Shown: piece by piece, positions 1 to 64,000 of the stretch
Layout: each line of letters opens with the position of its first letter
Numbering within the stretch: position 1 is the stretch's first letter
From: a virus
Lineage: Duplodnaviria; Caudoviricetes
Length of the DNA stretch: 64,000 bases
Virus record (IMG/VR): IMGVR_UViG_2858943916_000002
Coordinates: 1 to 64,000 of that record
Reading direction: 5' to 3' (one strand)
Position numbers and translations under genes: made by a program
Notes under the pieces: model-generated
The model's input: only the letters and a program-made list of their open reading frames with translations
Database searches by the model: none
Told to the model about the DNA's origin: nothing

Positions 1-296
<296 letters not shown>

Positions 297-930
297 TCAA
301 CGTCGCACCTCGAACATTGAGGGCATGTTCGGACTAATCTGCCGACTTGCTCCTGAGGATGCGGCTACATCCCCTGTCGCGCAAGAGGAACTGGAGCGAC
401 AAGTGCGCGGGCAAATGATAAGACACCCGGAGTTGATGAAAGCGCTGATACTGTCAAATGGAGAAAAGCGCTCGATTCTCCGCAAAATGAATGCTCGCCC
501 TGACCCGGGCCAGTTGTGGCGCGACGTGCCGATTGTGACGCTCCGCCATCCCGAGATACAGGGAATTATCGAGACGTGCTTTAGGAAGCTCCTGCTAAGT
601 CTGCACTACATGCATACAGGAACTATCTTGCCTAAGCGAGGAGTCGGCTTCCTGCGCTGGTTTTCAAATGGGCAGCCAACTCCGGAAGATGCATTTGAAG
701 AGGCCGCTCGACGACTCCCCCATCAGACCGAGCAGAAACGAGCAAACGTCGATCTGTCGACCCAATTTTCATATCGCTATGCAGTCTCAGGCGATAAGAC
801 CACTAGCGCATTTCTAGTGGTCTTTGGAAATAGCCTTGGAGCCCTCGGATTTCTCTGCAATGACAGTTCGCAGATATCAGAGTCAACAAAGCAATGGAAG
901 GTCGAATTCGGAGCCTTCGATCCGGAATAG
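297..930 (+). pseudogene. hypothetical protein, probably 5'-truncated by IS21
   Basis: frame of the 201-aa ORF (ATG 325) stays open back to the IS end (QRRTSNIEG-M); no RBS seen before 325. Confidence 0.5.
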
Positions 931-1088
931 GATAGAAATGCGCTTTTTTGGATGCTTGCCTACTGCTCAGTTTACTTAGCCACACATACGGTTGACTTGG
1001 TCATCCCAGTAGCCGTTTCAGTAGCATCACGTCTTAGATTCCCAACCATTTCAACGACAAACAAACGGCATGGGAATAGTCTTGCCGC

Positions 1089-1265
1089 ATGCATCCCTGG
1101 CCCTTCGACACCATCACGCCCGAGCGCTGGGCGACCCTTCCGGACGAGGACAAGGCAATGATCGAGGCATTGACCGCCACGTTCATTGCCGCGGTGGCGC
1201 GCCGGCGCCAAGTTGATACTCGCGCGCCTGCCTCCGATGACCGCCCCTACCCCGCTCGCCGGTGA
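1089..1265 (+). CDS. 58-aa protein resembling the CI C-terminal WPF domain
   Basis: hand-translated MHPWPFDTITPERWATLPDEDKAMIEALTATFIAAV...; GGGAATAG upstream; aligns ungapped to the CI CTD at 38802-39179. Confidence 0.7.
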   Translation: MHPWPFDTITPERWATLPDEDKAMIEALTATFIAAVARRRQVDTRAPASDDRPYPARR

Positions 1266-1543
1266 GCTTTCTCGTACTCCGCGATCACGGCCACCGCGAA
1301 ATTCAGCGATGCCTGCATCGAGGCCAACATCTGCCGCACGGCTTCGATAGGGTCAGTCATTGATTGCGCAACCCGCTCCGCTGGTGCCGCAGCAGCAGCA
1401 GGTTTACGGATCGAAGCTACCCCGCGGGGCAACCGTCCTCGCCGCGCGGCGTTCTTCACGGGCTGCAGGCCAGCGGTAGGTAGATAGGCAACCTCCGGCG
1501 CCTGGGACGCTTGAGCGAATTTTGAGTCGGTGCTAACTTCCAT
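1247..1543 (-). CDS. hypothetical phage protein (98 aa)
   Basis: purine-rich RBS (GGAAGGAAG); helical C-terminus; downstream of antirepressor in same orientation. Confidence 0.55.
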   Translation of the reverse strand: MEVSTDSKFAQASQAPEVAYLPTAGLQPVKNAARRGRLPRGVASIRKPAAAAAPAERVAQSMTDPIEAVRQMLASMQASLNFAVAVIAEYEKAHRRAG

Positions 1544-1571
1544 TTGTGATTCTTCCTTCCTACAGGGCTTG

Positions 1572-1769
1572 TCACAGACCTAACGCCTCGCTGGTTGCTG
1601 CCAGCGGGGCGTTTCCTATTGGGTCCGCAAGATCAGTATGCCTACCTGGTCCGGAGAGCCAAATTCTTTGTGCGACTTTTTGGTCTCTAACGAGACTGTT
1701 CTCATGAGCATCACCACCTTGGATGATGTAGATGCGCGGTGTGCTCACCACGGCCTGGCCGCGCCTCAT
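1572..1769 (-). CDS. hypothetical protein (65 aa) coupled to antirepressor
   Basis: ATG 1769 overlaps antirepressor stop (ATGA). Confidence 0.35.
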   Translation of the reverse strand: MRRGQAVVSTPRIYIIQGGDAHENSLVRDQKVAQRIWLSGPGRHTDLADPIGNAPLAATSEALGL

Positions 1770-2530
1770 GCGACATCCTCTTTCCTCAGCAGCGGCAGCA
1801 CGGCCGACGACCACTTCACCTGCTGGATCGGCACGCCGGAACCATGCTTCTTGCCGGTGTCATAGATGCGTGCGAAGGCCTGCCCAGCCTCCAGCGCCTC
1901 CCATTCGTCGCCGCGCTTGGCCTGCATCCCAGCCTCAGCCAGCAACAGGTTCACCTTTCTGCCCGACAGGCCGCCCAGCATCTGGCCCAACTCCGTCGGC
2001 GTGAAAAAAAGCGCCTCCTGGTTTTCGGCTTCCAGATGCGTGTGGCCCAACTGCTGTAGCAGATTCACCTGTGTGGCGGACATGACAGCCTGGTTGGCGG
2101 CAATAGCCGCCGCGTTCTTGTCGCACCCCAGCAACCGGGCAGCACGGAACAGCGGGGGGAAGGCTCGGGCGGCTTCGGTGACCAGCCGTACGGGCGACGC
2201 GGCACGATAGCCACCGGTCTTCCGAATCGAGGGCAAGACTTCGGAAGTCACCCATTTCTTGAAACGTTTGGCCTCAGGCTTGGCGCTGCTGAGGATGAGC
2301 GCGTACAGCCCAGATTCGTTGATGTGGTTCGATTGCTGCCGCCGCCCAAGTGCATCGATGACCTCGCGTTTTGCGAGGTCATCCTCTTCAACATGTTTGG
2401 CTAGCGCATCCCATGGGTTGGCATAGCCCAGGACGTCGCACACGTCCCCTGCGTTGAACCACGGCTCATGGCCCTCCATCTGCACACGGATCTGGCGCGA
2501 CTCGAAGTCGAATGGGATGACCTTGCTCAT
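1766..2530 (-). CDS. Bro-N domain phage antirepressor with KilA-C-like C-terminus
   Basis: F....IR......EPWF.A.DVC.VLGY.N...AL..H...INESGLY.LIL.S.KPEAKRFKKWVTSEVLPSIRKTGGY; C-terminal FFTPTELGQ...KVN.LL. Confidence 0.92.
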   Translation of the reverse strand: MSKVIPFDFESRQIRVQMEGHEPWFNAGDVCDVLGYANPWDALAKHVEEDDLAKREVIDALGRRQQSNHINESGLYALILSSAKPEAKRFKKWVTSEVLPSIRKTGGYRAASPVRLVTEAARAFPPLFRAARLLGCDKNAAAIAANQAVMSATQVNLLQQLGHTHLEAENQEALFFTPTELGQMLGGLSGRKVNLLLAEAGMQAKRGDEWEALEAGQAFARIYDTGKKHGSGVPIQQVKWSSAVLPLLRKEDVA

Positions 2531-2580
2531 CGCTCAGCCTCCTGAGCATTTACCTGCATAGCTTGCCGCTCCTCGCCCAT
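2527..2580 (-). CDS. 17-aa leader ORF coupled to antirepressor
   Basis: GGAGG RBS 8 nt upstream; MGEERQAMQVNAQEAER; ATGA overlap with 2530 start. Confidence 0.4.
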   Translation of the reverse strand: MGEERQAMQVNAQEAER

Positions 2581-2674
2581 ACGGTTAACCTCCGTCAATA
2601 GTGGTACATAACGCTCAAGTACCAGTACATATTCGTTCACAAAATCATCACTGTCAACACAAAAATGTACTTTT

Positions 2675-3409
2675 ATGTACTCATCTAGCGACATAGGCCG
2701 CCGCATCCAGCATGCTCGCGCAGCCCTGGGATGGACGCAGACCCAGCTAGCAAAAGTCTGCGAAATCGCCCCGACTCAGTTCTCACGCTATGAGTCTGGT
2801 AGGGCCACGCCCCGCCCAGAGACGCTCTCCAAGATCGCCGCTGCACTCAACGTCACGATCGAATGGTTGGCTACGGGCGAGGGGCCGGTGCAGGGAGACA
2901 ACCAACTCCCTCCTATGCCTGAAGGATTCGAATCGGTAAGTCTGACTCTTCCAGCAGACCTCGTTGCCCGTATGGAGGACAGCGCGCGGCAAAACGGCCT
3001 GACACTTGAGATGGAGTTGTTACGCCGGCTCGATGAGAAGAATGCGGCGGCAGCCTCTTTGGACAGCTTGGTGGAGCAAGTCCTTTTGAAACTTGTCGAA
3101 CGGGCTGAGGCAGCCGAACGCGAACCCCCGGAACAACAGAGCGGTAGAGACAACAGCTTTCAGCTTGTACAAACCACTCGAGACGCCCTCCTCAAGCCGC
3201 TGCAAACCGTAGCTCATATAGCCGCCGAAGGCAGGCTGAGATCGAGAACTCCACAGATTCCTGGAGTGAACGCTCCTAAGGAGGGACTCGGCGGAGCACC
3301 GAAGGCCAAAAAACCTGAAAAGGCAACGCCGGCTATTACGAAGAAAAAAGTTGCGCAGAAGAAAGCCGCGCAAACCAGGCCAGAGGCCAGCAAAGGTCAG
3401 GAGAACTGA
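2675..3409 (+). CDS. XRE helix-turn-helix regulator fused to an Arc/Mnt-like RHH segment and a Lys/Ala-rich tail
   Basis: IGRRIQHARAALGWTQTQLAKVCEIAPTQFSRYESGRATP; SVSLTLPADLVARMEDSARQNGLTLEMELLRRL. Confidence 0.88.
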   Translation: MYSSSDIGRRIQHARAALGWTQTQLAKVCEIAPTQFSRYESGRATPRPETLSKIAAALNVTIEWLATGEGPVQGDNQLPPMPEGFESVSLTLPADLVARMEDSARQNGLTLEMELLRRLDEKNAAAASLDSLVEQVLLKLVERAEAAEREPPEQQSGRDNSFQLVQTTRDALLKPLQTVAHIAAEGRLRSRTPQIPGVNAPKEGLGGAPKAKKPEKATPAITKKKVAQKKAAQTRPEASKGQEN

Positions 3410-3450
3410 ACTCTCCTCGCCGAGACCTAGTCTCCATCGACACCAAAAGC

Positions 3451-3474
3451 AAAGCCGGCAAATTGCCGGCTTTT
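3451..3474. terminator. intrinsic terminator, probably bidirectional
   Basis: AAAGCCGGCAAATTGCCGGCTTTT between convergent genes. Confidence 0.8.
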
Positions 3475-3629
3475 GTTATGCGCGCCACCTTCGCGGTGGC
3501 CTGCTCGGTGCCGCGCTACCAAAATCAGACACGTCCGCCTGGCGGTGTGCTGGCAACATCTAGAACGACCTGCTGGCCAGCCTGACGCCGGACCCAGCAT
3601 TGCATCATCCCGGCCGACGCGCGCGATGC

Positions 3630-5711
3630 CTACATTTCCATTTCGTCTTCGTCGTAAGTAGGCTCAATCGGCTCAGGATCTTGGGCAGCCGCAATTTCCT
3701 TAGGCGTGGGAAGTTTTAGCTTATCCGCCAACAGAGTATCTAGGGACACTCCCTCACGGGGAGTCACGAACTCGAGCCCAAGAATTTTAACTTTATTCTG
3801 GGCATCACCTAACGGAATATCCCACCGCATGCTCATAAATTCGAGCAGACGAACCCCTCTCTTCAGGATCTCTGTCGCTCCCCAATCCTCCTCATGAGAA
3901 ACTTGAATCTCAGAAAGGCAGCCGTATCTATATCCGGCCTGTGCTGAGACACCACCCTTTTTTATGAGAAACGACTTATTTCCCAGCGAAGAATTTTTTG
4001 GATGAGACACTGGGAGAAGATTGCCTAGTGAATTCCGAAGAGTATTTCTTTCCGCAACAGAATACTGAGTAAATTTTTGCTTCCAGTACGGATCCACCGC
4101 GCGCTGGGGATAGATGTGCTCTACGGTTTTATGGTCAATTTCAAAGGATTCTCTCACATAGTCACCCCACGTCAATAATTGACGCTGAGTTTTAGACAAA
4201 GTCCGAAGGTGTTGTTCATACTCATACATGAAGTACCTAAGAGGCCCCCACGCATAATAACCGTTATTTTTTCCAATAGACTTTAGCGCTTCAACAAACT
4301 CGGGAGATCGAACAAATTTATCCGACATCGCTTGAAGAGTCCTGATGATGTCCTCAGGTTCCAACTCCTGAGCCAACAGCTCAATTGTCAGCCTTTCCAC
4401 ATCAATAGAACTAAAATAGTACGAACTAAATCGCCGCAAGAATCCGAATCGCTCCATAGCCTTAAGCAAGGGTATTCGACGCTCGACCTCATTAATGCTA
4501 TGCATAACAGCAATGGATAGCGCAAATATGGCGAGCTCAGAAATTCTTACGATACTACTCAATAGCATCTTTTCTTGATCTGACCATCGAGACGCATCCG
4601 GCACAGCTACGTCGTGGTACACCTTCACGGTTTGCTTAATATGCTGTGAAAAGCCAAAGACGCCGTCAATTGTCAGACGCTTTTCGGGGTCATCCGAAGT
4701 CAAATGTTTTGGAGTAAAAATATCATCGAGAAGCTTCTCTTTAAACGCCTCACCGCCCCATCTTCTTTGCAAATATCGCCGATTATCCTCCTCTTGCTGC
4801 TCTGACTTCCCAACCAATTTCGGTCCAAAATAGCACAAAAAATGTGCCCATAAAAACACATCATCAGTGAATTTTCGGGAAGCCATTTTCCCCAAATAGT
4901 GATAAACAGTCTTCCAGCTCTCATTAATTGCCTTCCTCAATCGCTCCCGCTCATGCTTATCGGCGTCAAACTTGGTAGAGAGATAAATCAGACGATTTTT
5001 CAGCAGTTCCAAATGCGAAAGAGGCTTACCCCTGTTATTCATAGTCTCGAAGGCAACAAACACATCGAGATCAGGCTCAATATAAAATACATTAAACTGA
5101 AAATTCTGTGTCAATTTCGCAAAAAGACGCTCCTTCTGCTCAATGGATAGTTTCTCGATTTTTCTTCCAAAGAAAGCCTTGGCAATACCCAGATTTTTTG
5201 TATAACTAGTGGCCTCCAGCACCGAATGATTCTCTGAGGCCTCCTCAAACACCACTTCTTTCAAATATTCGGCGCTCGGGTTATCTTTTTCGTACCCAAA
5301 AACATACGAACGAGATATTCCCCCATCCCTGGACTCAAATATATATTTCTTTCTTATTTCATTTTTTGTGAAATAATTCAAACTCTCATCATCCGATATC
5401 GATGACAATATTTCATGAAGGAGTATTATCGCTGTTGTCAGACGTTGCTGACCATCAACGATATATAGTGGTTGGTACTGCCGCGACTCAATTATCCATA
5501 AATCGTCGGACCAACTTTTCCAATCTTGAGCCAAAACCGGCTCCAAAGTCAGTACGCCGGTATAGTGATTTTTTCCAGCTGGCAACTGTTCAATATCGTT
5601 CCAAAAGTCTTTAAGATGGCGCTCTTCCCACGAATACCCCCGTTGGTAGTCTGGGATACGAAAAATCGTCTCCGAGAACAGCTTTGACAGTGATTTTAAT
5701 TGTGACTGCAT
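3630..5711 (-). CDS. DUF262 + DUF1524 protein (GmrSD-like type IV restriction endonuclease)
   Basis: IPDYQRGYSW, VDGQQRLTT, FETMNNRG; C-terminal VEHIYPQ..LGNL...N; AT-rich relative to flanks. Confidence 0.92.
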   Translation of the reverse strand: MQSQLKSLSKLFSETIFRIPDYQRGYSWEERHLKDFWNDIEQLPAGKNHYTGVLTLEPVLAQDWKSWSDDLWIIESRQYQPLYIVDGQQRLTTAIILLHEILSSISDDESLNYFTKNEIRKKYIFESRDGGISRSYVFGYEKDNPSAEYLKEVVFEEASENHSVLEATSYTKNLGIAKAFFGRKIEKLSIEQKERLFAKLTQNFQFNVFYIEPDLDVFVAFETMNNRGKPLSHLELLKNRLIYLSTKFDADKHERERLRKAINESWKTVYHYLGKMASRKFTDDVFLWAHFLCYFGPKLVGKSEQQEEDNRRYLQRRWGGEAFKEKLLDDIFTPKHLTSDDPEKRLTIDGVFGFSQHIKQTVKVYHDVAVPDASRWSDQEKMLLSSIVRISELAIFALSIAVMHSINEVERRIPLLKAMERFGFLRRFSSYYFSSIDVERLTIELLAQELEPEDIIRTLQAMSDKFVRSPEFVEALKSIGKNNGYYAWGPLRYFMYEYEQHLRTLSKTQRQLLTWGDYVRESFEIDHKTVEHIYPQRAVDPYWKQKFTQYSVAERNTLRNSLGNLLPVSHPKNSSLGNKSFLIKKGGVSAQAGYRYGCLSEIQVSHEEDWGATEILKRGVRLLEFMSMRWDIPLGDAQNKVKILGLEFVTPREGVSLDTLLADKLKLPTPKEIAAAQDPEPIEPTYDEDEMEM

Positions 5712-5815
5712 AATCGCCTCTAGTTAGACAACAGCAGACAAGAATAGTCACAAACTTCACTTCTGTCATCATTGCGAACACTTACAGCCAACATGGCCAC
5801 ACGTGTCATATCCTC

Positions 5816-6334
5816 TCAACGAAAGCGAACCTGACACGCTTCCAATTGTGCCGTCAGCCGTTGGATCCCAGCTCGGAGGGCGAAATAATCCGATCGAGCA
5901 GCGGGATCAAGTTCGGCGCGGGCTCCATGATCCACGCCGGAGGAGGCGCCGGCTTCGGACACTCCACTGCTGGCAGTGGGGCAGGCGGCACGGACGCGCA
6001 GCCGTTGGCGCCCAGCATCAACATCAGCCCGCAAACCTTCCTCTTGAATCTGCGCATTGCGCATCCCTCCATAGGCGACCCACTCGGCACGCCCGTTCCG
6101 TTCGTTGATTTCCGCGACATCCGCATGGCGCCGTGCCAGGATCTCGCGGGCTTGCCGCTGGCCCTCGGCAACCTCATCTGCCCGCGCCGCGTGCTGAACC
6201 GCCAGCCGTTCGCTATAGCGCCAGCCCTGCGCTGTCCACGCGGCAGCGCCGACCGCAACCCCGCCGACCAGCGCCGCCACCGCGTACCCCCTCCAGCCTG
6301 CAAGCGCGCCCGCAGCGCGCGTTAGAACGCTCAC
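5816..6334 (-). CDS. Rz-like inner-membrane spanin
   Basis: GTG 6334 overlaps endolysin stop; N-terminal TM; coiled coil; LRVRAACP..AELDP motif. Confidence 0.85.
   Translation of the reverse strand: MSVLTRAAGALAGWRGYAVAALVGGVAVGAAAWTAQGWRYSERLAVQHAARADEVAEGQRQAREILARRHADVAEINERNGRAEWVAYGGMRNAQIQEEGLRADVDAGRQRLRVRAACPTASSGVSEAGASSGVDHGARAELDPAARSDYFALRAGIQRLTAQLEACQVRFR
5854..6057 (-). CDS. Rz1-like outer-membrane spanin lipoprotein nested in Rz
   Basis: basic N-terminus, lipobox-like LGANGC, Pro-rich CPKPAPPPAWIMEP. Confidence 0.8.
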   Translation of the reverse strand: MRRFKRKVCGLMLMLGANGCASVPPAPLPAVECPKPAPPPAWIMEPAPNLIPLLDRIISPSELGSNG

Positions 6335-6822
6335 GGTGTCACCTCGGCAGCGGCCAGGCGGTAGAGCGGCGGCCAGCTGTCCGGCTTGGGCTTGCCGGGG
6401 CGCCAGGTGCGCAGGTACAGCGCCCATCCCGCGTCAGCATCACCGATAGCCGGCAGCGCCTTGGTATCGGTCCAAAGCAGCAACCGCGCCACGCCGGCGG
6501 CCAGCACGTCGTCATACTCCAGCGCGGCATAGATCGCATCCGGGTCGCACGCCACGCTACGGGCCTTGCACAGCACCGCCAGGTGGCCATTGCTCGCTTG
6601 GTGCAGGCATACGCCCCAGACACCGCCACGGCTCGCTCTCGAACCTTTCTCGAATTGCCAGAAGCCCCTCGCCGGCCCGCCGATCTGGCGCCGATGCACA
6701 AAGCGGCTTTCCTGCAGGCCGATGGCCAGCAGCATGACCCGCGCCGCCGGCGTGTCCATCCGCGCCGGCAGCAACGCCAGCGCCGGCTCTATCGCCCGTT
6801 CCACAACCTCTTTCAAGTCCAT
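6331..6822 (-). CDS. endolysin, SLT-like transglycosylase (163 aa)
   Basis: LLAIGLQES..RQIGGPARGFWQFE; located between holin and spanins. Confidence 0.8.
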   Translation of the reverse strand: MDLKEVVERAIEPALALLPARMDTPAARVMLLAIGLQESRFVHRRQIGGPARGFWQFEKGSRASRGGVWGVCLHQASNGHLAVLCKARSVACDPDAIYAALEYDDVLAAGVARLLLWTDTKALPAIGDADAGWALYLRTWRPGKPKPDSWPPLYRLAAAEVTP

Positions 6823-6824
6823 GC

Positions 6825-7268
6825 TCACCCCTCCCCGCCAGTCCGGCGCCAGGGCAACAGCGCCAGCACCTCTTTCACCCACGCGACAACCCCGACCTCG
6901 CGAATGCGCGACATCCACTGCATATAGGCGCCCAGCACCCACCAGGCCGGCAGGCCCGCGAGCAGCATGCTCGGCCCAAGGACATAGAACCTGGCCAGCG
7001 CCAGGTCGTCACCGTCGGCCCCATGCCGGGCAAGCCAGGTCATGGCCTCCATCAAGCTGGGCTTCCAGGTAAGGACGGCGACTGCCAGCGCTGGCCCGAA
7101 AATGAACGAGCACGCCACCGTGCATATCGAGCGCACGGTGAACTCCCTTGAGGTCTTGGGCGGCATGATCAGCAGCCCGAGGATGGCGGCCAGCGCGGCA
7201 GGTGCGCCGTAGGCCAGCGCCACTTTCACCGCGGCGCCACCGCCGAAGCCGGCAGATGTGGGTTCCAT
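6825..7268 (-). CDS. holin-like membrane protein (147 aa)
   Basis: three or more hydrophobic segments; directly upstream of endolysin. Confidence 0.75.
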   Translation of the reverse strand: MEPTSAGFGGGAAVKVALAYGAPAALAAILGLLIMPPKTSREFTVRSICTVACSFIFGPALAVAVLTWKPSLMEAMTWLARHGADGDDLALARFYVLGPSMLLAGLPAWWVLGAYMQWMSRIREVGVVAWVKEVLALLPWRRTGGEG

Positions 7269-7315
7269 GCAGAAATTCCTTTGATGGGGTCGCATTGCTG
7301 CCTCCCGGATGGACG

Positions 7316-7338
7316 AAAAAAAGACCGCCGAGGCGGTC
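7316..7338 (-). terminator. intrinsic terminator between tail and lysis modules
   Basis: minus strand GACCGCCTCGGCGGTC followed by T7. Confidence 0.8.
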
Positions 7339-7366
7339 CATGTGCAATGCGGCTGCGGGCGCCGGG

Positions 7367-7816
7367 TCAGCGCTGTGGCAGCCAGGCCGGCGCCACAGGA
7401 CGCAGATCGGTCGACGGGAAGCCTTCCGTCTCCGGCCACTCTCGCAGGGCGTGGCGATACACCTGCAGCTCCTGGTACTGTTCAGCGCTCAAGGTGGTGT
7501 TGGCCCCATTCTCGAGCTCGTCTCGATGGCGTTGGACCAGAGCCTCGGTCGCGTCCAGTTGCGCACCACGCCAGGCGCGCTCAGTAGCGGCCAGTTGTTC
7601 GGGCGTCGGCGGATCAGGCTCCTTTGTCATCGGCTCGCCGTCGGGCCCAGTGCAGAACACGCGCCCTTGCTGGTGTTCGGAATACAGTTGCTCGTAGCGC
7701 TCAGAAGTGACTTCGAGGCCGTCCTCGGGCCACCCGGAAGGGCTGGCCTCGTATACGTCACGCAGGCTTTCCGGATAGAACGCCAACCGGCTGGGCGAGA
7801 AATAGTAGGTCGTCAT
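7367..7816 (-). CDS. tail fibre assembly chaperone
   Basis: YYFSPS..AFYP...WP.D.LEV..ELQ.YR.ALR.WP....FP. Confidence 0.85.
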   Translation of the reverse strand: MTTYYFSPSRLAFYPESLRDVYEASPSGWPEDGLEVTSERYEQLYSEHQQGRVFCTGPDGEPMTKEPDPPTPEQLAATERAWRGAQLDATEALVQRHRDELENGANTTLSAEQYQELQVYRHALREWPETEGFPSTDLRPVAPAWLPQR

Positions 7817-9120
7817 CAGTATCCCCAGACTTCCCAGTACATCGGCGAGGCTTCGCCGACACCATTGCGAAGAATCGCTGCGGTCGAATTGAGGTTGTTC
7901 AAGCCGGCGCCGGCATCCCTCAATACGCTGAACTTGCCCCCTTGCGTCGCCGATCCGCCCAGGCAGATATTTGGAAAGGCGATAGGGAACGTCACCCAAG
8001 CTTCCGAGTCACCGGGGACTTGCGAGATGCCCCACTGTCGAATAAGTCCCGTATCGCCGCAGCGCCACCAGCCCGTCGCACCGAATTGGGCCGACGAACG
8101 CCCCCTGGTGGCGGCATATGCGTCTAGTGCAGCGCGCACGGAGCCCGCAACATGGGCGGTAGTGGCGAGCCGGGTGCTGTTGTCCGTCAGCGCCGGGGTC
8201 GGGGCGGTAGGCGTACCGGTGAACGCCGGGCTGTCCAGGTTGGCCAGCTTGACGGGCTGTTTCCATACACCCCGGTCGCGCTCACGGAATTGCAGGATGC
8301 CGCTGCCAAGCGCGCAACCCATCTGAAAACCATTGGAGTCGTACAGCCTGTGAAGCAGGAAGCCAGACCCGAGCCAGTTTCTCGGACTCGGAACGCCCCT
8401 AGCTACATAGAATCCGGACTTGATATCTAGATCATCCAGGTCGGTCAGGCGATTGCTCACATCGACACCATTGTCCGTAGCCAGGCCATATTGCCCTATG
8501 GCCTCGATCGCGCGCATGGAAATAAAAAGGTCTTCGCTCACCTGGTCCGGCGTCTTGGACATCATGGCACCCTTGCCATTCCCGACCAAGTAGTTGCCCG
8601 CGGGAATCTCATCCAAGCCAGTCCCGCCGTGCGTTGGAGGCAATACGCCCGTGGCCGCGCTCATGCTCAACCCGGTCACTTCCAGCGCCACGTCCGCGGA
8701 TCCGTCGAACAATTTGGCTCGCGCCGTCGCCCCGCCGCTGATGGAGATATTGCGGGGCGTTTCCCATTTGGCGGCCGCGCCCACCGTCATAGATGGGGCC
8801 CTTTCCGGCAGGCGCTCAACCGGCACGGTGCCAGCGGTCAGCCTCGAGGCATTCAAGTTCTGGAATGCATACGAGATCGCATCGCTGCCCGCCGCCGTGA
8901 GCTCCCGGCCGGTCAAGGTGGCCACGGCTTCCAAATGCCGGTAAACCCAGGTCAGCTTCTGATCCGTGAACTGCTGGACAGCGTTGAATTGCTCCACCGT
9001 CGGCGGCAACGACCCGATGTAGGCCCACCCCGTGCTGTACTGGGCAGCCGAGATCCGGTCCGTGGTGCCGTTCTGTGCCCACGTCGCCTTGAAGAGCTGG
9101 AAGAAATTGGTTTCAGCCAT
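7816..9120 (-). CDS. tail fibre protein (434 aa)
   Basis: SPAFTGTPTAPTP repeat motif; C-terminal GWWRCGDTGLIRQWG..FPIAFPN..YWEVWGY gp53-like tip. Confidence 0.9.
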   Translation of the reverse strand: MAETNFFQLFKATWAQNGTTDRISAAQYSTGWAYIGSLPPTVEQFNAVQQFTDQKLTWVYRHLEAVATLTGRELTAAGSDAISYAFQNLNASRLTAGTVPVERLPERAPSMTVGAAAKWETPRNISISGGATARAKLFDGSADVALEVTGLSMSAATGVLPPTHGGTGLDEIPAGNYLVGNGKGAMMSKTPDQVSEDLFISMRAIEAIGQYGLATDNGVDVSNRLTDLDDLDIKSGFYVARGVPSPRNWLGSGFLLHRLYDSNGFQMGCALGSGILQFRERDRGVWKQPVKLANLDSPAFTGTPTAPTPALTDNSTRLATTAHVAGSVRAALDAYAATRGRSSAQFGATGWWRCGDTGLIRQWGISQVPGDSEAWVTFPIAFPNICLGGSATQGGKFSVLRDAGAGLNNLNSTAAILRNGVGEASPMYWEVWGY

Positions 9121-9785
9121 CAGTGAATTTCCCGCGCCAGCACGCCGGCGCCAAAACCGTAGAAACCCTGCTCACGAAAGCCAAATGGTTTTTCCGTTGA
9201 GCCGGAGATAATTTGCACACCCACGCCAGCCGCCGCCGGCACCCACTTGTAGGGATTGACCATCAGCGGGTCGTTCGGCCCCGGAATCCGGCTCACCCAG
9301 ATGCGGATCTTCGCGTTGCCGGCGTCCTGCACCACCACGTTGTTGACGTCGAAAATCGGCTTGAGCGAGGCCATGATTTCGGGCGTCGTGCCGTGGCCGT
9401 TGTTCAAGGCGATCTTCCAATACAGCAGCTTTCGGTACTCGGCATCGAGCAGCCGGGTCGAGCCGGCCACCGACCGCTCGTTGGCTCGGCGCAAGCGCAC
9501 TTCCCCAAAGCCGCCAACATTTGGCTGCCCGGCAAAGCCGAAGAACCGCACATAGATCGCGTCATCGATCATGCGTGGCAGCCCGACGATTTCGCCAATG
9601 CCGTCGAGCTGCCGCCCCTCGGCCGTATCCAGCCAGCGCTGCTCATACATGGCGAACAAGGCGCCCTGCAGGCCGTCGGCCGGCTTCAGCAACGCCTTGA
9701 CCAAGGCTTCAAGCCTCGGCTTGCCTTGGAACTGGCCCAGCCAGTGGGACCAAGCGATGCCGGCATGGTCTTGCTGCAGATCCAT
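9120..9785 (-). CDS. baseplate wedge protein (DUF2612-like)
   Basis: LDTAEG.QLD.IG.IVG..R; L.D..YRKLL..K. Confidence 0.85.
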   Translation of the reverse strand: MDLQQDHAGIAWSHWLGQFQGKPRLEALVKALLKPADGLQGALFAMYEQRWLDTAEGRQLDGIGEIVGLPRMIDDAIYVRFFGFAGQPNVGGFGEVRLRRANERSVAGSTRLLDAEYRKLLYWKIALNNGHGTTPEIMASLKPIFDVNNVVVQDAGNAKIRIWVSRIPGPNDPLMVNPYKWVPAAAGVGVQIISGSTEKPFGFREQGFYGFGAGVLAREIH

Positions 9786-11236
9786 CAGGTCACCTTGATG
9801 CGAGTTTGGTCAAACACGGCCACCTGGGAATCCAGGATGTCGATGTTGGACGTGGTGTAGTCGGCCTGGCGGGGAACGAAAGCCGGATCGGTGGAATGGG
9901 CCAGCCGCAGATCCACCGTGGCGATGCCCGGCGTGCGGTAGATCGCGCCGAAGAGCCGCTGGCGGATCACGTCGTCCCCGATCGAGAAGCCATCTCCCGC
10001 CGCGGCGAGACTTGCCGTGATCGCGTCGAATCCATCCGGCGGGAACGCCTGTTCAGAGGGCGGCAGCAGCGTCACCGCGCACCACACCCAGACAAAGACC
10101 CGTTGCGGCCGGTCGAACTGGATGGGATGCCGGGCGCCTTGCTTGTCGGTCACAACGGCGCGCGTCGCCCCATGGGTATCGATGCCGCCCCCTTTGGTCC
10201 AAAAGATCGCCTGGGCGACTTCGTCATCCAGGCCGCCGTCCACGACCACATGGATGCAATGCGGCGGCCGACCTGCCGCGTCAACGTCGTCGCTGGTGTT
10301 CTGGAACACACGCAGCGCCCGCACGCCAGGCACTTGATCCCGGATGTTGGGCGCGAGGCTTGGGAGGGTCGCGGCACCGAGGCGGAACAAACCGGTGGGA
10401 TATCGTGCTCGCAGCGCGGCGTCATTCTCAGCCAAGCGACCCGGGACGCCGGCTTGTAGGTTCTCCACCGCATCCCAACCATCCACGGCCGTCACGATGC
10501 CGTTCAAGTCGCCTGGCGCGGCCGCTTCTTCCGACGGGTCGGCCGAAACCGCCAGCGCCGGCGAACCCAGGCGTACCAGGTCCAAGGTCGGCGACCAGGT
10601 GACAGCGCGCGCCACTCGGCCATCGGTTCGAAGGCGAATAGCCGCGCCGTCGCTGGAAACGGCCAGGCCAGTAGACGCCAACGCGGCCACCAGACCGGCC
10701 AGGATCACCGGCAGGTTGGTGGTAGGCCCCGAAGTGTAAGAATAGGCGTGGCCATCGACGGCCACCTCGTACAACGACGCGGGCGTAACCACGGGTCGCA
10801 GCCAGACATCCGCGGCGGCGGTTCTGCGGATCTGCGCATCCCCGGCGAGCGCCCAGAGGTTCTGGCTGACCCGGTGGCGCACCAGAACGCCGGCGGGAAC
10901 GGCTGTCCCCTCGGTCCCATATAGGACGACATAGGCTCGCGCCTGCTGATCGGGCTGCCGTGTCACCCCGGTGAAGGCAACCGACCGATCCAGTGACACG
11001 CCGATAGCCGAGCCGGGATACATCGACAGGTAAACACCCTCCATCTGCTCCCAGAGGGCCGCCGCTCGCTCGGCGAAGGTGTCGATCAGCAGGCCGATGA
11101 CACTGTCTGGCCGCGTTTCGACGGCGTCGTTTACGCCTGCCGCCCTCAACCGGGCGCGCAGGTCTTCGATGATTTCCTGCCGGATTTCAGGCAGGCGCAT
11201 GCGGACGAACCCGTCCGGCGTGAGACCGTAGGCCAT
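9785..11236 (-). CDS. baseplate J-like protein
   Basis: MAYGLTPDGF start; GW..V.N; E.DAALR.R; PPHCIHVVVDGG. Confidence 0.9.
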   Translation of the reverse strand: MAYGLTPDGFVRMRLPEIRQEIIEDLRARLRAAGVNDAVETRPDSVIGLLIDTFAERAAALWEQMEGVYLSMYPGSAIGVSLDRSVAFTGVTRQPDQQARAYVVLYGTEGTAVPAGVLVRHRVSQNLWALAGDAQIRRTAAADVWLRPVVTPASLYEVAVDGHAYSYTSGPTTNLPVILAGLVAALASTGLAVSSDGAAIRLRTDGRVARAVTWSPTLDLVRLGSPALAVSADPSEEAAAPGDLNGIVTAVDGWDAVENLQAGVPGRLAENDAALRARYPTGLFRLGAATLPSLAPNIRDQVPGVRALRVFQNTSDDVDAAGRPPHCIHVVVDGGLDDEVAQAIFWTKGGGIDTHGATRAVVTDKQGARHPIQFDRPQRVFVWVWCAVTLLPPSEQAFPPDGFDAITASLAAAGDGFSIGDDVIRQRLFGAIYRTPGIATVDLRLAHSTDPAFVPRQADYTTSNIDILDSQVAVFDQTRIKVT

Positions 11237-11257
11237 GGACTACTCAAGAAAATGGGT

Positions 11258-11626
11258 TCAGGGGCGATGCAGGTCGACTACCTGGGCAAGCAGGCCCGCC
11301 GATGTGTCGGCCTCGTAGGAGACGCGCAGAAGCCGCTGGCCGTGGTCGACTTCCAGCCCCAGGCGCCGGACGCGGGACACGCCGGGGACCTCACCGATCC
11401 GTGCGCGAAACGCAGCCTCGACCGCGGCTCGATTGGGGGCCTTTACCAGGACTTCCTCGAAGTACGGCACGCCGAAGCTGGTATCGAGGAACCACTCGCC
11501 CAGGAAGGCCAGCAGCGTCACCTTGATCTGTTGCGCCACCTTGGCGGCGCCGTCGATCAGCGAAGCGCGGCCGACAAGGTCCAGCGCCAGGTCATGGTCG
11601 TCGGACAGTGCAAGATCGATCGTCAT
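11258..11626 (-). CDS. baseplate gp25/W-like protein
   Basis: VAQQIKVTL..FLGEWFLD..FGVPY. Confidence 0.85.
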   Translation of the reverse strand: MTIDLALSDDHDLALDLVGRASLIDGAAKVAQQIKVTLLAFLGEWFLDTSFGVPYFEEVLVKAPNRAAVEAAFRARIGEVPGVSRVRRLGLEVDHGQRLLRVSYEADTSAGLLAQVVDLHRP

Positions 11627-12324
11627 CAGACAGGTTTCTCCGTCATTCCGCCCATGCCGTTGGGATGCACGTGCGTGGCGCCCACGTCCTTGCCGTCATG
11701 AGTAAGGTGGCCGCCCTCGAACGCCACACCGCCTCGGACGGTCATCGATGCGCCGCCCTCGCCTCCTTCACCGGACAATCCCTGCGTGTACCGTAGCGGC
11801 CCGTTCACGGTCAGCGGCGTGTTGAACGTCGTCTGCTCGGCCTGCACGGTCCAGGAGGACACCACGAAGCTCAGTGCGCCGGTGGGCGACAGCTTCATCG
11901 AGGCCTGGCCGTACTGAATGCTCAGATTCTCGGTATCGGCCCTGGCGATTCCCGGCCGCACCACGGGGCTGGCGAACGCATCCGACAGATCGAACTGGCG
12001 GGGATCGTCGGGCGGCCCGTCCTCGCCGGACAGCCAGTTTTCGATAGAACGGGCCGAAAACGACAGCGTGATCGGGTCGCCCGGCTTGAGCGGGACGGAT
12101 ATGAGCGCCTGCGCGCCGTTCACGTCCCCGGTGAACCACCTGACCGGCACCCGGACGATCTGGGGTGGTGTCAGGACTTCGCCGTTTGCTAGGCGCTTGG
12201 CCAGGGCCGGGCGCGCGGTCACCGTGACGCCGTCATAGGACACGACTTCCCCCGGAAGAGTCGTGTACACGTCCGCCAGCTCGGCGTCGATCAGGGCCCG
12301 CAGCCCTGCGATCGGGTTTTTCAT
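11626..12324 (-). CDS. baseplate spike protein (Gp138-like N-terminus)
   Basis: TLPGEVVSYD..VP...R.FDLSDA; C-terminal THVHP metal-binding tip. Confidence 0.85.
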   Translation of the reverse strand: MKNPIAGLRALIDAELADVYTTLPGEVVSYDGVTVTARPALAKRLANGEVLTPPQIVRVPVRWFTGDVNGAQALISVPLKPGDPITLSFSARSIENWLSGEDGPPDDPRQFDLSDAFASPVVRPGIARADTENLSIQYGQASMKLSPTGALSFVVSSWTVQAEQTTFNTPLTVNGPLRYTQGLSGEGGEGGASMTVRGGVAFEGGHLTHDGKDVGATHVHPNGMGGMTEKPV

Positions 12325-13238
12325 GTCTTTCTCTTCTCACGATGCGGCAGATGCGGATCGACCAGCTGCAGCTCGGATTGCCAGTCGCCACCGGCGCTGT
12401 CGCCATAGTGACGCACCGCCTCCACCCGCTGGAAAGCCTGTACCGTGCGGCTCTCCAGTTTGACCAGGTCGCCAGGATTGATCGTAGGCAGCAACAACGA
12501 GGTCACGCGCCAGCCGTCGAGCTGCTGGCGGGCGCTGACCAGACGCACGTCGTCGTTTGTCTGGCGGTCACGCACACGGGCTTTTTCGCGAGCCGCCTCA
12601 CGCGTGCGCTCCGGATAGCCGATCAATCCCGTGTCGGCCGCCAGCACCACCGCCTTGCGACGGGTCGTTCCGCGCCGGCCCACAACCTGCACCTGCTGGT
12701 TCTGGATCGACCATTCCAGGCCGGTTCCCTGCGTCACTTTGTGCAGCGCGGTGCGGGCGGCTCCGTAGAACGAAAACCCCTGCTGCCACCGGCGGTCGGG
12801 CACGTCGTCGGCCATCACCAGGGGCAATCCCATCTGGCGCGCCACATCCCGGATGATGGCGCTGGCCTGTGCGCCCGCCCCCAGGCCAATCGAGACGGCG
12901 GTGTCCCGCACCTCGGTGTAGCCGTCCTTCACGGCAAGCTCCGTCACCACATCCGGCAGTTCGTACCAGGTGTAGACGTAAACCACGCTGCCCGACGCCA
13001 TCAACAGCGGCCCGCCCTCTTCGGCATAGCCGGCGTACAGCACGCAGCGCAAACCCGGCTCTTCCAGCGCCCGGCGAGTGTCCGCGGCCAGGTTGTAGAT
13101 CCTGATCTTGTGGTCGTTGGGCTCTTCCTGGGCGTCCTTGCTGACTTCGAAGGTGACCCGCATGGGCTGCCGGATCTCCAGCCCCTTCTGGTTGGGCTTG
13201 CCCACCAGCAGGCGGTACACGCGATCAAACCGCGCCAT
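12321..13238 (-). CDS. baseplate hub protein
   Basis: MARFDRVYRLLVG; ..KIRIYNL...; GLIGYP; LLPTINPGDLV. Confidence 0.8.
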   Translation of the reverse strand: MARFDRVYRLLVGKPNQKGLEIRQPMRVTFEVSKDAQEEPNDHKIRIYNLAADTRRALEEPGLRCVLYAGYAEEGGPLLMASGSVVYVYTWYELPDVVTELAVKDGYTEVRDTAVSIGLGAGAQASAIIRDVARQMGLPLVMADDVPDRRWQQGFSFYGAARTALHKVTQGTGLEWSIQNQQVQVVGRRGTTRRKAVVLAADTGLIGYPERTREAAREKARVRDRQTNDDVRLVSARQQLDGWRVTSLLLPTINPGDLVKLESRTVQAFQRVEAVRHYGDSAGGDWQSELQLVDPHLPHREKRKT

Positions 13239-13557
13239 GGGCCACCTCAGCCGCCTCGACGTACACCAGCGCCACCTTGCCGGCGGGCAAAGCCTCCCGG
13301 TCGATTGCATCGCGCCGGTCGGGCGCCAGCGCCACCAGCTCGCCGGCCGGCACCGCCAAGTGCCGATACAGCGCCAGCAACGGCGTATCGGGCACAACGG
13401 CGATGCCGCCGACGATCACCTCGTTGTAGGCGTTCTCGATGGACAGCGTCCACCGTTCGGCCTCGCTGTTCCAGGACAGGCCCAGAAAGAACGTGACGCC
13501 GTCCAGCTCTACCTCGGTGAGGCTGTCATTGGCATCGAGGATCGGTATCTGCAACAT
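13225..13557 (-). CDS. small baseplate/tail protein (110 aa)
   Basis: conserved position between Dit-like and hub genes; L.WNSE..RW.L. Confidence 0.75.
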   Translation of the reverse strand: MLQIPILDANDSLTEVELDGVTFFLGLSWNSEAERWTLSIENAYNEVIVGGIAVVPDTPLLALYRHLAVPAGELVALAPDRRDAIDREALPAGKVALVYVEAAEVAHGAV

Positions 13558-13561
13558 CGCT

Positions 13562-14182
13562 TCATTTCCCGAAGATGACCTGTTTGACTTTGCCGATGAG
13601 CTGGCCGGTATCGCTCTTGAGCACCGACACTTCCTTGGGGGTCGCCTTGCCGGCGTTGGTCTTGGTGGCGTCTGCCTTGCCCTTCACGCTGCCCTTGACC
13701 TTTTCGGGCGTGATCACGGCCTGGCGCATCGCGACCTTGCGGATCTTCCGGAAGTCCGCGCTGATACTGAACCGCTCGCCGTCCTCGTTGTTGCGGTCGA
13801 TATCGCACCGCTCCATGACGAACCCGACATAGACATCCAAGCCGGTCACGACGGTCACTGGCAGCCGGTCTGCGTGGATCTTGCGCAGTGCCTCTTTGGC
13901 CCCGATCAGCTTGGAGCGGCCGCCTCCGCCATGGCCGCCAATGCGCGAAGCGATTGTCTTCATCCCGCCCAGCAACGAGGCTTCCGCCGCCGTCACCCAA
14001 CCTTCCAGGGTAAGCAGCTCGGATTCCTGGACGACGTGGTCGGTCACCGGCGGGCCGTCCTCGACCGGATACTCCGTCGCCCGGCTGTTGAGCGAGGTTC
14101 TCTCGCTGATCAGGGCGTCCAGGGGCAGCACTCCGATACTGCTCCCCCCGCCCCATCCGAACACCATCGACACGAAGCTCAT
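13562..14182 (-). CDS. Dit-like tail/baseplate protein
   Basis: TEYPVEDG..VTDHV...L.LEG; follows tape measure. Confidence 0.8.
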   Translation of the reverse strand: MSFVSMVFGWGGGSSIGVLPLDALISERTSLNSRATEYPVEDGPPVTDHVVQESELLTLEGWVTAAEASLLGGMKTIASRIGGHGGGGRSKLIGAKEALRKIHADRLPVTVVTGLDVYVGFVMERCDIDRNNEDGERFSISADFRKIRKVAMRQAVITPEKVKGSVKGKADATKTNAGKATPKEVSVLKSDTGQLIGKVKQVIFGK

Positions 14183-14195
14183 CTCGGCTCTACCC

Positions 14196-16658
14196 CTATC
14201 TTGCAGCTTCCACGCCCGTATGAAAGTCCAGGAACGCTGCCAGGCGGTCAATGCTGCGCCGCTGGGTGTTGGCCAGGCCGCGCGCGGTCGCGCCGGCAAC
14301 CGCACCCGGATCAGCGCCAGGCGCGTTGACCGTGGTTTCGTTGTGGATCTCTACGGTCATAGGCCCTCGCCCACCAGGCGCTCCGGCGCGGACGGCAGCG
14401 CCGGCCGACACGAGCGGAACACCCGCGCCGGCGGCGACCGCCTGCCAGACAGCCTTATTGCCCAGCAGTTCTTTGGGGGCAGCCATGGCGGCCTTCTGGT
14501 CGTCGGGCAGCATGTCCCCCGGCAGCAGCCGCTCCAGCCACTTAGCCGCCGCTTCGACCTTGTCGGTAATCCACTTGGTGATGGCGGCCCCGATCTCCTG
14601 GATCTTGGCGATCATGCGACCGCCGATATCCTCGAAGAACTTCCACAAGCCGCTGAAGGCGTTGCGCCAATGCGCGATCGCGCCGTCCCAGTCGCCGGTG
14701 AACAGAGCAACGACGCCCCTCACCAGCCCCACCCAGAACGTCCACAATGCGTCGATGTACTCGAGGACCGGATCGAAGAAGGTGCTTTTGGCTTTGCTCC
14801 GCAGCCAGTTCCAGGCGTCACCCAGGGCCTTATTGATCTGATCCCAGTACTTCCAGATCAGCCACAGGCCGCCGATGACGAGCGCTGCGATGCGGCCCCA
14901 CGGCGTCATCACGAAGGCACGCCATAGCATTGGCACTACCCGCGTCGCCAAGAACACGAACACATCGCGGACCACGCCCAGGACCCACAAAAACCCTCGG
15001 AAGATCTTCCACAGCCCGTAGGCCATGATCAGGATCGTGCCGAGCCCCTTGAGCCAGGGCTTGAGGTCCTTGCCGGCTCCGCCGAGCATGTCCTTGATCT
15101 GTATGAGGAAAGTCTTGACCGTTTGGATCTCGTCCTTCCACTCCTCCACCGGGCCGATCAGGTCGCCCAGCATCGAGTCACCGCCCCGATACCAAACGCC
15201 GATGTCGTCCATCAACAGGTAGATCGTGTACAGCAGCGCGGCCATGCGGAGCATCGGCACGAGCGCGCGGTTCCAGAGGGCGAGCATCCGTCGGGCGCCG
15301 GCGGGGCCGCGGCGTAGCGCCATGGCCGTATCCAGCCCGATCGCCGCGCGCGTGGCGGAGACCAGCGAACGGATAAGACCGCCAGATTGCACCGTGGCCA
15401 ACCGAAGCCAAGCCCGCAGCTTCACCAACCCCCAGGCGCCGCCGGTCAGGGCCAGCAGGCCGACCACCGTCTGGACGTGGTCGGCCAGGAACTCAATGGC
15501 GCGGGTGACAGCCAGCACCGCCTGGCGCCCGAGCCAGGCCTGCCCCCAGAACCGCTGAAAGGCGTTGTTCCAGACCGTCATGGCGTCCGCCATGGTCACG
15601 GGCATGTCCTGCGCCTCGATGCGCATCTTCACCAGTTGCGACTGGAGCGCCGGCAGGAACCTGTCGCTGGTGAGGCGGCCAGCCTTCACCTGCTCGAGCA
15701 GCTTGTCCGTGGTCAGGCCCAGCCCGTCCGCCAGCGCCACCTGCAGGCGAGGCGCCGCCCGCATCAGCGTGCTGTACTGGTGCATGGCCAGCTTGCCCTG
15801 CATGATCGCGGTGGTCAGCGAGGCGATGACCGATTCCTGGTCCTGCGCCTTGGTGCTGGACAGCGCCATCCCCAGCGCCAGGCCTTCCGTCACGTCCACC
15901 GTGTCCTGGGTGCTTTTGCCCAGGTCGGCCATGGTGCGGCGCGTGCGGACGAACAGCTCGGCGTTGGACTCGTACGATTTGTAGGTCAGGCGGGCCACGC
16001 GGGCCAATTGTTGGTCGACCTCCGAGTACTCCTGCGCCGAAGCGGTCGCTTGGCGCATGCGGGCCTCCATCTGGCCCCACGCATCGATGTCGCTGAAGAT
16101 CCGCCGGACGACGGCCACGCCGAAGACCGTGCCGACGATCTTGCGCAGGCCCGAGAAGGCACCGGCCTGCTCCTTGATTACGCGCACGCCCTGCCATTGC
16201 GCGCGGGTCATGCGTTCCTGAGCCTGACGGGCATCCTGAATGCCCAGGCGAATGCCCTCCCAGGTGCCGATTCCGATTTCCCGAACCGTGTGCAGGCCGC
16301 TGCGCGCCTTGGCCATGAAGGTGCCGTAGGCGGCCTGAACCTGCCCAATCCGAGCTCGCGCATCCGCGACGTTGACCGGAAAAGCCGATGCCGCCCCAAC
16401 GCCAGCAACAGCCGCAGCCGCGCCACGAGGTACTGACGGCAGGCCTACGGACGTCGGCGTGCTCACGGCTGGCGTGGGTACGGCTGCGGGTCGCAGGGTC
16501 GCAGCCTGCCGTAAGCTCTCTCGCATGCGTTGCACGGCGGATTCGGTGACCCGTGCAATGGTGTCCTGGACCTCCGCGTAGGCCTGCTGGTACCGCTGCA
16601 GACCCGAATCGTCCACCTCGTACCGCAGGAGGGTCACCAGCTCGCGAACTACATTCAT
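14196..16658 (-). CDS. tape measure protein (820 aa)
   Basis: long Ala-rich helical ORF with tape-measure motif (YESNAELF..QLQVALADGL) and hydrophobic middle. Confidence 0.92.
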   Translation of the reverse strand: MNVVRELVTLLRYEVDDSGLQRYQQAYAEVQDTIARVTESAVQRMRESLRQAATLRPAAVPTPAVSTPTSVGLPSVPRGAAAAVAGVGAASAFPVNVADARARIGQVQAAYGTFMAKARSGLHTVREIGIGTWEGIRLGIQDARQAQERMTRAQWQGVRVIKEQAGAFSGLRKIVGTVFGVAVVRRIFSDIDAWGQMEARMRQATASAQEYSEVDQQLARVARLTYKSYESNAELFVRTRRTMADLGKSTQDTVDVTEGLALGMALSSTKAQDQESVIASLTTAIMQGKLAMHQYSTLMRAAPRLQVALADGLGLTTDKLLEQVKAGRLTSDRFLPALQSQLVKMRIEAQDMPVTMADAMTVWNNAFQRFWGQAWLGRQAVLAVTRAIEFLADHVQTVVGLLALTGGAWGLVKLRAWLRLATVQSGGLIRSLVSATRAAIGLDTAMALRRGPAGARRMLALWNRALVPMLRMAALLYTIYLLMDDIGVWYRGGDSMLGDLIGPVEEWKDEIQTVKTFLIQIKDMLGGAGKDLKPWLKGLGTILIMAYGLWKIFRGFLWVLGVVRDVFVFLATRVVPMLWRAFVMTPWGRIAALVIGGLWLIWKYWDQINKALGDAWNWLRSKAKSTFFDPVLEYIDALWTFWVGLVRGVVALFTGDWDGAIAHWRNAFSGLWKFFEDIGGRMIAKIQEIGAAITKWITDKVEAAAKWLERLLPGDMLPDDQKAAMAAPKELLGNKAVWQAVAAGAGVPLVSAGAAVRAGAPGGRGPMTVEIHNETTVNAPGADPGAVAGATARGLANTQRRSIDRLAAFLDFHTGVEAAR

Positions 16659-16882
16659 CGGTCTTTCCTATTGGCTTGGGCCTGTTGGGCTTCCTGCGCG
16701 TCCATCAGGGCGTTCAGCTTCAGGATGTCCAGTAGGTCCACATGCCCTTGGCGCACGGCGTCGAGGCTGATGTGGCCGGCCAGGATCGGCCGCCAGATGA
16801 TCAGCTCTCGCTCAAAGTCGGGGCGGAAGACGCCGACAGATTCCCCAGCTTCCCGCGGGCCAGACCAAAGCGGCTGGCCCAA
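16655..16882 (-). CDS. post-frameshift (T-like) segment of tail assembly chaperone
   Basis: -1 frame relative to upstream chaperone; WRPILAGHISL..DLLDILKLNAL. Confidence 0.65.
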   Translation of the reverse strand: MGQPLWSGPREAGESVGVFRPDFERELIIWRPILAGHISLDAVRQGHVDLLDILKLNALMDAQEAQQAQANRKDR

Positions 16883-17310
16883 CGCGCCAAAGGGCCGGCG
16901 AAGTTATGCATCAGGACGTGGTACATGAGCTCCAGGATTTCGGAGAAGTCCTGGAACGCCAGCCCGCGATGGGCGTCGGTGAGCTTTTGAGGCTCGCGGC
17001 CCTCGAGCTCGAAGCTGACGTTGTCGGGGCCGACCAGCAGACCAAACCACTTCTGCAGCTCGTCGCCGCCCAGGCGGCTGGACAGATGTCGCAGGGCTTG
17101 CATGACGGCCTGCTCGTCCCGCAGTGTGGCCTCGCCAGCACCAGCCGAGCCGTCGCTCGCCCGGCCACCCACGACGGCGCCAAACAGCGAGCCAGCAGCC
17201 GGCAAGACCTCCTTCTGCAAATCGCCCAACAACTTGAGCTGGGTGGATGCGTCGAACTTGAGGATATGGAAAGTGGTGGTTCCAATGGGAACCGACAGCG
17301 TGCGGCTCAT
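16801..17310 (-). CDS. tail assembly chaperone (G-like)
   Basis: between tube and tape measure genes. Confidence 0.8.
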   Translation of the reverse strand: MSRTLSVPIGTTTFHILKFDASTQLKLLGDLQKEVLPAAGSLFGAVVGGRASDGSAGAGEATLRDEQAVMQALRHLSSRLGGDELQKWFGLLVGPDNVSFELEGREPQKLTDAHRGLAFQDFSEILELMYHVLMHNFAGPLARWASRFGLARGKLGNLSASSAPTLSES

Positions 17311-17738
17311 CAGCTATTGCCTCCGATGACGTTGATGGAAGGCCCCGTTTCGATCACCCATTCACGGGTGCCGACCTTGGCGCCGTAGCCGGCTTCGGGG
17401 CTTTTGACGATCCAGGCGGAATCCGAGGCGTGCAGCGACTTGCCCCGCAGGTCGGTCACCGCCACAGGCACGGCGCCGTCGCCGTCGGTCGCCTTGTCGG
17501 CCTGGTGCAAGGCCGACAGAAGCGCGTTGCTGGCGCTGGTTTGCAACAGCGTCACGGTGATGCGCAGGCGCGTGTCGCGCGACATGGCGCGGGCCACCTC
17601 ACCATCGACGCCCGAAACCGAGGTGATTCCCTCGCCGATCTCGGCCACGGTGACAAAGGTGTCTTCGGCCAGGCCGCTGAGCGCGATCGCGCCCATCACG
17701 ATCTTTACCCGGCTCGGGGCATAGCTTTTTACGGACAT
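17310..17738 (-). CDS. tail tube protein (DUF3277-like)
   Basis: YAPSRV...SGLAEDTFV..GVDGEVAR..ITVTLLQTS.SN. Confidence 0.88.
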   Translation of the reverse strand: MSVKSYAPSRVKIVMGAIALSGLAEDTFVTVAEIGEGITSVSGVDGEVARAMSRDTRLRITVTLLQTSASNALLSALHQADKATDGDGAVPVAVTDLRGKSLHASDSAWIVKSPEAGYGAKVGTREWVIETGPSINVIGGNS

Positions 17739-17753
17739 GCTCAGGTGCTCCGC

Positions 17754-19112
17754 TTAGATTTGTTGATAGGTCAGGTTGCCCTTGATATCGGCAACATGAA
17801 TGGCACCGGCCAGGCGAGCGCTGAACTTGAGGTCGCGCAGGACACGGTTGGCCTTGTCATTGGCGGGAATGTTCATCGACAGCGGCGCCGAGATCACAAA
17901 GCCCGGGATGATCTTGCCGGCGGCGTCGACCTCGTCGGGCGCCACCAGGCCGCGGGCCTGGGCCAGCATCAGGGCCTTGCGCACGCCGGCCACCAGAACC
18001 TGGATACCGTCGTCGGTGAACGGCACCTTGCCGGGTGCGTTGACGAGCTGGGTGGCCACCTCGATCTTGACCTGCTCGGCCAGCCAGTCGCGGCCGCGGA
18101 TGACGTCGATCCACTCGCCCGCGGCCACCTTGCCGTTCTGAGTCACGGCGAAGCTGCGCATCTGCTCGAAGGTGTTGGCGTTCTTGGCGTGCGCCGCCAG
18201 CGCCTGGCCCTCGGCCAGCCCGTCGTAGGTGATGCCGGCCAGGCGCGCGTTGGCCCAGGTTTCCCCGCCCGGGTAAAACGTGAAGCGGTTTGCCGCCACC
18301 GCCGCATCCAGTGCCTCGCTGTCGGCCTTACCGTGAAACCAGACATGCGTGCGGAAATACTGCTTCTGCTGGCATTTCGAGGCCAGGTCGTCGGTGACGG
18401 CGGCGTCGAGGATGCCAGCCTGGGCGCTGGAAACGCCGAACAGCCGACCATTGGATTCGACCCATTCGGCTGCATCCAGGATGTCGGCCTCCTTGCGGCT
18501 GGCCAGCGCAACGCCGTACCAATCGGCATTTTCCTTGCTGCATGCGGCCAGGGCAGCGGTCGGCGTCTCCGAGCTGGTCGCGATACCCACCGACAGATTG
18601 CCCTTGACCGCGACCGCCACCGCGGTACCGGAGTCCTTTGCCGTAATGGAGATTTCCGAGCCGACAGAGGTCGGCGACACCGGCGCGCCGCCTGCGACGA
18701 TGGCCTGCACCAAACCGGCGGCGATCGTCGCAGGCGTGCTGTCGGCCAGGCCGGTGAACTTGGACGCCACCGACTGGACGTTGCCATCCTGACCTCGCCA
18801 GGACAACGTAATCGCATAATCGCTGGTGTTCGCCCGCGTGACCGTGACGCGCGAGGTCTCCACATGGCGCCGGCCGACGAAGACTCGCGGCACGGTCGGG
18901 ATTTGCTTGAAAGCGTCGCGCACGGCGATGTACAGCGGGTCGGCCTGGCTCAGGCCCAGCTCCAGCAGTTCGGCCGCCTCCGAGACGACCAGGATGCGGC
19001 CGACCGCCAGCGCGTGCGCGCCCAGCACCAGGATGTCCGAGAAATTCTGCTGCTTGATCGCGGTGGTGTTCAGAGAGATCGCCACATTGACGATCCGTTC
19101 AAGGTTTGCCAT
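17754..19112 (-). CDS. tail sheath protein (DUF3383-like)
   Basis: IVNVAISL start; GEWIDVIRGRDWL..KVPFTDDGI. Confidence 0.9.
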   Translation of the reverse strand: MANLERIVNVAISLNTTAIKQQNFSDILVLGAHALAVGRILVVSEAAELLELGLSQADPLYIAVRDAFKQIPTVPRVFVGRRHVETSRVTVTRANTSDYAITLSWRGQDGNVQSVASKFTGLADSTPATIAAGLVQAIVAGGAPVSPTSVGSEISITAKDSGTAVAVAVKGNLSVGIATSSETPTAALAACSKENADWYGVALASRKEADILDAAEWVESNGRLFGVSSAQAGILDAAVTDDLASKCQQKQYFRTHVWFHGKADSEALDAAVAANRFTFYPGGETWANARLAGITYDGLAEGQALAAHAKNANTFEQMRSFAVTQNGKVAAGEWIDVIRGRDWLAEQVKIEVATQLVNAPGKVPFTDDGIQVLVAGVRKALMLAQARGLVAPDEVDAAGKIIPGFVISAPLSMNIPANDKANRVLRDLKFSARLAGAIHVADIKGNLTYQQI

Positions 19113-19175
19113 GCGTGGCTCCAGTAAAAAAGCCGCTTGCAAGGCGGCCAGGTGGCAAAGGGGAAGCGGCCGCGC

Positions 19176-19631
19176 TTACGTGGCGGGCGCGACCGATTCG
19201 ATAACAGGCACGGCCGCCAGGCTCGCGACGACATAGCGCACGCCCAGCTCCAGGAGGGCCCGATGCTGGTACCGCGCGCCCTCGCGCAAGACGGGGATGT
19301 TCTGCAGGCGGCCTCGATTAAAGACCGCCAGGCCAAGGGCTTCGGCGCGCTCCTCGAATTCGGGCTGCTGCAGGCGTAGCTGAAGCGCGTCCAGGCCGTC
19401 ATAGGCACCGGCGCCGAACCCTTGCAGCTCCACCGTGGCGTCATTGTGTTGAGATATCAATGAGTTGCCGTGCTCATCCACCTCGCCTTGCTCGGCCCGG
19501 CTGGCCTGCGCCCAGCGCACCGCCATGGCGATGTACGGCGGCGCCGGCCGTGTGCCGTTCTCGTTGGCAAAGATCACGGGGATGCCGGCGGCGGCCTCGA
19601 TCAGTTCGAAAATCGCGTCTTCCGGTGTCAT
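19176..19631 (-). CDS. tail terminator/neck protein
   Basis: VIFANENGTRP..PYIAM; position before sheath. Confidence 0.75.
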   Translation of the reverse strand: MTPEDAIFELIEAAAGIPVIFANENGTRPAPPYIAMAVRWAQASRAEQGEVDEHGNSLISQHNDATVELQGFGAGAYDGLDALQLRLQQPEFEERAEALGLAVFNRGRLQNIPVLREGARYQHRALLELGVRYVVASLAAVPVIESVAPAT

Positions 19632-19758
19632 GGTCGTCCTGCGGATGTATGCGCCGATGGGACTATCGCGCCCGTGCTTGCACGGCCTGCGACTCGGCGC
19701 TGCCCTCTCCGGTGACCTGGATTGCCTGGCCGGCCCCAGGGAGAGACCCTGCGGACGC

Positions 19759-20172
19759 TTAGCCCCGTCCGCGCCCGGTCCAGGTGGCCGGGGTGTGCTG
19801 GGAAATCTGTTGCTCCTGGTCGGCCAACAGCACGGCCAGGTAGCGGTAATGGGGAATGACGCCCGACTGCCAGGGCGCCACGCCAACCAGCAGGTATTCA
19901 CCCGCTAGCGGCCCCGCGCCCCAGACCAGCCGATCACCGCCGGTCCAGTCCTGGCCGGCCACGCTCAACAGCTTGCAGGTGTAGATCCGGACGGCCGCCC
20001 GTATGCGGCGCCCTTCGGGGGTTGCCTGCAATTGCTCGTAGTCGCCCACCTTGGCCGGCTGCACCGAGGCGGAAATGGTTCTATCGGGAATGGGCTCGCC
20101 CTCGATCCAGCGCCCGCGCTCCCGGCGCCCCGGCAATTGGCCACGGATGACATGCGGCTTTCGGAAACTCAT
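19759..20172 (-). CDS. head closure / head-tail adaptor
   Basis: ASVQP....LPE/TPEGRRI..AVRIYT motif. Confidence 0.75.
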   Translation of the reverse strand: MSFRKPHVIRGQLPGRRERGRWIEGEPIPDRTISASVQPAKVGDYEQLQATPEGRRIRAAVRIYTCKLLSVAGQDWTGGDRLVWGAGPLAGEYLLVGVAPWQSGVIPHYRYLAVLLADQEQQISQHTPATWTGRGRG

Positions 20173-20176
20173 GCCA

Positions 20177-20629
20177 CTACACCTTCTGGTACCGGACAGC
20201 ATTCACCAGCAGCCCGTGGTCGATCAGAGGCACATCGCTGCCCTTCTTGGCCACCGTCGATTTCGCGTTGGGCTTGGCCCATTCCTTGGAATGCTGGATG
20301 TGCGCCTTCTGGTGCTTTTCAGCGAACGTACCCAACTGATCCAGGGCCTGCTCCACGGTCAGGCTGCCGTCTTGGACGGCGCCCGCCATCCGCTCCATTG
20401 CCACGCCCAGCACTTCGCCGTTTTTCTCGGCAAAATCGCGGATAGCCGGGCGGGCCGGGATGTGCTCGGTGCCCAACTCGTTCCAGATCGCGATGTCGAT
20501 CAGCTCGATCCCCGTCTTCGGGTCCCTGCCGGCATCCCGCTGGATGCCAAACTCGACGCCGCGCCCGTTGATGGCCTTGGCAAGACGCGCGTGCGCCTCC
20601 AGCCCCTTGTCGATCGCCTTAACCGCCAC
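20177..20629 (-). CDS. neck protein
   Basis: IA.WNELGTEHIPARP; PN..ST..KKGSD.PLIDHG. Confidence 0.85.
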   Translation of the reverse strand: MAVKAIDKGLEAHARLAKAINGRGVEFGIQRDAGRDPKTGIELIDIAIWNELGTEHIPARPAIRDFAEKNGEVLGVAMERMAGAVQDGSLTVEQALDQLGTFAEKHQKAHIQHSKEWAKPNAKSTVAKKGSDVPLIDHGLLVNAVRYQKV

Positions 20630-20993
20630 GGGGAATGCTCCTTATGGTGGCCGCGCCAACCTTGCAGATGCGCGCCAGCCGTTCGTATCTGCCGTAGAAG
20701 CCCGCCGGATCCTCCGCGCCGGCCACTCGGCCATAGACGCGCTGCAGGTCGCCTTCCTTCTCGCTGACCAGGCCAGGCCTGGCCACCACACCGTCGGCGT
20801 CCGCTGCGCGCTGTGCTTTGATGCCGTACAGCAGCCAGGCGGCGTACCAAAGCTGTGCCTGGTCCTGCAACTTGGCGGGCAGGCATGCCGGCCGGTAGTC
20901 GGCGGCCATGGCCAGCGCCCGCTCCTTGTCCGGCGCCGGCAAGCTGGCCACCGCCGGCGCCAGGAAATCCAGATCGTCGATGGTGGCCGCCAT
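20619..20993 (-). CDS. head-tail connector (DUF4054-like)
   Basis: SEKEGDL...Y...YG..Y; position after capsid. Confidence 0.75.
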   Translation of the reverse strand: MAATIDDLDFLAPAVASLPAPDKERALAMAADYRPACLPAKLQDQAQLWYAAWLLYGIKAQRAADADGVVARPGLVSEKEGDLQRVYGRVAGAEDPAGFYGRYERLARICKVGAATIRSIPRGG

Positions 20994-20995
20994 GC

Positions 20996-21382
20996 TTACG
21001 ACTCCTGCGAGCCGCCGCCGGCCGGCGTATCCCCGCCGCCTTCGCCCGGAGCGGCAGCCTTCAAGGCCTCATACAGGCCCTGCAGCTCAGGCTTGGAGGC
21101 CGATGGCGAGTACTGGGCGCCCTGCTCATCAAGCCAGGCTTTCAGCTCCTTGACCGTGGACGGCTCCTTGTCCGCTTTCACCGCGGGGGTCGGCTTGTCA
21201 CCGCGGCCCGGCGGCACAACCGCGTCCTCGCCAGGCGGGTCCGTCTCGACCAGCAGCTCGCGGTCGATCAGGTCCTGGACGCCACGGTCCTCGGGGTTGA
21301 CCCACGCGGCGCGCGTCGGCGCGATCACGGTATGGCCACCGATGTTGATGACCGCCTTAGTTCGGTTTTCGCAATACAGCAT
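20996..21382 (-). CDS. head-associated protein with C-terminal HeH/LEM-like domain
   Basis: TVKELKAWLDEQG..YSPSASKPEL. Confidence 0.7.
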   Translation of the reverse strand: MLYCENRTKAVINIGGHTVIAPTRAAWVNPEDRGVQDLIDRELLVETDPPGEDAVVPPGRGDKPTPAVKADKEPSTVKELKAWLDEQGAQYSPSASKPELQGLYEALKAAAPGEGGGDTPAGGGSQES

Positions 21383-22341
21383 CAGATATCTCCCTTCGCC
21401 ATCGACAGCGGGTAATACACGACCACGCCGCCGGCCCGCGCCAGGCACGGCACGACGAGTTCAAGGCCCCGGGCCTGCGCCGCCAGCTGGTTGAACGGCA
21501 TCGGCAGCTCCATGGCGAGGTTTTCCTCGCTGTACTCGTAGGCCAGGATCAGATCCTTACCGTTGGCGCCCGCCCCCTTGAACTCGGCGGCGCCGATGAT
21601 CTGCAGGCCGGGATGCTTGTCCAGGAAGAACTGGCCCACGGTCTTGCCGTTGGAATCCGGGACGCGGCGCGAAAAGATGCGGCTGCGCTGTTCGGTCGGC
21701 ATGACGATGCGGGTGGGCGTGTGCACGTCCTTGGACTGGTTGGTCACCGCGTCGTAGATCATGTCCAGGTCGGCCAGGATCTGGTCGGGGGTCGTAGCCG
21801 GATTCAGCCAGTCACCGTGCAGCCCCACCACCAGCGGCACGTTCGGGTGGTTCACCAGGCCGTACAGGCCGAACTTGCGATCGCCGATCAGCGCCATCTG
21901 GTTCAGCTTGATCTCGATCGCCTTGCGGGCTGCCATCGACTTGCGCGTGGGCAGGTCGCTGCGATTGGCGGCGGCCGCCCGCAGCTCCATCACGCTGTAG
22001 CCGTAGGAGTCGCCGATGTTCTTGATCTGGGCAACCTTCTCTTCGCCCTTCACGTCGGCGCGCGGCAGGTCGTCCGCGTAGTTGGCGACGATCTTGGCCA
22101 TGCCGACCTCGTCGTACATGAAGTACGTGAAGGTCTCGGCCCACTCGGGCACCTCGGTGGAGATTGGCACCAGCGTCAGGCCCACCATGGGCGGCAGCTT
22201 CTTGTCGTAGGTCCGCGTCTTGACGTAGTCCAGCTGGCGAGCGCTGAAAAGACCTTCGTCCTCGCGCATGCCGGCCAGCGCCACGACGATTTTCTTCACG
22301 GCCGGCAGGTCGGCCTCGTCGTAATGCTCGTGTTTTTCCAT
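21382..22341 (-). CDS. major capsid protein (DUF2184-like)
   Basis: QLDYVK; W.ETFTY..YDEVGMA..DDLPRAD; YGLVNHPN; GGVVVYYP. Confidence 0.92.
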   Translation of the reverse strand: MEKHEHYDEADLPAVKKIVVALAGMREDEGLFSARQLDYVKTRTYDKKLPPMVGLTLVPISTEVPEWAETFTYFMYDEVGMAKIVANYADDLPRADVKGEEKVAQIKNIGDSYGYSVMELRAAAANRSDLPTRKSMAARKAIEIKLNQMALIGDRKFGLYGLVNHPNVPLVVGLHGDWLNPATTPDQILADLDMIYDAVTNQSKDVHTPTRIVMPTEQRSRIFSRRVPDSNGKTVGQFFLDKHPGLQIIGAAEFKGAGANGKDLILAYEYSEENLAMELPMPFNQLAAQARGLELVVPCLARAGGVVVYYPLSMAKGDI

Positions 22342-22407
22342 GCTGATTCCCAATGAAAAAGACCCCTATGCGGGGCCTTGGGGTGATTGCGGATGATGGC
22401 GGCTGGA

Positions 22408-22863
22408 TCAGGGCGCCGCCGGGGCGGCAAAGGGCGCCAGCAACTCGATCAGGGCGATCTTGCCGCCAGACACCTCCACGGCCCCCGACCGGAAGACAGC
22501 GTTGGGCACACCGGTGGCGCCGCCGTCGGAGACGGTGCCGTCCGCCGCGCAGCGGACCAGGCCGTCCTTGGTCACGGCGCCGCCGGCCGACACCTTGGCC
22601 CAGCCGCGGCGAACGCGCAGCACGCTCACGGCGTCAAACTCGCGGTAGCCCCCCTCGCGCGGGATGGTGTGCGTGTGCAGCGCCAGGCCACGGATGCGCG
22701 AACCCGGGCCTGCGACGATGCGGTCGTCGGTGGTGTCGCCCACGATCACGCCCGGGGCAATATCCCCCGCGGCCGCGTAGGTCTCGACATCGTCATAGCC
22801 CAGGTCTGCCTTCATGCCGGCGTAGGCCGGCTCCATGCGGTCATCGTAGATGGCGGGCATCAT
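22408..22863 (-). CDS. head decoration/cement protein
   Basis: between scaffold and capsid genes; Gly/Ala-rich. Confidence 0.75.
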   Translation of the reverse strand: MMPAIYDDRMEPAYAGMKADLGYDDVETYAAAGDIAPGVIVGDTTDDRIVAGPGSRIRGLALHTHTIPREGGYREFDAVSVLRVRRGWAKVSAGGAVTKDGLVRCAADGTVSDGGATGVPNAVFRSGAVEVSGGKIALIELLAPFAAPAAP

Positions 22864-23942
22864 TCGCCTCCTTTCTTCAGGTTCGCCAGGTAGGCCGAAC
22901 GGGCCGCGCTGGCCGATTTGGGCGGCGGCGCGCTATCGGAGCGCTGCTGCCGGGCGGCCGACGGTTCACCGCCGGCCAGCTCGCGGCGCTGCGTCTCGAC
23001 GGCATCCTGGCGGCTCTTGGCTTCGCCCACGGCCAGGTCGAACGCCGCCTCGATGTAGCCGTCGGACTTGTCGGCCAGATCGGCCGAGTCGCCACGGACC
23101 GCCTTGATGACGCCCTCGCGCAGCGCGCGGTCGGTGCTGTCGGCCTTGAATGCCACCTTGTGCTCGGTGGCCACCGCTTCCAGCTTCACGCGGGCCAGGG
23201 CCGCGCCCTTGGCGTCCTGGCGGGCCTGCTCGATGCTCTGCTCCGCCTGGTCCGCCCGGGCCTTCTCGGCATCGGCGCGGGCGGCCTCCGCGTCCGCCTT
23301 GGTGCTGGCCGTTTTCAGGTCGGCCCGCAGGCGGTTGATCTCCTGTTCGACTTCGGGCGCGGCGTCATAGGACAGGCCGTTGTCGAGTCGGATCTTGACC
23401 GTGCTCATGTCATGTTCCTCATCGGTTTTGGTTACGGCGTCTGCCGCGTCTAGATTCAAGCGCGCATTGCCTGCGCGCCCACGTTTCACCACGGCGAGGT
23501 GGTTGTATCGGATGTGCCGTTGGACGATGTCGTACGGCTCGCCCTGCGGCGATACCCCGGGGGTTTCGTCCAGCTCGAGCTCGTAGCCCAGCGACAACTC
23601 CTTGTTGCCGGCGTCCACGGGTCCGGTATCGAAGATCTGGATGTCGCCGACCATGTTCTGGCCGTCCTGGCGCCCTGCCGACAAGGCCGTGCCGATCATG
23701 TGCTGGCGCACGTTCTGGGCGTTGACCTTGCCCGGATGGCCGTCGGTGATCGGTTTTCCCCGCAGGCTGGCCAGGGAGTCAGCGTTGAACACCTCCTCGG
23801 GCGGTCGGTACTCCCGGCGCACGCGGCCCGCGCCGTCCCGGTATTCGAAGACGCCGGTACGCGTCAGCACGGGCGTGTCGACCAGGTAGCCCTCGTCCGT
23901 GCGGGTCGCCTTCAGCGGCGCCCGGTCATATCGCATCACCAT
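22860..23942 (-). CDS. prohead protease/scaffold (DUF2213-like)
   Basis: RTGVFEY..YRPPEEVF..SL..KPITDGHP; ELSLGY; RYNHLAVV.RGRAG. Confidence 0.9.
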   Translation of the reverse strand: MVMRYDRAPLKATRTDEGYLVDTPVLTRTGVFEYRDGAGRVRREYRPPEEVFNADSLASLRGKPITDGHPGKVNAQNVRQHMIGTALSAGRQDGQNMVGDIQIFDTGPVDAGNKELSLGYELELDETPGVSPQGEPYDIVQRHIRYNHLAVVKRGRAGNARLNLDAADAVTKTDEEHDMSTVKIRLDNGLSYDAAPEVEQEINRLRADLKTASTKADAEAARADAEKARADQAEQSIEQARQDAKGAALARVKLEAVATEHKVAFKADSTDRALREGVIKAVRGDSADLADKSDGYIEAAFDLAVGEAKSRQDAVETQRRELAGGEPSAARQQRSDSAPPPKSASAARSAYLANLKKGGE

Positions 23943-23952
23943 GGGATTTCCT

Positions 23953-24792
23953 TCAATGAATAATGAGGGCGTCCAGATCATCGAGGGCCGGCAGGATGGC
24001 CTCGGCCCAGCAGCGGCAGCGGATGGGCTTGCCGGGGTGGCCGTCCGGCGGCGGGTCGTCCCAGTTGAATTCCTGGCCTTCGCGGTCGACGTGTTCATCG
24101 CGCTCGCGGTCATCCAGCACGCCCCGCCACCGGTACCTCTTGACGCCGATATTGGTCTGCCGGTACTCGGTCAGGTTGGCGTTCAGCTTGCCGATCTGGT
24201 CGCGGGCGATCAGTTCGGCGCGCCTGCGTGGCAGGTCATAGGTTTCCCGGATCTCGCGGGTCATGTCTCGCAGGGGTGTGCCCCTGTGGACGGCAGCAAC
24301 CACCCGGCCGTGCAGCGAGTCCAGGTATTGCTCGGGGATGGACTTGATCAGGCCGATGTTCTCAGCCTCCCAGGGACGTAGGATGCGGACCAGGGCCGGC
24401 TCGGCCTTGAACACATCCACCCCGTAGGCGCGACGCAGCATTCGGTGGTACTGCTCCTTGTTGTATCGCTCGACCCGCTGGGACACCAGCGACGCCAGGC
24501 TCTGCGCTTTGCCATCCGGCAAGACCGCCGCCTGCAGCGCCGCCATGAAGGCTCGGCGCAGCAACTCGAACCAGCCCCCGTCGCCGGCCGGCGTGTTGCG
24601 CAGGTCATCCTCGCGCAGCGCCTGCGGCAGCTCGGGTATCACATACCGCTCTACGGCCAGAATGGCAGCCTGCGCAGTGGTCCGCAGCGCCCGCGCGTAG
24701 TCCTGCTCGTCACCGAGTGGGTAGCGCCATTGCTTAGGTGGCCGCGGCGTACGACGTGGCCGTTTGACCGTTTGCGTCGGGAACAAGGCCAT
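23953..24792 (-). CDS. head morphogenesis protein (SPP1 gp7 / Mu F family)
   Basis: RA.LIARDQ.GKLN; Y.W..V.D.R.R..H; HPG.PI.CRC. Confidence 0.9.
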   Translation of the reverse strand: MALFPTQTVKRPRRTPRPPKQWRYPLGDEQDYARALRTTAQAAILAVERYVIPELPQALREDDLRNTPAGDGGWFELLRRAFMAALQAAVLPDGKAQSLASLVSQRVERYNKEQYHRMLRRAYGVDVFKAEPALVRILRPWEAENIGLIKSIPEQYLDSLHGRVVAAVHRGTPLRDMTREIRETYDLPRRRAELIARDQIGKLNANLTEYRQTNIGVKRYRWRGVLDDRERDEHVDREGQEFNWDDPPPDGHPGKPIRCRCWAEAILPALDDLDALIIH

Positions 24793-26017
24793 AGAGCCCT
24801 TCCTGTTTCATGTAGCGCATCGCTTGATCCTGGCTGAGCCCGTTGTCGACGGCGGCGCTCAGGGCGTCCATTTCGCGGGCCGAGGCCTCGGCGTTGGCCT
24901 TGCGAACGTCGGCTTCCTCTTTGGCCGTGGCCGGCTTGAGCGGTGGCCAGGTGATTGACCAGGTCTCGCCCTGCGCGGTACCGGTACCGGCCAATGAGCG
25001 TTGCGCTCGGATCAACGACACCAGGCGCTCCAGCGCGGGGTTCAGCTTCACCTCGCGGCCCATGGCCACCGTGTTGTAGAACCCCTCGAGGTCCCCGTCG
25101 CCAGTAGCGTTCAGGCCAGCCGCTGACCGCCCGAAAAGCACGCTCACCGGGTAACCGCCCTCGGCCGACACCGCGATTTGAAATTCGGCCAGGGTGTCCT
25201 TGATGCCGCCCATGTCCGAGCTGAGCACCTGGTAGTCGTCTTCCGCATCGACGGCCACGCCGTTCAGGGCGTTGCGGGCAGCGTCGACCATCTCCACGCG
25301 TTTGCGCACAACGGATTCCATCTCGGCCTGGATGGCGCCGGCCAGACCCTTCATCTTGTGCACGGCCTGTTGCTTCTTCTCCATCAGCCGAAGCGCCCAG
25401 GTCAACCCCTCGCCGTAGCGCCGGATCGCCCGAAACGCCCGCGCCGCCGCCGGCCGCCCCGCCCAGGGAATGCCTTTGCGATTGAGCTGCGCCGGCAGCG
25501 GATCTCCCGGCACCTCGATCAGGCGGCTTTCGTGCACCAGGAATTCAGCCGAAGGCACACCCGCCGCCTGCACGCGCACGCGGTAGATCTCGGGCATGCC
25601 GTAGTTCGCCTCCTTGGGGTTGGAATATCGCCTCTCGGTGGCCGATATGTCGTCCAGCGTGAAGACCTTGAGCTCCAGAAGCGTGTCCAGGGCGTCAAGG
25701 TTCAGCGGTTCACGCAAGGCGCGCCCATCCTTGGCCACGACCACAATCGCCCCGCCGCCCGTCAACCGCGCCCAGCGCCAGGCATCAGCCAGGGCGGGCA
25801 GCGCCTTCAGCCGGTCCAGCTCGTCCCGCACCCGATCGTCGCCGGCGATGGTCACGCCGCGCGACACCGCGGTGTCCGGAATCATGTCCACGACACGGGC
25901 CGGCAGACCGCCCTCGGCGTACATCGCCAGGTCATCCAGCGCGCCGAGCCCGCCGGGCAATGCGTCCAGCATGCCCGGCCCCAGCAACGCCGACAGGTAG
26001 CCGTCTTGGTTCATCAT
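24734..26017 (-). CDS. portal protein (DUF1073-like)
   Basis: RVVD.IP..A; WARL.GG; [13 protein letters not shown]. Confidence 0.88.
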
Positions 26018-27597
26018 GTACTTGCCAGCGCCATGAAGCGCCCTATGTCGCTGCCCGCCGTGGCGAGCATGTCGTTGATGGCGTCGACCATGGGGTCGAC
26101 CTGGTCGTCGTGAGCGTGGCTATCGTCAGCGGTGAAGGCCTCGCATTCCGCGATGAAGTCGTTCACCCACGGGGCTTCCTCGGGAATACACACCAGCCCC
26201 GCTTCGAGGTAGCTCTGGACGTCCATGACCCGCGTCAGCTTGTCTTTGTCGCGGGGAACGCCCTTGACGGGGATATGCCCGCCGGCGGCGATCTCCTGGA
26301 CCAGTCCGGTACCGCTCGACTTGTCCTCGATGAGGAACTGCCGCAGCGGCGCCGACAGCTTCGGATTGAACGGCTTGTGCTTGGCCCAGAAGTCCAGCGC
26401 CCGGCGCTTGAGCTCCGGCGCCTGCCATTTGCCGCGCAGCAGATCCAGCAGGTACAGCTTGCCGTCGTCGCCCAGGCCCCAGCATTCGAAGACGCTGTAG
26501 TCGTTGCGCTCGGCCGTCTTCTGGGCCGTGTCGGCAAACACCTTGCGCGCGACGATCCGGGGCGGCACCGCATACCGGCCGAACCAGGCGCCCTTGATCA
26601 GGTCGCCACCCAGCGGCGCTGGGCGTTGCTGGTACTGCGCCGAAAACACGTACCGGCTGACGCGTGCGCCCTCCTGGTCCGTGCCGGCGCCGGCCTCCAT
26701 GGCCAGCAGGTCCGCCAGCGGCTCCTTGTAGGGCCAGTAGCTGAAGCGCCCCTTCTCGTCCCGGACGCTGCTGTCGACCTTGATCTGCAGCTCGGCCGGC
26801 AGGCCTGCCACATACGCGTCATCGATCAGCGCCGGGATGACGATCTGTTCCCAGTCCGAGCCGAGGTTTCCGGCCTCGATGAAGCCGGTCACGTCCTCCT
26901 GCGCCAGGCGCTGCATGATCACGATGATCGGCGTGTCGGGGTTGGCCCGACGGCTTTTCACCGTGGCAATCAGGTCACGGTTTGCCTTGGCCCGCCGCGG
27001 CTTGCTGTAGGCGTCGCCGACCTTGAGCGGGTCATCGATGATGATGGCGCCCTGCCACCCTTCCGCCATGTGACCGGCGCGAAAGCCGGTGATTTGGCCG
27101 CCGAGCGATACCGCGTACACTCCGCCGGCCTTGCGGCCATCGACCTCGATGTTCCAGCGCTTCTTGCTTTTCGCGTCCGCGGCGACCTTAAGCGGCCACA
27201 GCTCCTGGAACTCGTCAGACTGAACCAGTTCCTTGGCCGTCTGCGAATTCAGCAGTGCCAGGTCGTCGGAATAGCTGATGTGCAGGAACCGGGCCCGAGG
27301 GTTCAGCGCCAGGCCGCGCGCCATCAGGTTGATGGCGACCAGCTCGGTCTTCGACGAGCCTGGCGGCACGTTGATGACCAGGTTCTTGATGCGGCCGTCG
27401 ATGACGTCCTGCACCTTCTGCGCGATCAGCTCGTGATGCCAGTTGACCCGGAACTTGATGGCCTGGCGGTGCTTGAAGAAATACCGGCTGAAGAACAGGT
27501 GGTCCTGTTCGCATAAAGCCTTGGCCGTGGCGCGCAGGAGGGCGGGGTCAGTATTCGCCTTGCAGCTTTGCGACAGCGGCGGCGACTTCTCTTTCAT
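26014..27597 (-). CDS. terL: terminase large subunit
   Basis: NVPPGSSKT Walker A; IIIDDP Walker B; C-terminal DTAQKT..HDDQVD nuclease. Confidence 0.95.
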
Positions 27598-28021
27598 CCA
27601 CCACCACCGTCTTCTGTTCTATCGGGCCGCCGCCGGCGCCTGTGTGCTCCCGCTTGTTCGTGAATGCGCCGCCCACCTCCTTGGCGGCCTGCTCCAGCAC
27701 GCCGGCCGCGCCGATGACGTTGCCACGGCTGATGTGCTTGTCGTAGATCCTGCCGAGCTGTCGGAGGCGAAACGCCTGATCGGCGATGGGGATCTCGGCG
27801 ATTTCCTCTCGGAAGCGTTGCCGGGTGTCGTGGAATAGCTGGACCCACTTCTTGGCCAGATCTTTACCGGCGACCTTGGTCGGGTCGTACTGCGCTACCT
27901 GCATCCGCGGGACGTCCAGACCGAATTCTTCCTTCACCACCTCCGATACCTGGCTGGGGCGGTCCCAGCAGGCCAGGGCTTGGACTATGAAGCGCTTGTG
28001 CGCCTCCGTGAGCTTTGCCAT
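27548..28021 (-). CDS. terS: terminase small subunit (DUF2280-like)
   Basis: [17 protein letters not shown]...YDPTK. Confidence 0.88.
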
Positions 28022-28088
28022 ACCAATATGTTGCCAATAAACACAGAAGGCGCTAAACGGGTAACTCGACTAATAATGGGAGACGACA

Positions 28089-28310
28089 ATGCCTAAAGCG
28101 CGCAATCCGCTCAAGAATCTGAAAATCGAGACCGCTGCTGGTACCCGTAAATGCCACGCGAATTCGAAGCACACGATTGCCGCCGGGGAGAAACACCTGG
28201 CTCAATACGACGACAGCGGAATGGTCCGCGAGAACATTTGCGCGGAATGTGCTCCGCGCGTCCTTGCTGAGATCGAAGGGCATCTGCGCGAGTTGCAGGC
28301 CAGTTTCTAA
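28089..28310 (+). CDS. 73-aa putative zinc-binding moron protein
   Basis: GGGAG RBS; C-H..H..CxxC pattern; opposite strand to the late operon. Confidence 0.7.
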   Translation: MPKARNPLKNLKIETAAGTRKCHANSKHTIAAGEKHLAQYDDSGMVRENICAECAPRVLAEIEGHLRELQASF

Positions 28311-28319
28311 AGCCTTGCG

Positions 28320-28940
28320 CTACGCGGCCCTCAAGCAGCACCCGCAAGCGCGAGCAACGTCCAGCCGAGGCACGGCCGGCGCACCGCCGGCGGCTGCGGC
28401 CAGCCGCCGTACATCCGGCGACGGCCCATACCGCGCCACCACGCCAACGAATTCCTCGACGTCGTGCCCCACGATGCGCAGCTTCGGCCGGCCCGCCTTG
28501 TCGAATGCCGGCGCACCGTACGGATCGGGCGCGTGCCCGATGTGGTAGAGCTCATGCTCCACCAGCGCGCAGAACTCCGCATCGCTGCAGGTGGCGCAGT
28601 AGTCCGCCGCCAGAGTGATCAGGAACGCCGGCACACGGCCGAACCACTCGAACATCTGCTGCTCCTGGCGCACCTTCTGCCAGCCGCTGGCGCGAAACAT
28701 GACCTGTTCGGCCTGGCCCAGCACCACGCGCCCGGCCTTCTGAAAGCCGGACGACGCCCAGAGGAACGCTAGGTCGGCGTCAACCAAGTGAGCGTGGTCA
28801 GGATTATGAAGCGGCCCGTCCGCGGCGAGTATCACTCGTTCAGTCCATTCCAGCAGCTGAGGCGCCGGCGCCAGCAAGCCGCCGGTGGCCTCCGCGCGCG
28901 CCAGCCACTCGGCGGGCGGCCTGGGTCGCTCCTCACCCAT
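28320..28940 (-). CDS. putative phage metallopeptidase
   Basis: LVEHELYH (HExxH) and HDVEEF motifs. Confidence 0.85.
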   Translation of the reverse strand: MGEERPRPPAEWLARAEATGGLLAPAPQLLEWTERVILAADGPLHNPDHAHLVDADLAFLWASSGFQKAGRVVLGQAEQVMFRASGWQKVRQEQQMFEWFGRVPAFLITLAADYCATCSDAEFCALVEHELYHIGHAPDPYGAPAFDKAGRPKLRIVGHDVEEFVGVVARYGPSPDVRRLAAAAGGAPAVPRLDVARACGCCLRAA

Positions 28941-29171
28941 CGGTCGCGCTCGCCCTCCCTTCATACTGAATCATCCACGATGCTTAACCAGCCTTGCTCC
29001 GCGCGATAAAGAGTCCCGGCCTTCCTCATTTGTCCAAGCGCCTCGCTGGGCCTGTCGTCGCTTGCCGCCGTCGATCGACAACCGCTCATCCCTCGAAGCG
29101 GCGATGCTTGTCGGTGCGCGCCATTTTCACTACATTCGGACATTACGAAATCTTACAAAAAAGGAAATCTC

Positions 29172-30209
29172 GTGCCTAACGCCGAGCAAAACCAACGAAA
29201 TGAACAGGCCACATCAAGGCTAATTCGGATCCCAATAATCGTGGGGGGCTTGCTAATACTTGCCTACGGTATTTATTTTGGACTCATCCGGAAGCAGGGA
29301 ACAGGTGGCACCGATATCTGGGGTCAATTTGGCGATTTCTTGGGTGGACTGCTAAATCCGATCGTGGGTACCATCACCATCATCCTTCTCGTCCGCACTC
29401 TCATGGCCCAGTTAAATGCTGTCGACATGCAACGGGAAGAGTTAACACTGCAGCGGGATGAATTAAAGCTCCAACGTGCAGAAACCGCGAAATCTACGGA
29501 GGCATTAGCGGCGCAAAACAATGCAATCAAGATGCAGAGTTTTGAGCAGACTTTTTTCGCATGGCACGACAGTTATCGAACCTTAGTGACTAACCTCGCG
29601 GGGACTAATGCGCAACTCAGCGGAGCCCAGAGACTTCTGGAGTTATATCAGCCTTTCAAGTCCTCATCGGTCTGCAAGGTCGCCAAAGGCGCACTAACGG
29701 AATACGACTCCATCCCGCCGGCCACCTATCCTCAAGCGATCGAGAGCTATCTGACAGATGGGAATAGATTAGTCGTCGAGCGTTTCGAGCGGGCAATTAC
29801 TGCATACGAGACGATCTATAGAAACCACCACTCTGTTCTAGGCCCCATCTATCGAACGCTTTATCGACTGCTAGATTGGATAGACAGATCATCGATTTCG
29901 GACGAAGAAAAATGGCACTATGTGGCTATAGCGCGATCCCAGTTATCCTGGGGCGAAATGCTATTTCTAGCATTTAACGGACTAACTCCCAGAGGGCTAA
30001 ACTTTGTTCCTCTCATGAACAAGTACGCATTACTCGACAATCTTGAAGACCACACGGAAGACCTGGTCCTGGTAATGCGCAAAGCCTTTCTGAAAAAGCC
30101 GCCAGAGCTTCTTAATCCGCAAATCAATGCGTGGAGGTACGAGGACGGCGCCTTTCACTCGTCCGTCGCCAAATCGAAGTTGGGGATATTGACCGCAAGA
30201 GATATTTAA
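29172..30209 (+). CDS. membrane-anchored putative abortive-infection protein (putAbiC-like)
   Basis: TM + GQFGDFLGGLLNP, coiled coil, FEQTFF, YRTLYRLL..RSQLS.GE.LFL.FN..KYALLDNL. Confidence 0.8.
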   Translation: MPNAEQNQRNEQATSRLIRIPIIVGGLLILAYGIYFGLIRKQGTGGTDIWGQFGDFLGGLLNPIVGTITIILLVRTLMAQLNAVDMQREELTLQRDELKLQRAETAKSTEALAAQNNAIKMQSFEQTFFAWHDSYRTLVTNLAGTNAQLSGAQRLLELYQPFKSSSVCKVAKGALTEYDSIPPATYPQAIESYLTDGNRLVVERFERAITAYETIYRNHHSVLGPIYRTLYRLLDWIDRSSISDEEKWHYVAIARSQLSWGEMLFLAFNGLTPRGLNFVPLMNKYALLDNLEDHTEDLVLVMRKAFLKKPPELLNPQINAWRYEDGAFHSSVAKSKLGILTARDI

Positions 30210-30439
30210 GGCTTATCGAAATATGCCCGACATCTCCGGCATATAGCGAATAGCTCTATGGAATTTTCACATAGCGTGGGCTCAAACATTGAGGTTCACA
30301 TGCAGCTAGTCATGCGGCCCAGAAGGCCGCTCAATCGAATCTGGGCTGACGACTCACTTCGTTAGCCAGCTGCGACCTCGAAATTGCAACGACTTAGCTG
30401 TGACCGGCTTCCTTCTAACCAGGTTCTTCAAGAGGTTGT

Positions 30440-30688
30440 ATGAAACGAACCCATGCATCGAAACGCACCGACATTCAGATCCACGCCGATCAGGCACATC
30501 AGGGTCCGCTCTCCAACATTGCCTACGTCACATATGGGCAAACGGCAATACGCGGGGCGAATCTTTCGGCCAAAACCCTTAAGAGAATCCAGCCTTGGCT
30601 GGATCAAAATGAGATTCCTCACAAGCTCTCGGTCGACGGTGGCCAAACGTGGATCGAGAAGTTCGCCCCAGATTGGCACGTGCAATGA
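30440..30688 (+). CDS. hypothetical moron protein (82 aa)
   Basis: GAGG RBS; ends at a terminator. Confidence 0.55.
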   Translation: MKRTHASKRTDIQIHADQAHQGPLSNIAYVTYGQTAIRGANLSAKTLKRIQPWLDQNEIPHKLSVDGGQTWIEKFAPDWHVQ

Positions 30689-30716
30689 AAAACGCCCCGG
30701 TTTTTGGCCGGGGCGC
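30687..30716. terminator. intrinsic terminator between convergent morons
   Basis: AAAAA-CGCCCCGG-loop-CCGGGGCG. Confidence 0.75.
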
Positions 30717-30767
30717 TTCGTCAGATCGAACTTGCTACGAGTCTGGGCGAATTTTGCACAACTTGAT

Positions 30768-31415
30768 TCACAGAGTCAAGGGGGGGGCAAAGACAAAGAC
30801 GATATAGCCATATACTCCTAGCCCCGCCAACAAGAGCAGAAATAGGGGCACCCGACGCAATAGTGCTCTCCTCCGCTCTACCGTCTGCAGCCGAGAAAGC
30901 GCAATGCGACTGAGGCCGACTTGAGCAATTGCAAGTGCTACGAAAAGCCAAAACAACAATTTCGGCGTGCTCGGGTGGTCGGAGACCGCGAGCGCCGCGC
31001 AAACCGCCGCTGCGAAGAGGAAAATCGCCCCTTCCCAGTAATAGTCCGAATCCTTGAACATTGAGGCTTCCGCAGTCTTGCTGCGTAGCACCCCACGACC
31101 TGCCGCGAGCGCTGCGGCTGCTGATAGCCAGAACGATGCATAGCTGAAAACGCCTGCACGCTTATCGGCGTTCAACACGTACTCATAGTACGGCATTGTG
31201 TTCGTCGCCAGGACAGCGCAGATAGGTACGACACTAAGAAAAGCCAGCAGCAGGATCACCGGGACTTCCCGTGAATCAAGGTCGCCTGAACTACCCGACT
31301 TGGCCTTTCCCGGGTTACCCAGAGCTGCGTCTTGCAGATTGACCTTAGGCGCTTGTGGCGTCTGAAGCTGGTGCGCGTTCCGCGAAGCCTTTCTTCTCCT
31401 TTGCCTACGATTCAC
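30768..31415 (-). CDS. four-TM membrane protein
   Basis: four or five hydrophobic segments after a basic N-terminal tail; GGAG RBS with GTG start. Confidence 0.7.
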   Translation of the reverse strand: MNRRQRRRKASRNAHQLQTPQAPKVNLQDAALGNPGKAKSGSSGDLDSREVPVILLLAFLSVVPICAVLATNTMPYYEYVLNADKRAGVFSYASFWLSAAAALAAGRGVLRSKTAEASMFKDSDYYWEGAIFLFAAAVCAALAVSDHPSTPKLLFWLFVALAIAQVGLSRIALSRLQTVERRRALLRRVPLFLLLLAGLGVYGYIVFVFAPPLTL

Positions 31416-31468
31416 CGGCTGCTCCTACTTTCAATTTGGGAGCAAATTTTAGGAACCGTTGAGCGCTG

Positions 31469-32068
31469 TTAAACGGTCAAGTAAACGCTGGAACCAGCCT
31501 CTGTCTGGATGTCAATCGGAAACTCCGCGCAGACAATGCATGCCTCCCGCATTTGAGTATCCAGACGATGCAAGGCGGCTCGACGCTTCCCTTCTACCAG
31601 CACCCGGTACGCGCCTCCGGCACGCTGTATGGCCGAATAAGGCAAGTCGAAGCGATCCGACAGATCACGCAGGCGCGGCCGGCCACGCAGGATATTGGTG
31701 ACCAGCAGGTCGGTCAGTTCACGCTCACAACTGTCGGCGAGCCCCTCCGGGTTAAGCCATTCCGAGATCCGACGTGCGCTGGCCGCCCCCTCTTCACCGG
31801 TTCCATACTGCGCCCGCAGGATGTGGAAGCCCACGCTATCGCCCAGCGTCCGCTCCATCAGCTTGACGATGAACACGGCCTGCGCGTGCCACTCATGCGG
31901 CGTCAGTCCTGATAGGGCCTTGCGCTCGTACTCGACGTCGAACCGCTCGCGCAGGGCCTCGCAGACCAACTGCGTCGGGTTCTTCGGCTCGATGGGCATG
32001 GCCAGCATCAAGTAGGCCACGGCGATCGCGTGCTCGGGGCACGAAAACGTTCCGGCTTCACGCGGCAT
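31469..32068 (-). CDS. late antiterminator Q-like protein
   Basis: lambdoid position after replication genes; GL.P.E.HAQA; AAGGAG RBS. Confidence 0.6.
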   Translation of the reverse strand: MPREAGTFSCPEHAIAVAYLMLAMPIEPKNPTQLVCEALRERFDVEYERKALSGLTPHEWHAQAVFIVKLMERTLGDSVGFHILRAQYGTGEEGAASARRISEWLNPEGLADSCERELTDLLVTNILRGRPRLRDLSDRFDLPYSAIQRAGGAYRVLVEGKRRAALHRLDTQMREACIVCAEFPIDIQTEAGSSVYLTV

Positions 32069-32558
32069 TCTTTACTCCTTTCAAATTCTCCAGCTCACAG
32101 CCTGGCTGTATCGGGCGGGTATAGACAGCCAAGCTCGGCACGCCCGGCTCGTCGTCCGAAAAATTTGTCGCGTACGGGTACCATTCCTGTTTCCACACGA
32201 GGAGGAATATATGAACAACCAAGTTCAGCAGCAGTTTGGCTTTCGGGTTGAAGATGCAGTAGAAACACCCTATGGTTGGACGGCCGCGTATTGGATCACT
32301 CGGCCTGGTGGGGCAGACCACGTTCGAGTAGATGTGCCTACGGTATTTCCAACATCCAAGGAGGCCGAAGAGAGTGCGCTCATGCGAGCCGAGGATCATC
32401 TTGCAGATGACTATGGCGGCATACGAAAGATCCGAGTTCCGCCAGCTCAACTCATGAGTTTTGGACCAAACGGTAAACGCTAAATGGAGCGCTGTACGCC
32501 CCTTTGACTGGCCGTCCGTTTCAAGGTTTATCAGGAGCGCCTTGGCCATTGAGTTCAT
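32058..32558 (-). CDS. 166-aa coupled ORF antisense to the 32211-32483 moron
   Basis: ATGA overlap upstream; overlaps Q start downstream. Confidence 0.45.
   Translation of the reverse strand: MNSMAKALLINLETDGQSKGRTALHLAFTVWSKTHELSWRNSDLSYAAIVICKMILGSHERTLFGLLGCWKYRRHIYSNVVCPTRPSDPIRGRPTIGCFYCIFNPKAKLLLNLVVHIFLLVWKQEWYPYATNFSDDEPGVPSLAVYTRPIQPGCELENLKGVKNAA
32211..32483 (+). CDS. hypothetical moron protein (90 aa)
   Basis: strong GAGGAGG RBS; globular composition. Confidence 0.75.
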   Translation: MNNQVQQQFGFRVEDAVETPYGWTAAYWITRPGGADHVRVDVPTVFPTSKEAEESALMRAEDHLADDYGGIRKIRVPPAQLMSFGPNGKR

Positions 32559-33034
32559 GCCAGGTCACTCACCAAATCCACGGCCCTGAACCAACTGCCA
32601 AGGCCCGCACCGGCCGATGCTCCCGCCGTGTCTCCGCGCGGCTGCGCTGACGCGCATTCGTCGCCAAGCACCCGCAGCATCAACGCCCCCAATGCCTGCG
32701 CGGTCACATTCCCGCTGGCCGCTTCCGCGAAGTCCTTGCGGCTGTGCCGGCTCAGCCAGGGAATCACGCTGTCCGGCACAGGCTGGCCGGGCAGCGCCGC
32801 CTTCAGGCGCCCAGCCAGGATGAACAGGCTTCGACGGTTGTGCATGCGAGCGGTGATGCCTGCCTGCTCCGCGTAGGCCGTGCCGTGGTGCAGATGGCAG
32901 TACCAGTCGGACACGCCGGTCGTGGTGTCAGCGATAGACCCGGGCAGCATGCAGCCCCTGACGCAGCACATGCCGTAGCCCTGGACCGGATGCTGGTGGC
33001 GGGTCACCGCCGCGGATGCCTCGGCGTAGCTCAT
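32555..33034 (-). CDS. hypothetical phage protein with Cys/His cluster
   Basis: ATGA-coupled to O; CCVRGC..WYCHLH. Confidence 0.75.
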   Translation of the reverse strand: MSYAEASAAVTRHQHPVQGYGMCCVRGCMLPGSIADTTTGVSDWYCHLHHGTAYAEQAGITARMHNRRSLFILAGRLKAALPGQPVPDSVIPWLSRHSRKDFAEAASGNVTAQALGALMLRVLGDECASAQPRGDTAGASAGAGLGSWFRAVDLVSDLA

Positions 33035-34020
33035 GCGGTTCGCTCCTGCTCATCACGCCGGCGACGCAGCTCGGCGAAGATCCGATCGCGGTAGCTGGCG
33101 TAGGTCTCGCCGCCCCGAGCAAACATGCCCAGTTCACGCCCCACGCGGTCCGTCGCCGCATCGGACTTCCACCACTCGCCCCAGTCCTGGCCGGTCTCGG
33201 CACGAGGCCCCACCGCGTTCGGCACGACGGGAGCGCGAGCTGTTCGCACGCGGTTTCGCCAGGTCGCCAGCCAGTCGAGCTTGCAGCCCTTCGCTCCTGG
33301 CACGGCGGTCCAGTAGTCGCGGAATTCGTCGGCCAGTACGCGCACCTGCTCGGCGGACAGGTCGGGCCGCAGGTCGAGCGCCGCCTTGCCCCAGGACATC
33401 GGCAGAACCCAGTCTGCCGGCAGGCGAGATCCACGCTTCGTGGTGCTGACAGTGTTACGGCTTTTAGAGGTATTACCTACGAAGATAGGTATTACCTCTT
33501 TCTTATGTTTTATTTCTGTAGGGAAAACTGGTACTGCTTCGGGTTTACCCAGGTGTCCCAAATTTGGTACTGCTTCGGGGTAAGCGGTACCAGTTTTGGG
33601 ACTGCTTCCCTCAAAATCATCGGAAGCTATCCCAATTTCGGTACCGCTTAGCTGTCCCAAATCTGGTACTGCTTGGGCTTCGGAAGCTGTCCCGTTTTCG
33701 GTACCGCTTTGCTGATCCGAAGCTGTACCAGAATTGGTACCGCTTGCTGGTTCGCACAGCCGGAACACGACCACCGACTTAGTGGCCCCTGCCCGCTCGC
33801 CGCTATCGACCAGGAAACCTGCGTCGATCAGCCGGCGCAGATTGGCGAGCACCGTCTTGCGGTCTTGCCCAGTCTGCTGCGCGATCAGGGTGGTGGATGC
33901 AAATGCGCTCCACGGCGCTTGCTTGCCGTGCGCATAATGCGCCAGTGCCACCAGAATGAACTTGGCTGGGGAATGGCAAACAGGCTGGGCCAATGCCCAA
34001 GCGACAGCTTGAGCACTCAT
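33031..34020 (-). CDS. lambda O-like replication initiator (N-terminal wHTH)
   Basis: AVAWAL..AKFILVALA...IA.QTG....V...L..L; internal iterons. Confidence 0.88.
   Translation of the reverse strand: MSAQAVAWALAQPVCHSPAKFILVALAHYAHGKQAPWSAFASTTLIAQQTGQDRKTVLANLRRLIDAGFLVDSGERAGATKSVVVFRLCEPASGTNSGTASDQQSGTENGTASEAQAVPDLGQLSGTEIGIASDDFEGSSPKTGTAYPEAVPNLGHLGKPEAVPVFPTEIKHKKEVIPIFVGNTSKSRNTVSTTKRGSRLPADWVLPMSWGKAALDLRPDLSAEQVRVLADEFRDYWTAVPGAKGCKLDWLATWRNRVRTARAPVVPNAVGPRAETGQDWGEWWKSDAATDRVGRELGMFARGGETYASYRDRIFAELRRRRDEQERTA
33521..33745. repeat. replication origin iterons inside O
   Basis: six 21-bp copies of (G/A)T(C/A)CC-N5-GG(T/G)AC(T/C)GCTT at 33555, 33587, 33629, 33654, 33689 and 33725, plus a partial copy at 33521, beside an AT-rich tract. 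Confidence 0.9.
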
Positions 34021-34340
34021 CGTCGTCCCCCAGGGGCCACAACCCTACCCTGCTCTACTACCGGTGCAACTCGTCCAATTCGTCCAGTGGCATTGCATTC
34101 ACCACACATTAGCTTTTGAGGTTCACCAGAATACAACCATGCCAGGAATGGTTTGCGCACCAACTCATGGAATCGGTCGCGCGCCATTTGATCCAGGTCG
34201 AGCTCGGCGCGCGACTCCACACCGGATACGCGACGAATGAACGCAGCGGCCTCATCGGCGCAGTGAACGCCAGCAAAAACCCAGAACTTCGGATTTCGAC
34301 TCAGCCGGACGGCCAGCCAGCAAATCGAATTGGCCTTCAT
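34017..34340 (-). CDS. hypothetical phage protein upstream of O
   Basis: GVESRAELD..FHELVRKPF; ATGA-coupled to O. Confidence 0.8.
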   Translation of the reverse strand: MKANSICWLAVRLSRNPKFWVFAGVHCADEAAAFIRRVSGVESRAELDLDQMARDRFHELVRKPFLAWLYSGEPQKLMCGECNATGRIGRVAPVVEQGRVVAPGGRR

Positions 34341-37300
34341 TCGATATGCTCGAGTAAATCCCCTGCGGCAACACCCCGCTCCTCCGGCCCCTTACGGCAT
34401 ACACTGTTGGCTCTCACTCTGAACAGACGGGAGACGACCGACCATGAAGAAGTTAATAGTTGCGCTGAGGTATGAGCCATCCGTTGCGTTGCTCTTCGGG
34501 ACGGCTGGCGTTGAATACCGCACAGATGGCGTTGTGGCTCCCGATGGGACGCAACTACCGGTGTGCCTATTACTCGTGGCATGCTCATCGGTTTCAGCCA
34601 CGGACCATGGCCTTGTACGACTGGAAATTCGCCCAAGAGAGGGCGACCGAGCGCTTCCGTTCTCAGCGGTCTCAGTCCCAGCAGCACTCCTTGCCTGGAG
34701 CATTGATTCAGGAAACGAGCGAGACTTCCCCGTGGGATTCCTACGTACCCAGGTCTAAGGCCGCGCATTGGCGTTGGGTGCAAGAGAACTTGATGCCGTA
34801 ACAGATACCCGCTACTCTTGATAGTTACTTTTCTGTTACATCCAAGCGGAGTTGAAAGTGAATCAAGAGCAACACGAACTACTTGTCCAAGCTCATCAGC
34901 AAATGCTGAACCTTGCTCAAATAAACGAGGTGCAAATGAAGTTGAGCATGTCGATGCGAGAAGATCTGATGGCGGCGCAAATTGCCCTGCGCGCAGTGTG
35001 CGAAGTTCTTTCTCCCGAGGGAAAACGGCTTGCGGCTGAGCACATCCGGGAATTCGGGGAAGAGTTTCGGGATCGATTTGCAAAGGACCACCCAGACCGG
35101 GCGATTGACGGGTTCTCAATTGCAATAAATGCCTATATAGAAGGCTTGGGAGCCGCCCCCATCGCCGAGGGTGTGAAGTAGGACGCACGACAAAAGCGAT
35201 TCGCCCATTCGCGCCTGCCAATCGCTGTTCAACTAGGAGATCGATTTGGATAACCCCGTCTATCGCTCCGCGATGGAAGGCCTGCAGGAAATGTATGGGC
35301 CTTTGTCTGGATGGCAAAGCAACGTAGGCGTTCGCACCAACACTTCGCCGAAGGGAAAAATCACCCTTTATCACGATCGAATCGCTTCCGGAAATAAGGC
35401 CGAGCTCGCGGTCGATCCTGAATCGATGGCCCGAGCGACCGGGCAAGGCGAAGACCAAGCCGAAGCTTTCATAAAACAACTGTCGCAGTTGACGGGGCGC
35501 GCCACCCTGACCCATGCAAGGTACAAATGGCCGCGGATCGGCTTGGCTGTGGACTCCGACGTGGAAGCAGTTTTGGAAGCTCTGCAAACTCTGTTCAATG
35601 AGGTGGCCTCGGACGCCCTCTCTTCGGATCCGTCGCCCAGCTACTGGTGGGTGAGCCACAACCAAATGCATCGCCGAGAGCTCAGCGGCGGCTACATCTG
35701 GTGTCCCCAGACCAAGAAAGGCGGCGGGGCGAGAGAAACCTGGACGAACGTATCTCGCGTGCGACGGGGAGACATCGTCTTTTCCTACGCAAAAACGAAG
35801 CTCCAAGCTGTTGGCGTTGCGCTTGGCGATGCACAGGAGGCAAGTGCTCCCAGCGAGGCGTATCACTCGTGGAACGATGCTGGATGGCGCGTGACAATCC
35901 AGTGGGAATCCCTTGGATCCCCGTTGTCTCCCAAAGAGCATTGGGACGAAATCGGCGACCTTTTCCCTGCTGTCCATTCGCCACTGCGCGAGGATGGCGG
36001 CGGAAACATGACATACCTGGCGGCGTTGAGCGTGCCTCTGGGTTTGAAGCTGCTGGACCTGATCGGCATGACGGACGACGACGCCCTCGCGAACGTTGAT
36101 CGGGAGATGGTCAAGGTGTCTGGCGTCGATAAGACCGAGGTTGAGCGGGTCTACCAAGCGCGTATAGGCCAAGGCACATATAGAAAGAACGTCATGTCCG
36201 TCGAACGCTACTGCCGCGTAACGGGTGTCAGCAATGTGGATCTGCTCATCGCGAGCCACATCAGGCCGTGGCGTCAAAGCTCGAACCAACAACGCCTCGA
36301 CGGCAACAATGGCCTGCTTCTCTCGCCTCACGTCGATAAGTTGTTCGACTCGGCCTGGATATCGTTTTCCGATCAGGGAGAGATCCTGGTTGCCAGCGGA
36401 GAGGTCAGAGAGGTGCTCATCGCCTGGGGCATTGACCCAGACATGAACGTAGGGCAATTCAATGAGGACCAAGAAAAATACTTGGCCTACCATCGAGACG
36501 TCCTTTTCTCGGAAAAGGCTAAGCAACCAGAAGAATGAGCGATCGGCCTCAATCGCAATCAGAAGAATCCACAAAGCACCTTGGATTGAACCTGGCTGAG
36601 TTCGTACGTAATCCCACCAACCTTCACTAGACTCCCTGCAGGGAGCTTCCACATACGCAGCGATTAATCGGGAGATTTGGTCAGAATGGCCCTCTACTTT
36701 TTGAGCTACGACTTGCGCAAATCCCGCAACTACCAACCGCTGTACGATGAACTGGCAAAGCTCGATGCCACTCGGGTCCTGGAATCCCTTTGGGCGTTCA
36801 AACTCGCCGACACCAATTGCACATACGTTCGGGACTATTTCCGTCAATTTATCGATGCAGACGATGGGTTGATCGTGACCCAAGCTGTCGACTGGGCAAC
36901 TTGGAACACGGATAAAGCCCCACCCAACACATAAGTCACGCCGTGCAGGAGGTAGCACCGCGCCCTCCTCCTGCCGGTCTAACGCCCGCGCCGCCTGTTC
37001 TAGATCAAGATGCGCATACTCAACTGGCGCCAATTTGACTTGGTCGGACACGTCGGGACGAATCCGCAACCTAGAATTGCCAACCAATTTGGCGGCCAGT
37101 TCCAGCCATATATGATCGGGATTCCCCAACCCCAACCATATGTGGAAGGAACTGACCATGGACCCGCAAGTAAGAGGACAATTGGCGACAATCACCTTCG
37201 CGCTTGGCAAACTCATCCGCTCGACCAGCCGTACCGCCGAACAGAGGCAAGACGAGGTGGAGCGGCTGCGGAGCTGGGCGGACCACCAGCTCAAAGAGGC

Positions 37301-37396
37301 ATATCGCGCGGGCGCAGATTCTGCCGGCCTCACGCCGGAGCAACAAGCCTTCCTGTCAGGAGTCCACGACACCGTAGACCAGTTGGCATGGCTCAT
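34337..37396 (-). CDS. 1019-aa ORF antisense to the defence island, ATGA-coupled at both ends; function unknown
   Basis: stop-free in the ORF track; junctions checked by hand; composition resembles antisense translation. Confidence 0.4.
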   Translation of the reverse strand: MSHANWSTVSWTPDRKACCSGVRPAESAPARYASLSWWSAQLRSRSTSSCLCSAVRLVERMSLPSAKVIVANCPLTCGSMVSSFHIWLGLGNPDHIWLELAAKLVGNSRLRIRPDVSDQVKLAPVEYAHLDLEQAARALDRQEEGAVLPPARRDLCVGWGFIRVPSCPVDSLGHDQPIVCIDKLTEIVPNVCAIGVGEFERPKGFQDPSGIELCQFIVQRLVVAGFAQVVAQKVEGHSDQISRLIAAYVEAPCRESSEGWWDYVRTQPGSIQGALWILLIAIEADRSFFWLLSLFREKDVSMVGQVFFLVLIELPYVHVWVNAPGDEHLSDLSAGNQDLSLIGKRYPGRVEQLIDVRREKQAIVAVEALLVRALTPRPDVARDEQIHIADTRYAAVAFDGHDVLSICALAYTRLVDPLNLGLIDARHLDHLPINVREGVVVRHADQVQQLQTQRHAQRRQVCHVSAAILAQWRMDSREKVADFVPMLFGRQRGSKGFPLDCHAPSSIVPRVIRLAGSTCLLCIAKRNANSLELRFCVGKDDVSPSHARYVRPGFSRPAAFLGLGTPDVAAAELSAMHLVVAHPPVAGRRIRREGVRGHLIEQSLQSFQNCFHVGVHSQADPRPFVPCMGQGGAPRQLRQLFYESFGLVFALPGRSGHRFRIDRELGLISGSDSIVIKGDFSLRRSVGANAYVALPSRQRPIHFLQAFHRGAIDGVIQIDLLVEQRLAGANGRIAFVVRPTSHPRRWGRLPSLLYRHLLQLRTRQSPGLGGPLQIDPETLPRIPGCAQPQAVFPREKELRTLRAGQFAPPSDLLASTCSTSFAPRLFEQGSAFADELGQVVRVALDSLSTPLGCNRKVTIKSSGYLLRHQVLLHPTPMRGLRPGYVGIPRGSLARFLNQCSRQGVLLGLRPLRTEALGRPLLGEFPVVQGHGPWLKPMSMPRVIGTPVVASHREPQRHLCGIQRQPSRRATQRMAHTSAQLLTSSWSVVSRLFRVRANSVCRKGPEERGVAAGDLLEHIE
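34444..34758 (+). CDS. hypothetical island protein (104 aa)
   Basis: GGGAG RBS; beta-rich composition. Confidence 0.7.
   Translation: MKKLIVALRYEPSVALLFGTAGVEYRTDGVVAPDGTQLPVCLLLVACSSVSATDHGLVRLEIRPREGDRALPFSAVSVPAALLAWSIDSGNERDFPVGFLRTQV
34852..35181 (+). CDS. hypothetical helical island protein (109 aa)
   Basis: GGAG RBS; amphipathic helices. Confidence 0.7.
   Translation: MKVNQEQHELLVQAHQQMLNLAQINEVQMKLSMSMREDLMAAQIALRAVCEVLSPEGKRLAAEHIREFGEEFRDRFAKDHPDRAIDGFSIAINAYIEGLGAAPIAEGVK
35246..36538 (+). CDS. EVE/PUA-like + HNH endonuclease (putative modification-dependent restriction)
   Basis: YWWV.HNQ...ELSGGYIWCPQ..RRGDIVFSY; RIGQG.YRK..CRVTG..LIASHIRPW..LDG.NGLLLSPHVDKLFD. Confidence 0.9.
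   Translation: MDNPVYRSAMEGLQEMYGPLSGWQSNVGVRTNTSPKGKITLYHDRIASGNKAELAVDPESMARATGQGEDQAEAFIKQLSQLTGRATLTHARYKWPRIGLAVDSDVEAVLEALQTLFNEVASDALSSDPSPSYWWVSHNQMHRRELSGGYIWCPQTKKGGGARETWTNVSRVRRGDIVFSYAKTKLQAVGVALGDAQEASAPSEAYHSWNDAGWRVTIQWESLGSPLSPKEHWDEIGDLFPAVHSPLREDGGGNMTYLAALSVPLGLKLLDLIGMTDDDALANVDREMVKVSGVDKTEVERVYQARIGQGTYRKNVMSVERYCRVTGVSNVDLLIASHIRPWRQSSNQQRLDGNNGLLLSPHVDKLFDSAWISFSDQGEILVASGEVREVLIAWGIDPDMNVGQFNEDQEKYLAYHRDVLFSEKAKQPEE
36686..36934 (+). CDS. stand-alone Cas2/VapD-like small protein
   Basis: YFLSYDL...Y..LY..L..L....LES.W..RD.....ID.DD.LIV. Confidence 0.7.
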   Translation: MALYFLSYDLRKSRNYQPLYDELAKLDATRVLESLWAFKLADTNCTYVRDYFRQFIDADDGLIVTQAVDWATWNTDKAPPNT

Positions 37397-37478
37397 CGAC
37401 TCCCCCGTTTACCCTCAGGGCCAAACGAGCGGTACATCCGCTCCGCGCAACGACGATCCCAGTCCTCCTGATCTCTGA
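37158..37478 (+). CDS. hypothetical helical island protein (106 aa)
   Basis: AAGGA RBS; helical composition. Confidence 0.7.
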   Translation: MDPQVRGQLATITFALGKLIRSTSRTAEQRQDEVERLRSWADHQLKEAYRAGADSAGLTPEQQAFLSGVHDTVDQLAWLIDSPVYPQGQTSGTSAPRNDDPSPPDL

Positions 37479-37548
37479 CGTCGCGGGTGTATCGGCGCAG
37501 CGCGGGCGTAATTAACCAGAGCAAGGCGCGGGCATACAGTTCACGCAT
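37393..37548 (-). CDS. 51-aa coupled ORF (MRELYARALLWLITPALRR...)
   Basis: hand-translated; ATGCGTGA overlap upstream, ATGA overlap downstream. Confidence 0.55.
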   Translation of the reverse strand: MRELYARALLWLITPALRRYTRDVRDQEDWDRRCAERMYRSFGPEGKRGSR

Positions 37549-37897
37549 GGCAGCCCCCACTCGCGTCGGTATCTGGCGACTGCTCTTTGAACTTGCGCTC
37601 CCAGCCGATCACGAGGTAGCCAAACGGTCGGCTCCACTCCGTCACACCGGCTGGCGGGACCGCGCCAGGAATGATCTCGGCCAACTCATATGTGAACCGC
37701 CCTGCGACATCGCCAACGGGTCGAAAGGTGGCATAGCCAATGTGGTTGCCGGCGCCATCACGTAGGCGCATGCCCAAGAGCGTCGGAGCTTCAGGGCGCA
37801 TTTTTGGCCCCTCAAGCACCAGTCGAACGCCACCGCGGCCCGCAGGCTCGAGCCAGGCGTTGATATCGAGGTCAGCGTAGGTTCGGAATTCACGCAT
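37541..37897 (-). CDS. hypothetical phage protein (118 aa)
   Basis: AAGGAG RBS; overlapped at both ends. Confidence 0.7.
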   Translation of the reverse strand: MREFRTYADLDINAWLEPAGRGGVRLVLEGPKMRPEAPTLLGMRLRDGAGNHIGYATFRPVGDVAGRFTYELAEIIPGAVPPAGVTEWSRPFGYLVIGWERKFKEQSPDTDASGGCHA

Positions 37898-38153
37898 TGG
37901 AGGCTCCTTGCTGCGAATGGGCGCCCTGCCCCTTCCCCTTAAACTGGCTGCTCTCACACAAACCATCCTTGGGAAAGGAGCTGGGCATGGAAAAAACGGC
38001 GCGGCAGCAGTTCGACGACCTGCTGAAGGAATCGCACTTCTTCAACGATTCGATCAACACGGCAAAGCGAGCCGCTGGATACGCGGCCGGGCAAATCCTC
38101 GGCGCCCTCATCGAAGGGGATGTCACCATGTACGAAAAGCTCAAGCGACTCAT
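37890..38153 (-). CDS. 87-aa coupled ORF antisense to 37987-38328
   Basis: ATGA overlap upstream, ATGCGTGA overlap downstream. Confidence 0.4.
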   Translation of the reverse strand: MSRLSFSYMVTSPSMRAPRICPAAYPAARFAVLIESLKKCDSFSRSSNCCRAVFSMPSSFPKDGLCESSQFKGKGQGAHSQQGASNA

Positions 38154-38328
38154 GGCCGAAGACTTCCAGCGAGACTCGGACCAAGGCCCGAGCCTGGACA
38201 GTGCAGCTCGGCTGGTGCTCCATGGAATTCAGCAGGGACTCGATTCGGTTGCGCGTCCAAGCGCGCGGCTGCAGCAGACGCGGCAGCGTTCGGCCGCGCG
38301 GTCGCCGGGGAACCCAGCCGCCGACTGA
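37987..38328 (+). CDS. hypothetical island protein (113 aa)
   Basis: AAGGAG RBS; helical composition. Confidence 0.7.
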   Translation: MEKTARQQFDDLLKESHFFNDSINTAKRAAGYAAGQILGALIEGDVTMYEKLKRLMAEDFQRDSDQGPSLDSAARLVLHGIQQGLDSVARPSARLQQTRQRSAARSPGNPAAD

Positions 38329-38428
38329 TCGCTACCATCACCAGCGCACGTTGCATGGCGCGCCTGATCTGCGGCGGCCCGAAAGCCTTGGCGCCCTTCT
38401 CGCGCCCATATCCAGCCCGATTACGCAT
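38150..38428 (-). CDS. 92-aa ORF coupled to cro
   Basis: ATGCGTAA overlap with cro stop, GGAG upstream. Confidence 0.45.
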   Translation of the reverse strand: MRNRAGYGREKGAKAFGPPQIRRAMQRALVMVAISRRLGSPATARPNAAASAAAARLDAQPNRVPAEFHGAPAELHCPGSGLGPSLAGSLRP

Positions 38429-38708
38429 GGCTTGGCTCCTGCGGCGCGGCCGCGGCCAGCTCCGGCCAGAGACGCCCGTAGTCATTGGGCCGCAAGTCCT
38501 GGCGGCGGCATTCGCCATCGGTGATCAATTCAATGTCCGCAGCGATAAGGCCGGCGAGCTTATAGCCGTAAGCGACCTGGCGGAGGTATCCCACCGACGT
38601 GCCACGTTGGCGACAGCGTGCCTGCGCTTCCAGCTTGGGGGTCTTCCTCAACCACTGGAGCAAAGGCTCCACTGGCACTCTTGTTCGGGATAAGGGTTGT
38701 TGACTCAT
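38421..38708 (-). CDS. cro: Cro-like repressor
   Basis: GTSVGYLRQVAYG HTH..IE..T.G....DLRP; divergent from cI. Confidence 0.85.
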   Translation of the reverse strand: MSQQPLSRTRVPVEPLLQWLRKTPKLEAQARCRQRGTSVGYLRQVAYGYKLAGLIAADIELITDGECRRQDLRPNDYGRLWPELAAAAPQEPSHA

Positions 38709-38717
38709 CCTAAAACA

Positions 38718-38779
38718 TTACCGCAGGGTAATTATTTTGACAAGAAAAATTTACCCCTGGGTTGTTTACCTGCGGGTAG
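38718..38779. promoter_or_regulatory. three cro/cI operators
   Basis: TTACCGCAGGGTAA (38718), TTACCCCTGGGTTG (38751), TTACCTGCGGGTAG (38766). Confidence 0.85.
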
Positions 38780-38801
38780 CTGTCAGGCAACACTTCACAC
38801 C

Positions 38802-39179
38802 ATGGAAATTGACGATATCTACGCAGTCCGCCTTCAGCGCTTTCGGACCCTGATGGACGACCGGTTCGGCGGCAAACAAGCCGCGATCGCTACTGCGGTT
38901 GGCAAGCCAGCCAACTATGTTTCCCGCATCATCAGCGGGAATAAAAAGCTGGGCGAAGAAATCGTCCGGGAATTCGAGACATCCCTGGACCTTCCCGCGT
39001 ATTGGTTTGACGGGCTAACCGATACAACGGCATGGCCCTTCCCTAGCGTCAGCCGAGCGGCGTATGAGTCGCTTACGCCCGAACAACGCCGTGGCATCGA
39101 ACAATGGGTTGCTAGGCAAGTGGAAGCATTCGGCGACACGCACACGCCGGGCGCGGGTAACTCCAAAAAGAGCGCCTAG
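38802..39179 (+). CDS. cI: CI-like repressor lacking an S24 peptidase domain (125 aa)
   Basis: R..RFRTL..FGGKQAAIA..VGK.ANYVSRIISG..GE...R.FE..L.LP.YWFD; short WPF C-terminal domain. Confidence 0.88.
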   Translation: MEIDDIYAVRLQRFRTLMDDRFGGKQAAIATAVGKPANYVSRIISGNKKLGEEIVREFETSLDLPAYWFDGLTDTTAWPFPSVSRAAYESLTPEQRRGIEQWVARQVEAFGDTHTPGAGNSKKSA

Positions 39180-39207
39180 GCGTCGACCGACGGCTGCATC
39201 AACGACT

Positions 39208-39495
39208 TCAGTCTACGTAGATCGGTTCCCCTGCAAGGGTAGGCTCGCGCTGCTGCGCAGCCGCGTCCTGAATTGCGTACCGCAATTGAACGATCTCCCT
39301 GCGCGTCAGAAAATCTGGCATCCCAATCGTGGCCAACAGCGCCAACGGGCCGAGCACCACTCCCCATAAGAACCAGCACGCTCCGCATGCCCCTTTGGCA
39401 TTGGCGATGTGATGCGCCAGGAATGCTGAAACGAACCAGGAGGCCACCAATAGGATGGCCCAGATCGAAGTAAGCAGAAACGCCAACACCGTCAT
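39208..39495 (-). CDS. small membrane protein
   Basis: AAGGAG RBS; two TM segments. Confidence 0.75.
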   Translation of the reverse strand: MTVLAFLLTSIWAILLVASWFVSAFLAHHIANAKGACGACWFLWGVVLGPLALLATIGMPDFLTRREIVQLRYAIQDAAAQQREPTLAGEPIYVD

Positions 39496-39611
39496 CTCAC
39501 TCTCCTTGGAAGCTGAACCGCCAATGGGGAGCTAATCGTAACAGATTGATTCTTAAATCTCGTTCTATCTCCTAGACGCGGAAAGGGTCCTACTTTCGCT
39601 TCCCGCCAAGA

Positions 39612-39650
39612 TTACCTACAGGTATTCCTATAATATTTACCTACAGGTAA
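39612..39650. promoter_or_regulatory. two operators at the second early promoter
   Basis: TTACCTACAGGTAT (39612) and TTACCTACAGGTAA (39637), same consensus as the cro/cI operators. Confidence 0.85.
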
Positions 39651-39667
39651 TTTTTTAGGAGACCACC

Positions 39668-40015
39668 ATGGAAGTTACCCAAACCGTCAGCGCATGGCTG
39701 ACGCCCACCAGCCTGACCTCGCCCGACGAGATCACCGATCCGAACAAGGTCCGCCTCGGCGACCTGTCCTACACCAACCTGGACATGACCGAGTGCGGCT
39801 ACACGCTGATCGGCAAGGCCCGCATCACCCTGGCACTGCCTGACCGCGAACGACTGATCGATTCCAAGGTGGCGTCGATGCGAGCGGAAGTGAAGAAGAT
39901 CCGCGCCGAGGCCGAAGCGAAGGCCTGCCACATCGAAAACCAGATCAGCAACCTGCTGGCGATCGAGCTCAGCCCGGCGCCGGCATCTGAATCTGACCGC
40001 ACCGAGGGGAACTGA
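39668..40015 (+). CDS. hypothetical early protein (115 aa)
   Basis: AGGAG RBS; coiled-coil C-terminus. Confidence 0.8.
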   Translation: MEVTQTVSAWLTPTSLTSPDEITDPNKVRLGDLSYTNLDMTECGYTLIGKARITLALPDRERLIDSKVASMRAEVKKIRAEAEAKACHIENQISNLLAIELSPAPASESDRTEGN

Positions 40016-40016
40016 C

Positions 40017-40394
40017 ATGTCGAACATGTCTATTCCTACCCCATGCGGCACGGCCGCGATCCTTCGCCCCTACAACGACGAGGAACGCCGCGCAGAGCTG
40101 ATGCAAGACCTTGGCGGCGACGTGCATTTGGCGCTGTGCCGCGATCAGTTGATCCACCGCGAATACGACTTCAGCCAGCGCGCCGCCGAAGCGCTCTACG
40201 CCGCGACCGAAGGCAATCAGCTGGCCGAGGACGCATTCGCACTGGTGGTGCGCTCGGCCGTGGCACGGGATCCGCTGGCGGTGGTGGGGCTTCTCTTCCG
40301 CCAGTGGCTTGACCTGGCGGTCCGGCAACTGACCGCGGATCTTGCGGACCGGTGCGAAGACGGCCAGCGCGTGACCTTCGGGGCCCGCCAATGA
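40017..40394 (+). CDS. hypothetical early protein (125 aa)
   Basis: operon position, GAGGG RBS. Confidence 0.7.
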   Translation: MSNMSIPTPCGTAAILRPYNDEERRAELMQDLGGDVHLALCRDQLIHREYDFSQRAAEALYAATEGNQLAEDAFALVVRSAVARDPLAVVGLLFRQWLDLAVRQLTADLADRCEDGQRVTFGARQ

Positions 40395-40492
40395 CCGCCC
40401 TGCTCCTCTTCATCCTGGGTGGCCTGTGCGCCGCCTATCCCCTGGGCCTGCTCGGGGATGCCTGGATGGCCTACCGGCGGAGGTCTGCATGA
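40391..40492 (+). CDS. 33-aa hydrophobic ORF
   Basis: hand-translated MTALLLFILGGLCAAYPLGLLG...; ATGA overlaps at both ends. Confidence 0.6.
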   Translation: MTALLLFILGGLCAAYPLGLLGDAWMAYRRRSA

Positions 40493-40686
40493 TCCGCCGG
40501 CTGCGCAACCTCTGGCACCGCGCCCGCGTTTCCGGCCGAGACCTGGACTTCGCCGGCGTCGCCGCGATCTTCGCCGGCGCGGTGGTGCTGCTGGCCAGCG
40601 GCATGGTCGGCCCGACGCGCGACGCCCACTCCCCCACTCCCACCGCCCATGACGGGCGCCCGACGGCATACGCCGCGAAGGACTGA
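40489..40686 (+). CDS. 65-aa single-TM protein
   Basis: GGAGG RBS; ATGA overlap. Confidence 0.6.
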   Translation: MIRRLRNLWHRARVSGRDLDFAGVAAIFAGAVVLLASGMVGPTRDAHSPTPTAHDGRPTAYAAKD

Positions 40687-40688
40687 TC

Positions 40689-41666
40689 GTGAACGCTATT
40701 TCTGAACCTATCGCCCTGGATCGCACACGCTTCCTCGGCGGCACCGACATGGCCGCGCTGTACGGCGTCAGCAAGTGGAAGACTCCCCTGCAGGTGTGGG
40801 CCGAAAAGACCCGCCGTGATGCCTACCGCGAAGACGACCCGGCCAAGACGAAGGTGCTCAACCGCGGCAAGCGCCTTGAACCGGTCGTGGTGGCCATGCT
40901 GCGCGAGGACTACGGCCTGGACGTTGTCGCCGTGAACGAACGCTACACGCACCCCGACCACACCTTCCTGTCGGTCGAGATCGACTTCGAGTGGCGCGTC
41001 ACCGAGCAGGCCCTGGCGGCATTCCCCTGGCTCGCTCCCCTTGAGCTGGGCTCGATCCAGAACGGCGAGGTCAAGACCGTGCATCCGTTCGTCGCCCACG
41101 AGTGGGGCGACATGGGAACCGACGACGTGCCGATTCACTATGCGGCGCAGTCCATGACCGGCTTGGCCGTCACCGGCCGCGACGTGTGCCTCTACGCCAC
41201 GCTGGTAGGCGTGGATGACCTGACCTTCTACGCGGTGCGCCGCGACCAGGAGACGATCGACGCGATGGTCGCCAAGGCCGTGGACTTCTGGACCAACCAC
41301 GTCCTGACCGACATCCCACCCAATCCCGAAACGTTCGACGACCTGAAGTTTCTCTACGCCCGCGACAACGGCCAAGCGATCGAGGCAACCGACGAGATCC
41401 TGGCCCAGCTCGCCGAGTTTCGCGAGCTCAGCGACCAGGCCAAGCGCATCGAGGAACGCCGCGACGAGCTCAAGTTCGGCATCCAGACGTTTATGGAGCC
41501 CAACGCCATTCTGACGGCCAAGGGCGGGCCGGTGGCCACCTGGAAAAGCCAGTCCGCCAGCCGCCTGGACGGCAAGGCCCTGGCGCTGGCTCGCCCCGAT
41601 ATCGCCGCCGCCTACCGCACCACATCCGAAACCCGAGTCTTCCGCCTGAAAGGAGCGAAGAAATGA
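40689..41666 (+). CDS. YqaJ/lambda-exonuclease-family recombination nuclease
   Basis: R..FLGGTD.AA..G.SKWKTP..VW.EK; GKRLEP; GEVKT; Y..Q. Confidence 0.92.
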   Translation: MNAISEPIALDRTRFLGGTDMAALYGVSKWKTPLQVWAEKTRRDAYREDDPAKTKVLNRGKRLEPVVVAMLREDYGLDVVAVNERYTHPDHTFLSVEIDFEWRVTEQALAAFPWLAPLELGSIQNGEVKTVHPFVAHEWGDMGTDDVPIHYAAQSMTGLAVTGRDVCLYATLVGVDDLTFYAVRRDQETIDAMVAKAVDFWTNHVLTDIPPNPETFDDLKFLYARDNGQAIEATDEILAQLAEFRELSDQAKRIEERRDELKFGIQTFMEPNAILTAKGGPVATWKSQSASRLDGKALALARPDIAAAYRTTSETRVFRLKGAKK

Positions 41667-42685
41667 GCGCATCCAAATTGAAAGCCGTGGCCACAGGCCA
41701 AGCACAGTCCCAACAACTGGCCAGCATGAAACCGAAGGACCAGATCGCCCACCTGCTGGAAAAGCGCAAGGGCGAGATCCAGAAGATGCTGCCCAAGCAC
41801 CTTTCCGCTGATCGCCTGCTCAAGGTCGCGCAGATCGCCGCCACCACCACGCCGGCCCTGGCCGAATGCGACATCCCGTCGCTGGTGGGCGCCATCGGTC
41901 AGTGCGCGCAGATGGGATTGGAGCCCAATACCGTCCTCGGCCATGCCTACCTCGTCCCGTTCAACACCAAGCGCAAGGACGCCGGCGGCAATGAGCGCTG
42001 GGTGAAGTCGGTGCAGGTGATCGTTGGCTACAAGGGCCTGATCGACCTGGCCCGCCGCTCCGGCCAGATCGTGAGCATCGCCGCCCACGAAGTCTGCGAG
42101 AACGACACCTTCGACCTGGTGTATGGCCTGGACGAGAAACTGGAGCACCGGCCGGCCATGGGCGAACGTGGCGCCGTCACCGGCTTCTATGCCGTCGCGA
42201 AGCTCGTAGGCGGCGGCCATGCCTTCGAATTCATGAGCCTGTACCTGATTGACCAGATCAAAGCGGCAACGCAAAGCAAGGGCGCCTACGGCCCCTGGAA
42301 GGACAACTTCGTGGAGATGGGCCGCAAGACCGTGATTCGCCGGCTGGCCAAGTACCTGCCGCTGTCCATCGAATTCCAGAAGGCGACGGCCCTCGACGAA
42401 ATGGCCAGCAGCGGCCGCGACCAGCACCTGGACGACAACACGCTCGACGGCGATTTCATCTTCGCCCAACCCGAGCCTGGGGCCGACCAGGCAGAGGCAG
42501 GCGATGGCGCGCCGCAACAGCTTGCCTATGACCCGGCGCCCGTGCTGGCGCAGATCGCCAGCGCCACGAACATCGACGCCCTGGACCTCGTCGCCGACGG
42601 TTTCCGCGACGCGCCGGACGAGCACTACGACGCGCTCAAGAAGGCCTACGACGCCCGCCGAGCGGCGCTGGATCCGGCCGCTTAG
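41663..42685 (+). CDS. recT: RecT single-strand annealing protein
   Basis: LPKHL..DR; GLEP...GHAYLVPF; GYKGLI.LARRSG; M.RKTVIRRL.KYLPLS. Confidence 0.95.
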   Translation: MSASKLKAVATGQAQSQQLASMKPKDQIAHLLEKRKGEIQKMLPKHLSADRLLKVAQIAATTTPALAECDIPSLVGAIGQCAQMGLEPNTVLGHAYLVPFNTKRKDAGGNERWVKSVQVIVGYKGLIDLARRSGQIVSIAAHEVCENDTFDLVYGLDEKLEHRPAMGERGAVTGFYAVAKLVGGGHAFEFMSLYLIDQIKAATQSKGAYGPWKDNFVEMGRKTVIRRLAKYLPLSIEFQKATALDEMASSGRDQHLDDNTLDGDFIFAQPEPGADQAEAGDGAPQQLAYDPAPVLAQIASATNIDALDLVADGFRDAPDEHYDALKKAYDARRAALDPAA

Positions 42686-42778
42686 CCGTTCTCCCTGGGC
42701 GGCGCCTCACCAAATGGAGGCACCCCCTGGCGCCGCCCGCCCCACTACCCAGCGATCTCAAAACCCATAGGTGAACAC

Positions 42779-43144
42779 ATGGGAGCATTTTGCGTATACG
42801 GAATGACCGAGCAGCTCGCGAAGAAAGCCGCCGAGCGGGCTTGGCAAAAATATAAGGAATCCATGACCGCGGATGTTCGCGCGTGCCTGCGGCCATCCGA
42901 CCAGGCCGACTGGATCAAGGTCAAGACGGAGTACCACCTGGCCAAGGGCAATCCTGTCCAGCTATCGGCACCGTTCGATGCACCACAGTTCGCCCGCGAG
43001 TTCATCAAGCTCGCCGCGGCCACAGGCCGAACCTCACGGCTGTGCATCATGCAGCGCGGCCCGAAGCTCGATAAGCACGGAGCGCCCCGAATCAGCAAGG
43101 CCACCAAGCGCCCGATGATCACCTGGGTTCCCTATCCGCGATAG
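42779..43144 (+). CDS. hypothetical protein (121 aa)
   Basis: AGGTG RBS; high-GC codon pattern. Confidence 0.7.
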   Translation: MGAFCVYGMTEQLAKKAAERAWQKYKESMTADVRACLRPSDQADWIKVKTEYHLAKGNPVQLSAPFDAPQFAREFIKLAAATGRTSRLCIMQRGPKLDKHGAPRISKATKRPMITWVPYPR

Positions 43145-43181
43145 CGCACACGACGTATCACCTATCCCTATCGGAGCCTAC

Positions 43182-43970
43182 ATGGCCAAGAAATCCAAAG
43201 ACGTGTACGGCGCGGACGGCCAGAGCAATCTGCTCAACTTCGACCCCGCCAAGCTGACTCTCGTCACAGACGAATCCAGCCCCCTATATGACAAGCGCGT
43301 GCATCTGCCCGTGAACGAGGCGCTGGCGCGGAACATCGACTATCAGGGAGTGCTGGAGCCCGTGGCGGTTTCCAAGAACCCCGAGACGGGCGACACCGAG
43401 GTCGTGTTCGGCCGGCAGCGCGTGAAGGCCGCCGTGCTCGCCAACCAGTGGCGTCGAGAACGCGGTGTGCCGGAACGACTGATTCCCGGCATCGTCTACA
43501 CGGGCAAGCGCGAGAACGCCCTGGACGCGATCGTCAGCGAGAACGAAGCCCGCACCGCTGATACGCCTCTGGGCCGCGCCGAGAAGATGCGCCAACACCT
43601 TGCCCTGGGCAAAGGTGAAGACCAGATTGCGGTCATCTACAACTGCACGATCGCCACGGTCCGCGACACGCTGGCGCTGCTGGATAGCCCCAAGGCCGTG
43701 CAGAACGCCGTCGAGGCAGGTCTGATCACCCTGACCCATGCCAAGGCACTGGTGAAGCTCAAACCTGATGAACAGCGCGCCAAGGTGGCCGAGTTGGTCG
43801 CGGCCGGCAAGAACGCCACGCCCCACCAGCGAAGCCGCAAGCAGGCCGCAGTCATGGGCGAGCGCCCCCGCGTAAGGTCCCGCAAGCAGATCCAGGCCGC
43901 TTTGGAAACCGCGCAAGGCGACTATGCCGCAGCCCTGCGCTGGGTGCTGGGAGAGGAAGACGGCGCATGA
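43182..43970 (+). CDS. ParB-like N-terminal domain protein
   Basis: LA.NI..QGVLEPV.V..GRQRVKA..SENE.R. Confidence 0.85.
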   Translation: MAKKSKDVYGADGQSNLLNFDPAKLTLVTDESSPLYDKRVHLPVNEALARNIDYQGVLEPVAVSKNPETGDTEVVFGRQRVKAAVLANQWRRERGVPERLIPGIVYTGKRENALDAIVSENEARTADTPLGRAEKMRQHLALGKGEDQIAVIYNCTIATVRDTLALLDSPKAVQNAVEAGLITLTHAKALVKLKPDEQRAKVAELVAAGKNATPHQRSRKQAAVMGERPRVRSRKQIQAALETAQGDYAAALRWVLGEEDGA

Positions 43971-44034
43971 ATGCTTCCAAGGCGACGAGCCCGAACAGCG
44001 AAATCCAATCCCGACAGGGCAATGGGAGCGAAGA

Positions 44035-44700
44035 ATGATAGCTAGAAAGCTAGTCGAGATTTCCGCTCAACACTCGGGCCATCCAGTCCTCGCACTGCCG
44101 TTTCAGCGCCTCCACATCGGCAATGCCGGACAGCAACACATCAGAGGAGGCGCCGTTGACAATCATCATCGCCAACCCCGACTGTGCCTGACGCGCAGCC
44201 CTAACCGCAGCCGATCGTTCGGCCTTCTGCGCCATACCTTCGAAATTCGCGCACATGGATGCGAGGAGCGACACGATCGATCCCCCAAATACTCCATCGG
44301 CTCTGTCTTGCAAGGCGATCAAGCGCGTGTGCAAGAGCGAAAACTCCGAACTCGAAGGCCTGTCTCCGGCCTCCCATTGCTTGAGAAGCGCCTGCAACTG
44401 ACCGCAAATCTGGTAGCACGTGTGAGCCACGGCCCAGTTTCGCTTCACAACAGCAGCCTTGTCGTCCTTTCGTCGCTCGAAGTTCTGCCAAAGAGGAACG
44501 GCTACGGCAAACATCGCCGCCCCCACAGTGCCGAACGCCGTCATCAAATCCCACCACTTAGCTTCGGCCGACATGTCAACTTTCGTGGCGAGAGCGAACC
44601 CCAAAGCCAAGCCAATGAGGGTAAGCACTGCGCCGGCAATCAAATAAAGCGCCTTCATGCTCGTCTCCATATTTGGCCGCAATCGTATCCCAGCGGCTAA
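44035..44700 (+). CDS. 221-aa coupled ORF antisense to the 44050-44682 moron
   Basis: ATGA overlap with 23-aa ORF 43967-44038, itself ATGA-coupled to the ParB-like gene. Confidence 0.35.
   Translation: MIARKLVEISAQHSGHPVLALPFQRLHIGNAGQQHIRGGAVDNHHRQPRLCLTRSPNRSRSFGLLRHTFEIRAHGCEERHDRSPKYSIGSVLQGDQARVQERKLRTRRPVSGLPLLEKRLQLTANLVARVSHGPVSLHNSSLVVLSSLEVLPKRNGYGKHRRPHSAERRHQIPPLSFGRHVNFRGESEPQSQANEGKHCAGNQIKRLHARLHIWPQSYPSG
44050..44682 (-). CDS. moron membrane protein (two N-terminal TMs)
   Basis: hydrophobic N-terminus, W..TAFGTVGAA..AV.VP motif, helical C-terminus. Confidence 0.75.
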   Translation of the reverse strand: MRPNMETSMKALYLIAGAVLTLIGLALGFALATKVDMSAEAKWWDLMTAFGTVGAAMFAVAVPLWQNFERRKDDKAAVVKRNWAVAHTCYQICGQLQALLKQWEAGDRPSSSEFSLLHTRLIALQDRADGVFGGSIVSLLASMCANFEGMAQKAERSAAVRAARQAQSGLAMMIVNGASSDVLLSGIADVEALKRQCEDWMARVLSGNLD

Positions 44701-44779
44701 GGAGTGTCAGCATGAACGACCGTCAAAGCAACGAACACGTCCAAGCGGGAATCCTGCTGCTCGACTACCTGGAGGTTAG

Positions 44780-45010
44780 ATGCTCACACTCACAAATGAA
44801 GAGCTGATCGAACTGACCGGGAAGGCCAGAAAGGCTGGCCAGATCGAAGCCCTCAGATTCCTCACTATCCCGTTCAAGATTCGCCCGGATGGCACCCCTG
44901 TGGTCCTTCGGGCCGCTATGGAGGCAGCACTAGGCCATGCGCCCAAGAACCAAGGATCGACACCTCCCCGCGTGCGTGTACCAGAAGCACGGCGCATACT
45001 GGTACGTTAA
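44780..45010 (+). CDS. excisionase-like protein (DUF4224-like)
   Basis: LT.EELIELTG....Q...L....IPF..RPDG.PVV; GGAGG RBS; overlaps int. Confidence 0.85.
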   Translation: MLTLTNEELIELTGKARKAGQIEALRFLTIPFKIRPDGTPVVLRAAMEAALGHAPKNQGSTPPRVRVPEARRILVR

Positions 45011-45905
45011 GGGCGGGAAGTGGCGCAAGATCGGCGCCGACCTGCACAGCGCGTTGACCGAATATGCACGTATCGTCTCCGCCCCAAAGGACGGCATGCC
45101 GGCATTGATCGATGATGCCCTTCCGCTCCTGACAAAAGACGTAGCCGTCTCGACTCGCAAGCAATACGAATACTGCGCAGCTCAGCTCAAAGAGGCTTTC
45201 GTCGACTTCTATCCGAACCAGGTGCGCCACGGCGACGTGGTGGAACTGCTTGACGGCTACTCTGATCGTCGAGCCCTGGCCAACCGAATGCTGACCGTAC
45301 TGAAGCTGGTCTTTCAATGGGCCTTGGACCGCGGCCGAGTAGATGCGAATCCATGCGTCAGCGTGAAGCGCTTCGTCCAGAAGCCGCGAGACCGGCTGAT
45401 CACGCCCAAGGAATACGCAGCCATCTACGAAGGCTGCCCGCCTTGGCTGCAATGCGTCATGGATCTTTGCTACCTGACCGGCCAGCGCATCGGCGACGTG
45501 CTGAAAATCGAAGACAGCCACGTTCGCGACGAGGGGTTGTACTTCGAACAGCAGAAGACGAGAAAGCGCCTGGTGGTCGCGTGGACGCCGGAATTGCGCG
45601 CTGCGGTGGAGCGTGCTCAGGAGCTGCGCGTTGCCCCGACCAGAACGCCGTACCTTCTCGGTGGCCGCGGAGGCAACCTCCGGCTCCATTCCAACGTCTG
45701 GCGCATCTTCAAGGACGCTGCGGTCAAGGCCAACGTCCCCGACGTGACCCTGCACGACTTGCGGGCAATGGCGGGCACGGATGCTGAATCCCAAGGTATC
45801 GACCCGAGCGCCCTGCTCGGCCACTCGGATCCCCGAACGACCCGGATCTACCTGCGCGACAAGCGCCCTAAGCTTGTGAAAGGACCGACGCGAAAGGCTG
45901 TATAA
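44937..45905 (+). CDS. int: tyrosine integrase
   Basis: TGQRIGDV; HDLRAMA; LLGHSD..TT.IYL catalytic residues. Confidence 0.95.
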   Translation: MRPRTKDRHLPACVYQKHGAYWYVKGGKWRKIGADLHSALTEYARIVSAPKDGMPALIDDALPLLTKDVAVSTRKQYEYCAAQLKEAFVDFYPNQVRHGDVVELLDGYSDRRALANRMLTVLKLVFQWALDRGRVDANPCVSVKRFVQKPRDRLITPKEYAAIYEGCPPWLQCVMDLCYLTGQRIGDVLKIEDSHVRDEGLYFEQQKTRKRLVVAWTPELRAAVERAQELRVAPTRTPYLLGGRGGNLRLHSNVWRIFKDAAVKANVPDVTLHDLRAMAGTDAESQGIDPSALLGHSDPRTTRIYLRDKRPKLVKGPTRKAV

Positions 45906-45913
45906 GCACACAG
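45898..45913. promoter_or_regulatory. putative LexA (SOS) box
   Basis: CTGTATAAGCACACAG matches CTGT-N8-ACAG. Confidence 0.5.
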
Positions 45914-46457
45914 TCCAGGGCGTCGAGTTTTAGACATCTAATTGACGCCCGAGCGCAAAGCCTTTGTTTATGTGGTTCTCCGGCCTATAGATGTATTCCG
46001 TCATGCCCTGCCCCGCCTGACGCTGCAAATATCCCGACACTGCCGTTCTCCGCTCGCGATGAATGAGGGTCACAGTGTCGAGGCTGCCGCAGGGCGCCAC
46101 AATTCGCGGATACCGAGCTGGATCAAAACATCGCACCATCCGGCCGAGTCGACATCGGCCCAGGACAACGCCCAAGAAAATGTTGTAACCCCTTAATTTC
46201 CATCGGGTTTTCCCTATTGCCCAGGCCCCAGGGCGGCAGTAGATTGAAGTTGCCGGGCTGTCTGACACCCATCGCGTGCGAAGCCGGGCAGGAGCGCCTC
46301 AGACTCATCGCGAGCTGGGGCGCTCTTCCATTCCACGGTCCGCAAACAGGGACCCGGCGCGCCGGCGGCATTACAAAATCTATACACAGTCGCCCAATCC
46401 CCTCACAGGGCCATGGCTAGCATTGCGTCTTTCGTTGCCCGATTCGATTGACGACCT

Positions 46458-47636
46458 ATGCTTGCCTACGCCCCACAGCCCAGGGCCTCGCGCCCCGTGC
46501 AGGGCGCCGCCGTCCACAATCCCGCCATCGACGCCCTGCGTGGCCTGGCGATCCTGTGCGTCGTGCTGCTGCACGTGCAGATCCACATCCCGCAAGAACA
46601 GAGCCTGCTGGGAAAAGTGCTGCCGCCCGCCCTCTTCAACCTCGTCTTTCGCAGCGGCTACTACGGCGTCATCATTTTTTTCGTGATCTCGGGCTTTCTC
46701 ATCACGCGCGCAGCCCTCGAGCGCTGGGGCAGCCTGGAAGCCGTCCCCTGGAAACCGTTCCTGCGACGCCGGATCGCCCGCATCTACCCCTGCCTGGCTT
46801 TGCTGGTATTGATACTGGCCGGCCTGCACTGGGCCGAGGTCCCCGGCTTCGTCGTCGACAACACCAGCCTCGCCCGGGCTGCGGCCAGCGCGCTGGCGCT
46901 GCATCTGAATTGGCTGGAAGCCCAGGTCGGCTACCTGCCCGCGGCCTGGAACGTGTTGTGGTCGCTGTCCATCGAAGAGGCGTTCTATCTGGCGTTTCCG
47001 CTGATCTGCATGCTGGCGCTGGCGGCGGGCCGGCGCGCACTGATCGTGGCGCTGCTGCTGTTCGTGGGGCTGGGTCCCTTCGCCCGGGCTGCCTTCAGCG
47101 CCAACGAAATCTGGGCCGACCACGCCTACCTGTCCGGCATGGACGGCATCGCCATCGGCTGCCTCGCGGCCTTGTACGCCGCCTGCCCCGCCCGCTGCGC
47201 GCGGCACGGCCGCAGGCTGCTGCTTGCCGGCACCGCGCTGTTCTCACTGGTGTTCCTGTTGCGCAAGACCACCCACATGCTGGGCCTGACGGGCCTGGGG
47301 CTGAACGTCACGCTGCTAGAGATCGGCGTGGCCTGCCTGCTGATAGGCTGGAGCCGTCCGCGGCGTGCGCCACGTCCCAACGCCATCGCCGCCGCGCTGC
47401 GCTGGGCCGGGCAAAACAGTTACGAGATCTACCTCACCCACATGTTCCCCGTGCTGCTGCTGGCGGCCGCATCGTGCCGCAATTCCGGCGGCGTCGTGTC
47501 GACCTGGTGGCGGGCGGGCGCGCTGACCGCGGCCAGCGTGCTGGCGATCCTGCTGTCGGCCATGCTGGGGGGATTGGTGGCGCGCTATTATTCGACGCCC
47601 ATGCGCCACTGGCTGACCCGGCCCGCCCCACGATGA
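46458..47636 (+). CDS. acyltransferase-3 family membrane O-acyltransferase (OafA-like)
   Basis: IDALRGLAIL.VVLLH; GV.IFFVISGFLI; RRIARIYP; LWSLSIEE.FY; SYEIYL.H. Confidence 0.93.
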   Translation: MLAYAPQPRASRPVQGAAVHNPAIDALRGLAILCVVLLHVQIHIPQEQSLLGKVLPPALFNLVFRSGYYGVIIFFVISGFLITRAALERWGSLEAVPWKPFLRRRIARIYPCLALLVLILAGLHWAEVPGFVVDNTSLARAAASALALHLNWLEAQVGYLPAAWNVLWSLSIEEAFYLAFPLICMLALAAGRRALIVALLLFVGLGPFARAAFSANEIWADHAYLSGMDGIAIGCLAALYAACPARCARHGRRLLLAGTALFSLVFLLRKTTHMLGLTGLGLNVTLLEIGVACLLIGWSRPRRAPRPNAIAAALRWAGQNSYEIYLTHMFPVLLLAAASCRNSGGVVSTWWRAGALTAASVLAILLSAMLGGLVARYYSTPMRHWLTRPAPR

Positions 47637-47763
47637 AGCGGCAGACGGCTGCTCTGTTCCACGCGGTGCGTCGGGCGCCGCTGGCACCCATCCGGCAAGG
47701 CCACCGTGAAAAAGCATACGATCGGTTATCCTCCGCAGCAAAAACCACGAGGATGAATCGAAC

Positions 47764-48684
47764 GTGAGCACCGCTCATTCCTTCCAGACCGGCAAACTGG
47801 CGTTGGTCCTGTCCAATCGGCTGGGTGATACGTTATATCAGATGACCCTGGCCAACAATCTGCGCAAGGCCGGCCGCGACCTCACCGTGTATGGCGTGCA
47901 CGGCCACGCCTTGCGGGAATGGTTTCCCGACTTCGATATCCAGCCCCTACCCGCGGACATCGACGGCCTGGCGGGATACGACACCATCGTGCAAATGGAC
48001 CCGGACAGCCCATTCGACGGCCTGACCCGAGTCTGCAGGCGTTTTCTCAGCACCAAGGAATGGGGCAAGATCCGGGCGGCGCCGCGCAGGCATGCCTCGC
48101 CCAACGGCATCCTGGATGAATTCCGCCGGTTCTCGGTCGACGCCTTCGGCCTGACCGAATGGAGCGACGACAACGGACTGCGCGCGCCCGCGCGCTTCAA
48201 GGCCCGCCTGCACGACAAACGCGTAATCCTGCACCCCACCTCGAGCGAAGCGGAACGCTGCTGGACGCCGGGAAAATACGTCCTGGTCGCCCGTCGCCTG
48301 CGCGCCATGGGCTATGAACCCACCTTCGTGCTGGCGCCCTCTGAACGCGCGTTCTGGCGCCCGCTGCTGGAGCAGGCCCATGCCGGCCTGGTGGAAGCGC
48401 CCTCCATCGATGGTGTCGCCGCGCAAGTCTACGAGTCGGGCTGGTTCATCGGCACCGATTCCGGGATCGGCCACCTGGCCTCCTGTTGCGGCCTGCCGAC
48501 GGTGACCATCGTCGACCGCCCCCGCAATATGCCGCGCTGGCGGCCGGCCTGGGCCGACAACATCATCGTCAAGCCGTGGTGGCTGCCCCTGCGGACCCTG
48601 CGCCGCAAATATTGGCGCGAGGCCACCACGGTGGCCGCGGTGATGCGTTGCTTCGGACGCATGGTGCATCGCCAACGCCGCTGA
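47764..48684 (+). CDS. glycosyltransferase family 9 (heptosyltransferase-like)
   Basis: NRLGDTL; VILHP..S..RCW; FIGTDSGIGHLA. Confidence 0.9.
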   Translation: MSTAHSFQTGKLALVLSNRLGDTLYQMTLANNLRKAGRDLTVYGVHGHALREWFPDFDIQPLPADIDGLAGYDTIVQMDPDSPFDGLTRVCRRFLSTKEWGKIRAAPRRHASPNGILDEFRRFSVDAFGLTEWSDDNGLRAPARFKARLHDKRVILHPTSSEAERCWTPGKYVLVARRLRAMGYEPTFVLAPSERAFWRPLLEQAHAGLVEAPSIDGVAAQVYESGWFIGTDSGIGHLASCCGLPTVTIVDRPRNMPRWRPAWADNIIVKPWWLPLRTLRRKYWREATTVAAVMRCFGRMVHRQRR

Positions 48685-48785
48685 GCGGGAAAACAAACAA
48701 ACCGGTTGTCGACATGTCGGCAACCAGCCTGGCTCGGCAAGGCCGATTCCCGCCGCGCACGAGACTCCTGAACGTCGTTCTCGCG

Positions 48786-49928
48786 TCAGGCTGCCACCGC
48801 CCCGCTCCTGACCATCCTCGCCTCGTCCATCGCGGCCTCGTAAGCGCTCAACGTCTCGGCCATCTTCTGGGACAGTACCAGGTGACGGTCGGCGAACGCC
48901 CGCGCCTGCTCCGCAATGCGGGCGGCCTGCTCCGGATGCGACCAGATCCACGCCAGTCGTTCGGCAAAACCGGCGATGTCACCCACCGGCGCCAGCCAAC
49001 CCGTGCTGCCAGGGTGAACGATCTCCGGCAATCCCCCGACCGCGCTGGCGACCACCGGACAACGCGCCGCATAGGCTTCTGGCACGACGCGGGACCAGGC
49101 CTCGTTGACGGATGGCACCAGCACCGCGTCGGCGGCATGGATGACACTGGCGATATCCTCGCGATGTCCGGCGAATGTCACGCACCCGCCGATTCCCAGT
49201 TCCGCCACCAGCTCTTGCAGTTTCTGGCCATACGCCATGGTGCCGCGTGTCGGCATGCCCACCACCAGGGCGTGCGCCGGCAACCCGCGCTGGCGCAGCA
49301 GATGCACCACGCGCAGCAGGTCCTCCTGGCGTTTGTCCGGGCGCAGCATGCCGATGGTCGCGACGACGAACGCGGCCGGATCCAGCCCCAACTCGCGCCG
49401 GGCCGCCTGGCGCCGCTCCAGCTTGTCCGCGCCCACGAAAAAGCCATGGTCGGCCCATTCCCCAACGACACTGATACGGTCCTGCGCGGCAAAGCCCGCC
49501 GTGACGATATCCTGGGCGCCCCCCTGGCTGGTGGTGATGACGCGGTGGCAGCCCAGGCGCCATTCCAGCCGTCGCCGCCAGCAGGTGCCCAGAGGGCGGG
49601 CGAAGTGCCAGGTCCGTACCAGCGAGCACAGGTCGCGGCATAGCGCGGTCGCCTTGGCGTCCGATGTGCCGTGCGCATCGATGACCTGGATGCGCAGATC
49701 CTTGACCAACCGGCGCAGCTTGAGCATGCCCGACCACGAATACGGCGAACGGAAATTCATGCCGATGGTCGCCAATCCCCAACTGCGCGCAAGCTTCAGG
49801 GTTTCGCTTCCTGGCGGCGCGGCAATCGCCACAGCGTGGCCCTGCTCCCGCAGCCAGCGGGCCTGATCCAGGACGCGAAACTCCAAGCCACCCAGATTCG
49901 AGCCAGAAAGCGTGTGCAGAATTTGCAT
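48786..49928 (-). CDS. glycosyltransferase family 4
   Basis: ILH...GGLE.RV; G.LRPDKRQE; EAWSRVVPEA..PVVAS.VGG.PEIV (Ex7E motif). Confidence 0.92.
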   Translation of the reverse strand: MQILHTLSGSNLGGLEFRVLDQARWLREQGHAVAIAAPPGSETLKLARSWGLATIGMNFRSPYSWSGMLKLRRLVKDLRIQVIDAHGTSDAKATALCRDLCSLVRTWHFARPLGTCWRRRLEWRLGCHRVITTSQGGAQDIVTAGFAAQDRISVVGEWADHGFFVGADKLERRQAARRELGLDPAAFVVATIGMLRPDKRQEDLLRVVHLLRQRGLPAHALVVGMPTRGTMAYGQKLQELVAELGIGGCVTFAGHREDIASVIHAADAVLVPSVNEAWSRVVPEAYAARCPVVASAVGGLPEIVHPGSTGWLAPVGDIAGFAERLAWIWSHPEQAARIAEQARAFADRHLVLSQKMAETLSAYEAAMDEARMVRSGAVAA

Positions 49929-50648
49929 GAAAATAAAAAGACCGGAAAGCGTGACGCAACTGGCGACGCCCGGTGGCAACTCCGCCCCCCGGACCAGCCC
50001 GACTCGGTTGGCGCCCAGGCAGGCGCGGCATGAGCGGGATCTCGAATCCGCAGGTCGGCGCTTGGTAAGATGGCCGTCGCGCATCCTTGCGCGGCAGGCT
50101 ATCGGGTCATCGAAACCAACTGAAACGCCAATTTTGTGAAATTTAGCTATCGGTCAGGAATATAGACAGGCAAAAGGGGACGAATTAGGCGATGCCTTTA
50201 ACTATTGTTAATTTCTTTGCTGATTTCGTAACATTCTGATTCCACTCCTCCCCTCCTGTCCAAGGTGGCGCCGCCGGCATGCGCTGGCACGAAAGGGAGC
50301 AATACCCAGACAACAAGGGTTGGAACCAGAAGCCGAACGGCCTCTTGCGCCGCGCGGGCCTGTCGGCCGCAACAGCGCCGATGGCGGGAGAATTGAGGGG
50401 AAAGCCATAGGGGAATGACGACGGGCGCTCCACCCTCGCATTGCGCGAGGCATCGTCATCAGCGCTGTCCTACGTGCCGCCCATGCCGGCCCGGTCTGTG
50501 CCGACCGGGAATCAGCGCTCAGAAAATACAGGTCTTTTGCGTGCAGGTCTTTTGCGCGCCTTCGACCAGAAAAACCGCCACCCGACGATAAACCGATGCC
50601 ATGCGGGCGCCTGTCGACATGGCGCGGTGGACCGCCGCTGCATCACGG

Positions 50649-50690
50649 AAAACAAAGCGGGCCTCGGATTGCTCCGAGACCCGCATTGTT
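50649..50690 (-). terminator. terminator downstream of the tRNA 3' fragment
   Basis: GCGGGCCTCGGA..TCCGAGACCCGC hairpin with A-run on the plus strand. Confidence 0.75.
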
Positions 50691-50693
50691 CTT

Positions 50694-50740
50694 TGGTAGG
50701 CCCCCCGAGAGTCGAACTCGGCACCAACGGATTATGAGTC
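50694..50740 (-). tRNA. 3' fragment (47 bp) of tRNA(CAT), probably Ile2; att core of prophage 2
   Basis: minus strand GACTCATAATCCGTTGGTGCCGAGTTCGACTCTCGGGGGGCCTACCA has anticodon loop, T arm and CCA, but no 5' half. Confidence 0.9.
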
Positions 50741-50781
50741 TGCCGAGGAATCTAGGCTTTATGCGGGTTTCGGGCCGGTGG

Positions 50782-50856
50782 CCGTTCCGCAATCATAATG
50801 GCGTACCGCCGAAAAATCCCTTTAGAATCAAACACCGATTTTCCATTGCGGAACGG
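50782..50856. repeat. 12-bp perfect inverted repeat, candidate integrase arm sites
   Basis: CCGTTCCGCAAT (50782) and ATTGCGGAACGG (50845), next to the att core. Confidence 0.6.
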
Positions 50857-50876
50857 TTTTTTTTGGGGGGGCGGAC

Positions 50877-51095
50877 ATGGACGACAACGGAATCCTGGAG
50901 CAGGTGCCCGGCCAGTACGTGGCCCAGGCCGCCCTTACCCTGCCGCCGGCGGCCACCGCCGAGGACCGCGACTACCAGGTCGAGATCGACGCCGGGCACG
51001 CCGGTCGGGTGCGCATCACCTTTCGGCGCCACAAGGCCCGGCGTGCCAAACACACGCATTGGTTCTGGGCAGCCAAGCGAGCGGACGCTGTCTAG
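50877..51095 (+). CDS. hypothetical protein (72 aa) at the prophage end
   Basis: high-GC codon pattern; converges on Rz with overlapping stops. Confidence 0.65.
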   Translation: MDDNGILEQVPGQYVAQAALTLPPAATAEDRDYQVEIDAGHAGRVRITFRRHKARRAKHTHWFWAAKRADAV

Positions 51096-51556
51096 GGCCT
51101 GACGCCGCGCAGGCCGCGGATATAGCCTTGCAGGCCGTTCACCTGGTCGGCCCATCCTGCGGCGTCGGCAGCCAGGTCTCCATATTCCGCGTAGCACGCT
51201 GCAAAACCTCCGATCCAGTCGGGGCCGGCCTCATCAGGTCGGCGGCCGGCTCGGGGATTTGCGGGATCGCGGCCGGCGGAGCGGAGCAGGCGGTCAAGCT
51301 GAGCGCGGGCAGCAGCCAGGCCAGTTTTCGCAGCCTCGCGCGCCAGGACGGCACCACGATATTGGGCATCAGCACGGTCTTTCTCCAGTTGGTAGGCTTC
51401 GGTGATGGCGCGCTGCGCGGCCTCGGCGCGGGCGCGCTCCTTGGTGACGCCGGCGGCCTCCCGGCTGGCGCCGTACAGCACGACGCCGGCGCCCAGCACC
51501 AGCACCACCAGCGCGCCGCCGATCCAGGGCAGCGCCAACTTCCAGAACGGGTTCAT
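51092..51556 (-). CDS. Rz-like inner-membrane spanin
   Basis: N-terminal TM, coiled coil, ATGA-coupled to endolysin. Confidence 0.85.
   Translation of the reverse strand: MNPFWKLALPWIGGALVVLVLGAGVVLYGASREAAGVTKERARAEAAQRAITEAYQLEKDRADAQYRGAVLAREAAKTGLAAARAQLDRLLRSAGRDPANPRAGRRPDEAGPDWIGGFAACYAEYGDLAADAAGWADQVNGLQGYIRGLRGVRP
51139..51375 (-). CDS. Rz1-like lipoprotein nested in Rz
   Basis: lipobox LSLTAC; IPEP.ADLMRP.P. Confidence 0.85.
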   Translation of the reverse strand: MLMPNIVVPSWRARLRKLAWLLPALSLTACSAPPAAIPQIPEPAADLMRPAPTGSEVLQRATRNMETWLPTPQDGPTR

Positions 51557-52044
51557 GCCTGCACCTCGGCGGCGGCCTGGCGGTAGAGGTCAGGCCAGGT
51601 GTGCGGGTGCGGCTTGCCCGGCCGCCAGGTGCGCAGGTACAGCGCCCATCCTGCGTCAGCATCGCCGACAGCCGGCAGCGCCTTCGGATCGGTCCACAGC
51701 AGCAACCGGGCGACGCCGGCGGCCAGCACGTCGTCATACTCCAGAGCCGCATAAATCGCGTCCGGGTCATAAGCCACACTGCGGGCGTTGCACAGCACCG
51801 CCAGGTGATCCTTGCTCGCCGGGTGCAGGAACACGCCCCACACACCGCCCCGGCTCGCCCGCGTACCCTTTTCGAATTGCCAGAAGCCCCGCGCCGGTCC
51901 GCCGATCTGCTGGCGGTGCGTGAACCGGCTTTCCTGCAGGCCGATGGCCAGCAACATCACGCGCGCCGCGGGCGTGTCCATGGCAGCCGGCAGCAGCGAC
52001 AGCGCGGGGGTGATGGCGGCGGAAACGATAGTGTCCAAGGTCAT
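51553..52044 (-). CDS. endolysin, SLT-like transglycosylase (163 aa)
   Basis: 136/163 identical by hand alignment to the 6331-6822 endolysin. Confidence 0.8.
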   Translation of the reverse strand: MTLDTIVSAAITPALSLLPAAMDTPAARVMLLAIGLQESRFTHRQQIGGPARGFWQFEKGTRASRGGVWGVFLHPASKDHLAVLCNARSVAYDPDAIYAALEYDDVLAAGVARLLLWTDPKALPAVGDADAGWALYLRTWRPGKPHPHTWPDLYRQAAAEVQA

Positions 52045-52325
52045 AGCGTGGGTTTCCTGATGTGCTTTGCCGTCACAGCGGCGACATAGAAGGCGGCCGA
52101 CGCGGCAAGCGCTGCATCGCCGGCACTCGCCCAGCCGGCAATGAAGATCCGGCACGCCGCGCCGGTGGCGGTCAGGCTGACGGCGGCCAGGCCGATACGC
52201 TCGAAAGTGGTGTCCTTGATGGTGCGGGAGAAGACCGCCAGCACCGCCCCGCCAGCCACGATGAGCCAACTCACGAACGCCAGCACGGCCCAGAGCGTCA
52301 GGTAAATGGTGCTGTCCATGGTCAT
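52041..52325 (-). CDS. three-TM holin/antiholin-like protein
   Basis: hydrophobic, ATGA-coupled in the lysis cassette. Confidence 0.7.
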   Translation of the reverse strand: MTMDSTIYLTLWAVLAFVSWLIVAGGAVLAVFSRTIKDTTFERIGLAAVSLTATGAACRIFIAGWASAGDAALAASAAFYVAAVTAKHIRKPTL

Positions 52326-52630
52326 GCCCCCTTACCGCGCACGCGGTCGATCACTGCCTGCCACAGCGCGCCGATGGGCGCCGCCTGCACGGCCTCCCAC
52401 GCGCGCGACACGATGGCCATGCCGAACATTCCAGTCAGGAAGCCGGCCAAGCCTTCCGGAATACCCAGCAGCAATGACAGGTATGGCGACGCGTAGAAGG
52501 CCACCAGCGAACCGCTGGCCGCCATGCTCAGGCGCGCCGGCCACGAACCCTGCAGGTAGCGCATGGACACGGCCGCGCCCAGCACCCCGGCGAACTTTGC
52601 CGCGAAGGCGTCGAAGTCTTGGATGTTCAA
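52322..52630 (-). CDS. holin
   Basis: AGVLGAAVS..GS..AFYASP..GFL.GMFGMAI. Confidence 0.8.
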   Translation of the reverse strand: MNIQDFDAFAAKFAGVLGAAVSMRYLQGSWPARLSMAASGSLVAFYASPYLSLLLGIPEGLAGFLTGMFGMAIVSRAWEAVQAAPIGALWQAVIDRVRGKGA

Positions 52631-52687
52631 TCGCGTCCCCTATAGACGAAAAAAATCCCGCACGAGGCGGGCACTTTGGGCTAACCC

Positions 52688-53057
52688 TTATCTCTCAAAT
52701 GATCGATGCCTGATCACTGACAAATGGCCGCCGGGATCAATAGGAAATATGGGATTTGGGATAGACGGCGAAGGCAACGAAGCATCCCCGCCGGCATAGA
52801 CGATCGCGGCAACATAGCCGTCCAAATCATATGGCACGCGATACCTGCCACTCAGATTCAAGATCCCATGATGCATGTTGTTTGACACATTGAACCCAAG
52901 GCCGAGCCCACCAAAGCCGACGCCGGCTGTCTCGATGTTGGCACCGGAAAGCGACTGTGCCATAGTTAGCTATAGGCAGCGATGTGACTTTCTCGCAGGG
53001 CGTGGGCGACTGGAAGAGTTCCGTCTTTGGCGAATGAAGCCGCAGCAATATCTTCAT
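52688..53057 (-). pseudogene. probable frameshifted gene (about 32 + 90 aa) or two overlapping ORFs
   Basis: coupled start 53057 gives a plausible N-terminus then junk-like sequence; the +1 frame from about 52963 looks protein-like. Confidence 0.45.
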
Positions 53058-53533
53058 CAGATGATGAACTCATCAAGCGTCATGACGGCTGGCACGTTCG
53101 TCACAAAATTCATATCTCCGCGGCTACCGAGATAGACGGAGCCGGACCAAATGCGCCACCGAAACTCGTAGGTATGTGCGCCTGAAAGCGGTGTAGTGTC
53201 CCGCCATCGGAGGTAGATCGGAACTACTGCAGCATTCGTCGGGATCGATACGGCGCCCACCTGCTCCAGCAGTTGACCATCACGGAATATCCCGAATAGC
53301 ACCAGGCCATCCGCTGAGCGCCCTACAATGCCGGAAAGCGCCACCTCGACACCACAGGGCTCAGTCATGCCTTCGAGCGTGATCTGCGCCCCAGCGATAG
53401 GCATCCATGAAGGCGTCGCTCCGTATGCAGCGCCTTGGGCCTGAACAATTGCGGATTTTGTACGCGTGTAGCCGCCGCCAGGTGGCCTGCATACACAGGA
53501 CAACTCTTGCAGGTTGATAACAATTTCCGGCAT
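53057..53533 (-). CDS. beta-sandwich-like protein resembling a tail fibre distal domain (158 aa)
   Basis: GAGGGG RBS; PIYLRWRDTTPLSGAHTYEFRWR. Confidence 0.65.
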   Translation of the reverse strand: MPEIVINLQELSCVCRPPGGGYTRTKSAIVQAQGAAYGATPSWMPIAGAQITLEGMTEPCGVEVALSGIVGRSADGLVLFGIFRDGQLLEQVGAVSIPTNAAVVPIYLRWRDTTPLSGAHTYEFRWRIWSGSVYLGSRGDMNFVTNVPAVMTLDEFII

Positions 53534-53607
53534 TTCTTGAATCCCCTCGTTCTCTACCGGGCAAATGTATCCAGATCGTGCCTAACCGCCTGATCGAATC
53601 CGCTTGG

Positions 53608-54039
53608 TCAGTTCGGCGGCTCAGGCCATTGGATGGACGACGGATACCCCGATTGCGTGGAGATACGAGAAAGACTGATTCTATACGTCTTCCACTGGCG
53701 CAACGATTCGATTTCCTCGGCCGTCGCAAGATTCAGCTCAACGGCGTCTTCGAGCGGTGCAATTCGCATGGTGGCAACATAAAGCAGCTCATCCCGACGC
53801 GCTTCTGCAGCAGTGGCCAGCTGTGCAATCGTTGGTTTCGGGGCATCGCCCCACGCCGGCAGCCCGTCATCACCAACGGCACGGGTTTTCCCATCAGGGG
53901 CAGTCCCAAGAGAGAACTCAGCAAAGGCCTCGTACGGAACGGCTACCACATCTGCTGGGAGAGTCCCAGCTTGCTCGTAGTCGCTCCGCATGTCCAACGG
54001 ATAGAAGCTATTTTCTGACGGTGAAAATAGGACTTTCAT
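53608..54039 (-). CDS. tail fibre assembly chaperone
   Basis: FSPSENSFY..G.P.W.D.P..L..WK.YR..L.R. Confidence 0.88.
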   Translation of the reverse strand: MKVLFSPSENSFYPLDMRSDYEQAGTLPADVVAVPYEAFAEFSLGTAPDGKTRAVGDDGLPAWGDAPKPTIAQLATAAEARRDELLYVATMRIAPLEDAVELNLATAEEIESLRQWKTYRISLSRISTQSGYPSSIQWPEPPN

Positions 54040-54050
54040 GGTTCTCTCCT

Positions 54051-54806
54051 TTAGCGGCCAATTGCCCGCCAGTAAATGCTGCCGCTCGTCGTGGCCCGGT
54101 ACAGAAAGAAGTTAGTCAGACTAGTCCCGTTTTTAGCGGCACGCGTGGTCTGCGTGATCGTTGTCGCATTGCTCGCGTACACCGCGAGTACCTCGTTCGG
54201 AAATGGAATCGGGAAGTTCGTGAGGGTATCGATGTCGGGATTGATCGTCGCGAATCCCCACTGCTCAATGTAGCCGCCCGGAAGCTTCCGAAATCCGTTG
54301 GTAGTGAGAGACTGATTTCCCCCGCCCAGCGCATCTGCCAACTTCTTGGGCGTGATGAGGACCGTATCGTCCGTTAAAGCTTGCGCCTGTGCGGTGGTCG
54401 CAATTCCGGCTCCCATGTCCGCCCAGCCAGCGCCACCAGTATCGGGATTTGTCGTATTGTTATCGACCAAGCTCAGCCAATAACCGTTTCCAGCAGCTTG
54501 CCTGACTTGGGAGCCCTTGGGGTAGCCGCCAATGGCTGCGCTGAACGCGGCATCATAGGAATAGCCTGCCCCGGCCTGCCCCCAGCGCATTGCAGCGCTC
54601 AAAAAATTGAGGATGCCGTTGAAGTCTGCGCCGTAAGGGGGTACGCCACCCGCCGCCAGAGGCGTCATCGTCAACGGTGGGAACCCGTCGGTGAACGAAG
54701 CCGCGCCAGGCGTCACACCGATCTGAGAGGCGACGGGGATGGTGTTTTTGGTGCCGCTCTGCGCGAACGGAACAGCGGATTTGCTGGGTGCGTTGCTAGC
54801 CTGCAT
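54051..54806 (-). CDS. short tail fibre protein (251 aa)
   Basis: GAASF.DGFPPLT..GG.PP.G.DFNG; GGYPKG; C-terminal NGFRKLPGG.IEQWG..YWRAIG. Confidence 0.9.
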   Translation of the reverse strand: MQASNAPSKSAVPFAQSGTKNTIPVASQIGVTPGAASFTDGFPPLTMTPLAAGGVPPYGADFNGILNFLSAAMRWGQAGAGYSYDAAFSAAIGGYPKGSQVRQAAGNGYWLSLVDNNTTNPDTGGAGWADMGAGIATTAQAQALTDDTVLITPKKLADALGGGNQSLTTNGFRKLPGGYIEQWGFATINPDIDTLTNFPIPFPNEVLAVYASNATTITQTTRAAKNGTSLTNFFLYRATTSGSIYWRAIGR

Positions 54807-55470
54807 GGATGAGCCCCGAGGATGTGAAAAAGACGCCGGATCCGAAAGGCTGCATCAGCGCCTCATTGAATCCGAAGGTTGTTGGTAGGTCGACCTGCAA
54901 AACGTTGGCCAGGACAGCCGCTGGCTTAGGGATCGCGCCGGACTGGGTCAATATGGCGATCTCGTACGGCTCCAGCGCGAACTCGAACACATATCGGAAC
55001 TCCATGTTCCCGGTATCGGACACGTAACAACGGCCGCGGCCTTCGAAAAGGTTTGAAAGCAGCCGGTTGAGACTGGGCGACGTGCAATCCGAGATATTGG
55101 CCAGTGCCTTGACGAGGATCAGCTTGCGGTAGGCGTCATCGGCAAGACGGTATGTCTGGGTTGCCTGCGCGCCCGTGTAGAAAGGCGCCTGGTTGAAGGG
55201 CTGCCAGCTAATGGCCTCCTCATACCCTAGATAGGTCACATCCCCGGGAACGGTGAGCATGCGCCCGATACCGACGATCCTGCCCCAGATGTCCAGCCCG
55301 AAGCCCTGCGCCGTCTCCACGTTCCAGACGAAGTTGTAGAAGGCGTCGAAATCCGTGTCCGGGTTGATGTAGTCGTCCATGTTGTTGGCCAACTGGACGA
55401 GCGTCGGGCTGTTCGCATACTGGCTGATGAAGGTCCGCGCCACCAGCCCGGGTTTCGGTTGCACGCTCAT
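54796..55470 (-). CDS. baseplate wedge protein (DUF2612-like)
   Basis: SQYANSP; TAQGFGLDIWGRIVG; L.DDAYR.LI..KA..NI. Confidence 0.9.
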   Translation of the reverse strand: MSVQPKPGLVARTFISQYANSPTLVQLANNMDDYINPDTDFDAFYNFVWNVETAQGFGLDIWGRIVGIGRMLTVPGDVTYLGYEEAISWQPFNQAPFYTGAQATQTYRLADDAYRKLILVKALANISDCTSPSLNRLLSNLFEGRGRCYVSDTGNMEFRYVFEFALEPYEIAILTQSGAIPKPAAVLANVLQVDLPTTFGFNEALMQPFGSGVFFTSSGLIHAG

Positions 55471-56675
55471 ACCAAGGTCACCGAGATATCGGCCGCCGAC
55501 ACTGTCGGGCGCCGGTTGATGGGGACGGTCAGGCTCGCCGCCGTCGGCGTCACGTCGCCCAGGAGCAATGAAAGGATCGACACCGACGCACCGAGAAGCG
55601 ACACGGGTGCGTAGAAGCGGCTCGCGTAGATAGTGGAGCCGATCCGCGCGCGCTGGCCGCCATCAGTGCCGTTGAACGCGTCGATGATGGCCTGCTTGGT
55701 CAGGTCCACAATGTTCGACGGCAGCGCCGGATTGTTGGCCAGCTGCACCGCGAATTTCACCGGCAGCGCGGCGGGGGTTTCCCACTTCACCACATAGGAC
55801 GGGTATGGATAGGAATAGCCGTCCCGGTCTTCGACCGTGTAAGACGTGTTGCCGTTGTAGTCCGCGCCGTTGCTCTTCTTGCGCCAGATGGCCAAGGCGA
55901 TATCCGCCGCCTCGCCGCCGACCACCGCCACCCAAATGGAATGCGGCACGAGCGACACCCCGCCGATGGTTTGGGCGATGGACAGGTTGTTCTCCGTCAC
56001 GTAGACGTCGATGACGCCGTCCAAGTTTGCGACGGCGGCGTAGATGGACTGGAGGGAGCTTCGGGCATTGATTGCCACGGATTGGCGCCGGCGCTCTTCG
56101 AACTCTGCCCGTGACTCGACATTGCTGCCCACCGTGCCCGCGCCGGCGTTCAAGACCGAGTCCCAACCCGGGATCGCCTGATAAATCTGGTTCAGTGTGC
56201 CAGCCGCGCAGCTGATCGGTCCGTTGACCGAGCAGGAGAACGGCAGGTCGATGCTGCCCGAGGGTGGGATGGTGCCGGCCTGCGTGCAGAGGTAGATATT
56301 GCCGTCGACCGCCTGCGCGCGAGCGCCCACTGGGATTGTGACGCCCGTCAGCCCCATGCAGGTCGCGATCACGGTGGTGGCCGTGCCAGGCTTGCGGTCC
56401 AGGAAGTAGATGCGGCCGATGGCATCTTGCATCCGGCCAGCGGCGAAGGCCGGGTCCACCTGGTTCACATACGAGGCGAACTCGCTATTCTTGTCCCCGA
56501 TGATCGCCGTGGTGGTGCTGGCCAGCTGGCCCTGGGGCGTCTCCAGGTTCTTGTTCAGGCCGCCACCGAAGGCGCTGTCCATGTCCGCCAGTACGCCGGC
56601 CAGGATCTCGGATTCTTGAGGCAATACGAGGCCTTCCGGCGTGAACTGCACGCGCGGTACTTGGGAGGTAGCCAT
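55467..56675 (-). CDS. baseplate J-like protein
   Basis: TPQGQL; DP..A.GR.QD.IG; GWDSV.N; ES...FE.RR; PHSI.V.V.GG. Confidence 0.9.
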   Translation of the reverse strand: MATSQVPRVQFTPEGLVLPQESEILAGVLADMDSAFGGGLNKNLETPQGQLASTTTAIIGDKNSEFASYVNQVDPAFAAGRMQDAIGRIYFLDRKPGTATTVIATCMGLTGVTIPVGARAQAVDGNIYLCTQAGTIPPSGSIDLPFSCSVNGPISCAAGTLNQIYQAIPGWDSVLNAGAGTVGSNVESRAEFEERRRQSVAINARSSLQSIYAAVANLDGVIDVYVTENNLSIAQTIGGVSLVPHSIWVAVVGGEAADIALAIWRKKSNGADYNGNTSYTVEDRDGYSYPYPSYVVKWETPAALPVKFAVQLANNPALPSNIVDLTKQAIIDAFNGTDGGQRARIGSTIYASRFYAPVSLLGASVSILSLLLGDVTPTAASLTVPINRRPTVSAADISVTLV

Positions 56676-56682
56676 GGGGTCC

Positions 56683-57033
56683 CTAGAAAGTGATGGTCGA
56701 CGTCTTGCCGTTGGTCAGCGTGACTTCGACATAGCCGCTCAGGCGGCGATTCTCGAATGCGGTGATGGCCGGTACGGCGTCTGCCACATCCGGCACGGTC
56801 AAGGCCGCGGCGCGCAGCCATTCGCGCACCAGCGCCAGCGGAGGCAACTGACCCAGCACCTCGGTCCAGTACGGAATGCCCTTGGCGGTGTCATAGAACA
56901 GCTCGCCACGGAACAGCTTGATGGCGCTGGCCACGTCCTGCGCCACGGCGTAGGGGTTCGATGCCATCGCGATGTTGCCGGCCGCATCCAGGACGAGATC
57001 CCACGCGGTCCGGTCCAACAAAAGGGTATTCAT
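56683..57033 (-). CDS. baseplate gp25/W-like protein
   Basis: WDLVLD..GNIA..AQDVA..LF.GE..YD...GIPY. Confidence 0.85.
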   Translation of the reverse strand: MNTLLLDRTAWDLVLDAAGNIAMASNPYAVAQDVASAIKLFRGELFYDTAKGIPYWTEVLGQLPPLALVREWLRAAALTVPDVADAVPAITAFENRRLSGYVEVTLTNGKTSTITF

Positions 57034-57767
57034 CAGTTCGGTGTCCCGGTGTTCGCGGGGCCCGTCTGCACCCCAGGATGGGTGTGCGTCGAGCCAACGT
57101 CCTTGCCGTTGTTGCGCAGCGTGCCGAGCGTTTCCATGTTGCCCTGCCAGGTCGAGGTGCCAGCGTACGAGCCTGCCCCCTGTTGCACAGTGCCATTCAG
57201 CACGATCTGAGGCGAGTTCAGGGCACATCGCTCGCTGGCGTTCACCTCGACGTTTGGCGCCACCACAGTGACCTTGGCAGGCGACACAACGCTGATACCT
57301 TCCTCGGTAAACTGCACATACTGCACCGGCGCGCCGTTGAGCATGCCACCGAAGTAAAGTCCGTCGGCCATGTCGTGCGTTCGCCAGGACGCGGGGTTCG
57401 CCTGCTGCTTGCTGGACTTGACGGCCGATAGGTCTCGGCTAGCAAAGGCCGCCATCCCGATGTCGCCCACCTTTGGATCAAGGATCACGGCATCGGTACC
57501 ACCCTGCAGCCTGAAGTAAGGGAGTTGGAAAAGTCGCCCATGAGGCTCTGCATTTCCATTCCCGTCCAGCTGGTTCACGAGCGGCTGGACATCAACAAGG
57601 CCGACAGGGGAAACGCCGCCGTTGTTCGTGACCGCGATCACGCGCACCAGCGTGCAGGTGTTCAGCCTGTTCAGCATCTGGGCCACCAGGAACGTGAACG
57701 CACCGAAGTCGCCACTACCTTCCGACGCCCTGGCCATCCCTTGATAGCCGAAGTCAGGATTGGCCAT
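57033..57767 (-). CDS. baseplate spike protein (Gp138-like)
   Basis: VDVQPLV..PYFRLQGG..P..GD.G..DRDLS; THTHPGV. Confidence 0.9.
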   Translation of the reverse strand: MANPDFGYQGMARASEGSGDFGAFTFLVAQMLNRLNTCTLVRVIAVTNNGGVSPVGLVDVQPLVNQLDGNGNAEPHGRLFQLPYFRLQGGTDAVILDPKVGDIGMAAFASRDLSAVKSSKQQANPASWRTHDMADGLYFGGMLNGAPVQYVQFTEEGISVVSPAKVTVVAPNVEVNASERCALNSPQIVLNGTVQQGAGSYAGTSTWQGNMETLGTLRNNGKDVGSTHTHPGVQTGPANTGTPN

Positions 57768-58623
57768 TGAAGTCCCTTATGCACATGATTTCCGTGACCC
57801 AGGCACCATTTGGGACCTCGGCCTCGAGAGTGTGAGACAGGCTCACCACCGTCCACTCCCCGTGGGCGGGCTCATTCACGCTGACGACCTGCACCCTCTT
57901 CCCGACGCCCAGACGCGGCTCATACAACAGCCGGACCATGATGCCGCCACCGGTAAACGAGGGGTAGCCGACCATGTTGATCGCTGGATCGATCAGGATT
58001 GCTTCGTTCTGTCGGCTGCCGTCCCACGCCCAAATCGCGAGGATCCCGGCTTCGATCGTGTAGTTGAAACGCGCGGCCTTGGCCAATGCTCGCAGCTGAT
58101 CGACCGCAGTCCCCGGGAAATAGGGGTTGGCAAGGCTCCCCTCCACCCCGCTGGACTCGAACGCCAGCCCCATGCTCGAGGCGATGTCTCTCGCAACGTC
58201 GACGACCTTGGTAGGCGCGCGATAGCTTCTTGGACGAACCAGCTTTAGCGCGTCACTGGCTTGGGCCAAAGCTGTGATGTAGAAAACCACCTCCGGCGCA
58301 GAGTTGTAATCCGCCCAGGCTTGGTCAATCTTGCCCTCGTACACGACAGAAAGCGCCTGATCCGCATCGCCACCTTCCACCAGCACGCGATTTTGCCCGC
58401 GGCGCTGGCTCAGCACTGGGCCGATGGTGGTCAGCTTGTTGATCATCTCCGGCGCCAGGCCGTAGATGCGCATTTGCATCTGCGCCTGCGCGTCGCCGTT
58501 ATACGACACCATCGCCACCTGGACGCGGTACCCCCGCAATGTCACATCGGGGCCCTTTTCGTCGCCAAACTGGCCCTCGCCCAAGCTGATAGTTACATCA
58601 AGGCGGCGTTTAATGAAGCTCAT
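57754..58623 (-). CDS. baseplate hub protein
   Basis: RIYGL..M..L; G.I..AWADY..PE; GMVGYP..F. Confidence 0.85.
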   Translation of the reverse strand: MSFIKRRLDVTISLGEGQFGDEKGPDVTLRGYRVQVAMVSYNGDAQAQMQMRIYGLAPEMINKLTTIGPVLSQRRGQNRVLVEGGDADQALSVVYEGKIDQAWADYNSAPEVVFYITALAQASDALKLVRPRSYRAPTKVVDVARDIASSMGLAFESSGVEGSLANPYFPGTAVDQLRALAKAARFNYTIEAGILAIWAWDGSRQNEAILIDPAINMVGYPSFTGGGIMVRLLYEPRLGVGKRVQVVSVNEPAHGEWTVVSLSHTLEAEVPNGAWVTEIMCIRDFNGQS

Positions 58624-58919
58624 AGGTCCGAAGTCTCGATGTACATCAGCTGAAACCTGCCGCCCAAACCGGCATACCCCGGGTCGTCGCGGCCTTGGGT
58701 GTCAACAAAAGAGAGATCACCCACGAAAGCGGTATACGACTCGCGGACCAGCCGGACACGGTCCCGGCAAAGCACGGCCATAGCGATCGGCTGGTGGTTG
58801 ACCTGAACATCAACAAACAGGCCGGTGGACTTCTGGTAAACCGCCAGTTGGCAGTTTTGGCCGCCAAGCACCACGCTGCAGGTCTGTGCAGGGATGGGTC
58901 GTAAGGGAATCCGCCTCAT
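58620..58919 (-). CDS. small baseplate/tail protein (99 aa)
   Basis: IPL..IPAQ..V.LGGQ.C..Y.F.GDL.FVD..G..DP. Confidence 0.8.
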   Translation of the reverse strand: MRRIPLRPIPAQTCSVVLGGQNCQLAVYQKSTGLFVDVQVNHQPIAMAVLCRDRVRLVRESYTAFVGDLSFVDTQGRDDPGYAGLGGRFQLMYIETSDL

Positions 58920-59587
58920 TGAATTGCTCCATCCAGCGGCGTCGCGTCAATGACAGCGGGGTCGGACACGTCAAAAATCTCCACTGGGGCTGGGTCCGAC
59001 ACGGGAAAGGTCTGGACCTGACCGCTGCTCTCTTCTTCCGTTCCATCCGGTTCAGCAGTCTCCCCGAAATCCGCTGAAGCAGTCACGCGCACCTCTTCGA
59101 CGTAAATGTCGAAGATCAACTGGCTGGGGCCCGTGCGCGGACCACGCTCGTACGAGTAGCCCACGACGTTCGCGGACGGGTACACGATCTCTGGCGTCAC
59201 CACCGAAAGCAATTCGACGCTTGCCTTCAGGCCCTCCAACATCTCGAGCAGCTCCCCCCGCGATGTCATGTCGCCACTGTGAGCAAACCGAAGAGCGACG
59301 TCGAACGGTGTGTCCACCTTGTTGAAGGATGAAAACGAGCCCTGCTCGACGGGGAAGCTGGAGATGCGCGACCCGTTTCGGAATCGGATGCCGAGGAAGG
59401 TATCGAAGATCACCGCGGCGATTCCGTTCTGGTTGTATAGGCCCCATCTCGGCACACCGAAGATCAGGGCCGCCAGCGCGCCCAAACCGAGGTTCGCCAG
59501 CTCAGACACCGACGGAATGGTCAGGTCGCGCAATACCGCCGGAACCCCAGGAACCTGGGGCACGTTAGGAAAGGGAATCAGCGGCAT
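58916..59587 (-). CDS. Dit-like tail/baseplate protein
   Basis: PVEQGSF.S.NKV..P; L..V.TP...Y. Confidence 0.8.
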   Translation of the reverse strand: MPLIPFPNVPQVPGVPAVLRDLTIPSVSELANLGLGALAALIFGVPRWGLYNQNGIAAVIFDTFLGIRFRNGSRISSFPVEQGSFSSFNKVDTPFDVALRFAHSGDMTSRGELLEMLEGLKASVELLSVVTPEIVYPSANVVGYSYERGPRTGPSQLIFDIYVEEVRVTASADFGETAEPDGTEEESSGQVQTFPVSDPAPVEIFDVSDPAVIDATPLDGAIQ

Positions 59588-61227
59588 CAGAAGGCCCCAG
59601 TATTTGCTTGGCTCACCAGATTTTGGCTACCGCCCAACGCGCCCAACTCTCGAGCCAGGCTACGCCCATCAGTTGCCTGGGTATGAACCGTCACAGGCCC
59701 GTTGATGTTGACTTCGTGGTTGTTTTCGGTGTTCAGCGGCAGAGGCTTGGCCGCCGGCTGCGCCAACGGTTGGGCGGCCTGGGCCATGTTCACCGCGCCC
59801 AGCGCGCTGTTTGCGGTCAGGCCTTCTTTGACTCGAGCCAGGTAGTTGATGGTTTCAGTGGCCGAAGGCGAGCCACCAGCTTGCACCGCGCGCGCCTGCT
59901 TGATACCGCCGTTGTATTCGGTAATCGCCGCATCGACATTGCCGTTGTAGCGCTTCAGCAGGTCGACAAAATAGCGCCCAGCCGCATCGATCGAATCGTA
60001 GGGATTGGTGATTTCCCCCTTCCCATACTGCTCCCAGGTGCCAGGCATGAACTGCATGACGCCCTTGGCGCCGGCCGGCGAGACCTGGTCGCTATTGCTC
60101 CTTTCGCCCTGGTTCTTGATGGCGTTCAGGAGCCCTGGCGGTAGCCCATTCTCTTGCTCGACCTTCGTCGCGTACTCGTTCAGCTTGGGATCGTCGTACC
60201 GCATCCCATCGCTGCCACCCTTAGGCTTCAGCCAGGACGGGGTGATGGCGTCCTTCGCGGCATCCATCGACGCCTTGACGGGATCGCTCGAGCTATTGAT
60301 CTTGTCGCGGACATCCTTAGGCACCAGCTTCTCGATCAGCGAGGTGAGAGCCTTCAGCAGTTGCTCGAACCCGGATACGAAGCTCTTAACCCCGTCGTTG
60401 ATGGCGCCGCGGTTGCGGATGATCCAGTCGCCCAGCTCGATCAGCTTTTCGACGATGAAGTCGAACGCCGGCATCATCGCTGTCAGCACGTTCACGCCCA
60501 CGCTAGACAGCTTGTTCATTGCTGTGTCGTATTTCTGGCGCAGTTGCTCGGCACGATCCGACGCAGCGGCGAGTTCCCCGGCCGCCCCGGACTGCTCACG
60601 ACGCCGCCGCGCAATCCCCTCCGGGCCTTCCTTGTACAGGTTGAATTGCTGGGGATCCAACCCCATCATATTTGCGGCCAGCGCAGCGCGCGAGCGGTCG
60701 GTCTTGTACAGATCCTGGACGATCTTGGTACGAGCCAAGAGGTATGTGTTTCCGTCCTTCAGGTCTTCGACCTTGCCACCAAACTGGAAGAAGGCTGCAG
60801 CCGTTTCCGGAGCCATGCCCCGCTGGAATTTGGCGACCTGGTCGGCGGACTCTCTGAGCTGATTCGTGATCCCCTCGACGGAGCCGCCGGCGTTCTTTGC
60901 GGCGAGCTGCCATTCGGCCAGATCCTTGGCGCTCATGTTCAGATTGCCAGAAAGGCGCGCCAGGCTCGCCGTCGACTCCACCGTGCTGGACACGAAGTTC
61001 TTGATGCCCATGCCAGCGGTGAACACCGCCAACAGCGCCAGAGCCTCGTTGCGTACCTTGCTGAAGAACATGGCCGCCTGCTTTCCGCGCGCCTCCATAT
61101 CCCGAGCCGTTCGTGCCGTCTCTTCACGGGTGTGCTTCAACGATTCATCGGTCTCAGCGGATCCGCGCTTGAACGCCTTGGCATCCAGGCCCAGAGTGAC
61201 AACCAGGGCGTCAATTACGGTGGCCAT
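59587..61227 (-). CDS. tape measure protein with lytic transglycosylase (SLT) domain (546 aa)
   Basis: MATVIDALVVTLGLD; SPAGAKGVMQFMPGT..NP..S..AA.RY..YNGG. Confidence 0.92.
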   Translation of the reverse strand: MATVIDALVVTLGLDAKAFKRGSAETDESLKHTREETARTARDMEARGKQAAMFFSKVRNEALALLAVFTAGMGIKNFVSSTVESTASLARLSGNLNMSAKDLAEWQLAAKNAGGSVEGITNQLRESADQVAKFQRGMAPETAAAFFQFGGKVEDLKDGNTYLLARTKIVQDLYKTDRSRAALAANMMGLDPQQFNLYKEGPEGIARRRREQSGAAGELAAASDRAEQLRQKYDTAMNKLSSVGVNVLTAMMPAFDFIVEKLIELGDWIIRNRGAINDGVKSFVSGFEQLLKALTSLIEKLVPKDVRDKINSSSDPVKASMDAAKDAITPSWLKPKGGSDGMRYDDPKLNEYATKVEQENGLPPGLLNAIKNQGERSNSDQVSPAGAKGVMQFMPGTWEQYGKGEITNPYDSIDAAGRYFVDLLKRYNGNVDAAITEYNGGIKQARAVQAGGSPSATETINYLARVKEGLTANSALGAVNMAQAAQPLAQPAAKPLPLNTENNHEVNINGPVTVHTQATDGRSLARELGALGGSQNLVSQANTGAF

Positions 61228-61228
61228 G

Positions 61229-61465
61229 CTATTTTCTCGCGTTCGCTATCGCTTCTTGGTTGTGCGCGTCGACCGCGAACACCTCAAGCAGGTTGTAGAG
61301 GTCCTCGGCACCGTAGACCGTCTGCAAATCGCGCAGCAGGCTCGGGTGCCGAGAGATCACCGCCCCGATGTTGGGTGGAATGTTTCCGTACCTGATCAGC
61401 CGCGGGCCGCCGCCGTGCCAGGCTTGGAGCCCGAAGTCGATTTGGCGGCGGCCATAGAAAAATCC
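61229..61465 (-). CDS. post-frameshift segment of tail assembly chaperone
   Basis: hand-translated -1 frame open from GGATTTT to TAG 61229-61231; L.DLQTVY..EDLYNLLEV. Confidence 0.7.
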   Translation of the reverse strand, partial: GFFYGRRQIDFGLQAWHGGGPRLIRYGNIPPNIGAVISRHPSLLRDLQTVYGAEDLYNLLEVFAVDAHNQEAIANARK

Positions 61466-61833
61466 ATGTGCAGCCCCAGCACGTGCTTGCGCAGGGTCAG
61501 AAGTGTCGCCACCTCCTCGATGTCATCGGCAATCAAGCGCCGCGTCACCTTGGCGCTCGGCTGTATTTCTACGCACTCCATCATCTTGTCCAGCAATGGC
61601 TTGGCGCTTTCGTAAGGCAGCTTGGTCAGGGCGGTCATGCCCAAGGCGGCAACGCCGGCAAGGCCGGACTGCGCGATGTTCTCGGGGATCTGCACCCCGG
61701 CGTTCATCAGGGCGAAAAGAGCGCGCCCCGCCCAGTCCTCGGCCTCATAGGCAGAGAGCTCGGTCAACACGAACACCTTGCCCTGGTCGCGCCCTTCGGC
61801 GCTGATGGTCACGGTTTCCTGTCTGCGCGCCAT
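61396..61833 (-). CDS. tail assembly chaperone (G-like)
   Basis: GRD.GK.F..TE..A..AE.WA.RAL; DIEEV.TL..LRK. Confidence 0.85.
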   Translation of the reverse strand: MARRQETVTISAEGRDQGKVFVLTELSAYEAEDWAGRALFALMNAGVQIPENIAQSGLAGVAALGMTALTKLPYESAKPLLDKMMECVEIQPSAKVTRRLIADDIEEVATLLTLRKHVLGLHMDFSMAAAKSTSGSKPGTAAARG

Positions 61834-61834
61834 A

Positions 61835-62266
61835 TCACACCAGTGCCGGAGAGACGTTCTGCCAGGTGATCTGGAACGTCATAGGTTGAAGGATGGAGCG
61901 GGCCGTGGGCACCATCGGCGCCTGGGTCAGCACCCCGCGCTGCAGCGTGTACTTGCGCTCGATAGAGGGGATTGCGAGGGTTCCATTCGAGTAGAAGACC
62001 TCTCGCGAAGTCTTCATCGCGGCCATCCAGGCCTCGAAAATGAACTTCGAGGGGGAATCCGCCTGGATAGAGATCGTCTGCACGACCGGCTGCGGCGTGA
62101 AGCCGGCCGACATGTAACCATCCACACCCATCACAGCCTGTGCGAGCTGCACCGCCTCGAATGCGAAGGCGTCGTCGGTGGCATAACCCTCGATCTTCTG
62201 CGGCACAGGGAAGACGAGGCCGACGCCCAGCATCAGGACGGAATTGGCACTGGTCAAAGTGGTCAT
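61835..62266 (-). CDS. tail tube protein
   Basis: TSAN..L..G..GY..DDAF..MGVDG..SAG..QADSPS. Confidence 0.88.
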   Translation of the reverse strand: MTTLTSANSVLMLGVGLVFPVPQKIEGYATDDAFAFEAVQLAQAVMGVDGYMSAGFTPQPVVQTISIQADSPSKFIFEAWMAAMKTSREVFYSNGTLAIPSIERKYTLQRGVLTQAPMVPTARSILQPMTFQITWQNVSPALV

Positions 62267-62278
62267 GGTGTATAGCCC

Positions 62279-63757
62279 TTACAGGACGGCCAGAGAGGCC
62301 AGGGTGATCTGCTGGACGGAACCGCCATCCATGTACCAGAACGTCATGGGCGGCGTGCCGCGCGCTTCGCGCACCTGCGGCGTGGCGTCCTTGATCTGCA
62401 GGTACCAGCCGCGGGTCTGGAGCGTTTCGGAGATATCCACGCCGGCCTGGTTGTTCACCTGGGCCTTCTGCTGCGCGGACAGCGTCACACCGGCACGGAT
62501 GGAGCCGAAGTTCACGCCCGCGTTGATGGGATCCAGGCAGGCGGCATCGATCAGCGTGTACCCGTCCAGGTTGTACGGGATCGAGTTCACCTGCGTGAGC
62601 AGCGTCATCAGCGCCTGCTGGAACGCAGCGTTCTGCCAGATCTGGTTCACATAGGTGTCGATCCACTTCCAGTTGCCGCTGATCTGCCCGGGGTAGAAAA
62701 AGCGGAACTGGTCGTTGCTGGTCGCATAGTCGCCGTAGAAGTTGTAACCGTTGTCGATCAGCGTCTGCGCGGTCGTGGCGTCGGTCACCGAGAACGTCAG
62801 GCCAGACTGGCCCTTGAATGCCAGTGTGATCCGGCCGTTCGTGCGCTCGAAGTCGATCGACGCCACGGCGCCCAGGACGAAAGCCGCATGCTGGATGTCC
62901 TTGTAGACCGGCACCGAGCCCGAATATTCGTTCGCCGCTATGCGCGCGGCCCAGCTGGTGGTACTGCCCTGCTGCGCGGCCGCCACGTCGGTATCCCAGC
63001 CCACATAGGCGAAGCGATTGGCTCGGCTGTTCGTCCAAGCCGAGAATGCGACCTTGCCATCCGTGTCCGGCTCGAACGTGGTCATGAACGACGCCCAGTT
63101 CTGGGTGATGTCCGTGATCGCACTCATGTTCGTGGCCGGCACACCCGCGACTGCGCCTTGCGACAACACCGCACCGGTAGCCTGCGTCAGCTTCAGGCCG
63201 GCCGCGATCGTGCCGCTGCCGTAGCTGATGGTGCTTGCCGCGCCGTCGGTGGCCGAGGTGATCACGAAGCCGGCGCGCTGGGCGTCATAGGTGCAGGAGG
63301 CACCGAACGACGTGAAAGCCGCCTGGATGATCGAGGCCGCGTTCGAGAAGCTGGTAGCCCCCGACAGCGTGATGGTGCTGGAGGTCTTGGCCACACCGTC
63401 AACGGTCACGGTCAGCACGCCCGTCAGGGCCTGCAATTGCGCCAACGTGGTCGAAGCCATCGAGCCGCCGCGCAGATAGCCGGCGACGGCCTCGGTCGGA
63501 TACTGGGCGAACAGCACGTTGCCCGGCTTGCGCGTCGAGTTGTCGAAGCCGTTGAAGTAGATGCCGGCCAGCGTCGCCTCGGTGGACGTGGCGCCGAAGA
63601 AACGCTCCACATCGCGCGCCGTGGCGAAGCTTTGGACAGTGCCGACCGGCACAGCCGTATCGGTGGTGAGGATCAGGCCGTTCAGGTCGAGCGCCGATCC
63701 GCCGGCGCCGATCACGCCAGGGACGACCTGGACGATTTCACTGGCGGGAATGGACAT
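62279..63757 (-). CDS. tail sheath protein (DUF3383-like)
   Basis: [13 protein letters not shown]; NGYNFYG; W.DTYVNQIW; IPYN..G; WYMDGGS. Confidence 0.92.
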
Positions 63758-63761
63758 AGCT

Positions 63762-64000
63762 TTAAGCTCCCGGAGGGTAGGTAGTGTCGACCTCGACGAA
63801 GTCAACGTGGAGTTCGTCCGCAAACTGCTGCGGCACGGTGATGGATGGGTTGAACTGCAGGACCGCGTCGACTGACCAGCGCTCCAGGTACTGATCCTCG
63901 CCGGTGATGAACGGCAGTTGCCGCGGCTCACCGGTGTAGAGCGGCTGCGCGCCGCTCGCCTTCAATGCATCGCAGCCATAGGAGCTGCGCAGCGCGATAC
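63762..64000 (-). CDS. neck / tail terminator protein, C-terminal part
   Basis: PLY...P.Q.PF..GE.QY..RW...LQ.NP. Confidence 0.75.

Follow-up and report, generated by a model that had tools for sequence, protein, structure and literature searches.

Background

SinI of Bacillus subtilis imitates SinR's oligomerization domain, and formation of the SinI-SinR heterodimer prevents SinR oligomerization. Prophage-switching small proteins are difficult to detect, and their cataloguing has only just begun (e.g., SinI-like mimics, AimX, Vibrio small antirepressors). AimX, which is encoded by Bacillus arbitrium phages, binds to AimC's C-terminal oligomerization domain and blocks dimerization as well as DNA binding (bioRxiv 10.1101/2025.11.23.689978), and the Gifsy small antirepressors act in trans on non-cleavable repressors, are located far from the immunity region and can act across co-resident prophages (PMC3121763). 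A free copy of a repressor oligomerization region that acts as an antirepressor is an already known kind of protein.

We analyzed a window of 64,000 nucleotides (bases 1-64000; the source IMG/VR virus record is 90 kb long), whose relatives are Achromobacter proviruses, and followed up a short open reading frame, ORF58 (1089..1265, + strand), that a preceding sequence-only reading had proposed to mimic the C-terminal part of the prophage's own CI repressor. The frame reads as quoted there; it encodes 58 aa, starts with M-H-P-W-P-F and represents a stand-alone protein consisting largely of what we here call the WPF module. Like SinI (~57 aa; SinI/SinR complex, 1b0n), which is homologous to the C-terminal oligomerization helices of an XRE repressor and has no DNA-binding domain, ORF58 shows homology to the C-terminal region of XRE repressors (hhalign probability 94%; tblastn E 4e-10). 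Unlike SinI, it shows no relation to the Sin domain (no Pfam match at E<=1), is encoded 37.7 kb from the repressor gene rather than in the same operon, and is phage-borne and of proteobacterial origin, with a predicted leaderless transcript and a link to SRAP genes. ORF58 resembles AimX as a very small helical phage protein facing a non-cleavable HTH repressor; AimX, however, is a member of the aimR-aimP module with a helical fold that varies with the target repressor (bioRxiv 10.1101/2025.11.23.689978), whereas ORF58 is a clear homologue of repressor tails, lies away from the immunity region and stays constant across repressor types. The Gifsy antirepressors (PMC3121763) and Tum of 186 also target non-cleavable repressors and are encoded at a distance from the immunity region, but they are LexA-controlled and unrelated in sequence to repressors, whereas no LexA box was found upstream of the ORF58 family members. 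ORF58 itself matched no Pfam or PHROG antirepressor family (i.e., Bro-N, ANT or KilA-C domains).

Results

The WPF module of ORF58 spans residues 4-38 (1098..1202, + strand), as delimited by the alignment, the AF2 model and hhalign. A -10-like hexamer (TAGTCT; 1077..1082, + strand) is located 6 nt before the ATG, and a weak terminator-like hairpin (1254..1267, + strand; consensus scan only) is found at the stop codon. GC3 of ORF58 is 0.78, the highest GC among its three codon positions, which is the pattern expected in a GC-rich element and thus supports coding. Searches against Pfam (E<=1), NCBIfam and PHROGs gave nothing but phrog_9086 (unknown function) at E 0.011 and no HTH was detected, in agreement with the earlier statement that this ORF lacks a DNA-binding domain.

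Two genes on the minus strand are convergent with ORF58, i.e., a 98-codon ORF (1247-1543) and, ~500 bp away, a Bro-N antirepressor-like gene (1766-2530); this neighbor and the distance of 37.7 kb to cI are as described in the sequence-only reading. The block formed by ORF58, the 98-codon ORF and the Bro-N gene is common to most sister proviruses. Divergent from the Bro-N gene, the window encodes an HTH_3 protein of 244 aa (2675-3409), which has a long tail rich in Lys and Ala and in which no WPF module was found. At the other side, record and window begin within the 3' end of an IS21-family istB (ORF 2-220); as the assembly breaks in this IS, the left prophage border cannot be defined, and a comparison of the left end with the integrase end for an att repeat gave nothing above noise. 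A 201-codon ORF with a lower GC content (325-930; GC 0.50-0.55) matches no Pfam or PHROG family; this ORF and the IS21 end replace, in the window, a flank that carries SRAP and a 177-aa gene in sister proviruses. Two sisters (G004 and G005) show an insertion just 5' of the ORF58 homologue, which consists of a 381-aa HTH_3 + Peptidase_M78 (ImmA/IrrE-like) gene (L007:537-1679) and, alongside, a 160-aa gene (L007:1696-2175 in G004; same in G005).

Profile searches revealed at least 40 clusters (90% identity) of proteins with lengths of 40-122 aa (40-87 aa for the stand-alone homologues); lengths of 47-60 aa predominate, and almost every member begins M-x-x-W-P-F. A TAnnnT hexamer was located 6-7 nt upstream of the ATG in all 21 distinct readable stand-alone loci, while a Shine-Dalgarno (SD) motif was present in none of the 21; among 1319 long control ORFs, the hexamer occurred at that distance in 1.7% and an SD motif in 31%. 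Six internal M-x-x-WP[FY] sites in longer HTH proteins showed no TAnnnT hexamer. The position of the hexamer together with the lack of an SD motif predicts a leaderless mRNA. Moreover, homology with every related provirus starts at 1077, the left edge of the hexamer, and pN/pS over the module was 0.1-0.5 among intact copies from Achromobacter prophages. The sequence-only reading had named, as an outcome that would speak against its proposal, that ORF58 might be the remnant of a truncated repressor gene; what we found instead is a conserved family with a conserved start and a -10-like element, and no trace of an HTH upstream of ORF58. Overall, ORF58 is a real gene, probably expressed separately as a micro-protein for which leaderless translation is probable. 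A repressor truncated in situ was ruled out by the absence of an upstream HTH remnant. Three of nine close copies are damaged, however: the copy at L006:52-228 (G003) reads W-P-S and shows an excess of non-synonymous change (pN/pS >1), that at L009:4617-4800 has a frameshift after codon 36, and that at L002:2660-2845 has lost the ATG and is called as a 119-aa protein. Several 51-aa stand-alone homologues from Achromobacter xylosoxidans (P0045, P0054 and P0058; NCBI) carry the label "2'-5' RNA ligase", which is almost certainly a mis-annotation.

The cI gene (38802..39179, + strand) encodes a 125-aa HTH repressor with a weak HTH_3 match and a match to the regulator family phrog_5736; homologues are present in Achromobacter. 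Its WPF module comprises residues 78-112 (39033..39137, + strand). In the AF2 model the HTH covers residues 1-61 and the tail forms helices at residues 85-89 and 93-111, and nothing other than HTH and WPF tail was found in the protein. No S24 peptidase domain was detected, consistent with the earlier designation of CI as a non-cleavable type. Sequence and profile searches of the PDB matched the HTH part only, with no match for the tail, and Foldseek searches with the CI model gave weak matches (best matches E>=1e-3), among them SinR/SinI (1b0n) and the Rep-Ant complex of the Salmonella phage SPC32H (5d50). The 14-bp palindrome TTACC-N4-GGTAA occurs at four sites in the window, against 0.32 expected, and all four flank cI, with two predicted operators upstream (38718..38779) and two downstream (39612..39650). 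As these predicted operators are palindromes, CI is expected to bind DNA as a dimer. The four sites bracket cI ~880 bp apart, an arrangement that suggests repressor-mediated looping around cI itself; CI may possibly also bind as looped tetramers.

The first ~38 residues of ORF58 are homologous to the CI tail. An ungapped alignment of ORF58 with the CI tail segment at 39033-39131, as proposed in the sequence-only reading, has 9 identities in 33 positions; pairwise BLASTP of ORF58 against CI was not significant (E 0.14) and gave a different, gapped alignment. When profiles were used (hhalign, 8 stand-alone against 16 CI homologues), homology was found in the ungapped register with a probability of 94% and E 1.3e-7, so that the profile search suggested earlier as a check bore out the gap-free likeness. 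An exhaustive phmmer search with ORF58 found seven small homologues. When six related proviruses were translated in all six frames and searched, the HMM of either group retrieved the other group next (E 0.0006-0.06); after the ORF58 copies, the next-best matches of the small-protein HMM were exactly the immunity repressors, and the reverse was likewise true. No gaps were needed to align 56 sequences of the module, both free and as part of a tail; W4, P5, L17 and E26 are present at >=90% in this alignment. HMM E-values were 1e-25 in the stand-alone group, compared to 1e-13 to 1e-15 for the tails of host proteins. ORF58 follows the module pattern (W-P-[FY] ... L ... [DE][KR] .. [LI]E ... hydrophobic helix) without gaps. 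Its AF2 model, built from the same 56-sequence alignment, shows an extended W-P-F segment, a helix at residues 11-16 and a long amphipathic helix at residues 19-44, with pLDDT of 86-96 over residues 1-40. In structure-based searches, VIA-align wide with the model gave generic oligomerization helices at a non-significant best Z of 4.0, and the ESM Atlas search gave a top score at chance level (0.80).

Over the 35 module positions, ORF58 shares 26% identity with the tail of its own CI and 19-40% with other prophage repressor tails, compared to 34-46% with the tail of an Achromobacter chromosomal regulator. Tblastn matched host tails to ORF58 with E 4e-10 (48% over 44 aa), whereas tblastn with the CI of the window gave no match at ORF58. 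Copies of ORF58 remain 76-95% identical while the adjacent repressor type changes. By these measures, ORF58 is not a copy of the tail of its own CI. The proposal that it mimics the prophage's own CI therefore stands insofar as ORF58 is a homologue of the CI tail, but the likeness is not specific to CI, as it extends to at least four repressor types and is closer to the host tail.

In the WPF module (~36 residues), an extended W-P-F stretch is followed by a short helix and then by a long amphipathic helix. The small-family profile matched in 84 of the 201 genomes of the family to which A. ruhlandii belongs, almost always in frames of 120-190 aa, and all 29 longer carriers tested have HTH_3 N-terminal to the module. 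With a broader profile, 2-8 modules were detected in each of the 61 Achromobacter genomes (61/61). No Pfam or NCBIfam model covers the WPF tail in the proteins tested. As judged from these profiles, the WPF module is the usual C-terminal tail of XRE HTH proteins in the host family, and ORF58 is its free form, with no HTH_3 in the same protein. A core chromosomal WPF-tailed XRE regulator of ~130-150 aa (L038:1513-2040, - strand; L049, L054-L056, L063, L069 and other loci) is syntenic across the genus, across genera and across the family, and in every case diverges from a Trans_reg_C (OmpR-type) gene of ~250 aa whose receiver domain is degenerate; a tandem second copy of this regulator is present at L062 and L067. 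A metagenomic, helicase-like protein of 976 aa (P0006) has at least five tandem repeats of ~70 aa, the start of which resembles the 'TPE-W-A-L ... K ... I' of the module.

Among proviruses that carry the small gene, we found at least four heteroimmune types of HTH-WPF repressors, and a WPF-bearing repressor-like ORF was present in 12 of the 13 phage elements in which this gene occurs; the exception (G234) has none within 60 kb downstream. The small gene was absent, however, from three of five further proviruses with the CI type of the window. As WPF tails are in addition the default in Achromobacter, this co-occurrence represents weak evidence of partnership. In three elements the module is located between the HTH and the Peptidase_S24 of repressor-like ORFs (L095:12701-13864 in G208; L093:18100-19446 in G210; ~29.8-31.1 kb into L122-L123 in G228); RecA-type cleavage of such repressors would leave the module on the N-terminal fragment.

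The gene neighborhood of the family is marked by SRAP (PF02586). In eight distinct loci SRAP starts 181-193 nt past the ATG of the small gene, and in one further locus a single gene lies between the two. Four loci from the lineage of the window have SRAP 1.8-2.8 kb upstream on the same strand, while no SRAP is near the gene in the window itself or in several relatives. Outside this lineage, the prophage end starts with the small gene, which adjoins host genes; SRAP is followed by lysis and tail genes on the other strand, and no Bro-N gene is found beside the small gene. The conserved neighbor across the family is thus the SRAP peptidase gene and not an antirepressor gene. The position next to an antirepressor gene, which the sequence-only reading had emphasized, is real in the window but lineage-specific, and SRAP is the neighbor that recurs. 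Aravind and colleagues have described a SRAP-associated domain, ImuB-C, which is predicted to be beta-rich and has a Trp conserved at its C-terminus (PMC3765255). Stand-alone ImuB-C resembles ORF58 in that it is small, corresponds to the C-terminal domain of a larger protein without the rest of it, and is encoded beside SRAP (PMC3765255), but ORF58 is helical in the AF2 model and carries its W-P-F at the N-terminus; identity of ORF58 with ImuB-C was hence rejected.

Discussion

We tentatively favor, with a probability of about 0.4, the reading that ORF58 may act like SinI or AimX, as a small protein whose pairing with WPF tails blocks the dimerization of repressors. The WPF module would then be the element by which repressors pair on palindromic operators; since CI consists of an HTH and the tail and is predicted to bind palindromes, the tail would be the obvious pairing element. 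The free module would form mixed complexes with WPF-tailed repressors, in the first place CI, with the WPF-tailed repressors of co-resident prophages as possible further partners, and such complexes, which would keep one DNA-binding domain, would weaken repression. We infer by analogy with the described systems that the module may mediate pairing, that ORF58 may bind CI and in which direction its effect would go. Observations that count for this reading are the homology of ORF58 to repressor tails, the dimer-type operators of a CI without other parts, the regular attachment of the module to HTH_3 domains in the host family, its co-occurrence with WPF-bearing repressor-like ORFs in phage elements, the SinI and AimX precedents, and the features of a maintained gene (conserved family and start, TAnnnT hexamer, pN/pS <1, confident AF2 fold).

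Other observations count against the antirepressor reading. ORF58 shows no co-variation with the tail of CI, as the same protein is found with four tail types, and the tail of the host regulator is closer to it. The module also occurs in S24 repressors, which already dimerize via S24, so that pairing may not be its role. The decaying copies (G003, L009 and L002), the unexplained SRAP neighbor and the absence of the small gene from three of five proviruses with the same CI likewise count against it, as does the upstream region: no CI operator with <=2 mismatches was found near ORF58, and a search for LexA boxes (CTGT-N8-ACAG, <=1 mismatch, 500 nt upstream, 17 loci) revealed only distant 7/8 matches unrelated to the promoters.

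Some of these points bear on a different target. ORF58 might pair with the tail of the WPF-tailed XRE regulator that belongs to the chromosomal core of Achromobacter and rewire the host regulon, either in the lysogen or during infection, and while we consider this unlikely, the host tail is the nearest relative of ORF58 (41-48% identity, with E 4e-10 in tblastn; for its own CI the identity is 26%, with no BLAST match to ORF58), the regulator is syntenic across genus and family, and both small protein and regulator stay constant while CI types vary. The small gene is also located at the prophage end, where lysogenic-conversion genes usually reside. The difference in identity is, however, based on ~35 residues. 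We see similarly low odds for a broader version, in which a leaderless phage family of ~50 aa would mimic the XRE pairing tail and target the host regulator and/or co-resident repressors but not its own, with SRAP, an abasic-site sensor, co-transcribed. A target among antirepressors seems barely credible: the sequence-only reading had offered as a second option that ORF58 is a decoy for the Bro-N or another antirepressor that stabilizes lysogeny, and in the window's lineage the Bro-N gene does lie ~500 bp from ORF58, but a Bro-N gene is missing from the vicinity of most family members, the two genes face each other and are not transcribed together, and nothing indicates that Bro-N proteins recognize WPF tails. 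We thus found no support for this option.

The SRAP neighborhood raises the question of whether ORF58 could instead serve a SRAP operon as partner, regulator or feedback element, with the module as a general docking peg. The close spacing in eight loci (181-193 nt after the ATG), the further locus with one intervening gene and the four loci of the window's lineage with SRAP on the same strand 1.8-2.8 kb upstream would fit this, but SRAP is missing near the gene in the window and in several relatives, the module is overwhelmingly joined to HTH domains without a link to SRAP, and the known small SRAP-linked domain, ImuB-C, is beta-rich and different; we regard a SRAP-directed role as quite unlikely. 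It appears highly improbable that ORF58 is what remains of a repressor gene's 3' end, in decay or without function, and has been swept along at a recombination hot spot. While the damage in three of nine close copies and the short, mosaic homology blocks (L002 shares only 1077-1327) are in line with such a leftover, the 40 stand-alone clusters with a conserved start, the -10-like hexamer at a fixed distance in 21/21 loci compared to 1.7% of the controls, the pN/pS of 0.1-0.5 and the absence of an upstream HTH remnant argue against it.

Conclusions

Our searches of protein-family libraries and the literature did not find the WPF module, its free form with a leaderless promoter, the SRAP-linked position at prophage ends or the independence from repressor type. 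The analyses presented here define a repressor tail module for which Pfam and NCBIfam have no model, along with its free, conserved micro-gene, which is predicted to be leaderless, a recurrent pairing of this gene with SRAP at prophage ends, and concrete predicted operators and candidate partners. If the small family did target the host regulator and/or co-resident repressors with SRAP co-transcribed, temperate phages of Burkholderiales would have a RecA/LexA-independent route that leads from DNA damage to regulator inactivation by oligomerization-domain mimicry. If, as in the antirepressor reading, the free module poisons repressor pairing, this would explain how the non-cleavable CI repressors of Achromobacter phages are inactivated, and cross-talk between prophages, as well as with the host regulator, could run through the module in Achromobacter, an opportunistic pathogen of cystic fibrosis airways.

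What the first reader, a model, noticed from the sequence alone, without database searches (positions are those of the whole stretch)
31469..38708. Unbroken 7.2-kb relay of coupled ORFs from cro to Q, running antisense over seven inserted genes
Seen: on the minus strand every stop overlaps the next start. The order is cro 38708-38421, 92 aa 38428-38150, 87 aa 38153-37890, 118 aa 37897-37541, 51 aa 37548-37393, 1019 aa 37396-34337, 107 aa 34340-34017, O 34020-33031, 159 aa 33034-32555, 166 aa 32558-32058, Q 32068. Six junctions are ATGA, three are ATGCGT(A/G)A and one is ATGCCGCGTGA, so no base between cro and Q is outside an ORF. Seven RBS-bearing plus-strand genes lie underneath. Established: untranslated RNA invites Rho termination, and lambda bypasses this with N; no N-like gene was recognised here. 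Inference: morons are tolerated in this essential early operon only if their antisense strand stays ribosome-covered (anti-polarity cover ORFs). The same transcript could also silence the phage's own defence genes during lysis.
Basis: partly seen in the sequence, partly recalled or inferred. Interest (0 to 1): 0.92.

Follow-up and report, generated by a model that had tools for sequence, protein, structure and literature searches.

The report
Stop-free bridge frames over backward phage genes
In this Achromobacter prophage, accessory genes sit backwards inside the early operon, and the operon's own strand is kept as an unbroken chain of startable but meaningless reading frames across them, apparently so that ribosomes never leave the transcript that must reach the replication and late-activator genes.

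Summary
From cro (38708) to the stop of a Q-type antiterminator gene (31469), eleven minus-strand ORFs overlap stop-on-start: ATGA six times, ATGCGT(A/G)A three times, ATGCCGCGTGA once.

- **The frames are not genes.** The 1019-, 92-, 87- and 51-aa ORFs, and probably the 166-aa ORF, have non-coding codon statistics, no family, and peptides that drift neutrally. They lie antisense to real plus-strand cargo: an EVE-HNH-like nuclease, a Cas2-like phrog_1090 protein and small genes.
- **The chain is not chance or GC composition.**
  - Such a relay never crosses 2.3-3.2 kb of antisense strand elsewhere in the contig.
  - It survives 0 of 1000 synonymous recodings.
  - Cargo lacks TTA/CTA/TCA only where those codons would be cover-frame stops.
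  - No stop-creating variant is seen among 269 accepted substitutions (about 12 expected).
  - Cover starts carry Shine-Dalgarno sequences.
- **It replicates.** The relay recurs over different cargo in eight close relatives, a diverged phage (L031), a second phage family, and a second prophage on this contig. It is broken in a disrupted prophage and absent over cI.

Selection for translatability is well supported. Protection from Rho polarity is the likeliest reason but is untested.

This scan noted the same design earlier on other DNA (Stenotrophomonas, Janthinobacterium-type and Rhodobacteraceae prophages). I found no published description.

The parts
38697..39179 (+). cI-like repressor, divergent from cro (probable ATG start near 38802). 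It lies outside the PR transcript and serves as the matched negative control.
   Evidence: phrog_5736/phrog_8 transcriptional regulator. It has 4 TTA/CTA/TCA codons, stops in all three operon-strand frames, and is not traversable.
38421..38708 (-). cro-like first gene of the early-right operon (95 aa). Its 3' end holds a conserved SD + ATGCGTAA 'socket' that starts the first cover ORF.
   Evidence: phrog_35 8e-8. Junction and SD.
38150..38428 (-). Cover ORF, 92 aa, antisense to cargo 37987-38328 and not codon-aligned with it.
   Evidence: Codon score -0.30, no family. SD -6.6 kcal/mol.
37890..38153 (-). Cover ORF, 87 aa. It takes over by an ATGA overlap inside the cargo gene and ends in ATGCGTGA on the 118-aa gene.
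37987..38328 (+). Cargo gene, 113 aa, slot A, function unknown. Other genes replace it in relatives.
   Evidence: Positive codon score. Conserved in L003/L029/L030. AGGAG SD.
37541..37897 (-). Real operon gene, 118 aa, conserved in the family. Its 3' end holds the second SD + ATGCGTGA socket.
   Evidence: Conserved at 92-99% in relatives. Codon score +0.09 and protein-like sequence.
37393..37548 (-). Cover ORF, 51 aa.
   Evidence: (SD -8.4).
34337..37396 (-). Cover ORF, 1019 aa, spanning the four- or five-gene cargo block. It starts at an ATGA junction with a GGGGGAG SD inside cargo gene 37158-37478 and ends ATGA on the 107-aa gene.
   Evidence: Codon score -0.34 per codon. No Pfam/PHROG/PADLOC family. 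Only two database matches, both equivalent Achromobacter ORFs. 25% synonymous substitutions.
37158..37478 (+). Cargo gene, 106 aa (112 aa from 37140), function unknown, not codon-aligned with the cover frame.
   Evidence: Positive codon score. A variant allele occurs in L002/L028/L030.
36677..36934 (+). Cargo gene, 82-85 aa, phrog_1090, weakly Cas2-like, codon-aligned with the cover ORF.
   Evidence: phrog_1090 1.7e-15. Pfam CRISPR_Cas2 2e-4, below cut-off. 0 TTA/CTA/TCA.
35246..36538 (+). Cargo gene, 430 aa. HNH_2 nuclease; residues 132-422 match PDB 6YEX. Codon-aligned with the cover ORF.
   Evidence: Pfam HNH_2 3e-11. PADLOC HNH 1.9e-23. PDB 6YEX 1.7e-66. GC3 phase. 0 of 64 Leu/Ser(TCN) codons are TTA/CTA/TCA.
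34852..35181 (+). Cargo gene, 109 aa, function unknown, not codon-aligned. The relay survives 0.3% of synonymous permutations of this gene alone.
34444..34758 (+). Possible cargo gene, 104 aa. Unproven; it could instead be the cargo promoter/leader region.
   Evidence: Protein-like translation and a GGGAG upstream, but a negative codon score and no family.
34017..34340 (-). Real operon gene, 107 aa. Weak SD of its own; start coupled by ATGA to the 1019-aa cover ORF.
   Evidence: phrog_19763 4e-12. SD -2.2.
33031..34020 (-). Replication initiator, O-like, 329 aa.
   Evidence: HTH_36 and 14 PHROG replication-initiation/primosomal families down to 7e-22.
32555..33034 (-). Conserved operon gene, 159 aa, used as the anchor to collect relatives.
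32058..32558 (-). Probable third cover ORF, 166 aa, codon-aligned over plus ORF 32211-32483.
   Evidence: No family. 6 synonymous: 13 non-synonymous differences to L003, against 72% synonymous in real operon genes.
32211..32483 (+). Probable cargo gene, 90 aa.
   Evidence: GAGGAGG SD 6 nt before the ATG and a protein-like translation. No family.
31469..32068 (-). Q-type antiterminator (AlpA family), 199 aa. The relay ends at its stop codon.
   Evidence: PDB 7XYA chain G AlpA, E 4.5e-21, residues 8-181. AlpA is an antiterminator (PMC7969949, PMC9371919).

Best explanation
This is the early-right operon of a lambdoid Achromobacter prophage. It runs from cro through the O-like replication initiator to an AlpA/Q-type antiterminator. 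Three slots hold accessory 'cargo' genes that point backwards, in the same direction as the repressor gene. Across each cargo block the operon strand carries peptide-neutral cover ORFs. Each starts at an ATG, usually with a Shine-Dalgarno sequence, overlapping the previous stop. Each stays stop-free across the cargo and ends on the start codon of the next real gene. Selection keeps these frames open and startable but ignores the encoded peptide, so what matters is the act of translation. The likeliest benefit applies after induction. Ribosomes then follow RNA polymerase without a break through 4 kb of otherwise untranslated, pyrimidine-richer antisense RNA. This prevents polarity (Rho-dependent termination, and possibly decay of naked RNA), so that O and Q are expressed. 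Shown: the anatomy, the selection signatures, the replication in relatives and the negative controls. Inferred: that the frames are translated, that Rho is the agent, and that PR is the only promoter feeding O and Q.
For: (1) The relay is exact. (2) The cover ORFs are non-coding by codon statistics, while cargo is coding and has homologs. (3) Empirical null: 0/474 (3.2 kb) and 0/550 (2.3 kb) antisense windows of ordinary, higher-GC3 gene clusters in the same contig are crossed by such a relay. (4) Synonymous recoding: 0/1000 survive; the per-gene product is about 1e-6. Independent cargo blocks in relatives survive 0-3.5% of recodings with a control codon table. (5) Codon-specific signature: cargo codons aligned with a cover frame have 1/416 TTA/CTA/TCA although other A-ending codons are 19.8%. 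Non-aligned cargo codons have 22/129, cI genes 16/122 and control genes 37/687. (6) Among 269 accepted substitutions in close relatives, about 12.4 stop-creating ones are expected and effectively none is seen. Synonymous share is 25% for cover peptides, 59% for cargo and 72% for real operon genes. (7) 7 of 12 non-redundant cover starts have SD pairing of -6 kcal/mol or stronger, against 7% of random antisense ATGs. (8) Replication: eight close relatives with different cargo; L031 with an HNH only 66% identical; a second prophage on this contig; a distant Achromobacter phage family. (9) Negative controls: the disrupted prophage L068 is not bridged and cI is not bridged. (10) The relay ends exactly at the Q-type antiterminator gene. 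(11) RNA over cargo is less purine-rich (0.48 vs 0.52-0.53) with more C>G windows (11-13% vs 3-6%). Rho/NusG terminate untranslated, including antisense, transcripts (PMC11551753).
Against: O has a good SD of its own, so translational coupling alone is not needed for it, and a promoter in front of O cannot be excluded, because the promoter scan is a crude sigma-70 consensus. Some bridges in relatives use GTG/TTG starts and longer overlaps (L030, L004 slot A, the second prophage). The permutation null is uninformative where the cover is codon-aligned. The aligned-codon depletion is partly circular, because an open frame has no stops by construction; it therefore measures only how improbable the openness is. 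The compositional hint for Rho is modest and absent in L004. Whether an N-like system exists was not tested.
Confidence: 0.6

Rival explanations
1. The frames must be translated, but not because of Rho. Continuous translation could be needed for termination-reinitiation coupling, to deliver ribosomes to downstream genes with weak ribosome-binding sites. It could also shield the long early mRNA from RNase E decay, or from pairing with cargo mRNA and RNase III cleavage.
For: All junctions are classic coupling overlaps of 1, 4 or 8 nt. The 107-aa gene and the alternative O-type gene of L028 have weak SDs (-2.2 and -2.5 kcal/mol). Overlapping transcription in excludons leads to RNase III-mediated degradation (PMC12288877).
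Against: O, the 159-aa gene and the Q-like gene have good SDs of their own, so they do not need reinitiation. Ribosomes on one strand would not obviously prevent duplex formation with cargo mRNA. No test here separates this reading from the Rho reading.
Confidence: 0.27
2. These are ordinary shadow ORFs: long antisense frames that arise by chance in a GC-rich genome and were picked out by a scan of many windows.
For: The contig is 63% GC and full of 200-560-aa shadow ORFs. Individual short genes are antisense-traversable in roughly 40% of cases. Codon-aligned frames stay open under within-gene codon permutation.
Against: The cargo has lower GC3 (0.55-0.74) than the genes used for the null, yet the relay is longer than any in the null. 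Three of five cargo genes in the window are crossed in non-aligned frames, and recoding breaks those. The avoided codons are common in the same cargo where they do no harm, and in cI. There are no stop-creating substitutions and SD sequences are enriched. The pattern replicates over unrelated cargo in 10 or more phages.
Confidence: 0.04
3. The long minus-strand ORFs are real overlapping protein-coding genes whose products have a function.
For: Long antisense ORFs have been reported as translated and under purifying selection in Pseudomonas aeruginosa (bioRxiv 10.1101/2021.02.09.430400). One equivalent ORF is annotated as a hypothetical protein in A. xylosoxidans NH44784-1996.
Against: Substitutions in the cover frames are 25% synonymous, about the random expectation. 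There is no family in Pfam, PHROGs or PADLOC. Only two matches turn up in 5.8 billion proteins, both the same locus type. The composition is typical antisense 'garbage'. Unrelated cover ORFs occupy the same position in relatives.
Confidence: 0.03
4. The open frames are a by-product of cassette exchange. Cargo modules recombine at conserved junction sequences and simply bring along whatever lies on the other strand, while O and Q are driven by their own promoter.
For: The family is highly mosaic, with conserved junction 'sockets' (SD + ATGCGTRA after cro and after the 118-aa gene; ATGA at the next gene) flanking exchangeable cargo.
Against: Recombination at sockets explains the junctions but not kilobases of stop-free sequence, the codon-specific depletion, or the lack of stop-creating substitutions.
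Confidence: 0.04

Closest known systems
Ambigrammatic narnaviruses (reverse ORF of Culex narnavirus 1; PMC8316113, PMC8155312)
   Same: A kilobase-scale stop-free frame lies on the strand opposite a real gene, in the codon-aligned register, and is achieved by avoiding the three codons whose complement is a stop. The reverse peptide is not conserved as a protein. Translation itself, or ribosome cover of the RNA, is proposed as the function.
   Different: Those are RNA viruses of eukaryotes in which both genome strands are involved. Here it is a DNA prophage, and the frames belong to a polycistronic transcript. They are linked by bacterial SD/ATG stop-start coupling and hop between frames. They also cross cargo in non-aligned registers and bridge intergenic DNA. 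The proposed threat (Rho polarity) is specific to bacteria.
Translationally coupled early operons of lambdoid phages, with polarity suppression by N or Q antitermination (lambda PR: cro-cII-O-P-nin-Q; my own knowledge)
   Same: Divergent repressor and cro, an O-like initiator, a Q-type antiterminator at the end, and ATGA-type overlaps between successive genes.
   Different: In lambda all genes of the operon point the same way, and read-through of terminators is secured by N/nut. Here backward genes interrupt the operon and the continuity is supplied by non-genic frames. No N-like function was recognised, and this was not tested.
Shadow ORFs / long antisense ORFs of GC-rich genomes (e.g. bioRxiv 10.1101/2021.02.09.430400)
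   Same: Long ORFs antisense to real genes in a GC-rich genome, partly in the codon-aligned frame.
   Different: Length, junction precision, SD sequences, use of non-aligned frames, codon-specific depletion and conservation of openness all exceed compositional expectation. The peptide is not under purifying selection, unlike claimed overlapping genes.
Excludons (PMC7154746, PMC12288877)
   Same: One long transcript is antisense to oppositely oriented neighbour genes and at the same time is the mRNA for genes beyond them. Mutually exclusive expression is therefore expected: cargo in the lysogen, the operon after induction.
   Different: Excludon overlaps are described as untranslated UTRs. Here the overlapping stretch is organised as translatable, coupled ORFs. 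No transcript data exist for this locus.
Leader peptides and upstream ORFs whose translation, not product, matters (trp and pheA-type attenuation, tnaC and Rho; my own knowledge)
   Same: A reading frame is maintained for the effect of the translating ribosome on transcription of downstream genes.
   Different: Those are tens of codons long and regulatory. These run up to 1019 codons, are constitutive parts of the operon, and overlie real genes on the other strand.

Membership tests
Lambdoid early-right (PR-type) operon | Divergent repressor and cro-like gene at the head of the operon | tested here: met
   38697-39179(+) matches phrog_5736/phrog_8 regulators. 38708-38421(-) matches phrog_35.
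Lambdoid early-right (PR-type) operon | Replication initiator (O-like) downstream of cro | tested here: met
   HTH_36 plus PHROG replication-initiation families down to 7e-22.
Lambdoid early-right (PR-type) operon | Q-type late antiterminator as the last gene | tested here: met
   The 199-aa protein matches PDB 7XYA_G AlpA, E 4.5e-21. There is no Pfam/PHROG hit.
Lambdoid early-right (PR-type) operon | N/nut-type antitermination of the early transcript | not tested
N proteins and nut sites are too divergent for the searches used.
Compositional shadow ORFs of GC-rich genomes | ORF lies in the codon-aligned antisense register of a real gene | tested here: inconclusive
   True for 35246-36538, 36677-36934 and 32211-32483. 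Not true for 34852-35181, 37158-37478 and 37987-38328.
Compositional shadow ORFs of GC-rich genomes | Length is explained by the codon usage of the overlapped gene and by genome composition | tested here: not met
Compositional shadow ORFs of GC-rich genomes | Openness is not conserved among relatives; stops appear freely | tested here: not met
   0 effective stop-creating variants against 12.4 expected. The frames are open in all intact relatives.
Ambigrammatic (reverse-ORF) genomes | Avoidance of the codons whose reverse complement is a stop (TTA, CTA, TCA) in the forward gene | tested here: met
   1/416 in aligned cargo codons against 22/129 in non-aligned cargo and 16/122 in cI.
Ambigrammatic (reverse-ORF) genomes | The reverse peptide is not under protein-level selection | tested here: met
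   25% synonymous in cover frames against 59% in cargo.
Ambigrammatic (reverse-ORF) genomes | RNA virus in which one reverse ORF spans nearly the whole genome segment | tested here: not met
   This is a DNA prophage. Several coupled ORFs bridge only the backward genes.
Ambigrammatic (reverse-ORF) genomes | Translation of the reverse frame shown by ribosome profiling or mass spectrometry | not testable with these tools
Antisense overlapping protein-coding genes | Purifying selection on the overlapping protein, and homologs beyond the locus | tested here: not met
Excludon | A long transcript overlapping oppositely oriented genes that also serves as mRNA for downstream genes | not testable with these tools
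   The gene layout fits. No RNA data are available.

The most novel reading that the evidence does not exclude
A general design rule of temperate phages that lack N-type early antitermination. A gene can sit backwards inside an early operon only as an 'ambigrammatic cassette', with its other strand stop-free and plugged into conserved SD-ATG...ATGA coupling sockets. Ribosomes must then escort RNA polymerase across it to escape Rho. This would (i) filter which defence or accessory genes phages can carry there, and shape their codon usage. It would (ii) produce large nonsense polypeptides during lytic growth. It would (iii) make Rho a hidden arbiter of prophage cargo, and give cargo silencing by the same transcript for free.
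Probability: 0.45. Interest if true: 0.9.

Novelty: new variant of a known kind. Interest (0 to 1): 0.82.

Why it matters
If ribosome cover is what lets an operon be read through backward genes, four things follow.

- **Phage genome architecture.** A constraint that has not been described would become visible and testable: which accessory or defence genes can be inserted where, and why their codon usage lacks three specific codons.
- **Annotation.** It would explain a class of large 'hypothetical proteins' in GC-rich prophages that are not proteins in any useful sense. One equivalent ORF is deposited as a 915-aa protein in A. xylosoxidans.
- **A DNA-phage parallel.** It would be a counterpart to the ambigrammatic narnaviruses, where translation rather than product is thought to matter.
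- **A tractable test system.** It offers a natural setting for studying transcription-translation coupling and Rho polarity in a betaproteobacterium. The experiment is sharp: stops that are silent for the cargo should be polar on O and Q.

Tried and rejected
- **Phage records.** megablast of the region and tblastn of the 1019-aa ORF against 50,697 phage records gave no match.
- **Promoter/terminator scan.** Counts were no higher than in shuffles (2 vs 3.2 promoters; 11 vs 8.4 terminators). It neither shows nor excludes a promoter before O.
- **Within-gene synonymous permutation.** Uninformative for codon-aligned cargo, which survives 100% by construction. A control codon table had to be used there.
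- **Lenient relay definition.** With any of ATG/GTG/TTG and overlaps up to 30 nt, the relay also crosses about 500 nt of cI in L069/L070 through tiny ORFs. It is therefore too permissive for short stretches, and I rely on the strict definition and on long blocks.
- **First recoding script.** It had a boundary bug: the native sequence failed because O's stop lay outside the slice. This was corrected.
- **WIN vs L003 over the 166-aa ORF.** Only 19 differences. That is enough to say the ORF is not constrained like real operon genes, but not enough to prove that the plus 90-aa ORF is a gene.
- **Family searches for small cargo.** Nothing above threshold in Pfam, PHROGs or PADLOC for the small cargo genes (34444, 34852, 37158, 37987, 32211).
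- **Considered and rejected.** That the plus ORFs are the shadows and the 1019-aa ORF the gene. This is contradicted by the HNH, phrog_1090 and phrog_3983 homology, GC3 phase, codon score and substitution pattern.

Full report
**What is there.**
- The window belongs to a 90-kb viral contig of 63% GC. Close relatives lie in Achromobacter ruhlandii and A. dolens genomes.
- At 38.7 kb a cI-like repressor (plus strand) and a cro-like gene (minus strand) diverge.
- On the minus strand, eleven ORFs run from cro to 31469. Every stop overlaps the next ATG.
The chain breaks right after 31469.
- The labels hold. The 329-aa protein is an O-like replication initiator. The last, 199-aa protein matches the solved structure of AlpA (PDB 7XYA_G, E 4.5e-21), a Q-like antiterminator of P. 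aeruginosa (PMC7969949, PMC9371919).

**Which strand codes.**
- The 1019-aa ORF has no Pfam, PHROG or PADLOC family. Its codon score is -0.34 per codon, and its composition is rich in Arg, Ser, Pro and Leu, as antisense frames typically are.
- It has only two matches among 5.8 billion proteins. Both are the equivalent ORFs of Achromobacter prophages, and one is deposited as a 915-aa hypothetical protein.
- Real plus-strand genes lie underneath:
  - A 430-aa HNH_2 nuclease: Pfam 3e-11, PADLOC 1.9e-23, PDB 6YEX 1.7e-66 over residues 132-422. From memory, 6YEX is the EVE-HNH enzyme VcaM4I.
  - An 85-aa phrog_1090 protein that is weakly Cas2-like.
  - Three small genes with positive codon scores and ribosome-binding sites.
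- GC3 phase supports plus-strand coding.
- The 92-, 87- and 51-aa ORFs are likewise non-coding frames over cargo.
- The 166-aa ORF is probably a third bridge over a plus 90-aa gene with a GAGGAGG SD.
- Cro, the 118-aa, 107-aa, O-like, 159-aa and Q-like genes are real.
- The layout is therefore an early operon interrupted at three places by backward genes that point the same way as cI.

**Is it more than chance?** The contig is GC-rich and full of shadow ORFs, so I built several nulls.

*(a) Empirical null.* I tested antisense strands of ordinary gene clusters of the same contig, whose GC3 is higher and therefore more permissive. An ATG-only relay with overlaps of 14 nt or less crosses:

| Window length | Windows crossed |
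|---|---|
| 500 nt | 25% |
| 1 kb | 8% |
| 1.5 kb | 1.2% |
| 2.3 kb | 0/550 |
| 3.2 kb | 0/474 |

Here the relay crosses 3.2 kb plus 0.5 kb.

*(b) Synonymous recoding of the five cargo genes.*
- The strict relay survives 0/1000 recodings, both under within-gene permutation and under a control codon table.
- The lenient relay survives 3.1% and 0% respectively.
- The per-gene product is about 1e-6.

*(c) Codon signature.* Counts of TTA/CTA/TCA among Leu and Ser(TCN) codons:

| Codon set | TTA/CTA/TCA |
|---|---|
| Cargo codons aligned with a cover frame (2,754 codons, 14 genes across the family) | 1/416 |
| Cargo codons not aligned with a cover frame | 22/129 |
| Adjacent cI genes (same strand, same GC3, outside the operon) | 16/122 |
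| Control genes | 37/687 |

  - Other A-ending four-fold codons make up 19.8% in the aligned cargo.
  - This test is partly circular, since an open frame has no stops by construction. It therefore quantifies how improbable the openness is: about 40-70 such codons would be expected.

*(d) Evolution among close relatives.*
- Of 269 accepted substitutions within cover frames, 12.4 are expected to create a stop.
- The one candidate sits in a multi-substitution patch where the relative's own codon is not a stop.
- The synonymous share is 25% in cover frames, 59% in cargo and 72% in real operon genes.

*(e) Ribosome-binding sites.* 7 of 12 non-redundant cover starts pair with the anti-SD at -6 kcal/mol or stronger. 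Only 7% of random antisense ATGs do so, and 33% of annotated genes.

**Replication and controls.** Searches with the O-like protein, the HNH protein and the 159-aa protein recovered a mosaic family.

| Locus | Cargo crossed | Bridging ORFs (aa) |
|---|---|---|
| L001 | same HNH block | 883 |
| L002, L070 | 95/246/64-aa genes | 145 + 389 + 48 |
| L004 | two membrane-like genes | 491 |
| L028, L029, L069 | phrog_3983 + short HNH | 124 + 643 |
| L030 | 163/437/220-aa genes | 142 + 225 + 794 |

- In every intact member the relay from cro to beyond O is unbroken, although the cargo differs.
- Recoding these blocks with the control table gives 0-3.5% survival at the native stringency.
- In L031 the phage has another immunity region and an HNH only 66% identical. 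There, 2.3 kb of cargo is bridged by 391- and 389-aa frames with ATGA, GTGA and ATGA junctions.
- The second prophage on this contig bridges its cargo. So does a distant Achromobacter phage family, in which the anchor protein is 41-44% identical. In both, different small cargo genes after cro are crossed by frames that end ATGA on the next real gene.
- Negative controls:
  - In L068, integrase genes of another element sit directly before O and are not bridged.
  - cI is strictly traversable in only 1 of 7 phages.
- Not all bridges are equally tidy. L030, slot A of L004 and the second prophage use TTG/GTG starts or overlaps of 20-50 nt.

**How it most likely works.**
- Shown: selection keeps the operon strand open, startable and coupled across backward genes, and does not care about the peptide.
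- Inferred: the frames are translated after induction, and the benefit is continuity of ribosomes behind RNA polymerase.
- Rho with NusG terminates nascent transcripts that are not being translated, antisense RNAs included (PMC11551753). Pyrimidine-rich nascent RNA is the vulnerable kind (PMC13323073).
- The operon-strand RNA over cargo is less purine-rich (0.48 vs 0.52-0.53) and has more C>G windows (11-13% vs 3-6%) in four of five phages.
- The relay stops exactly at the gene for the Q-type antiterminator. Beyond that point, polymerase would be protected by other means.
Translational reinitiation, protection from RNases, or avoidance of duplexes with cargo mRNA would leave the same sequence signatures, and I cannot separate them here.
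- O, the 159-aa gene and the Q-like gene have good SDs of their own, so pure reinitiation coupling is not required for them. The 107-aa gene has a weak one.
- Silencing of cargo by the same transcript (excludon logic; PMC7154746, PMC12288877) is plausible and untested.

**An anatomical detail.**
- The 3' ends of cro and of the 118-aa gene each contain a conserved SD followed by ATGCGT(A/G)A. The gene after each slot begins ATGA.
- The slots therefore have fixed 'sockets' on the operon strand, and a cargo cassette must supply an open frame between them.
- Where the register does not fit, the relay hops frame at an internal ATGA inside the cargo gene (38153-38150; 37396-37393).

**Comparison with what is known.**
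- The closest analogue is the ambigrammatic narnaviruses. Their reverse ORF is kept open by avoiding the same three codons, does not look like a functional protein, and must be translated for persistence (PMC8316113, PMC8155312).
- The present case differs in five ways: a DNA phage, bacterial stop-start coupling, several frames that hop register, bridging of non-aligned genes and intergenic DNA, and a bacterial rationale.
- It is not an ordinary shadow ORF and not an overlapping protein gene (see the membership tests).
- Seven literature searches found no description of such bridging frames in phage operons. The library lacks most subscription journals, so this is not proof of absence.
- Earlier notes of this same scan describe the same design in Stenotrophomonas, Janthinobacterium-type and Rhodobacteraceae prophages. 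These are AI notes that I did not re-test, and I count them as leads, not as evidence.

**Verdict.**
- I rate it a new variant of a known kind (frames whose translation, not product, matters) and of high interest. It is statistically robust, recurs across phage families, and suggests a sharp experiment.

Noticed in passing
window 43924-44700 (+) over 44050-44682 (-): The early-left operon (plus strand, 39668-48684) also contains one backward gene, a 210-aa membrane-like protein. A 258-aa ATG ORF with an antisense-type, non-protein-like composition covers it completely. The junctions are looser: a 47-nt overlap upstream and a 236-nt gap before the next gene at 44937.
   Followed up: partly
contig 77102-81622 (outside the window, same contig): A second lambdoid early region, from a different phage family, with cro at 81622-81269. 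A real 72-aa backward gene (80471-80689) is bridged by a 224-aa TTG ORF (81121-80447) that ends ATGA on the next real gene.
   Followed up: yes
L068:6060-8944: In A. ruhlandii LMG 1866 one copy of this prophage type is cut off directly upstream of O by tyrosine-integrase genes of another element. The relay is broken there, which makes it a natural negative control.
   Followed up: partly
L031:6001-7289 (+): In this diverged phage the HNH gene is split into a 105-aa N-terminal ORF and a 325-aa ORF that overlap by 4 nt. In L028, L029 and L069 the N-terminal ~130 residues are replaced (334-aa form). The N-terminal domain therefore looks like a separable module.
   Followed up: no
L001:6719-6760: This metagenomic relative lacks the cI gene and the first codons of cro (about 960 bp missing relative to the window) but keeps the cargo and the 883-aa cover ORF. 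It may be a clear-plaque-type or defective variant.
   Followed up: no
protein P0001 (A. xylosoxidans NH44784-1996): A cover ORF equivalent to the 1019-aa frame is deposited in public databases as a 915-aa 'hypothetical protein'. Gene callers can prefer the cover frame to the real small cargo genes.
   Followed up: partly
window 38428-38421 and 37548-37541: Conserved coupling 'sockets': an SD plus ATGCGT(A/G)A at the 3' ends of cro and of the 118-aa gene, shared across relatives whatever cargo follows. They may also be the points where cargo cassettes are exchanged.
   Followed up: partly
window 39208-39495 (-): A 95-aa hydrophobic ORF on the operon strand lies just beyond cI, convergent with it, and is conserved in L028 and L030. 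Its function is unknown and it is not part of the relay.
   Followed up: no

What the first reader, a model, noticed from the sequence alone, without database searches (positions are those of the whole stretch)
34337..37396. 1019-codon antisense ORF, ATGA-coupled at both ends, spanning the whole defence island
Seen: 3060 bp without a stop. It crosses or enters five plus-strand genes in three different frames plus their spacers, in DNA of lower GC than the structural genes. The next-longest shadow ORFs are 565 and 518 aa and each lies mainly over a single high-GC gene. In-register codon bias can explain only the HNH and Cas2-like parts. The translation looks like antisense text (Cys/Trp/His/Arg-rich, no motif recognised). 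Inference: selection acts on absence of stops rather than on protein sequence; an overprinted protein is the alternative.
Basis: partly seen in the sequence, partly recalled or inferred. Interest (0 to 1): 0.85.

Follow-up and report, generated by a model that had tools for sequence, protein, structure and literature searches.

The report
Stop-free bridge ORF across antisense cargo
A temperate Achromobacter phage keeps a 1019-codon, apparently meaningless reading frame free of stop codons straight through five genes that sit backwards inside its early operon, most likely so that ribosomes can follow the polymerase to the replication genes; comparable 'ambigrammatic' coding was so far described only in narnaviruses (RNA viruses of eukaryotes).

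Summary
Minus-strand ORF 34337..37396 (1019 codons) is the longest ORF in the window. It overlaps its minus-strand neighbours by ATGA at both ends. It runs antisense through five plus-strand cargo genes in three phases, plus five spacers.

It is not chance: P is about 1e-8.5 to 1e-15 under synonymous recoding. It is not GC3 bias either. In 16 cargo genes that are codon-aligned with such bridge ORFs (9 phages), TCA+CTA occur 0/390 times against 20% A-ending codons in other four-fold families, and TTA occurs 0 times against 69 TTG. Non-aligned cargo, unbridged HNH homologues and operon-sense genes use these codons normally.

The bridge 'protein' is not conserved (39% identity where the sense HNH protein keeps 69%). 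It has no family match and a poor fold prediction.

The ORF is one link in an unbroken chain of 11 start/stop-overlapping ORFs from the cro-like gene to a 199-aa gene (31469..32068). Relatives with different cargo have equivalent bridges of 268-915 codons.

Best reading: a translated, sequence-irrelevant bridge that keeps ribosomes on the early transcript across antisense cargo. This would prevent Rho polarity and deliver ribosomes to downstream genes. Transcription and translation are inferred, not shown. First readers of this scan noted the same relay on this stretch; those notes were unchecked.

The parts
34337..37396 (-). Bridge ORF: 1019 codons, stop-free, in the sense direction of the early operon and antisense to five cargo genes and five spacers
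   Evidence: No Pfam or PHROG family. P about 1e-8.5 to 1e-15. Only long antisense ORFs of related prophages match it.
37393..37396 (-). Upstream ATGA junction: stop of the 51-aa ORF overlaps the start of the bridge
   Evidence: Sequence read; relay offset -1.
37400..37406 (-). Shine-Dalgarno-like GGGGGAG, 3 nt before the bridge ATG
   Evidence: Duplex with the anti-SD is -8.6 kcal/mol, as strong as for the real genes of the operon.
34337..34340 (-). Downstream ATGA junction: bridge stop overlaps the start of g107, which has no SD of its own
   Evidence: g107's best SD-like match is only -3.6 kcal/mol at a spacing of 16 nt.
37393..37548 (-). 51-aa operon-sense ORF directly upstream of the bridge; it overlaps the tail of g112 on the other strand, and its status as a real gene or another bridge is open
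   Evidence: No PHROG family.
34017..34340 (-). g107, first real early gene after the bridge (phrog_19763)
   Evidence: 4e-12.
33031..34020 (-). Replication initiation / primosomal protein (O-like, HTH_36), downstream of the bridge
34444..34758 (+). Cargo g104, a real small-protein family, not codon-aligned with the bridge (offset 1)
   Evidence: Homologues P0007 (54% identity), P0009 and P0010. Antisense stops by offset [10,0,1]. The homologue in L054 gives [6,0,4].
34852..35181 (+). Cargo g109, an ORFan predicted as four helices, not codon-aligned (offset 1)
   Evidence: Best codon score of the six frames. Only its own cluster in the protein collection. AF2 pLDDT 62.9. P(no antisense stop) is 0.001 or less.
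35246..36538 (+). Cargo HNH nuclease (430 aa), codon-aligned; 0 TTA/CTA/TCA among 39 Leu and 37 Ser codons
   Evidence: Pfam HNH_2 3e-11. PADLOC HNH 1.9e-23. 724 homologues. Codon counts.
36677..36934 (+). Cargo g85 (phrog_1090, weakly Cas2-like), codon-aligned
37140..37478 (+). Cargo g112, no family match, not codon-aligned (offset 2); its 3' end overlaps the bridge start and the 51-aa ORF
37041..37160 (+). Conserved 120-bp block with the promoter-like TTGGCG-16-TATGAT (37089-37116) in front of g112; the same block precedes other cargo in L002-L004
37890..38428 (-). Two shorter bridge ORFs (38428..38150 and 38153..37890) that cross the cargo gene 37987..38328 (+) between the cro-like gene and the 118-aa gene
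   Evidence: Relay offsets -5 and -1.
38421..38708 (-). Cro-like repressor gene, first gene of the chain; the divergent cI-like regulator lies at 38697..39179 (+)
   Evidence: phrog_35 (8e-8) and phrog_5736 (4e-13).
31469..38708 (-). Whole early operon: 11 ORFs, every hand-over a start/stop overlap (offsets -1, -5 or -8), with no untranslated gap
   Evidence: controls on other strands.

Best explanation
The 1019-codon ORF is a translated bridge whose product does not matter. The phage's early operon runs on the minus strand from a cro-like gene to the replication genes, and five cargo genes (an HNH nuclease among them) sit inside it in the opposite orientation. After induction the early transcript has to cross about 3 kb of antisense cargo. 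Ribosomes that finish the upstream ORF restart at the overlapping ATG, which has its own GGGGGAG Shine-Dalgarno. They translate the whole antisense stretch and terminate on the ATGA that starts g107, a gene without its own Shine-Dalgarno. Continuous translation keeps the ribosome behind RNA polymerase, covers the nascent RNA so that Rho cannot terminate, and hands ribosomes on to g107 and the replication genes. Any stop codon in the frame would therefore act as a polar mutation and is removed by selection, while missense changes are neutral.

Shown here: the frame is kept stop-free by selection; its amino-acid sequence is not conserved; it is start/stop-coupled at both ends; equivalent bridges exist over different cargo in related phages. 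Inferred: the operon is one transcript, the ORF is translated, and the benefit is avoidance of Rho polarity and/or translational coupling.
For: The frame is non-random, with P between 1e-8.5 and 1e-15. Each cargo gene lacks antisense stops only in the phase the ORF uses. Codon-aligned bridged cargo (16 genes, 9 phages, 3392 codons, GC3 0.64) has TCA+CTA 0/390 against 276/1357 A-ending codons in other four-fold families (p=9e-34), and TTA 0 against TTG 69 (p=1e-19). The six homology-validated genes alone give 0/183 (p=1e-15). Non-aligned cargo has 16/62, unbridged HNH homologues 24/117 and operon-sense early genes 28/351. The sequence is unconstrained but the frame stays open. In HNH, window versus L005, third positions differ at 183/324 codons, sense identity is 69% and reverse-frame identity 39%. 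Of 122 synonymous differences, 112 change the reverse residue, and double synonyms are not enriched. Window versus L001 has 22/32 HNH substitutions at sense position 3. The bridge has an SD of -8.6 kcal/mol, while g107 downstream has none. The operon is a gap-free chain of 11 ORFs at 1.5 ORFs per kb, like pure sense operons. Control strands need 2.2-3.2 ORFs per kb, with gaps and loose offsets. Bridges occur over other cargo: L001 884 codons, L017 915 (annotated as hypothetical protein NH44784_037811), L002/L003 125+643 with an 8-nt overlap, L005 391+389, L009 491, L014 146+390, L054 367/176/165, L057 584 with 4-nt overlaps at both ends, and the record's second prophage 268. Downstream of the bridges lie replication genes. 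Background: Rho suppresses untranslated and antisense transcription, and translation protects against polarity (PMC12360218).
Against: That the operon is a single transcript is inferred from the cro/cI arrangement, and no consensus promoter was found next to cro. A single ORF is not strictly required, since several relatives cross the same cargo with two or three ORFs, although always with an overlapping restart codon. Other prophages carry antisense cargo, including HNH homologues, inside what look like operons without any bridge (L059, L062), so bridging is not universal. It may depend on what lies downstream or on whether the phage has an antiterminator, and neither point was tested. How newly acquired cargo gets cleared of dozens of antisense stops is unexplained. 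This holds especially for non-aligned phases, where DeRisi et al. show synonymous changes cannot always do it (PMC6884476). The sequence data cannot separate the Rho-polarity benefit from the translational-coupling benefit.
Confidence: 0.62

Rival explanations
1. The frame has to be translated, but for another reason than Rho polarity or coupling. Ribosomes might protect the early RNA from pairing with cargo mRNA and from RNase III/E cleavage, or the trailing ribosome might push RNA polymerase through head-on collisions with polymerases transcribing the cargo.
For: The same sequence evidence applies: stop avoidance, no sequence conservation, coupling at both ends. Cargo appears to have its own promoter-like element facing the operon (37089-37116), so convergent transcription and sense/antisense RNA pairs are plausible. 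In ambigrammatic narnaviruses, protection of RNA by ribosomes is the favoured idea (PMC8316113).
Against: This does not by itself explain why the bridge ends exactly on the start codon of an SD-less downstream gene, or why the whole operon is a gap-free relay. No data on RNA stability or collisions are available.
Confidence: 0.2
2. The ORF encodes a functional 1019-aa protein overprinted on the cargo genes, that is, a true antisense overlapping gene.
For: It has a good start context and is very long. Long antisense overlapping genes have been reported as translated and constrained in Pseudomonas aeruginosa (bioRxiv 10.1101/2021.02.09.430400, listed). In phage Fc02 an early-operon gene that overlaps forward-strand ORFs antisense was reported to have exclusion activity (PMC9936078).
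Against: Reverse-frame identity is 39% where the sense protein keeps 69%. Of 122 sense-synonymous differences, 112 alter the reverse residue, and double synonyms are not enriched. The composition of the 'protein' changes wholesale between phages as cargo modules are swapped, and in some phages it is split into two or three ORFs in different frames. There is no Pfam or PHROG match. Only antisense ORFs of close relatives match it among 5.8 billion proteins. A 302-aa segment gives AF2 pLDDT 37.9 (single sequence, so weak evidence).
Confidence: 0.06
3. The ORF is a shadow ORF produced by base composition or codon bias, or by chance.
For: High-GC genomes produce long codon-aligned shadows. This window has shadows of 565 and 518 aa over GC3-rich genes. 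A 'pseudoambigrammatic' virus explained by extreme GC3 bias has been described (PMC13262655, listed).
Against: The island is 56% GC and its genes have GC3 of 0.55-0.68, with about 20% A-ending codons in other families. Three of the five genes and all five spacers are not codon-aligned. Simulations give P of 1e-8.5 or less. HNH homologues and antisense blocks of similar GC elsewhere carry 4-21 aligned antisense stops, for example in L059, L061 and L062; most genes of the unembedded Bcep176 block gp15-20 also carry them.
Confidence: 0.01

Closest known systems
Ambigrammatic narnaviruses (reverse ORF over the RdRp gene; DeRisi et al. 2019, PMC6884476; Retallack et al. 2021, PMC8316113; Wilkinson et al. 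2021, PMC8155312)
   Same: Both have a roughly 3-kb stop-free frame on the complement of real coding sequence. In both it is maintained by avoiding UUA/CUA/UCA in the forward gene. The reverse product has no homologues and no apparent sequence constraint, and the act of translation rather than the protein is thought to matter.
   Different: This is a dsDNA temperate phage of a bacterium, not an RNA virus of eukaryotes. The frame crosses five separate genes and their spacers, three of them in non-aligned phases, whereas all known narnavirus cases are codon-aligned. It is one link of a start/stop-coupled operon relay and has an obvious candidate role in transcriptional polarity, which has no counterpart in narnaviruses.
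Long antisense overlapping genes of Pseudomonas aeruginosa (olg1/olg2; bioRxiv 10.1101/2021.02.09.430400) and antisense overlapping genes of E. coli O157:H7
   Same: Long ORFs antisense to annotated genes in GC-rich proteobacterial DNA.
   Different: Those are embedded in one gene each and were reported to be under purifying selection as proteins. Here the amino-acid sequence is unconstrained, only stops are excluded, and the ORF spans several genes.
Phage Fc02 (P. aeruginosa) early-operon gene 10, overlapping forward-strand olg1 antisense (PMC9936078)
   Same: A gene-sized ORF directly after the cro/ner-type first gene of the lytic operon lies antisense over lysogeny-expressed cargo next to the repressor.
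   Different: It is short, covers a single overlap, and was reported to have an exclusion function of its own. No stop-avoidance analysis was done there. I read only the abstract.
Processive antitermination and polarity suppression (lambda N/nut, Q, HK022 put RNA, RfaH/ops, P4 Psu) and ordinary translational coupling (PMC12360218; PMC12548453)
   Same: The proposed purpose is the same: get RNA polymerase and ribosomes past stretches where Rho would otherwise terminate, and express distal genes of a long operon.
   Different: No dedicated factor or RNA element is involved; no Rfam family matched 31000-39600. The solution is written into the cargo DNA itself as a stop-free antisense frame.

Membership tests
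Ambigrammatic reverse ORF (narnavirus type) | Stop-free frame on the complement that spans nearly the whole forward coding region and is far longer than chance allows | tested here: met
   1019 codons; P between 1e-8.5 and 1e-15
Ambigrammatic reverse ORF (narnavirus type) | Forward genes avoid UUA, CUA and UCA while other A-ending codons are used | tested here: met
   0/390 TCA+CTA and 0 TTA against 20% A-ending in other families
Ambigrammatic reverse ORF (narnavirus type) | Reverse frame is codon-aligned (-0) with the forward gene throughout | tested here: not met
   Aligned only over HNH and g85; g104 and g109 are at offset 1, g112 at offset 2, and five spacers are also crossed
Ambigrammatic reverse ORF (narnavirus type) | RNA virus genome (Narnaviridae) in a eukaryotic host | tested here: not met
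   The record is a dsDNA Achromobacter prophage of 90,185 bp
Antisense overlapping protein-coding gene (overprinting) | Purifying selection on the amino-acid sequence of the overlapping frame | tested here: not met
   Reverse identity 39% against 69% for the sense protein; 112/122 synonymous differences change the reverse residue; no excess of double synonyms
Antisense overlapping protein-coding gene (overprinting) | Evidence of translation (Ribo-seq or mass spectrometry) | not testable with these tools
Compositional shadow ORF | Lies codon-aligned over a GC3-rich gene and is expected from that gene's codon usage | tested here: not met
   GC3 0.55-0.68, three phases, spacers included; simulations; contrast with the 565-aa and 518-aa shadows
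Translationally coupled operon ORF | Start codon overlaps or abuts the upstream stop, a ribosome-binding site is present, and its stop overlaps the next start | tested here: met
   ATGA at 37393-37396 and 34337-34340; GGGGGAG 3 nt upstream
HNH_2 (PF13391) nuclease - cargo gene 35246..36538 only | Match to the family model above the curated cut-off | tested here: met
   43.5 bits against a cut-off of 21; PADLOC HNH 1.9e-23
Cas2 (PF09827) - cargo gene 36677..36934 only | Match above the curated cut-off | tested here: not met
   21.9 bits against a cut-off of 23.8; PADLOC Cas2_II E=0.0011; phrog_1090 1.7e-15

The most novel reading that the evidence does not exclude
Temperate phages have a general, unrecognised way of carrying cargo genes backwards inside essential operons. 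The cargo is recoded so that its antisense strand stays translatable. Junk bridge ORFs, start/stop-coupled to their neighbours, then keep the whole operon under continuous translation. This would make antitermination factors unnecessary and would impose a measurable synonymous-codon signature on cargo and defence genes. Cargo cassettes would circulate between phages already 'pre-opened', together with conserved promoter sockets.
Probability: 0.5. Interest if true: 0.9.

Novelty: new variant of a known kind. Interest (0 to 1): 0.85.

Why it matters
If correct, this shows natural selection acting on a reading frame purely to keep it open. That links three textbook topics (Rho polarity, translational coupling and phage moron acquisition) in a way not described for any phage or bacterium in the literature I could search.

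It would explain how temperate phages can host lysogen-expressed cargo in the orientation that insulates it from lytic transcription without cutting off their own replication genes.

It gives a simple sequence signature: absence of TTA/CTA/TCA, or of the equivalent out-of-phase triplets, in genes antisense to an operon. This signature could be used to detect read-through transcription units computationally and to flag spurious giant 'hypothetical proteins', such as NH44784_037811 in A. xylosoxidans.

It also offers a bacterial, genetically tractable counterpart to the unsolved narnavirus ambigram problem.

Tried and rejected
1. My first guess was that the minus ORF is the real gene and the plus ORFs are shadows. 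I rejected this. HNH_2, PADLOC HNH, phrog_1090 and the g104 homologues all lie on the plus strand, and substitutions pile up at plus-frame third positions.

2. Searching the 1019-aa translation found only two long antisense ORFs of relatives, P0002 and P0003. P0003 had no contig on record.

3. blastn of the island against cultured phages found nothing. tblastn of HNH hit only distant Ruminococcus phages.

4. The genome-contig scan gave a single locus.

5. A home-made codon-usage gene caller, meant to give an unbiased list of embedded genes, was too crude: it missed short genes and once preferred a bridge ORF. The cargo lists are therefore hand-curated, chosen after the ORFs had been seen. I partly offset this with a homology-validated subset, with loci reached independently through g104 and HNH homologues, and with negative controls.

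6. Greedy tiling of any GC-rich strand by ORFs succeeds with few gaps, so 'tiling' alone is weak evidence. ORF length, ORF density and the tightness of hand-overs are what differ.

7. Window versus L001 is uninformative for g104 and g109, with only 2 substitutions.

8. The consensus promoter/terminator scan was at background level.

9. Rfam gave no match.

11. The single-sequence AF2 models are only weakly informative.

12. Bcep176, the closest cultured relative by replication protein, has no embedded cargo and no bridge.

Full report
**Observation**

The window is the first 64 kb of a 90-kb virus record. Its close relatives are Achromobacter prophages (A. ruhlandii; A. xylosoxidans NH44784-1996).

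The minus-strand ORF 34337..37396 exists as described. It has 1019 codons and starts with ATG. At 37393-37396 its ATG overlaps the TGA of the upstream minus ORF. At 34337-34340 its TGA overlaps the ATG of the next minus gene. It is the longest ORF of the window. The next shadow ORFs are 565 and 518 aa, each over one GC3-rich gene. The stretch is 55.9% GC against 65.8% in the structural genes.

**What lies under it**

The plus strand carries five genes.
- g104 (34444..34758) belongs to a real family, with homologues at 54%, 41% and 38% identity.
- g109 (34852..35181) is an ORFan. It has the best codon score of the six frames and a four-helix single-sequence model with pLDDT 63.
- A 430-aa HNH nuclease (35246..36538) matches Pfam HNH_2 at 3e-11 and PADLOC HNH at 1.9e-23, and has 724 homologues.
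- g85 (36677..36934) matches phrog_1090 and is weakly Cas2-like, below Pfam's cut-off.
- g112 (37140..37478) matches no family.

By start phase, HNH and g85 are codon-aligned with the minus ORF, g104 and g109 are shifted by one base, and g112 by two. The translation of the minus ORF matches no Pfam or PHROG family.

**Context**

The flanking minus-strand genes are real early genes. Downstream lie g107 (phrog_19763) and a replication-initiation/primosomal protein. Upstream lies a cro-like repressor gene at 38421..38708, divergent from a cI-like regulator. The cargo block therefore sits backwards inside the phage's rightward early operon, between cro and the replication genes.

**Chance and composition**

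Each cargo gene has zero antisense stops only in the phase that the long ORF uses. The other two phases have ordinary numbers; counts by offset are [10,0,1], [2,0,5], [0,13,13], [0,3,5] and [1,5,0].

I kept all five proteins fixed, resampled synonymous codons and shuffled the spacers. The probability of no stop in the frame was:
- 10^-8.5 when each gene's own codons were only permuted (a null that by construction gives HNH and g85 a free pass);
- 10^-10.8 with the phage's high-GC codon usage;
- 10^-13.0 with the island's own pooled usage;
- 10^-15.3 with the usage of moderate-GC genes of the window.

**Specific avoidance of the three 'reverse stop' codons**

In 16 non-redundant cargo genes from 9 phages that lie codon-aligned under such operon-sense ORFs (3392 codons, GC3 0.64), the counts are:
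- TCA+CTA 0 of 390 TCN/CTN codons, against 276/1357 (20%) A-ending codons in the other four-fold families (p=9e-34);
- TTA 0 against TTG 69, while AAA+GAA+CAA are about equal to AAG+GAG+CAG (p=1e-19).

Restricting to the six genes with independent homology support gives 0/183 (p=1e-15).

The controls use these codons normally:
- the non-aligned cargo genes of the same islands, 16/62;
- HNH homologues that are not bridged, 24/117;
- other unbridged antisense cargo, 16/80;
- operon-sense early genes of the same phages, 28/351 (first version).

The cargo lists were curated by hand after the ORFs had been seen. However, L054 and L057 were reached through homologues of g104 and HNH, not through their antisense ORFs, and they show the same thing.

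**Selection on openness, not on sequence**

Between the window and L005 the HNH proteins are 69% identical. Third codon positions differ at 183 of 324 codons, so synonymous sites are near saturation. The aligned reverse translation is only 39% identical. Of 122 synonymous differences at conserved residues, 112 change the reverse-frame residue. Changes that are synonymous on both strands (CAA/CAG) are no more frequent than comparable single synonyms (p=0.31). Neither allele has a reverse stop. Window versus L001 shows 22 of 32 HNH substitutions at sense position 3, which is reverse position 1.

The two g104 homologues (54% identity) both keep the same non-aligned antisense phase open, with counts [10,0,1] and [6,0,4]. 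A 302-aa piece of the bridge gives pLDDT 37.9.

**The ORF is one link of a relay**

From the cro-like gene (38708) to 31469 the operon-sense strand is a chain of 11 ORFs. Every start codon overlaps the preceding stop (offsets -1, -5 or -8) and there is no gap. The chain includes two shorter bridges over another cargo gene at 37987..38328.

The density, 1.5 ORFs per kb, equals that of the pure-sense late operon. The same greedy procedure on control strands needs 2.2-3.2 ORFs per kb, leaves gaps and gives loose offsets.

The bridge ATG has GGGGGAG 3 nt upstream (-8.6 kcal/mol against the anti-SD, like the real genes). g107, which starts on the bridge's stop, has no SD.

**Relatives**

The cargo is mosaic between phages, yet the operon-sense strand is always open across it:
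- L001/L022: 884 codons, GTGA-coupled upstream;
- L017: 915 codons, annotated in GenBank as a hypothetical protein;
- L002/L003: 125+643 codons, handing over with an 8-nt overlap;
- L004: 142+225+794;
- L005: 391+389, with 4-nt overlaps at all three junctions (its HNH is frameshifted);
- L009: 491 codons over two unrelated membrane-protein-like genes;
- L014: 146+390;
- L054: three separate cargo blocks;
- L057: a different phage with a YdaT/cII-like gene, and a single 584-codon bridge with 4-nt overlaps at both ends;
- the second prophage of this same record: 268 codons.

Not every phage does this. In L059 and L062, HNH homologues and neighbouring genes lie antisense among co-oriented genes with ordinary stop counts and fragmentary antisense ORFs. 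A chromosomal Pseudomonas homologue (L061) also has ordinary stop counts, and the unembedded plus-strand block of Burkholderia phage Bcep176 has fragmentary antisense ORFs.

**Mechanism**

Established background: Rho terminates transcripts that are not being translated, and it is the main suppressor of antisense transcription. Translation coupled to transcription protects against this polarity. Lambdoid phages otherwise use N or Q (review PMC12360218).

A 3-kb untranslated antisense stretch ahead of the replication genes should therefore be strongly polar. A frame that is translated from end to end and coupled at both ends removes the problem, and it also delivers ribosomes to the SD-less g107. 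Under this model a stop codon behaves as a polar mutation, whereas missense changes are neutral. That matches the pattern observed.

This step is inference. I have no transcript or ribosome data. I could not test whether the phage has an antiterminator; Rfam found nothing in 31000-39600. Variants in which translation is needed to protect the RNA, or to help polymerase through convergent cargo transcription, fit the sequence data equally well, apart from the exact hand-over to g107.

**Comparison with the known**

The nearest described phenomenon is the ambigrammatic narnaviruses. They have a roughly 3-kb reverse ORF kept open by avoiding UUA/CUA/UCA. No conserved product is known, and the evidence suggests that translation itself matters (PMC6884476; PMC8316113; PMC8155312).

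The present case shares those features. It differs in several ways:
- it is a dsDNA phage;
- the frame crosses several genes and spacers;
- three of the genes are crossed in non-aligned phases, whereas DeRisi et al. report that all known narnavirus cases are aligned and that only alignment guarantees clearance by synonymous changes;
- it forms part of a coupled operon relay.

It fails the test for an overprinted protein gene and the test for a compositional shadow ORF. Full-text searches for ambigrammatic or reverse ORFs in phages, and for antisense ORFs combined with Rho, prophage or moron terms, returned nothing describing this. The closest phage report is Fc02 gene 10, which overlaps forward-strand ORFs next to the repressor (PMC9936078).

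**Verdict**

My confidence that the frame is kept open by selection is above 0.9. My confidence that the reason is continuous translation of the early transcript across antisense cargo (anti-polarity and/or coupling) is about 0.6.

First readers of this scan noted the same relay on this same stretch (e1-5916175, e1-5916189, e1-5916191). Those notes were unchecked. I reached the reading independently before opening them and tested it here.

Noticed in passing
window 36539-36676: All 7 substitutions between the window and L001 in the HNH-g85 spacer fall at coordinate mod 3 = 1 (36550, 36568, 36586, 36622, 36625, 36637, 36667). That is the wobble phase of the HNH frame, and 6 of the 7 would be synonymous there, although that frame has three stops in the spacer. 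In the bridge frame all 7 are first-position, residue-changing differences. Unexplained; a chance three-phase coincidence has p of about 0.001.
   Followed up: partly
window 36632-36645: A perfect 14-bp palindrome, CTCCCTGCAGGGAG, lies in the same spacer. L001 has one mismatch in it.
   Followed up: no
window 37041-37160 and 37918-37991; L064 10507-10580: Conserved short blocks sit directly in front of exchangeable cargo genes. The first is a 120-bp block (96.7% identical in L002-L004) with the promoter-like TTGGCG-16-TATGAT ahead of g112/g95. The second is a 74-bp block that recurs at 90.5% identity in the record's second prophage ahead of a different cargo gene. They look like promoter/RBS sockets at which cargo is swapped.
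   Followed up: partly
L064 10248-11252 (record about 80447-81451): The second prophage of the same 90-kb record belongs to a distant group (its g159 homologue is 42% identical). It also has a 268-codon junk-like bridge ORF directly after its cro-like gene, across plus-strand cargo, and the next gene starts with a 4-nt overlap.
   Followed up: partly
L055 4832-5354: In an unrelated 56%-GC lambdoid phage (NinB, RusA, YdaS-type cro), a g104 homologue sits antisense right after cro. It is tiled by two abutting ORFs of 100 and 71 codons, with 0-1 nt spacers from the cro stop to the next gene's start. This hints that bridging is not confined to Achromobacter phages.
   Followed up: partly
L005 6001-7292: The HNH homologue (66% identity) is split by a frameshift near 6316. 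Each half has its codon-aligned antisense frame open, and the two bridge ORFs hand over with an NTGA overlap at 6150-6153.
   Followed up: partly
L017 6001-8748: The equivalent 915-codon bridge ORF of A. xylosoxidans NH44784-1996 is annotated in GenBank as a hypothetical protein (NH44784_037811), overlapping three called genes. It is probably not a conventional gene.
   Followed up: yes
window 37393-37478: The 3' tail of cargo g112 (+) and the 51-aa operon-sense ORF (-) overlap by 86 nt. The bridge's ATG and SD lie inside this doubly coding stretch. Whether the 51-aa ORF is a real gene or another bridge was not resolved.
   Followed up: no
window 50400-64000: This is the late region (lysis, tail fibre, baseplate genes) of a second prophage abutting the first, so the 'virus record' holds two tandem prophages.
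   Followed up: partly
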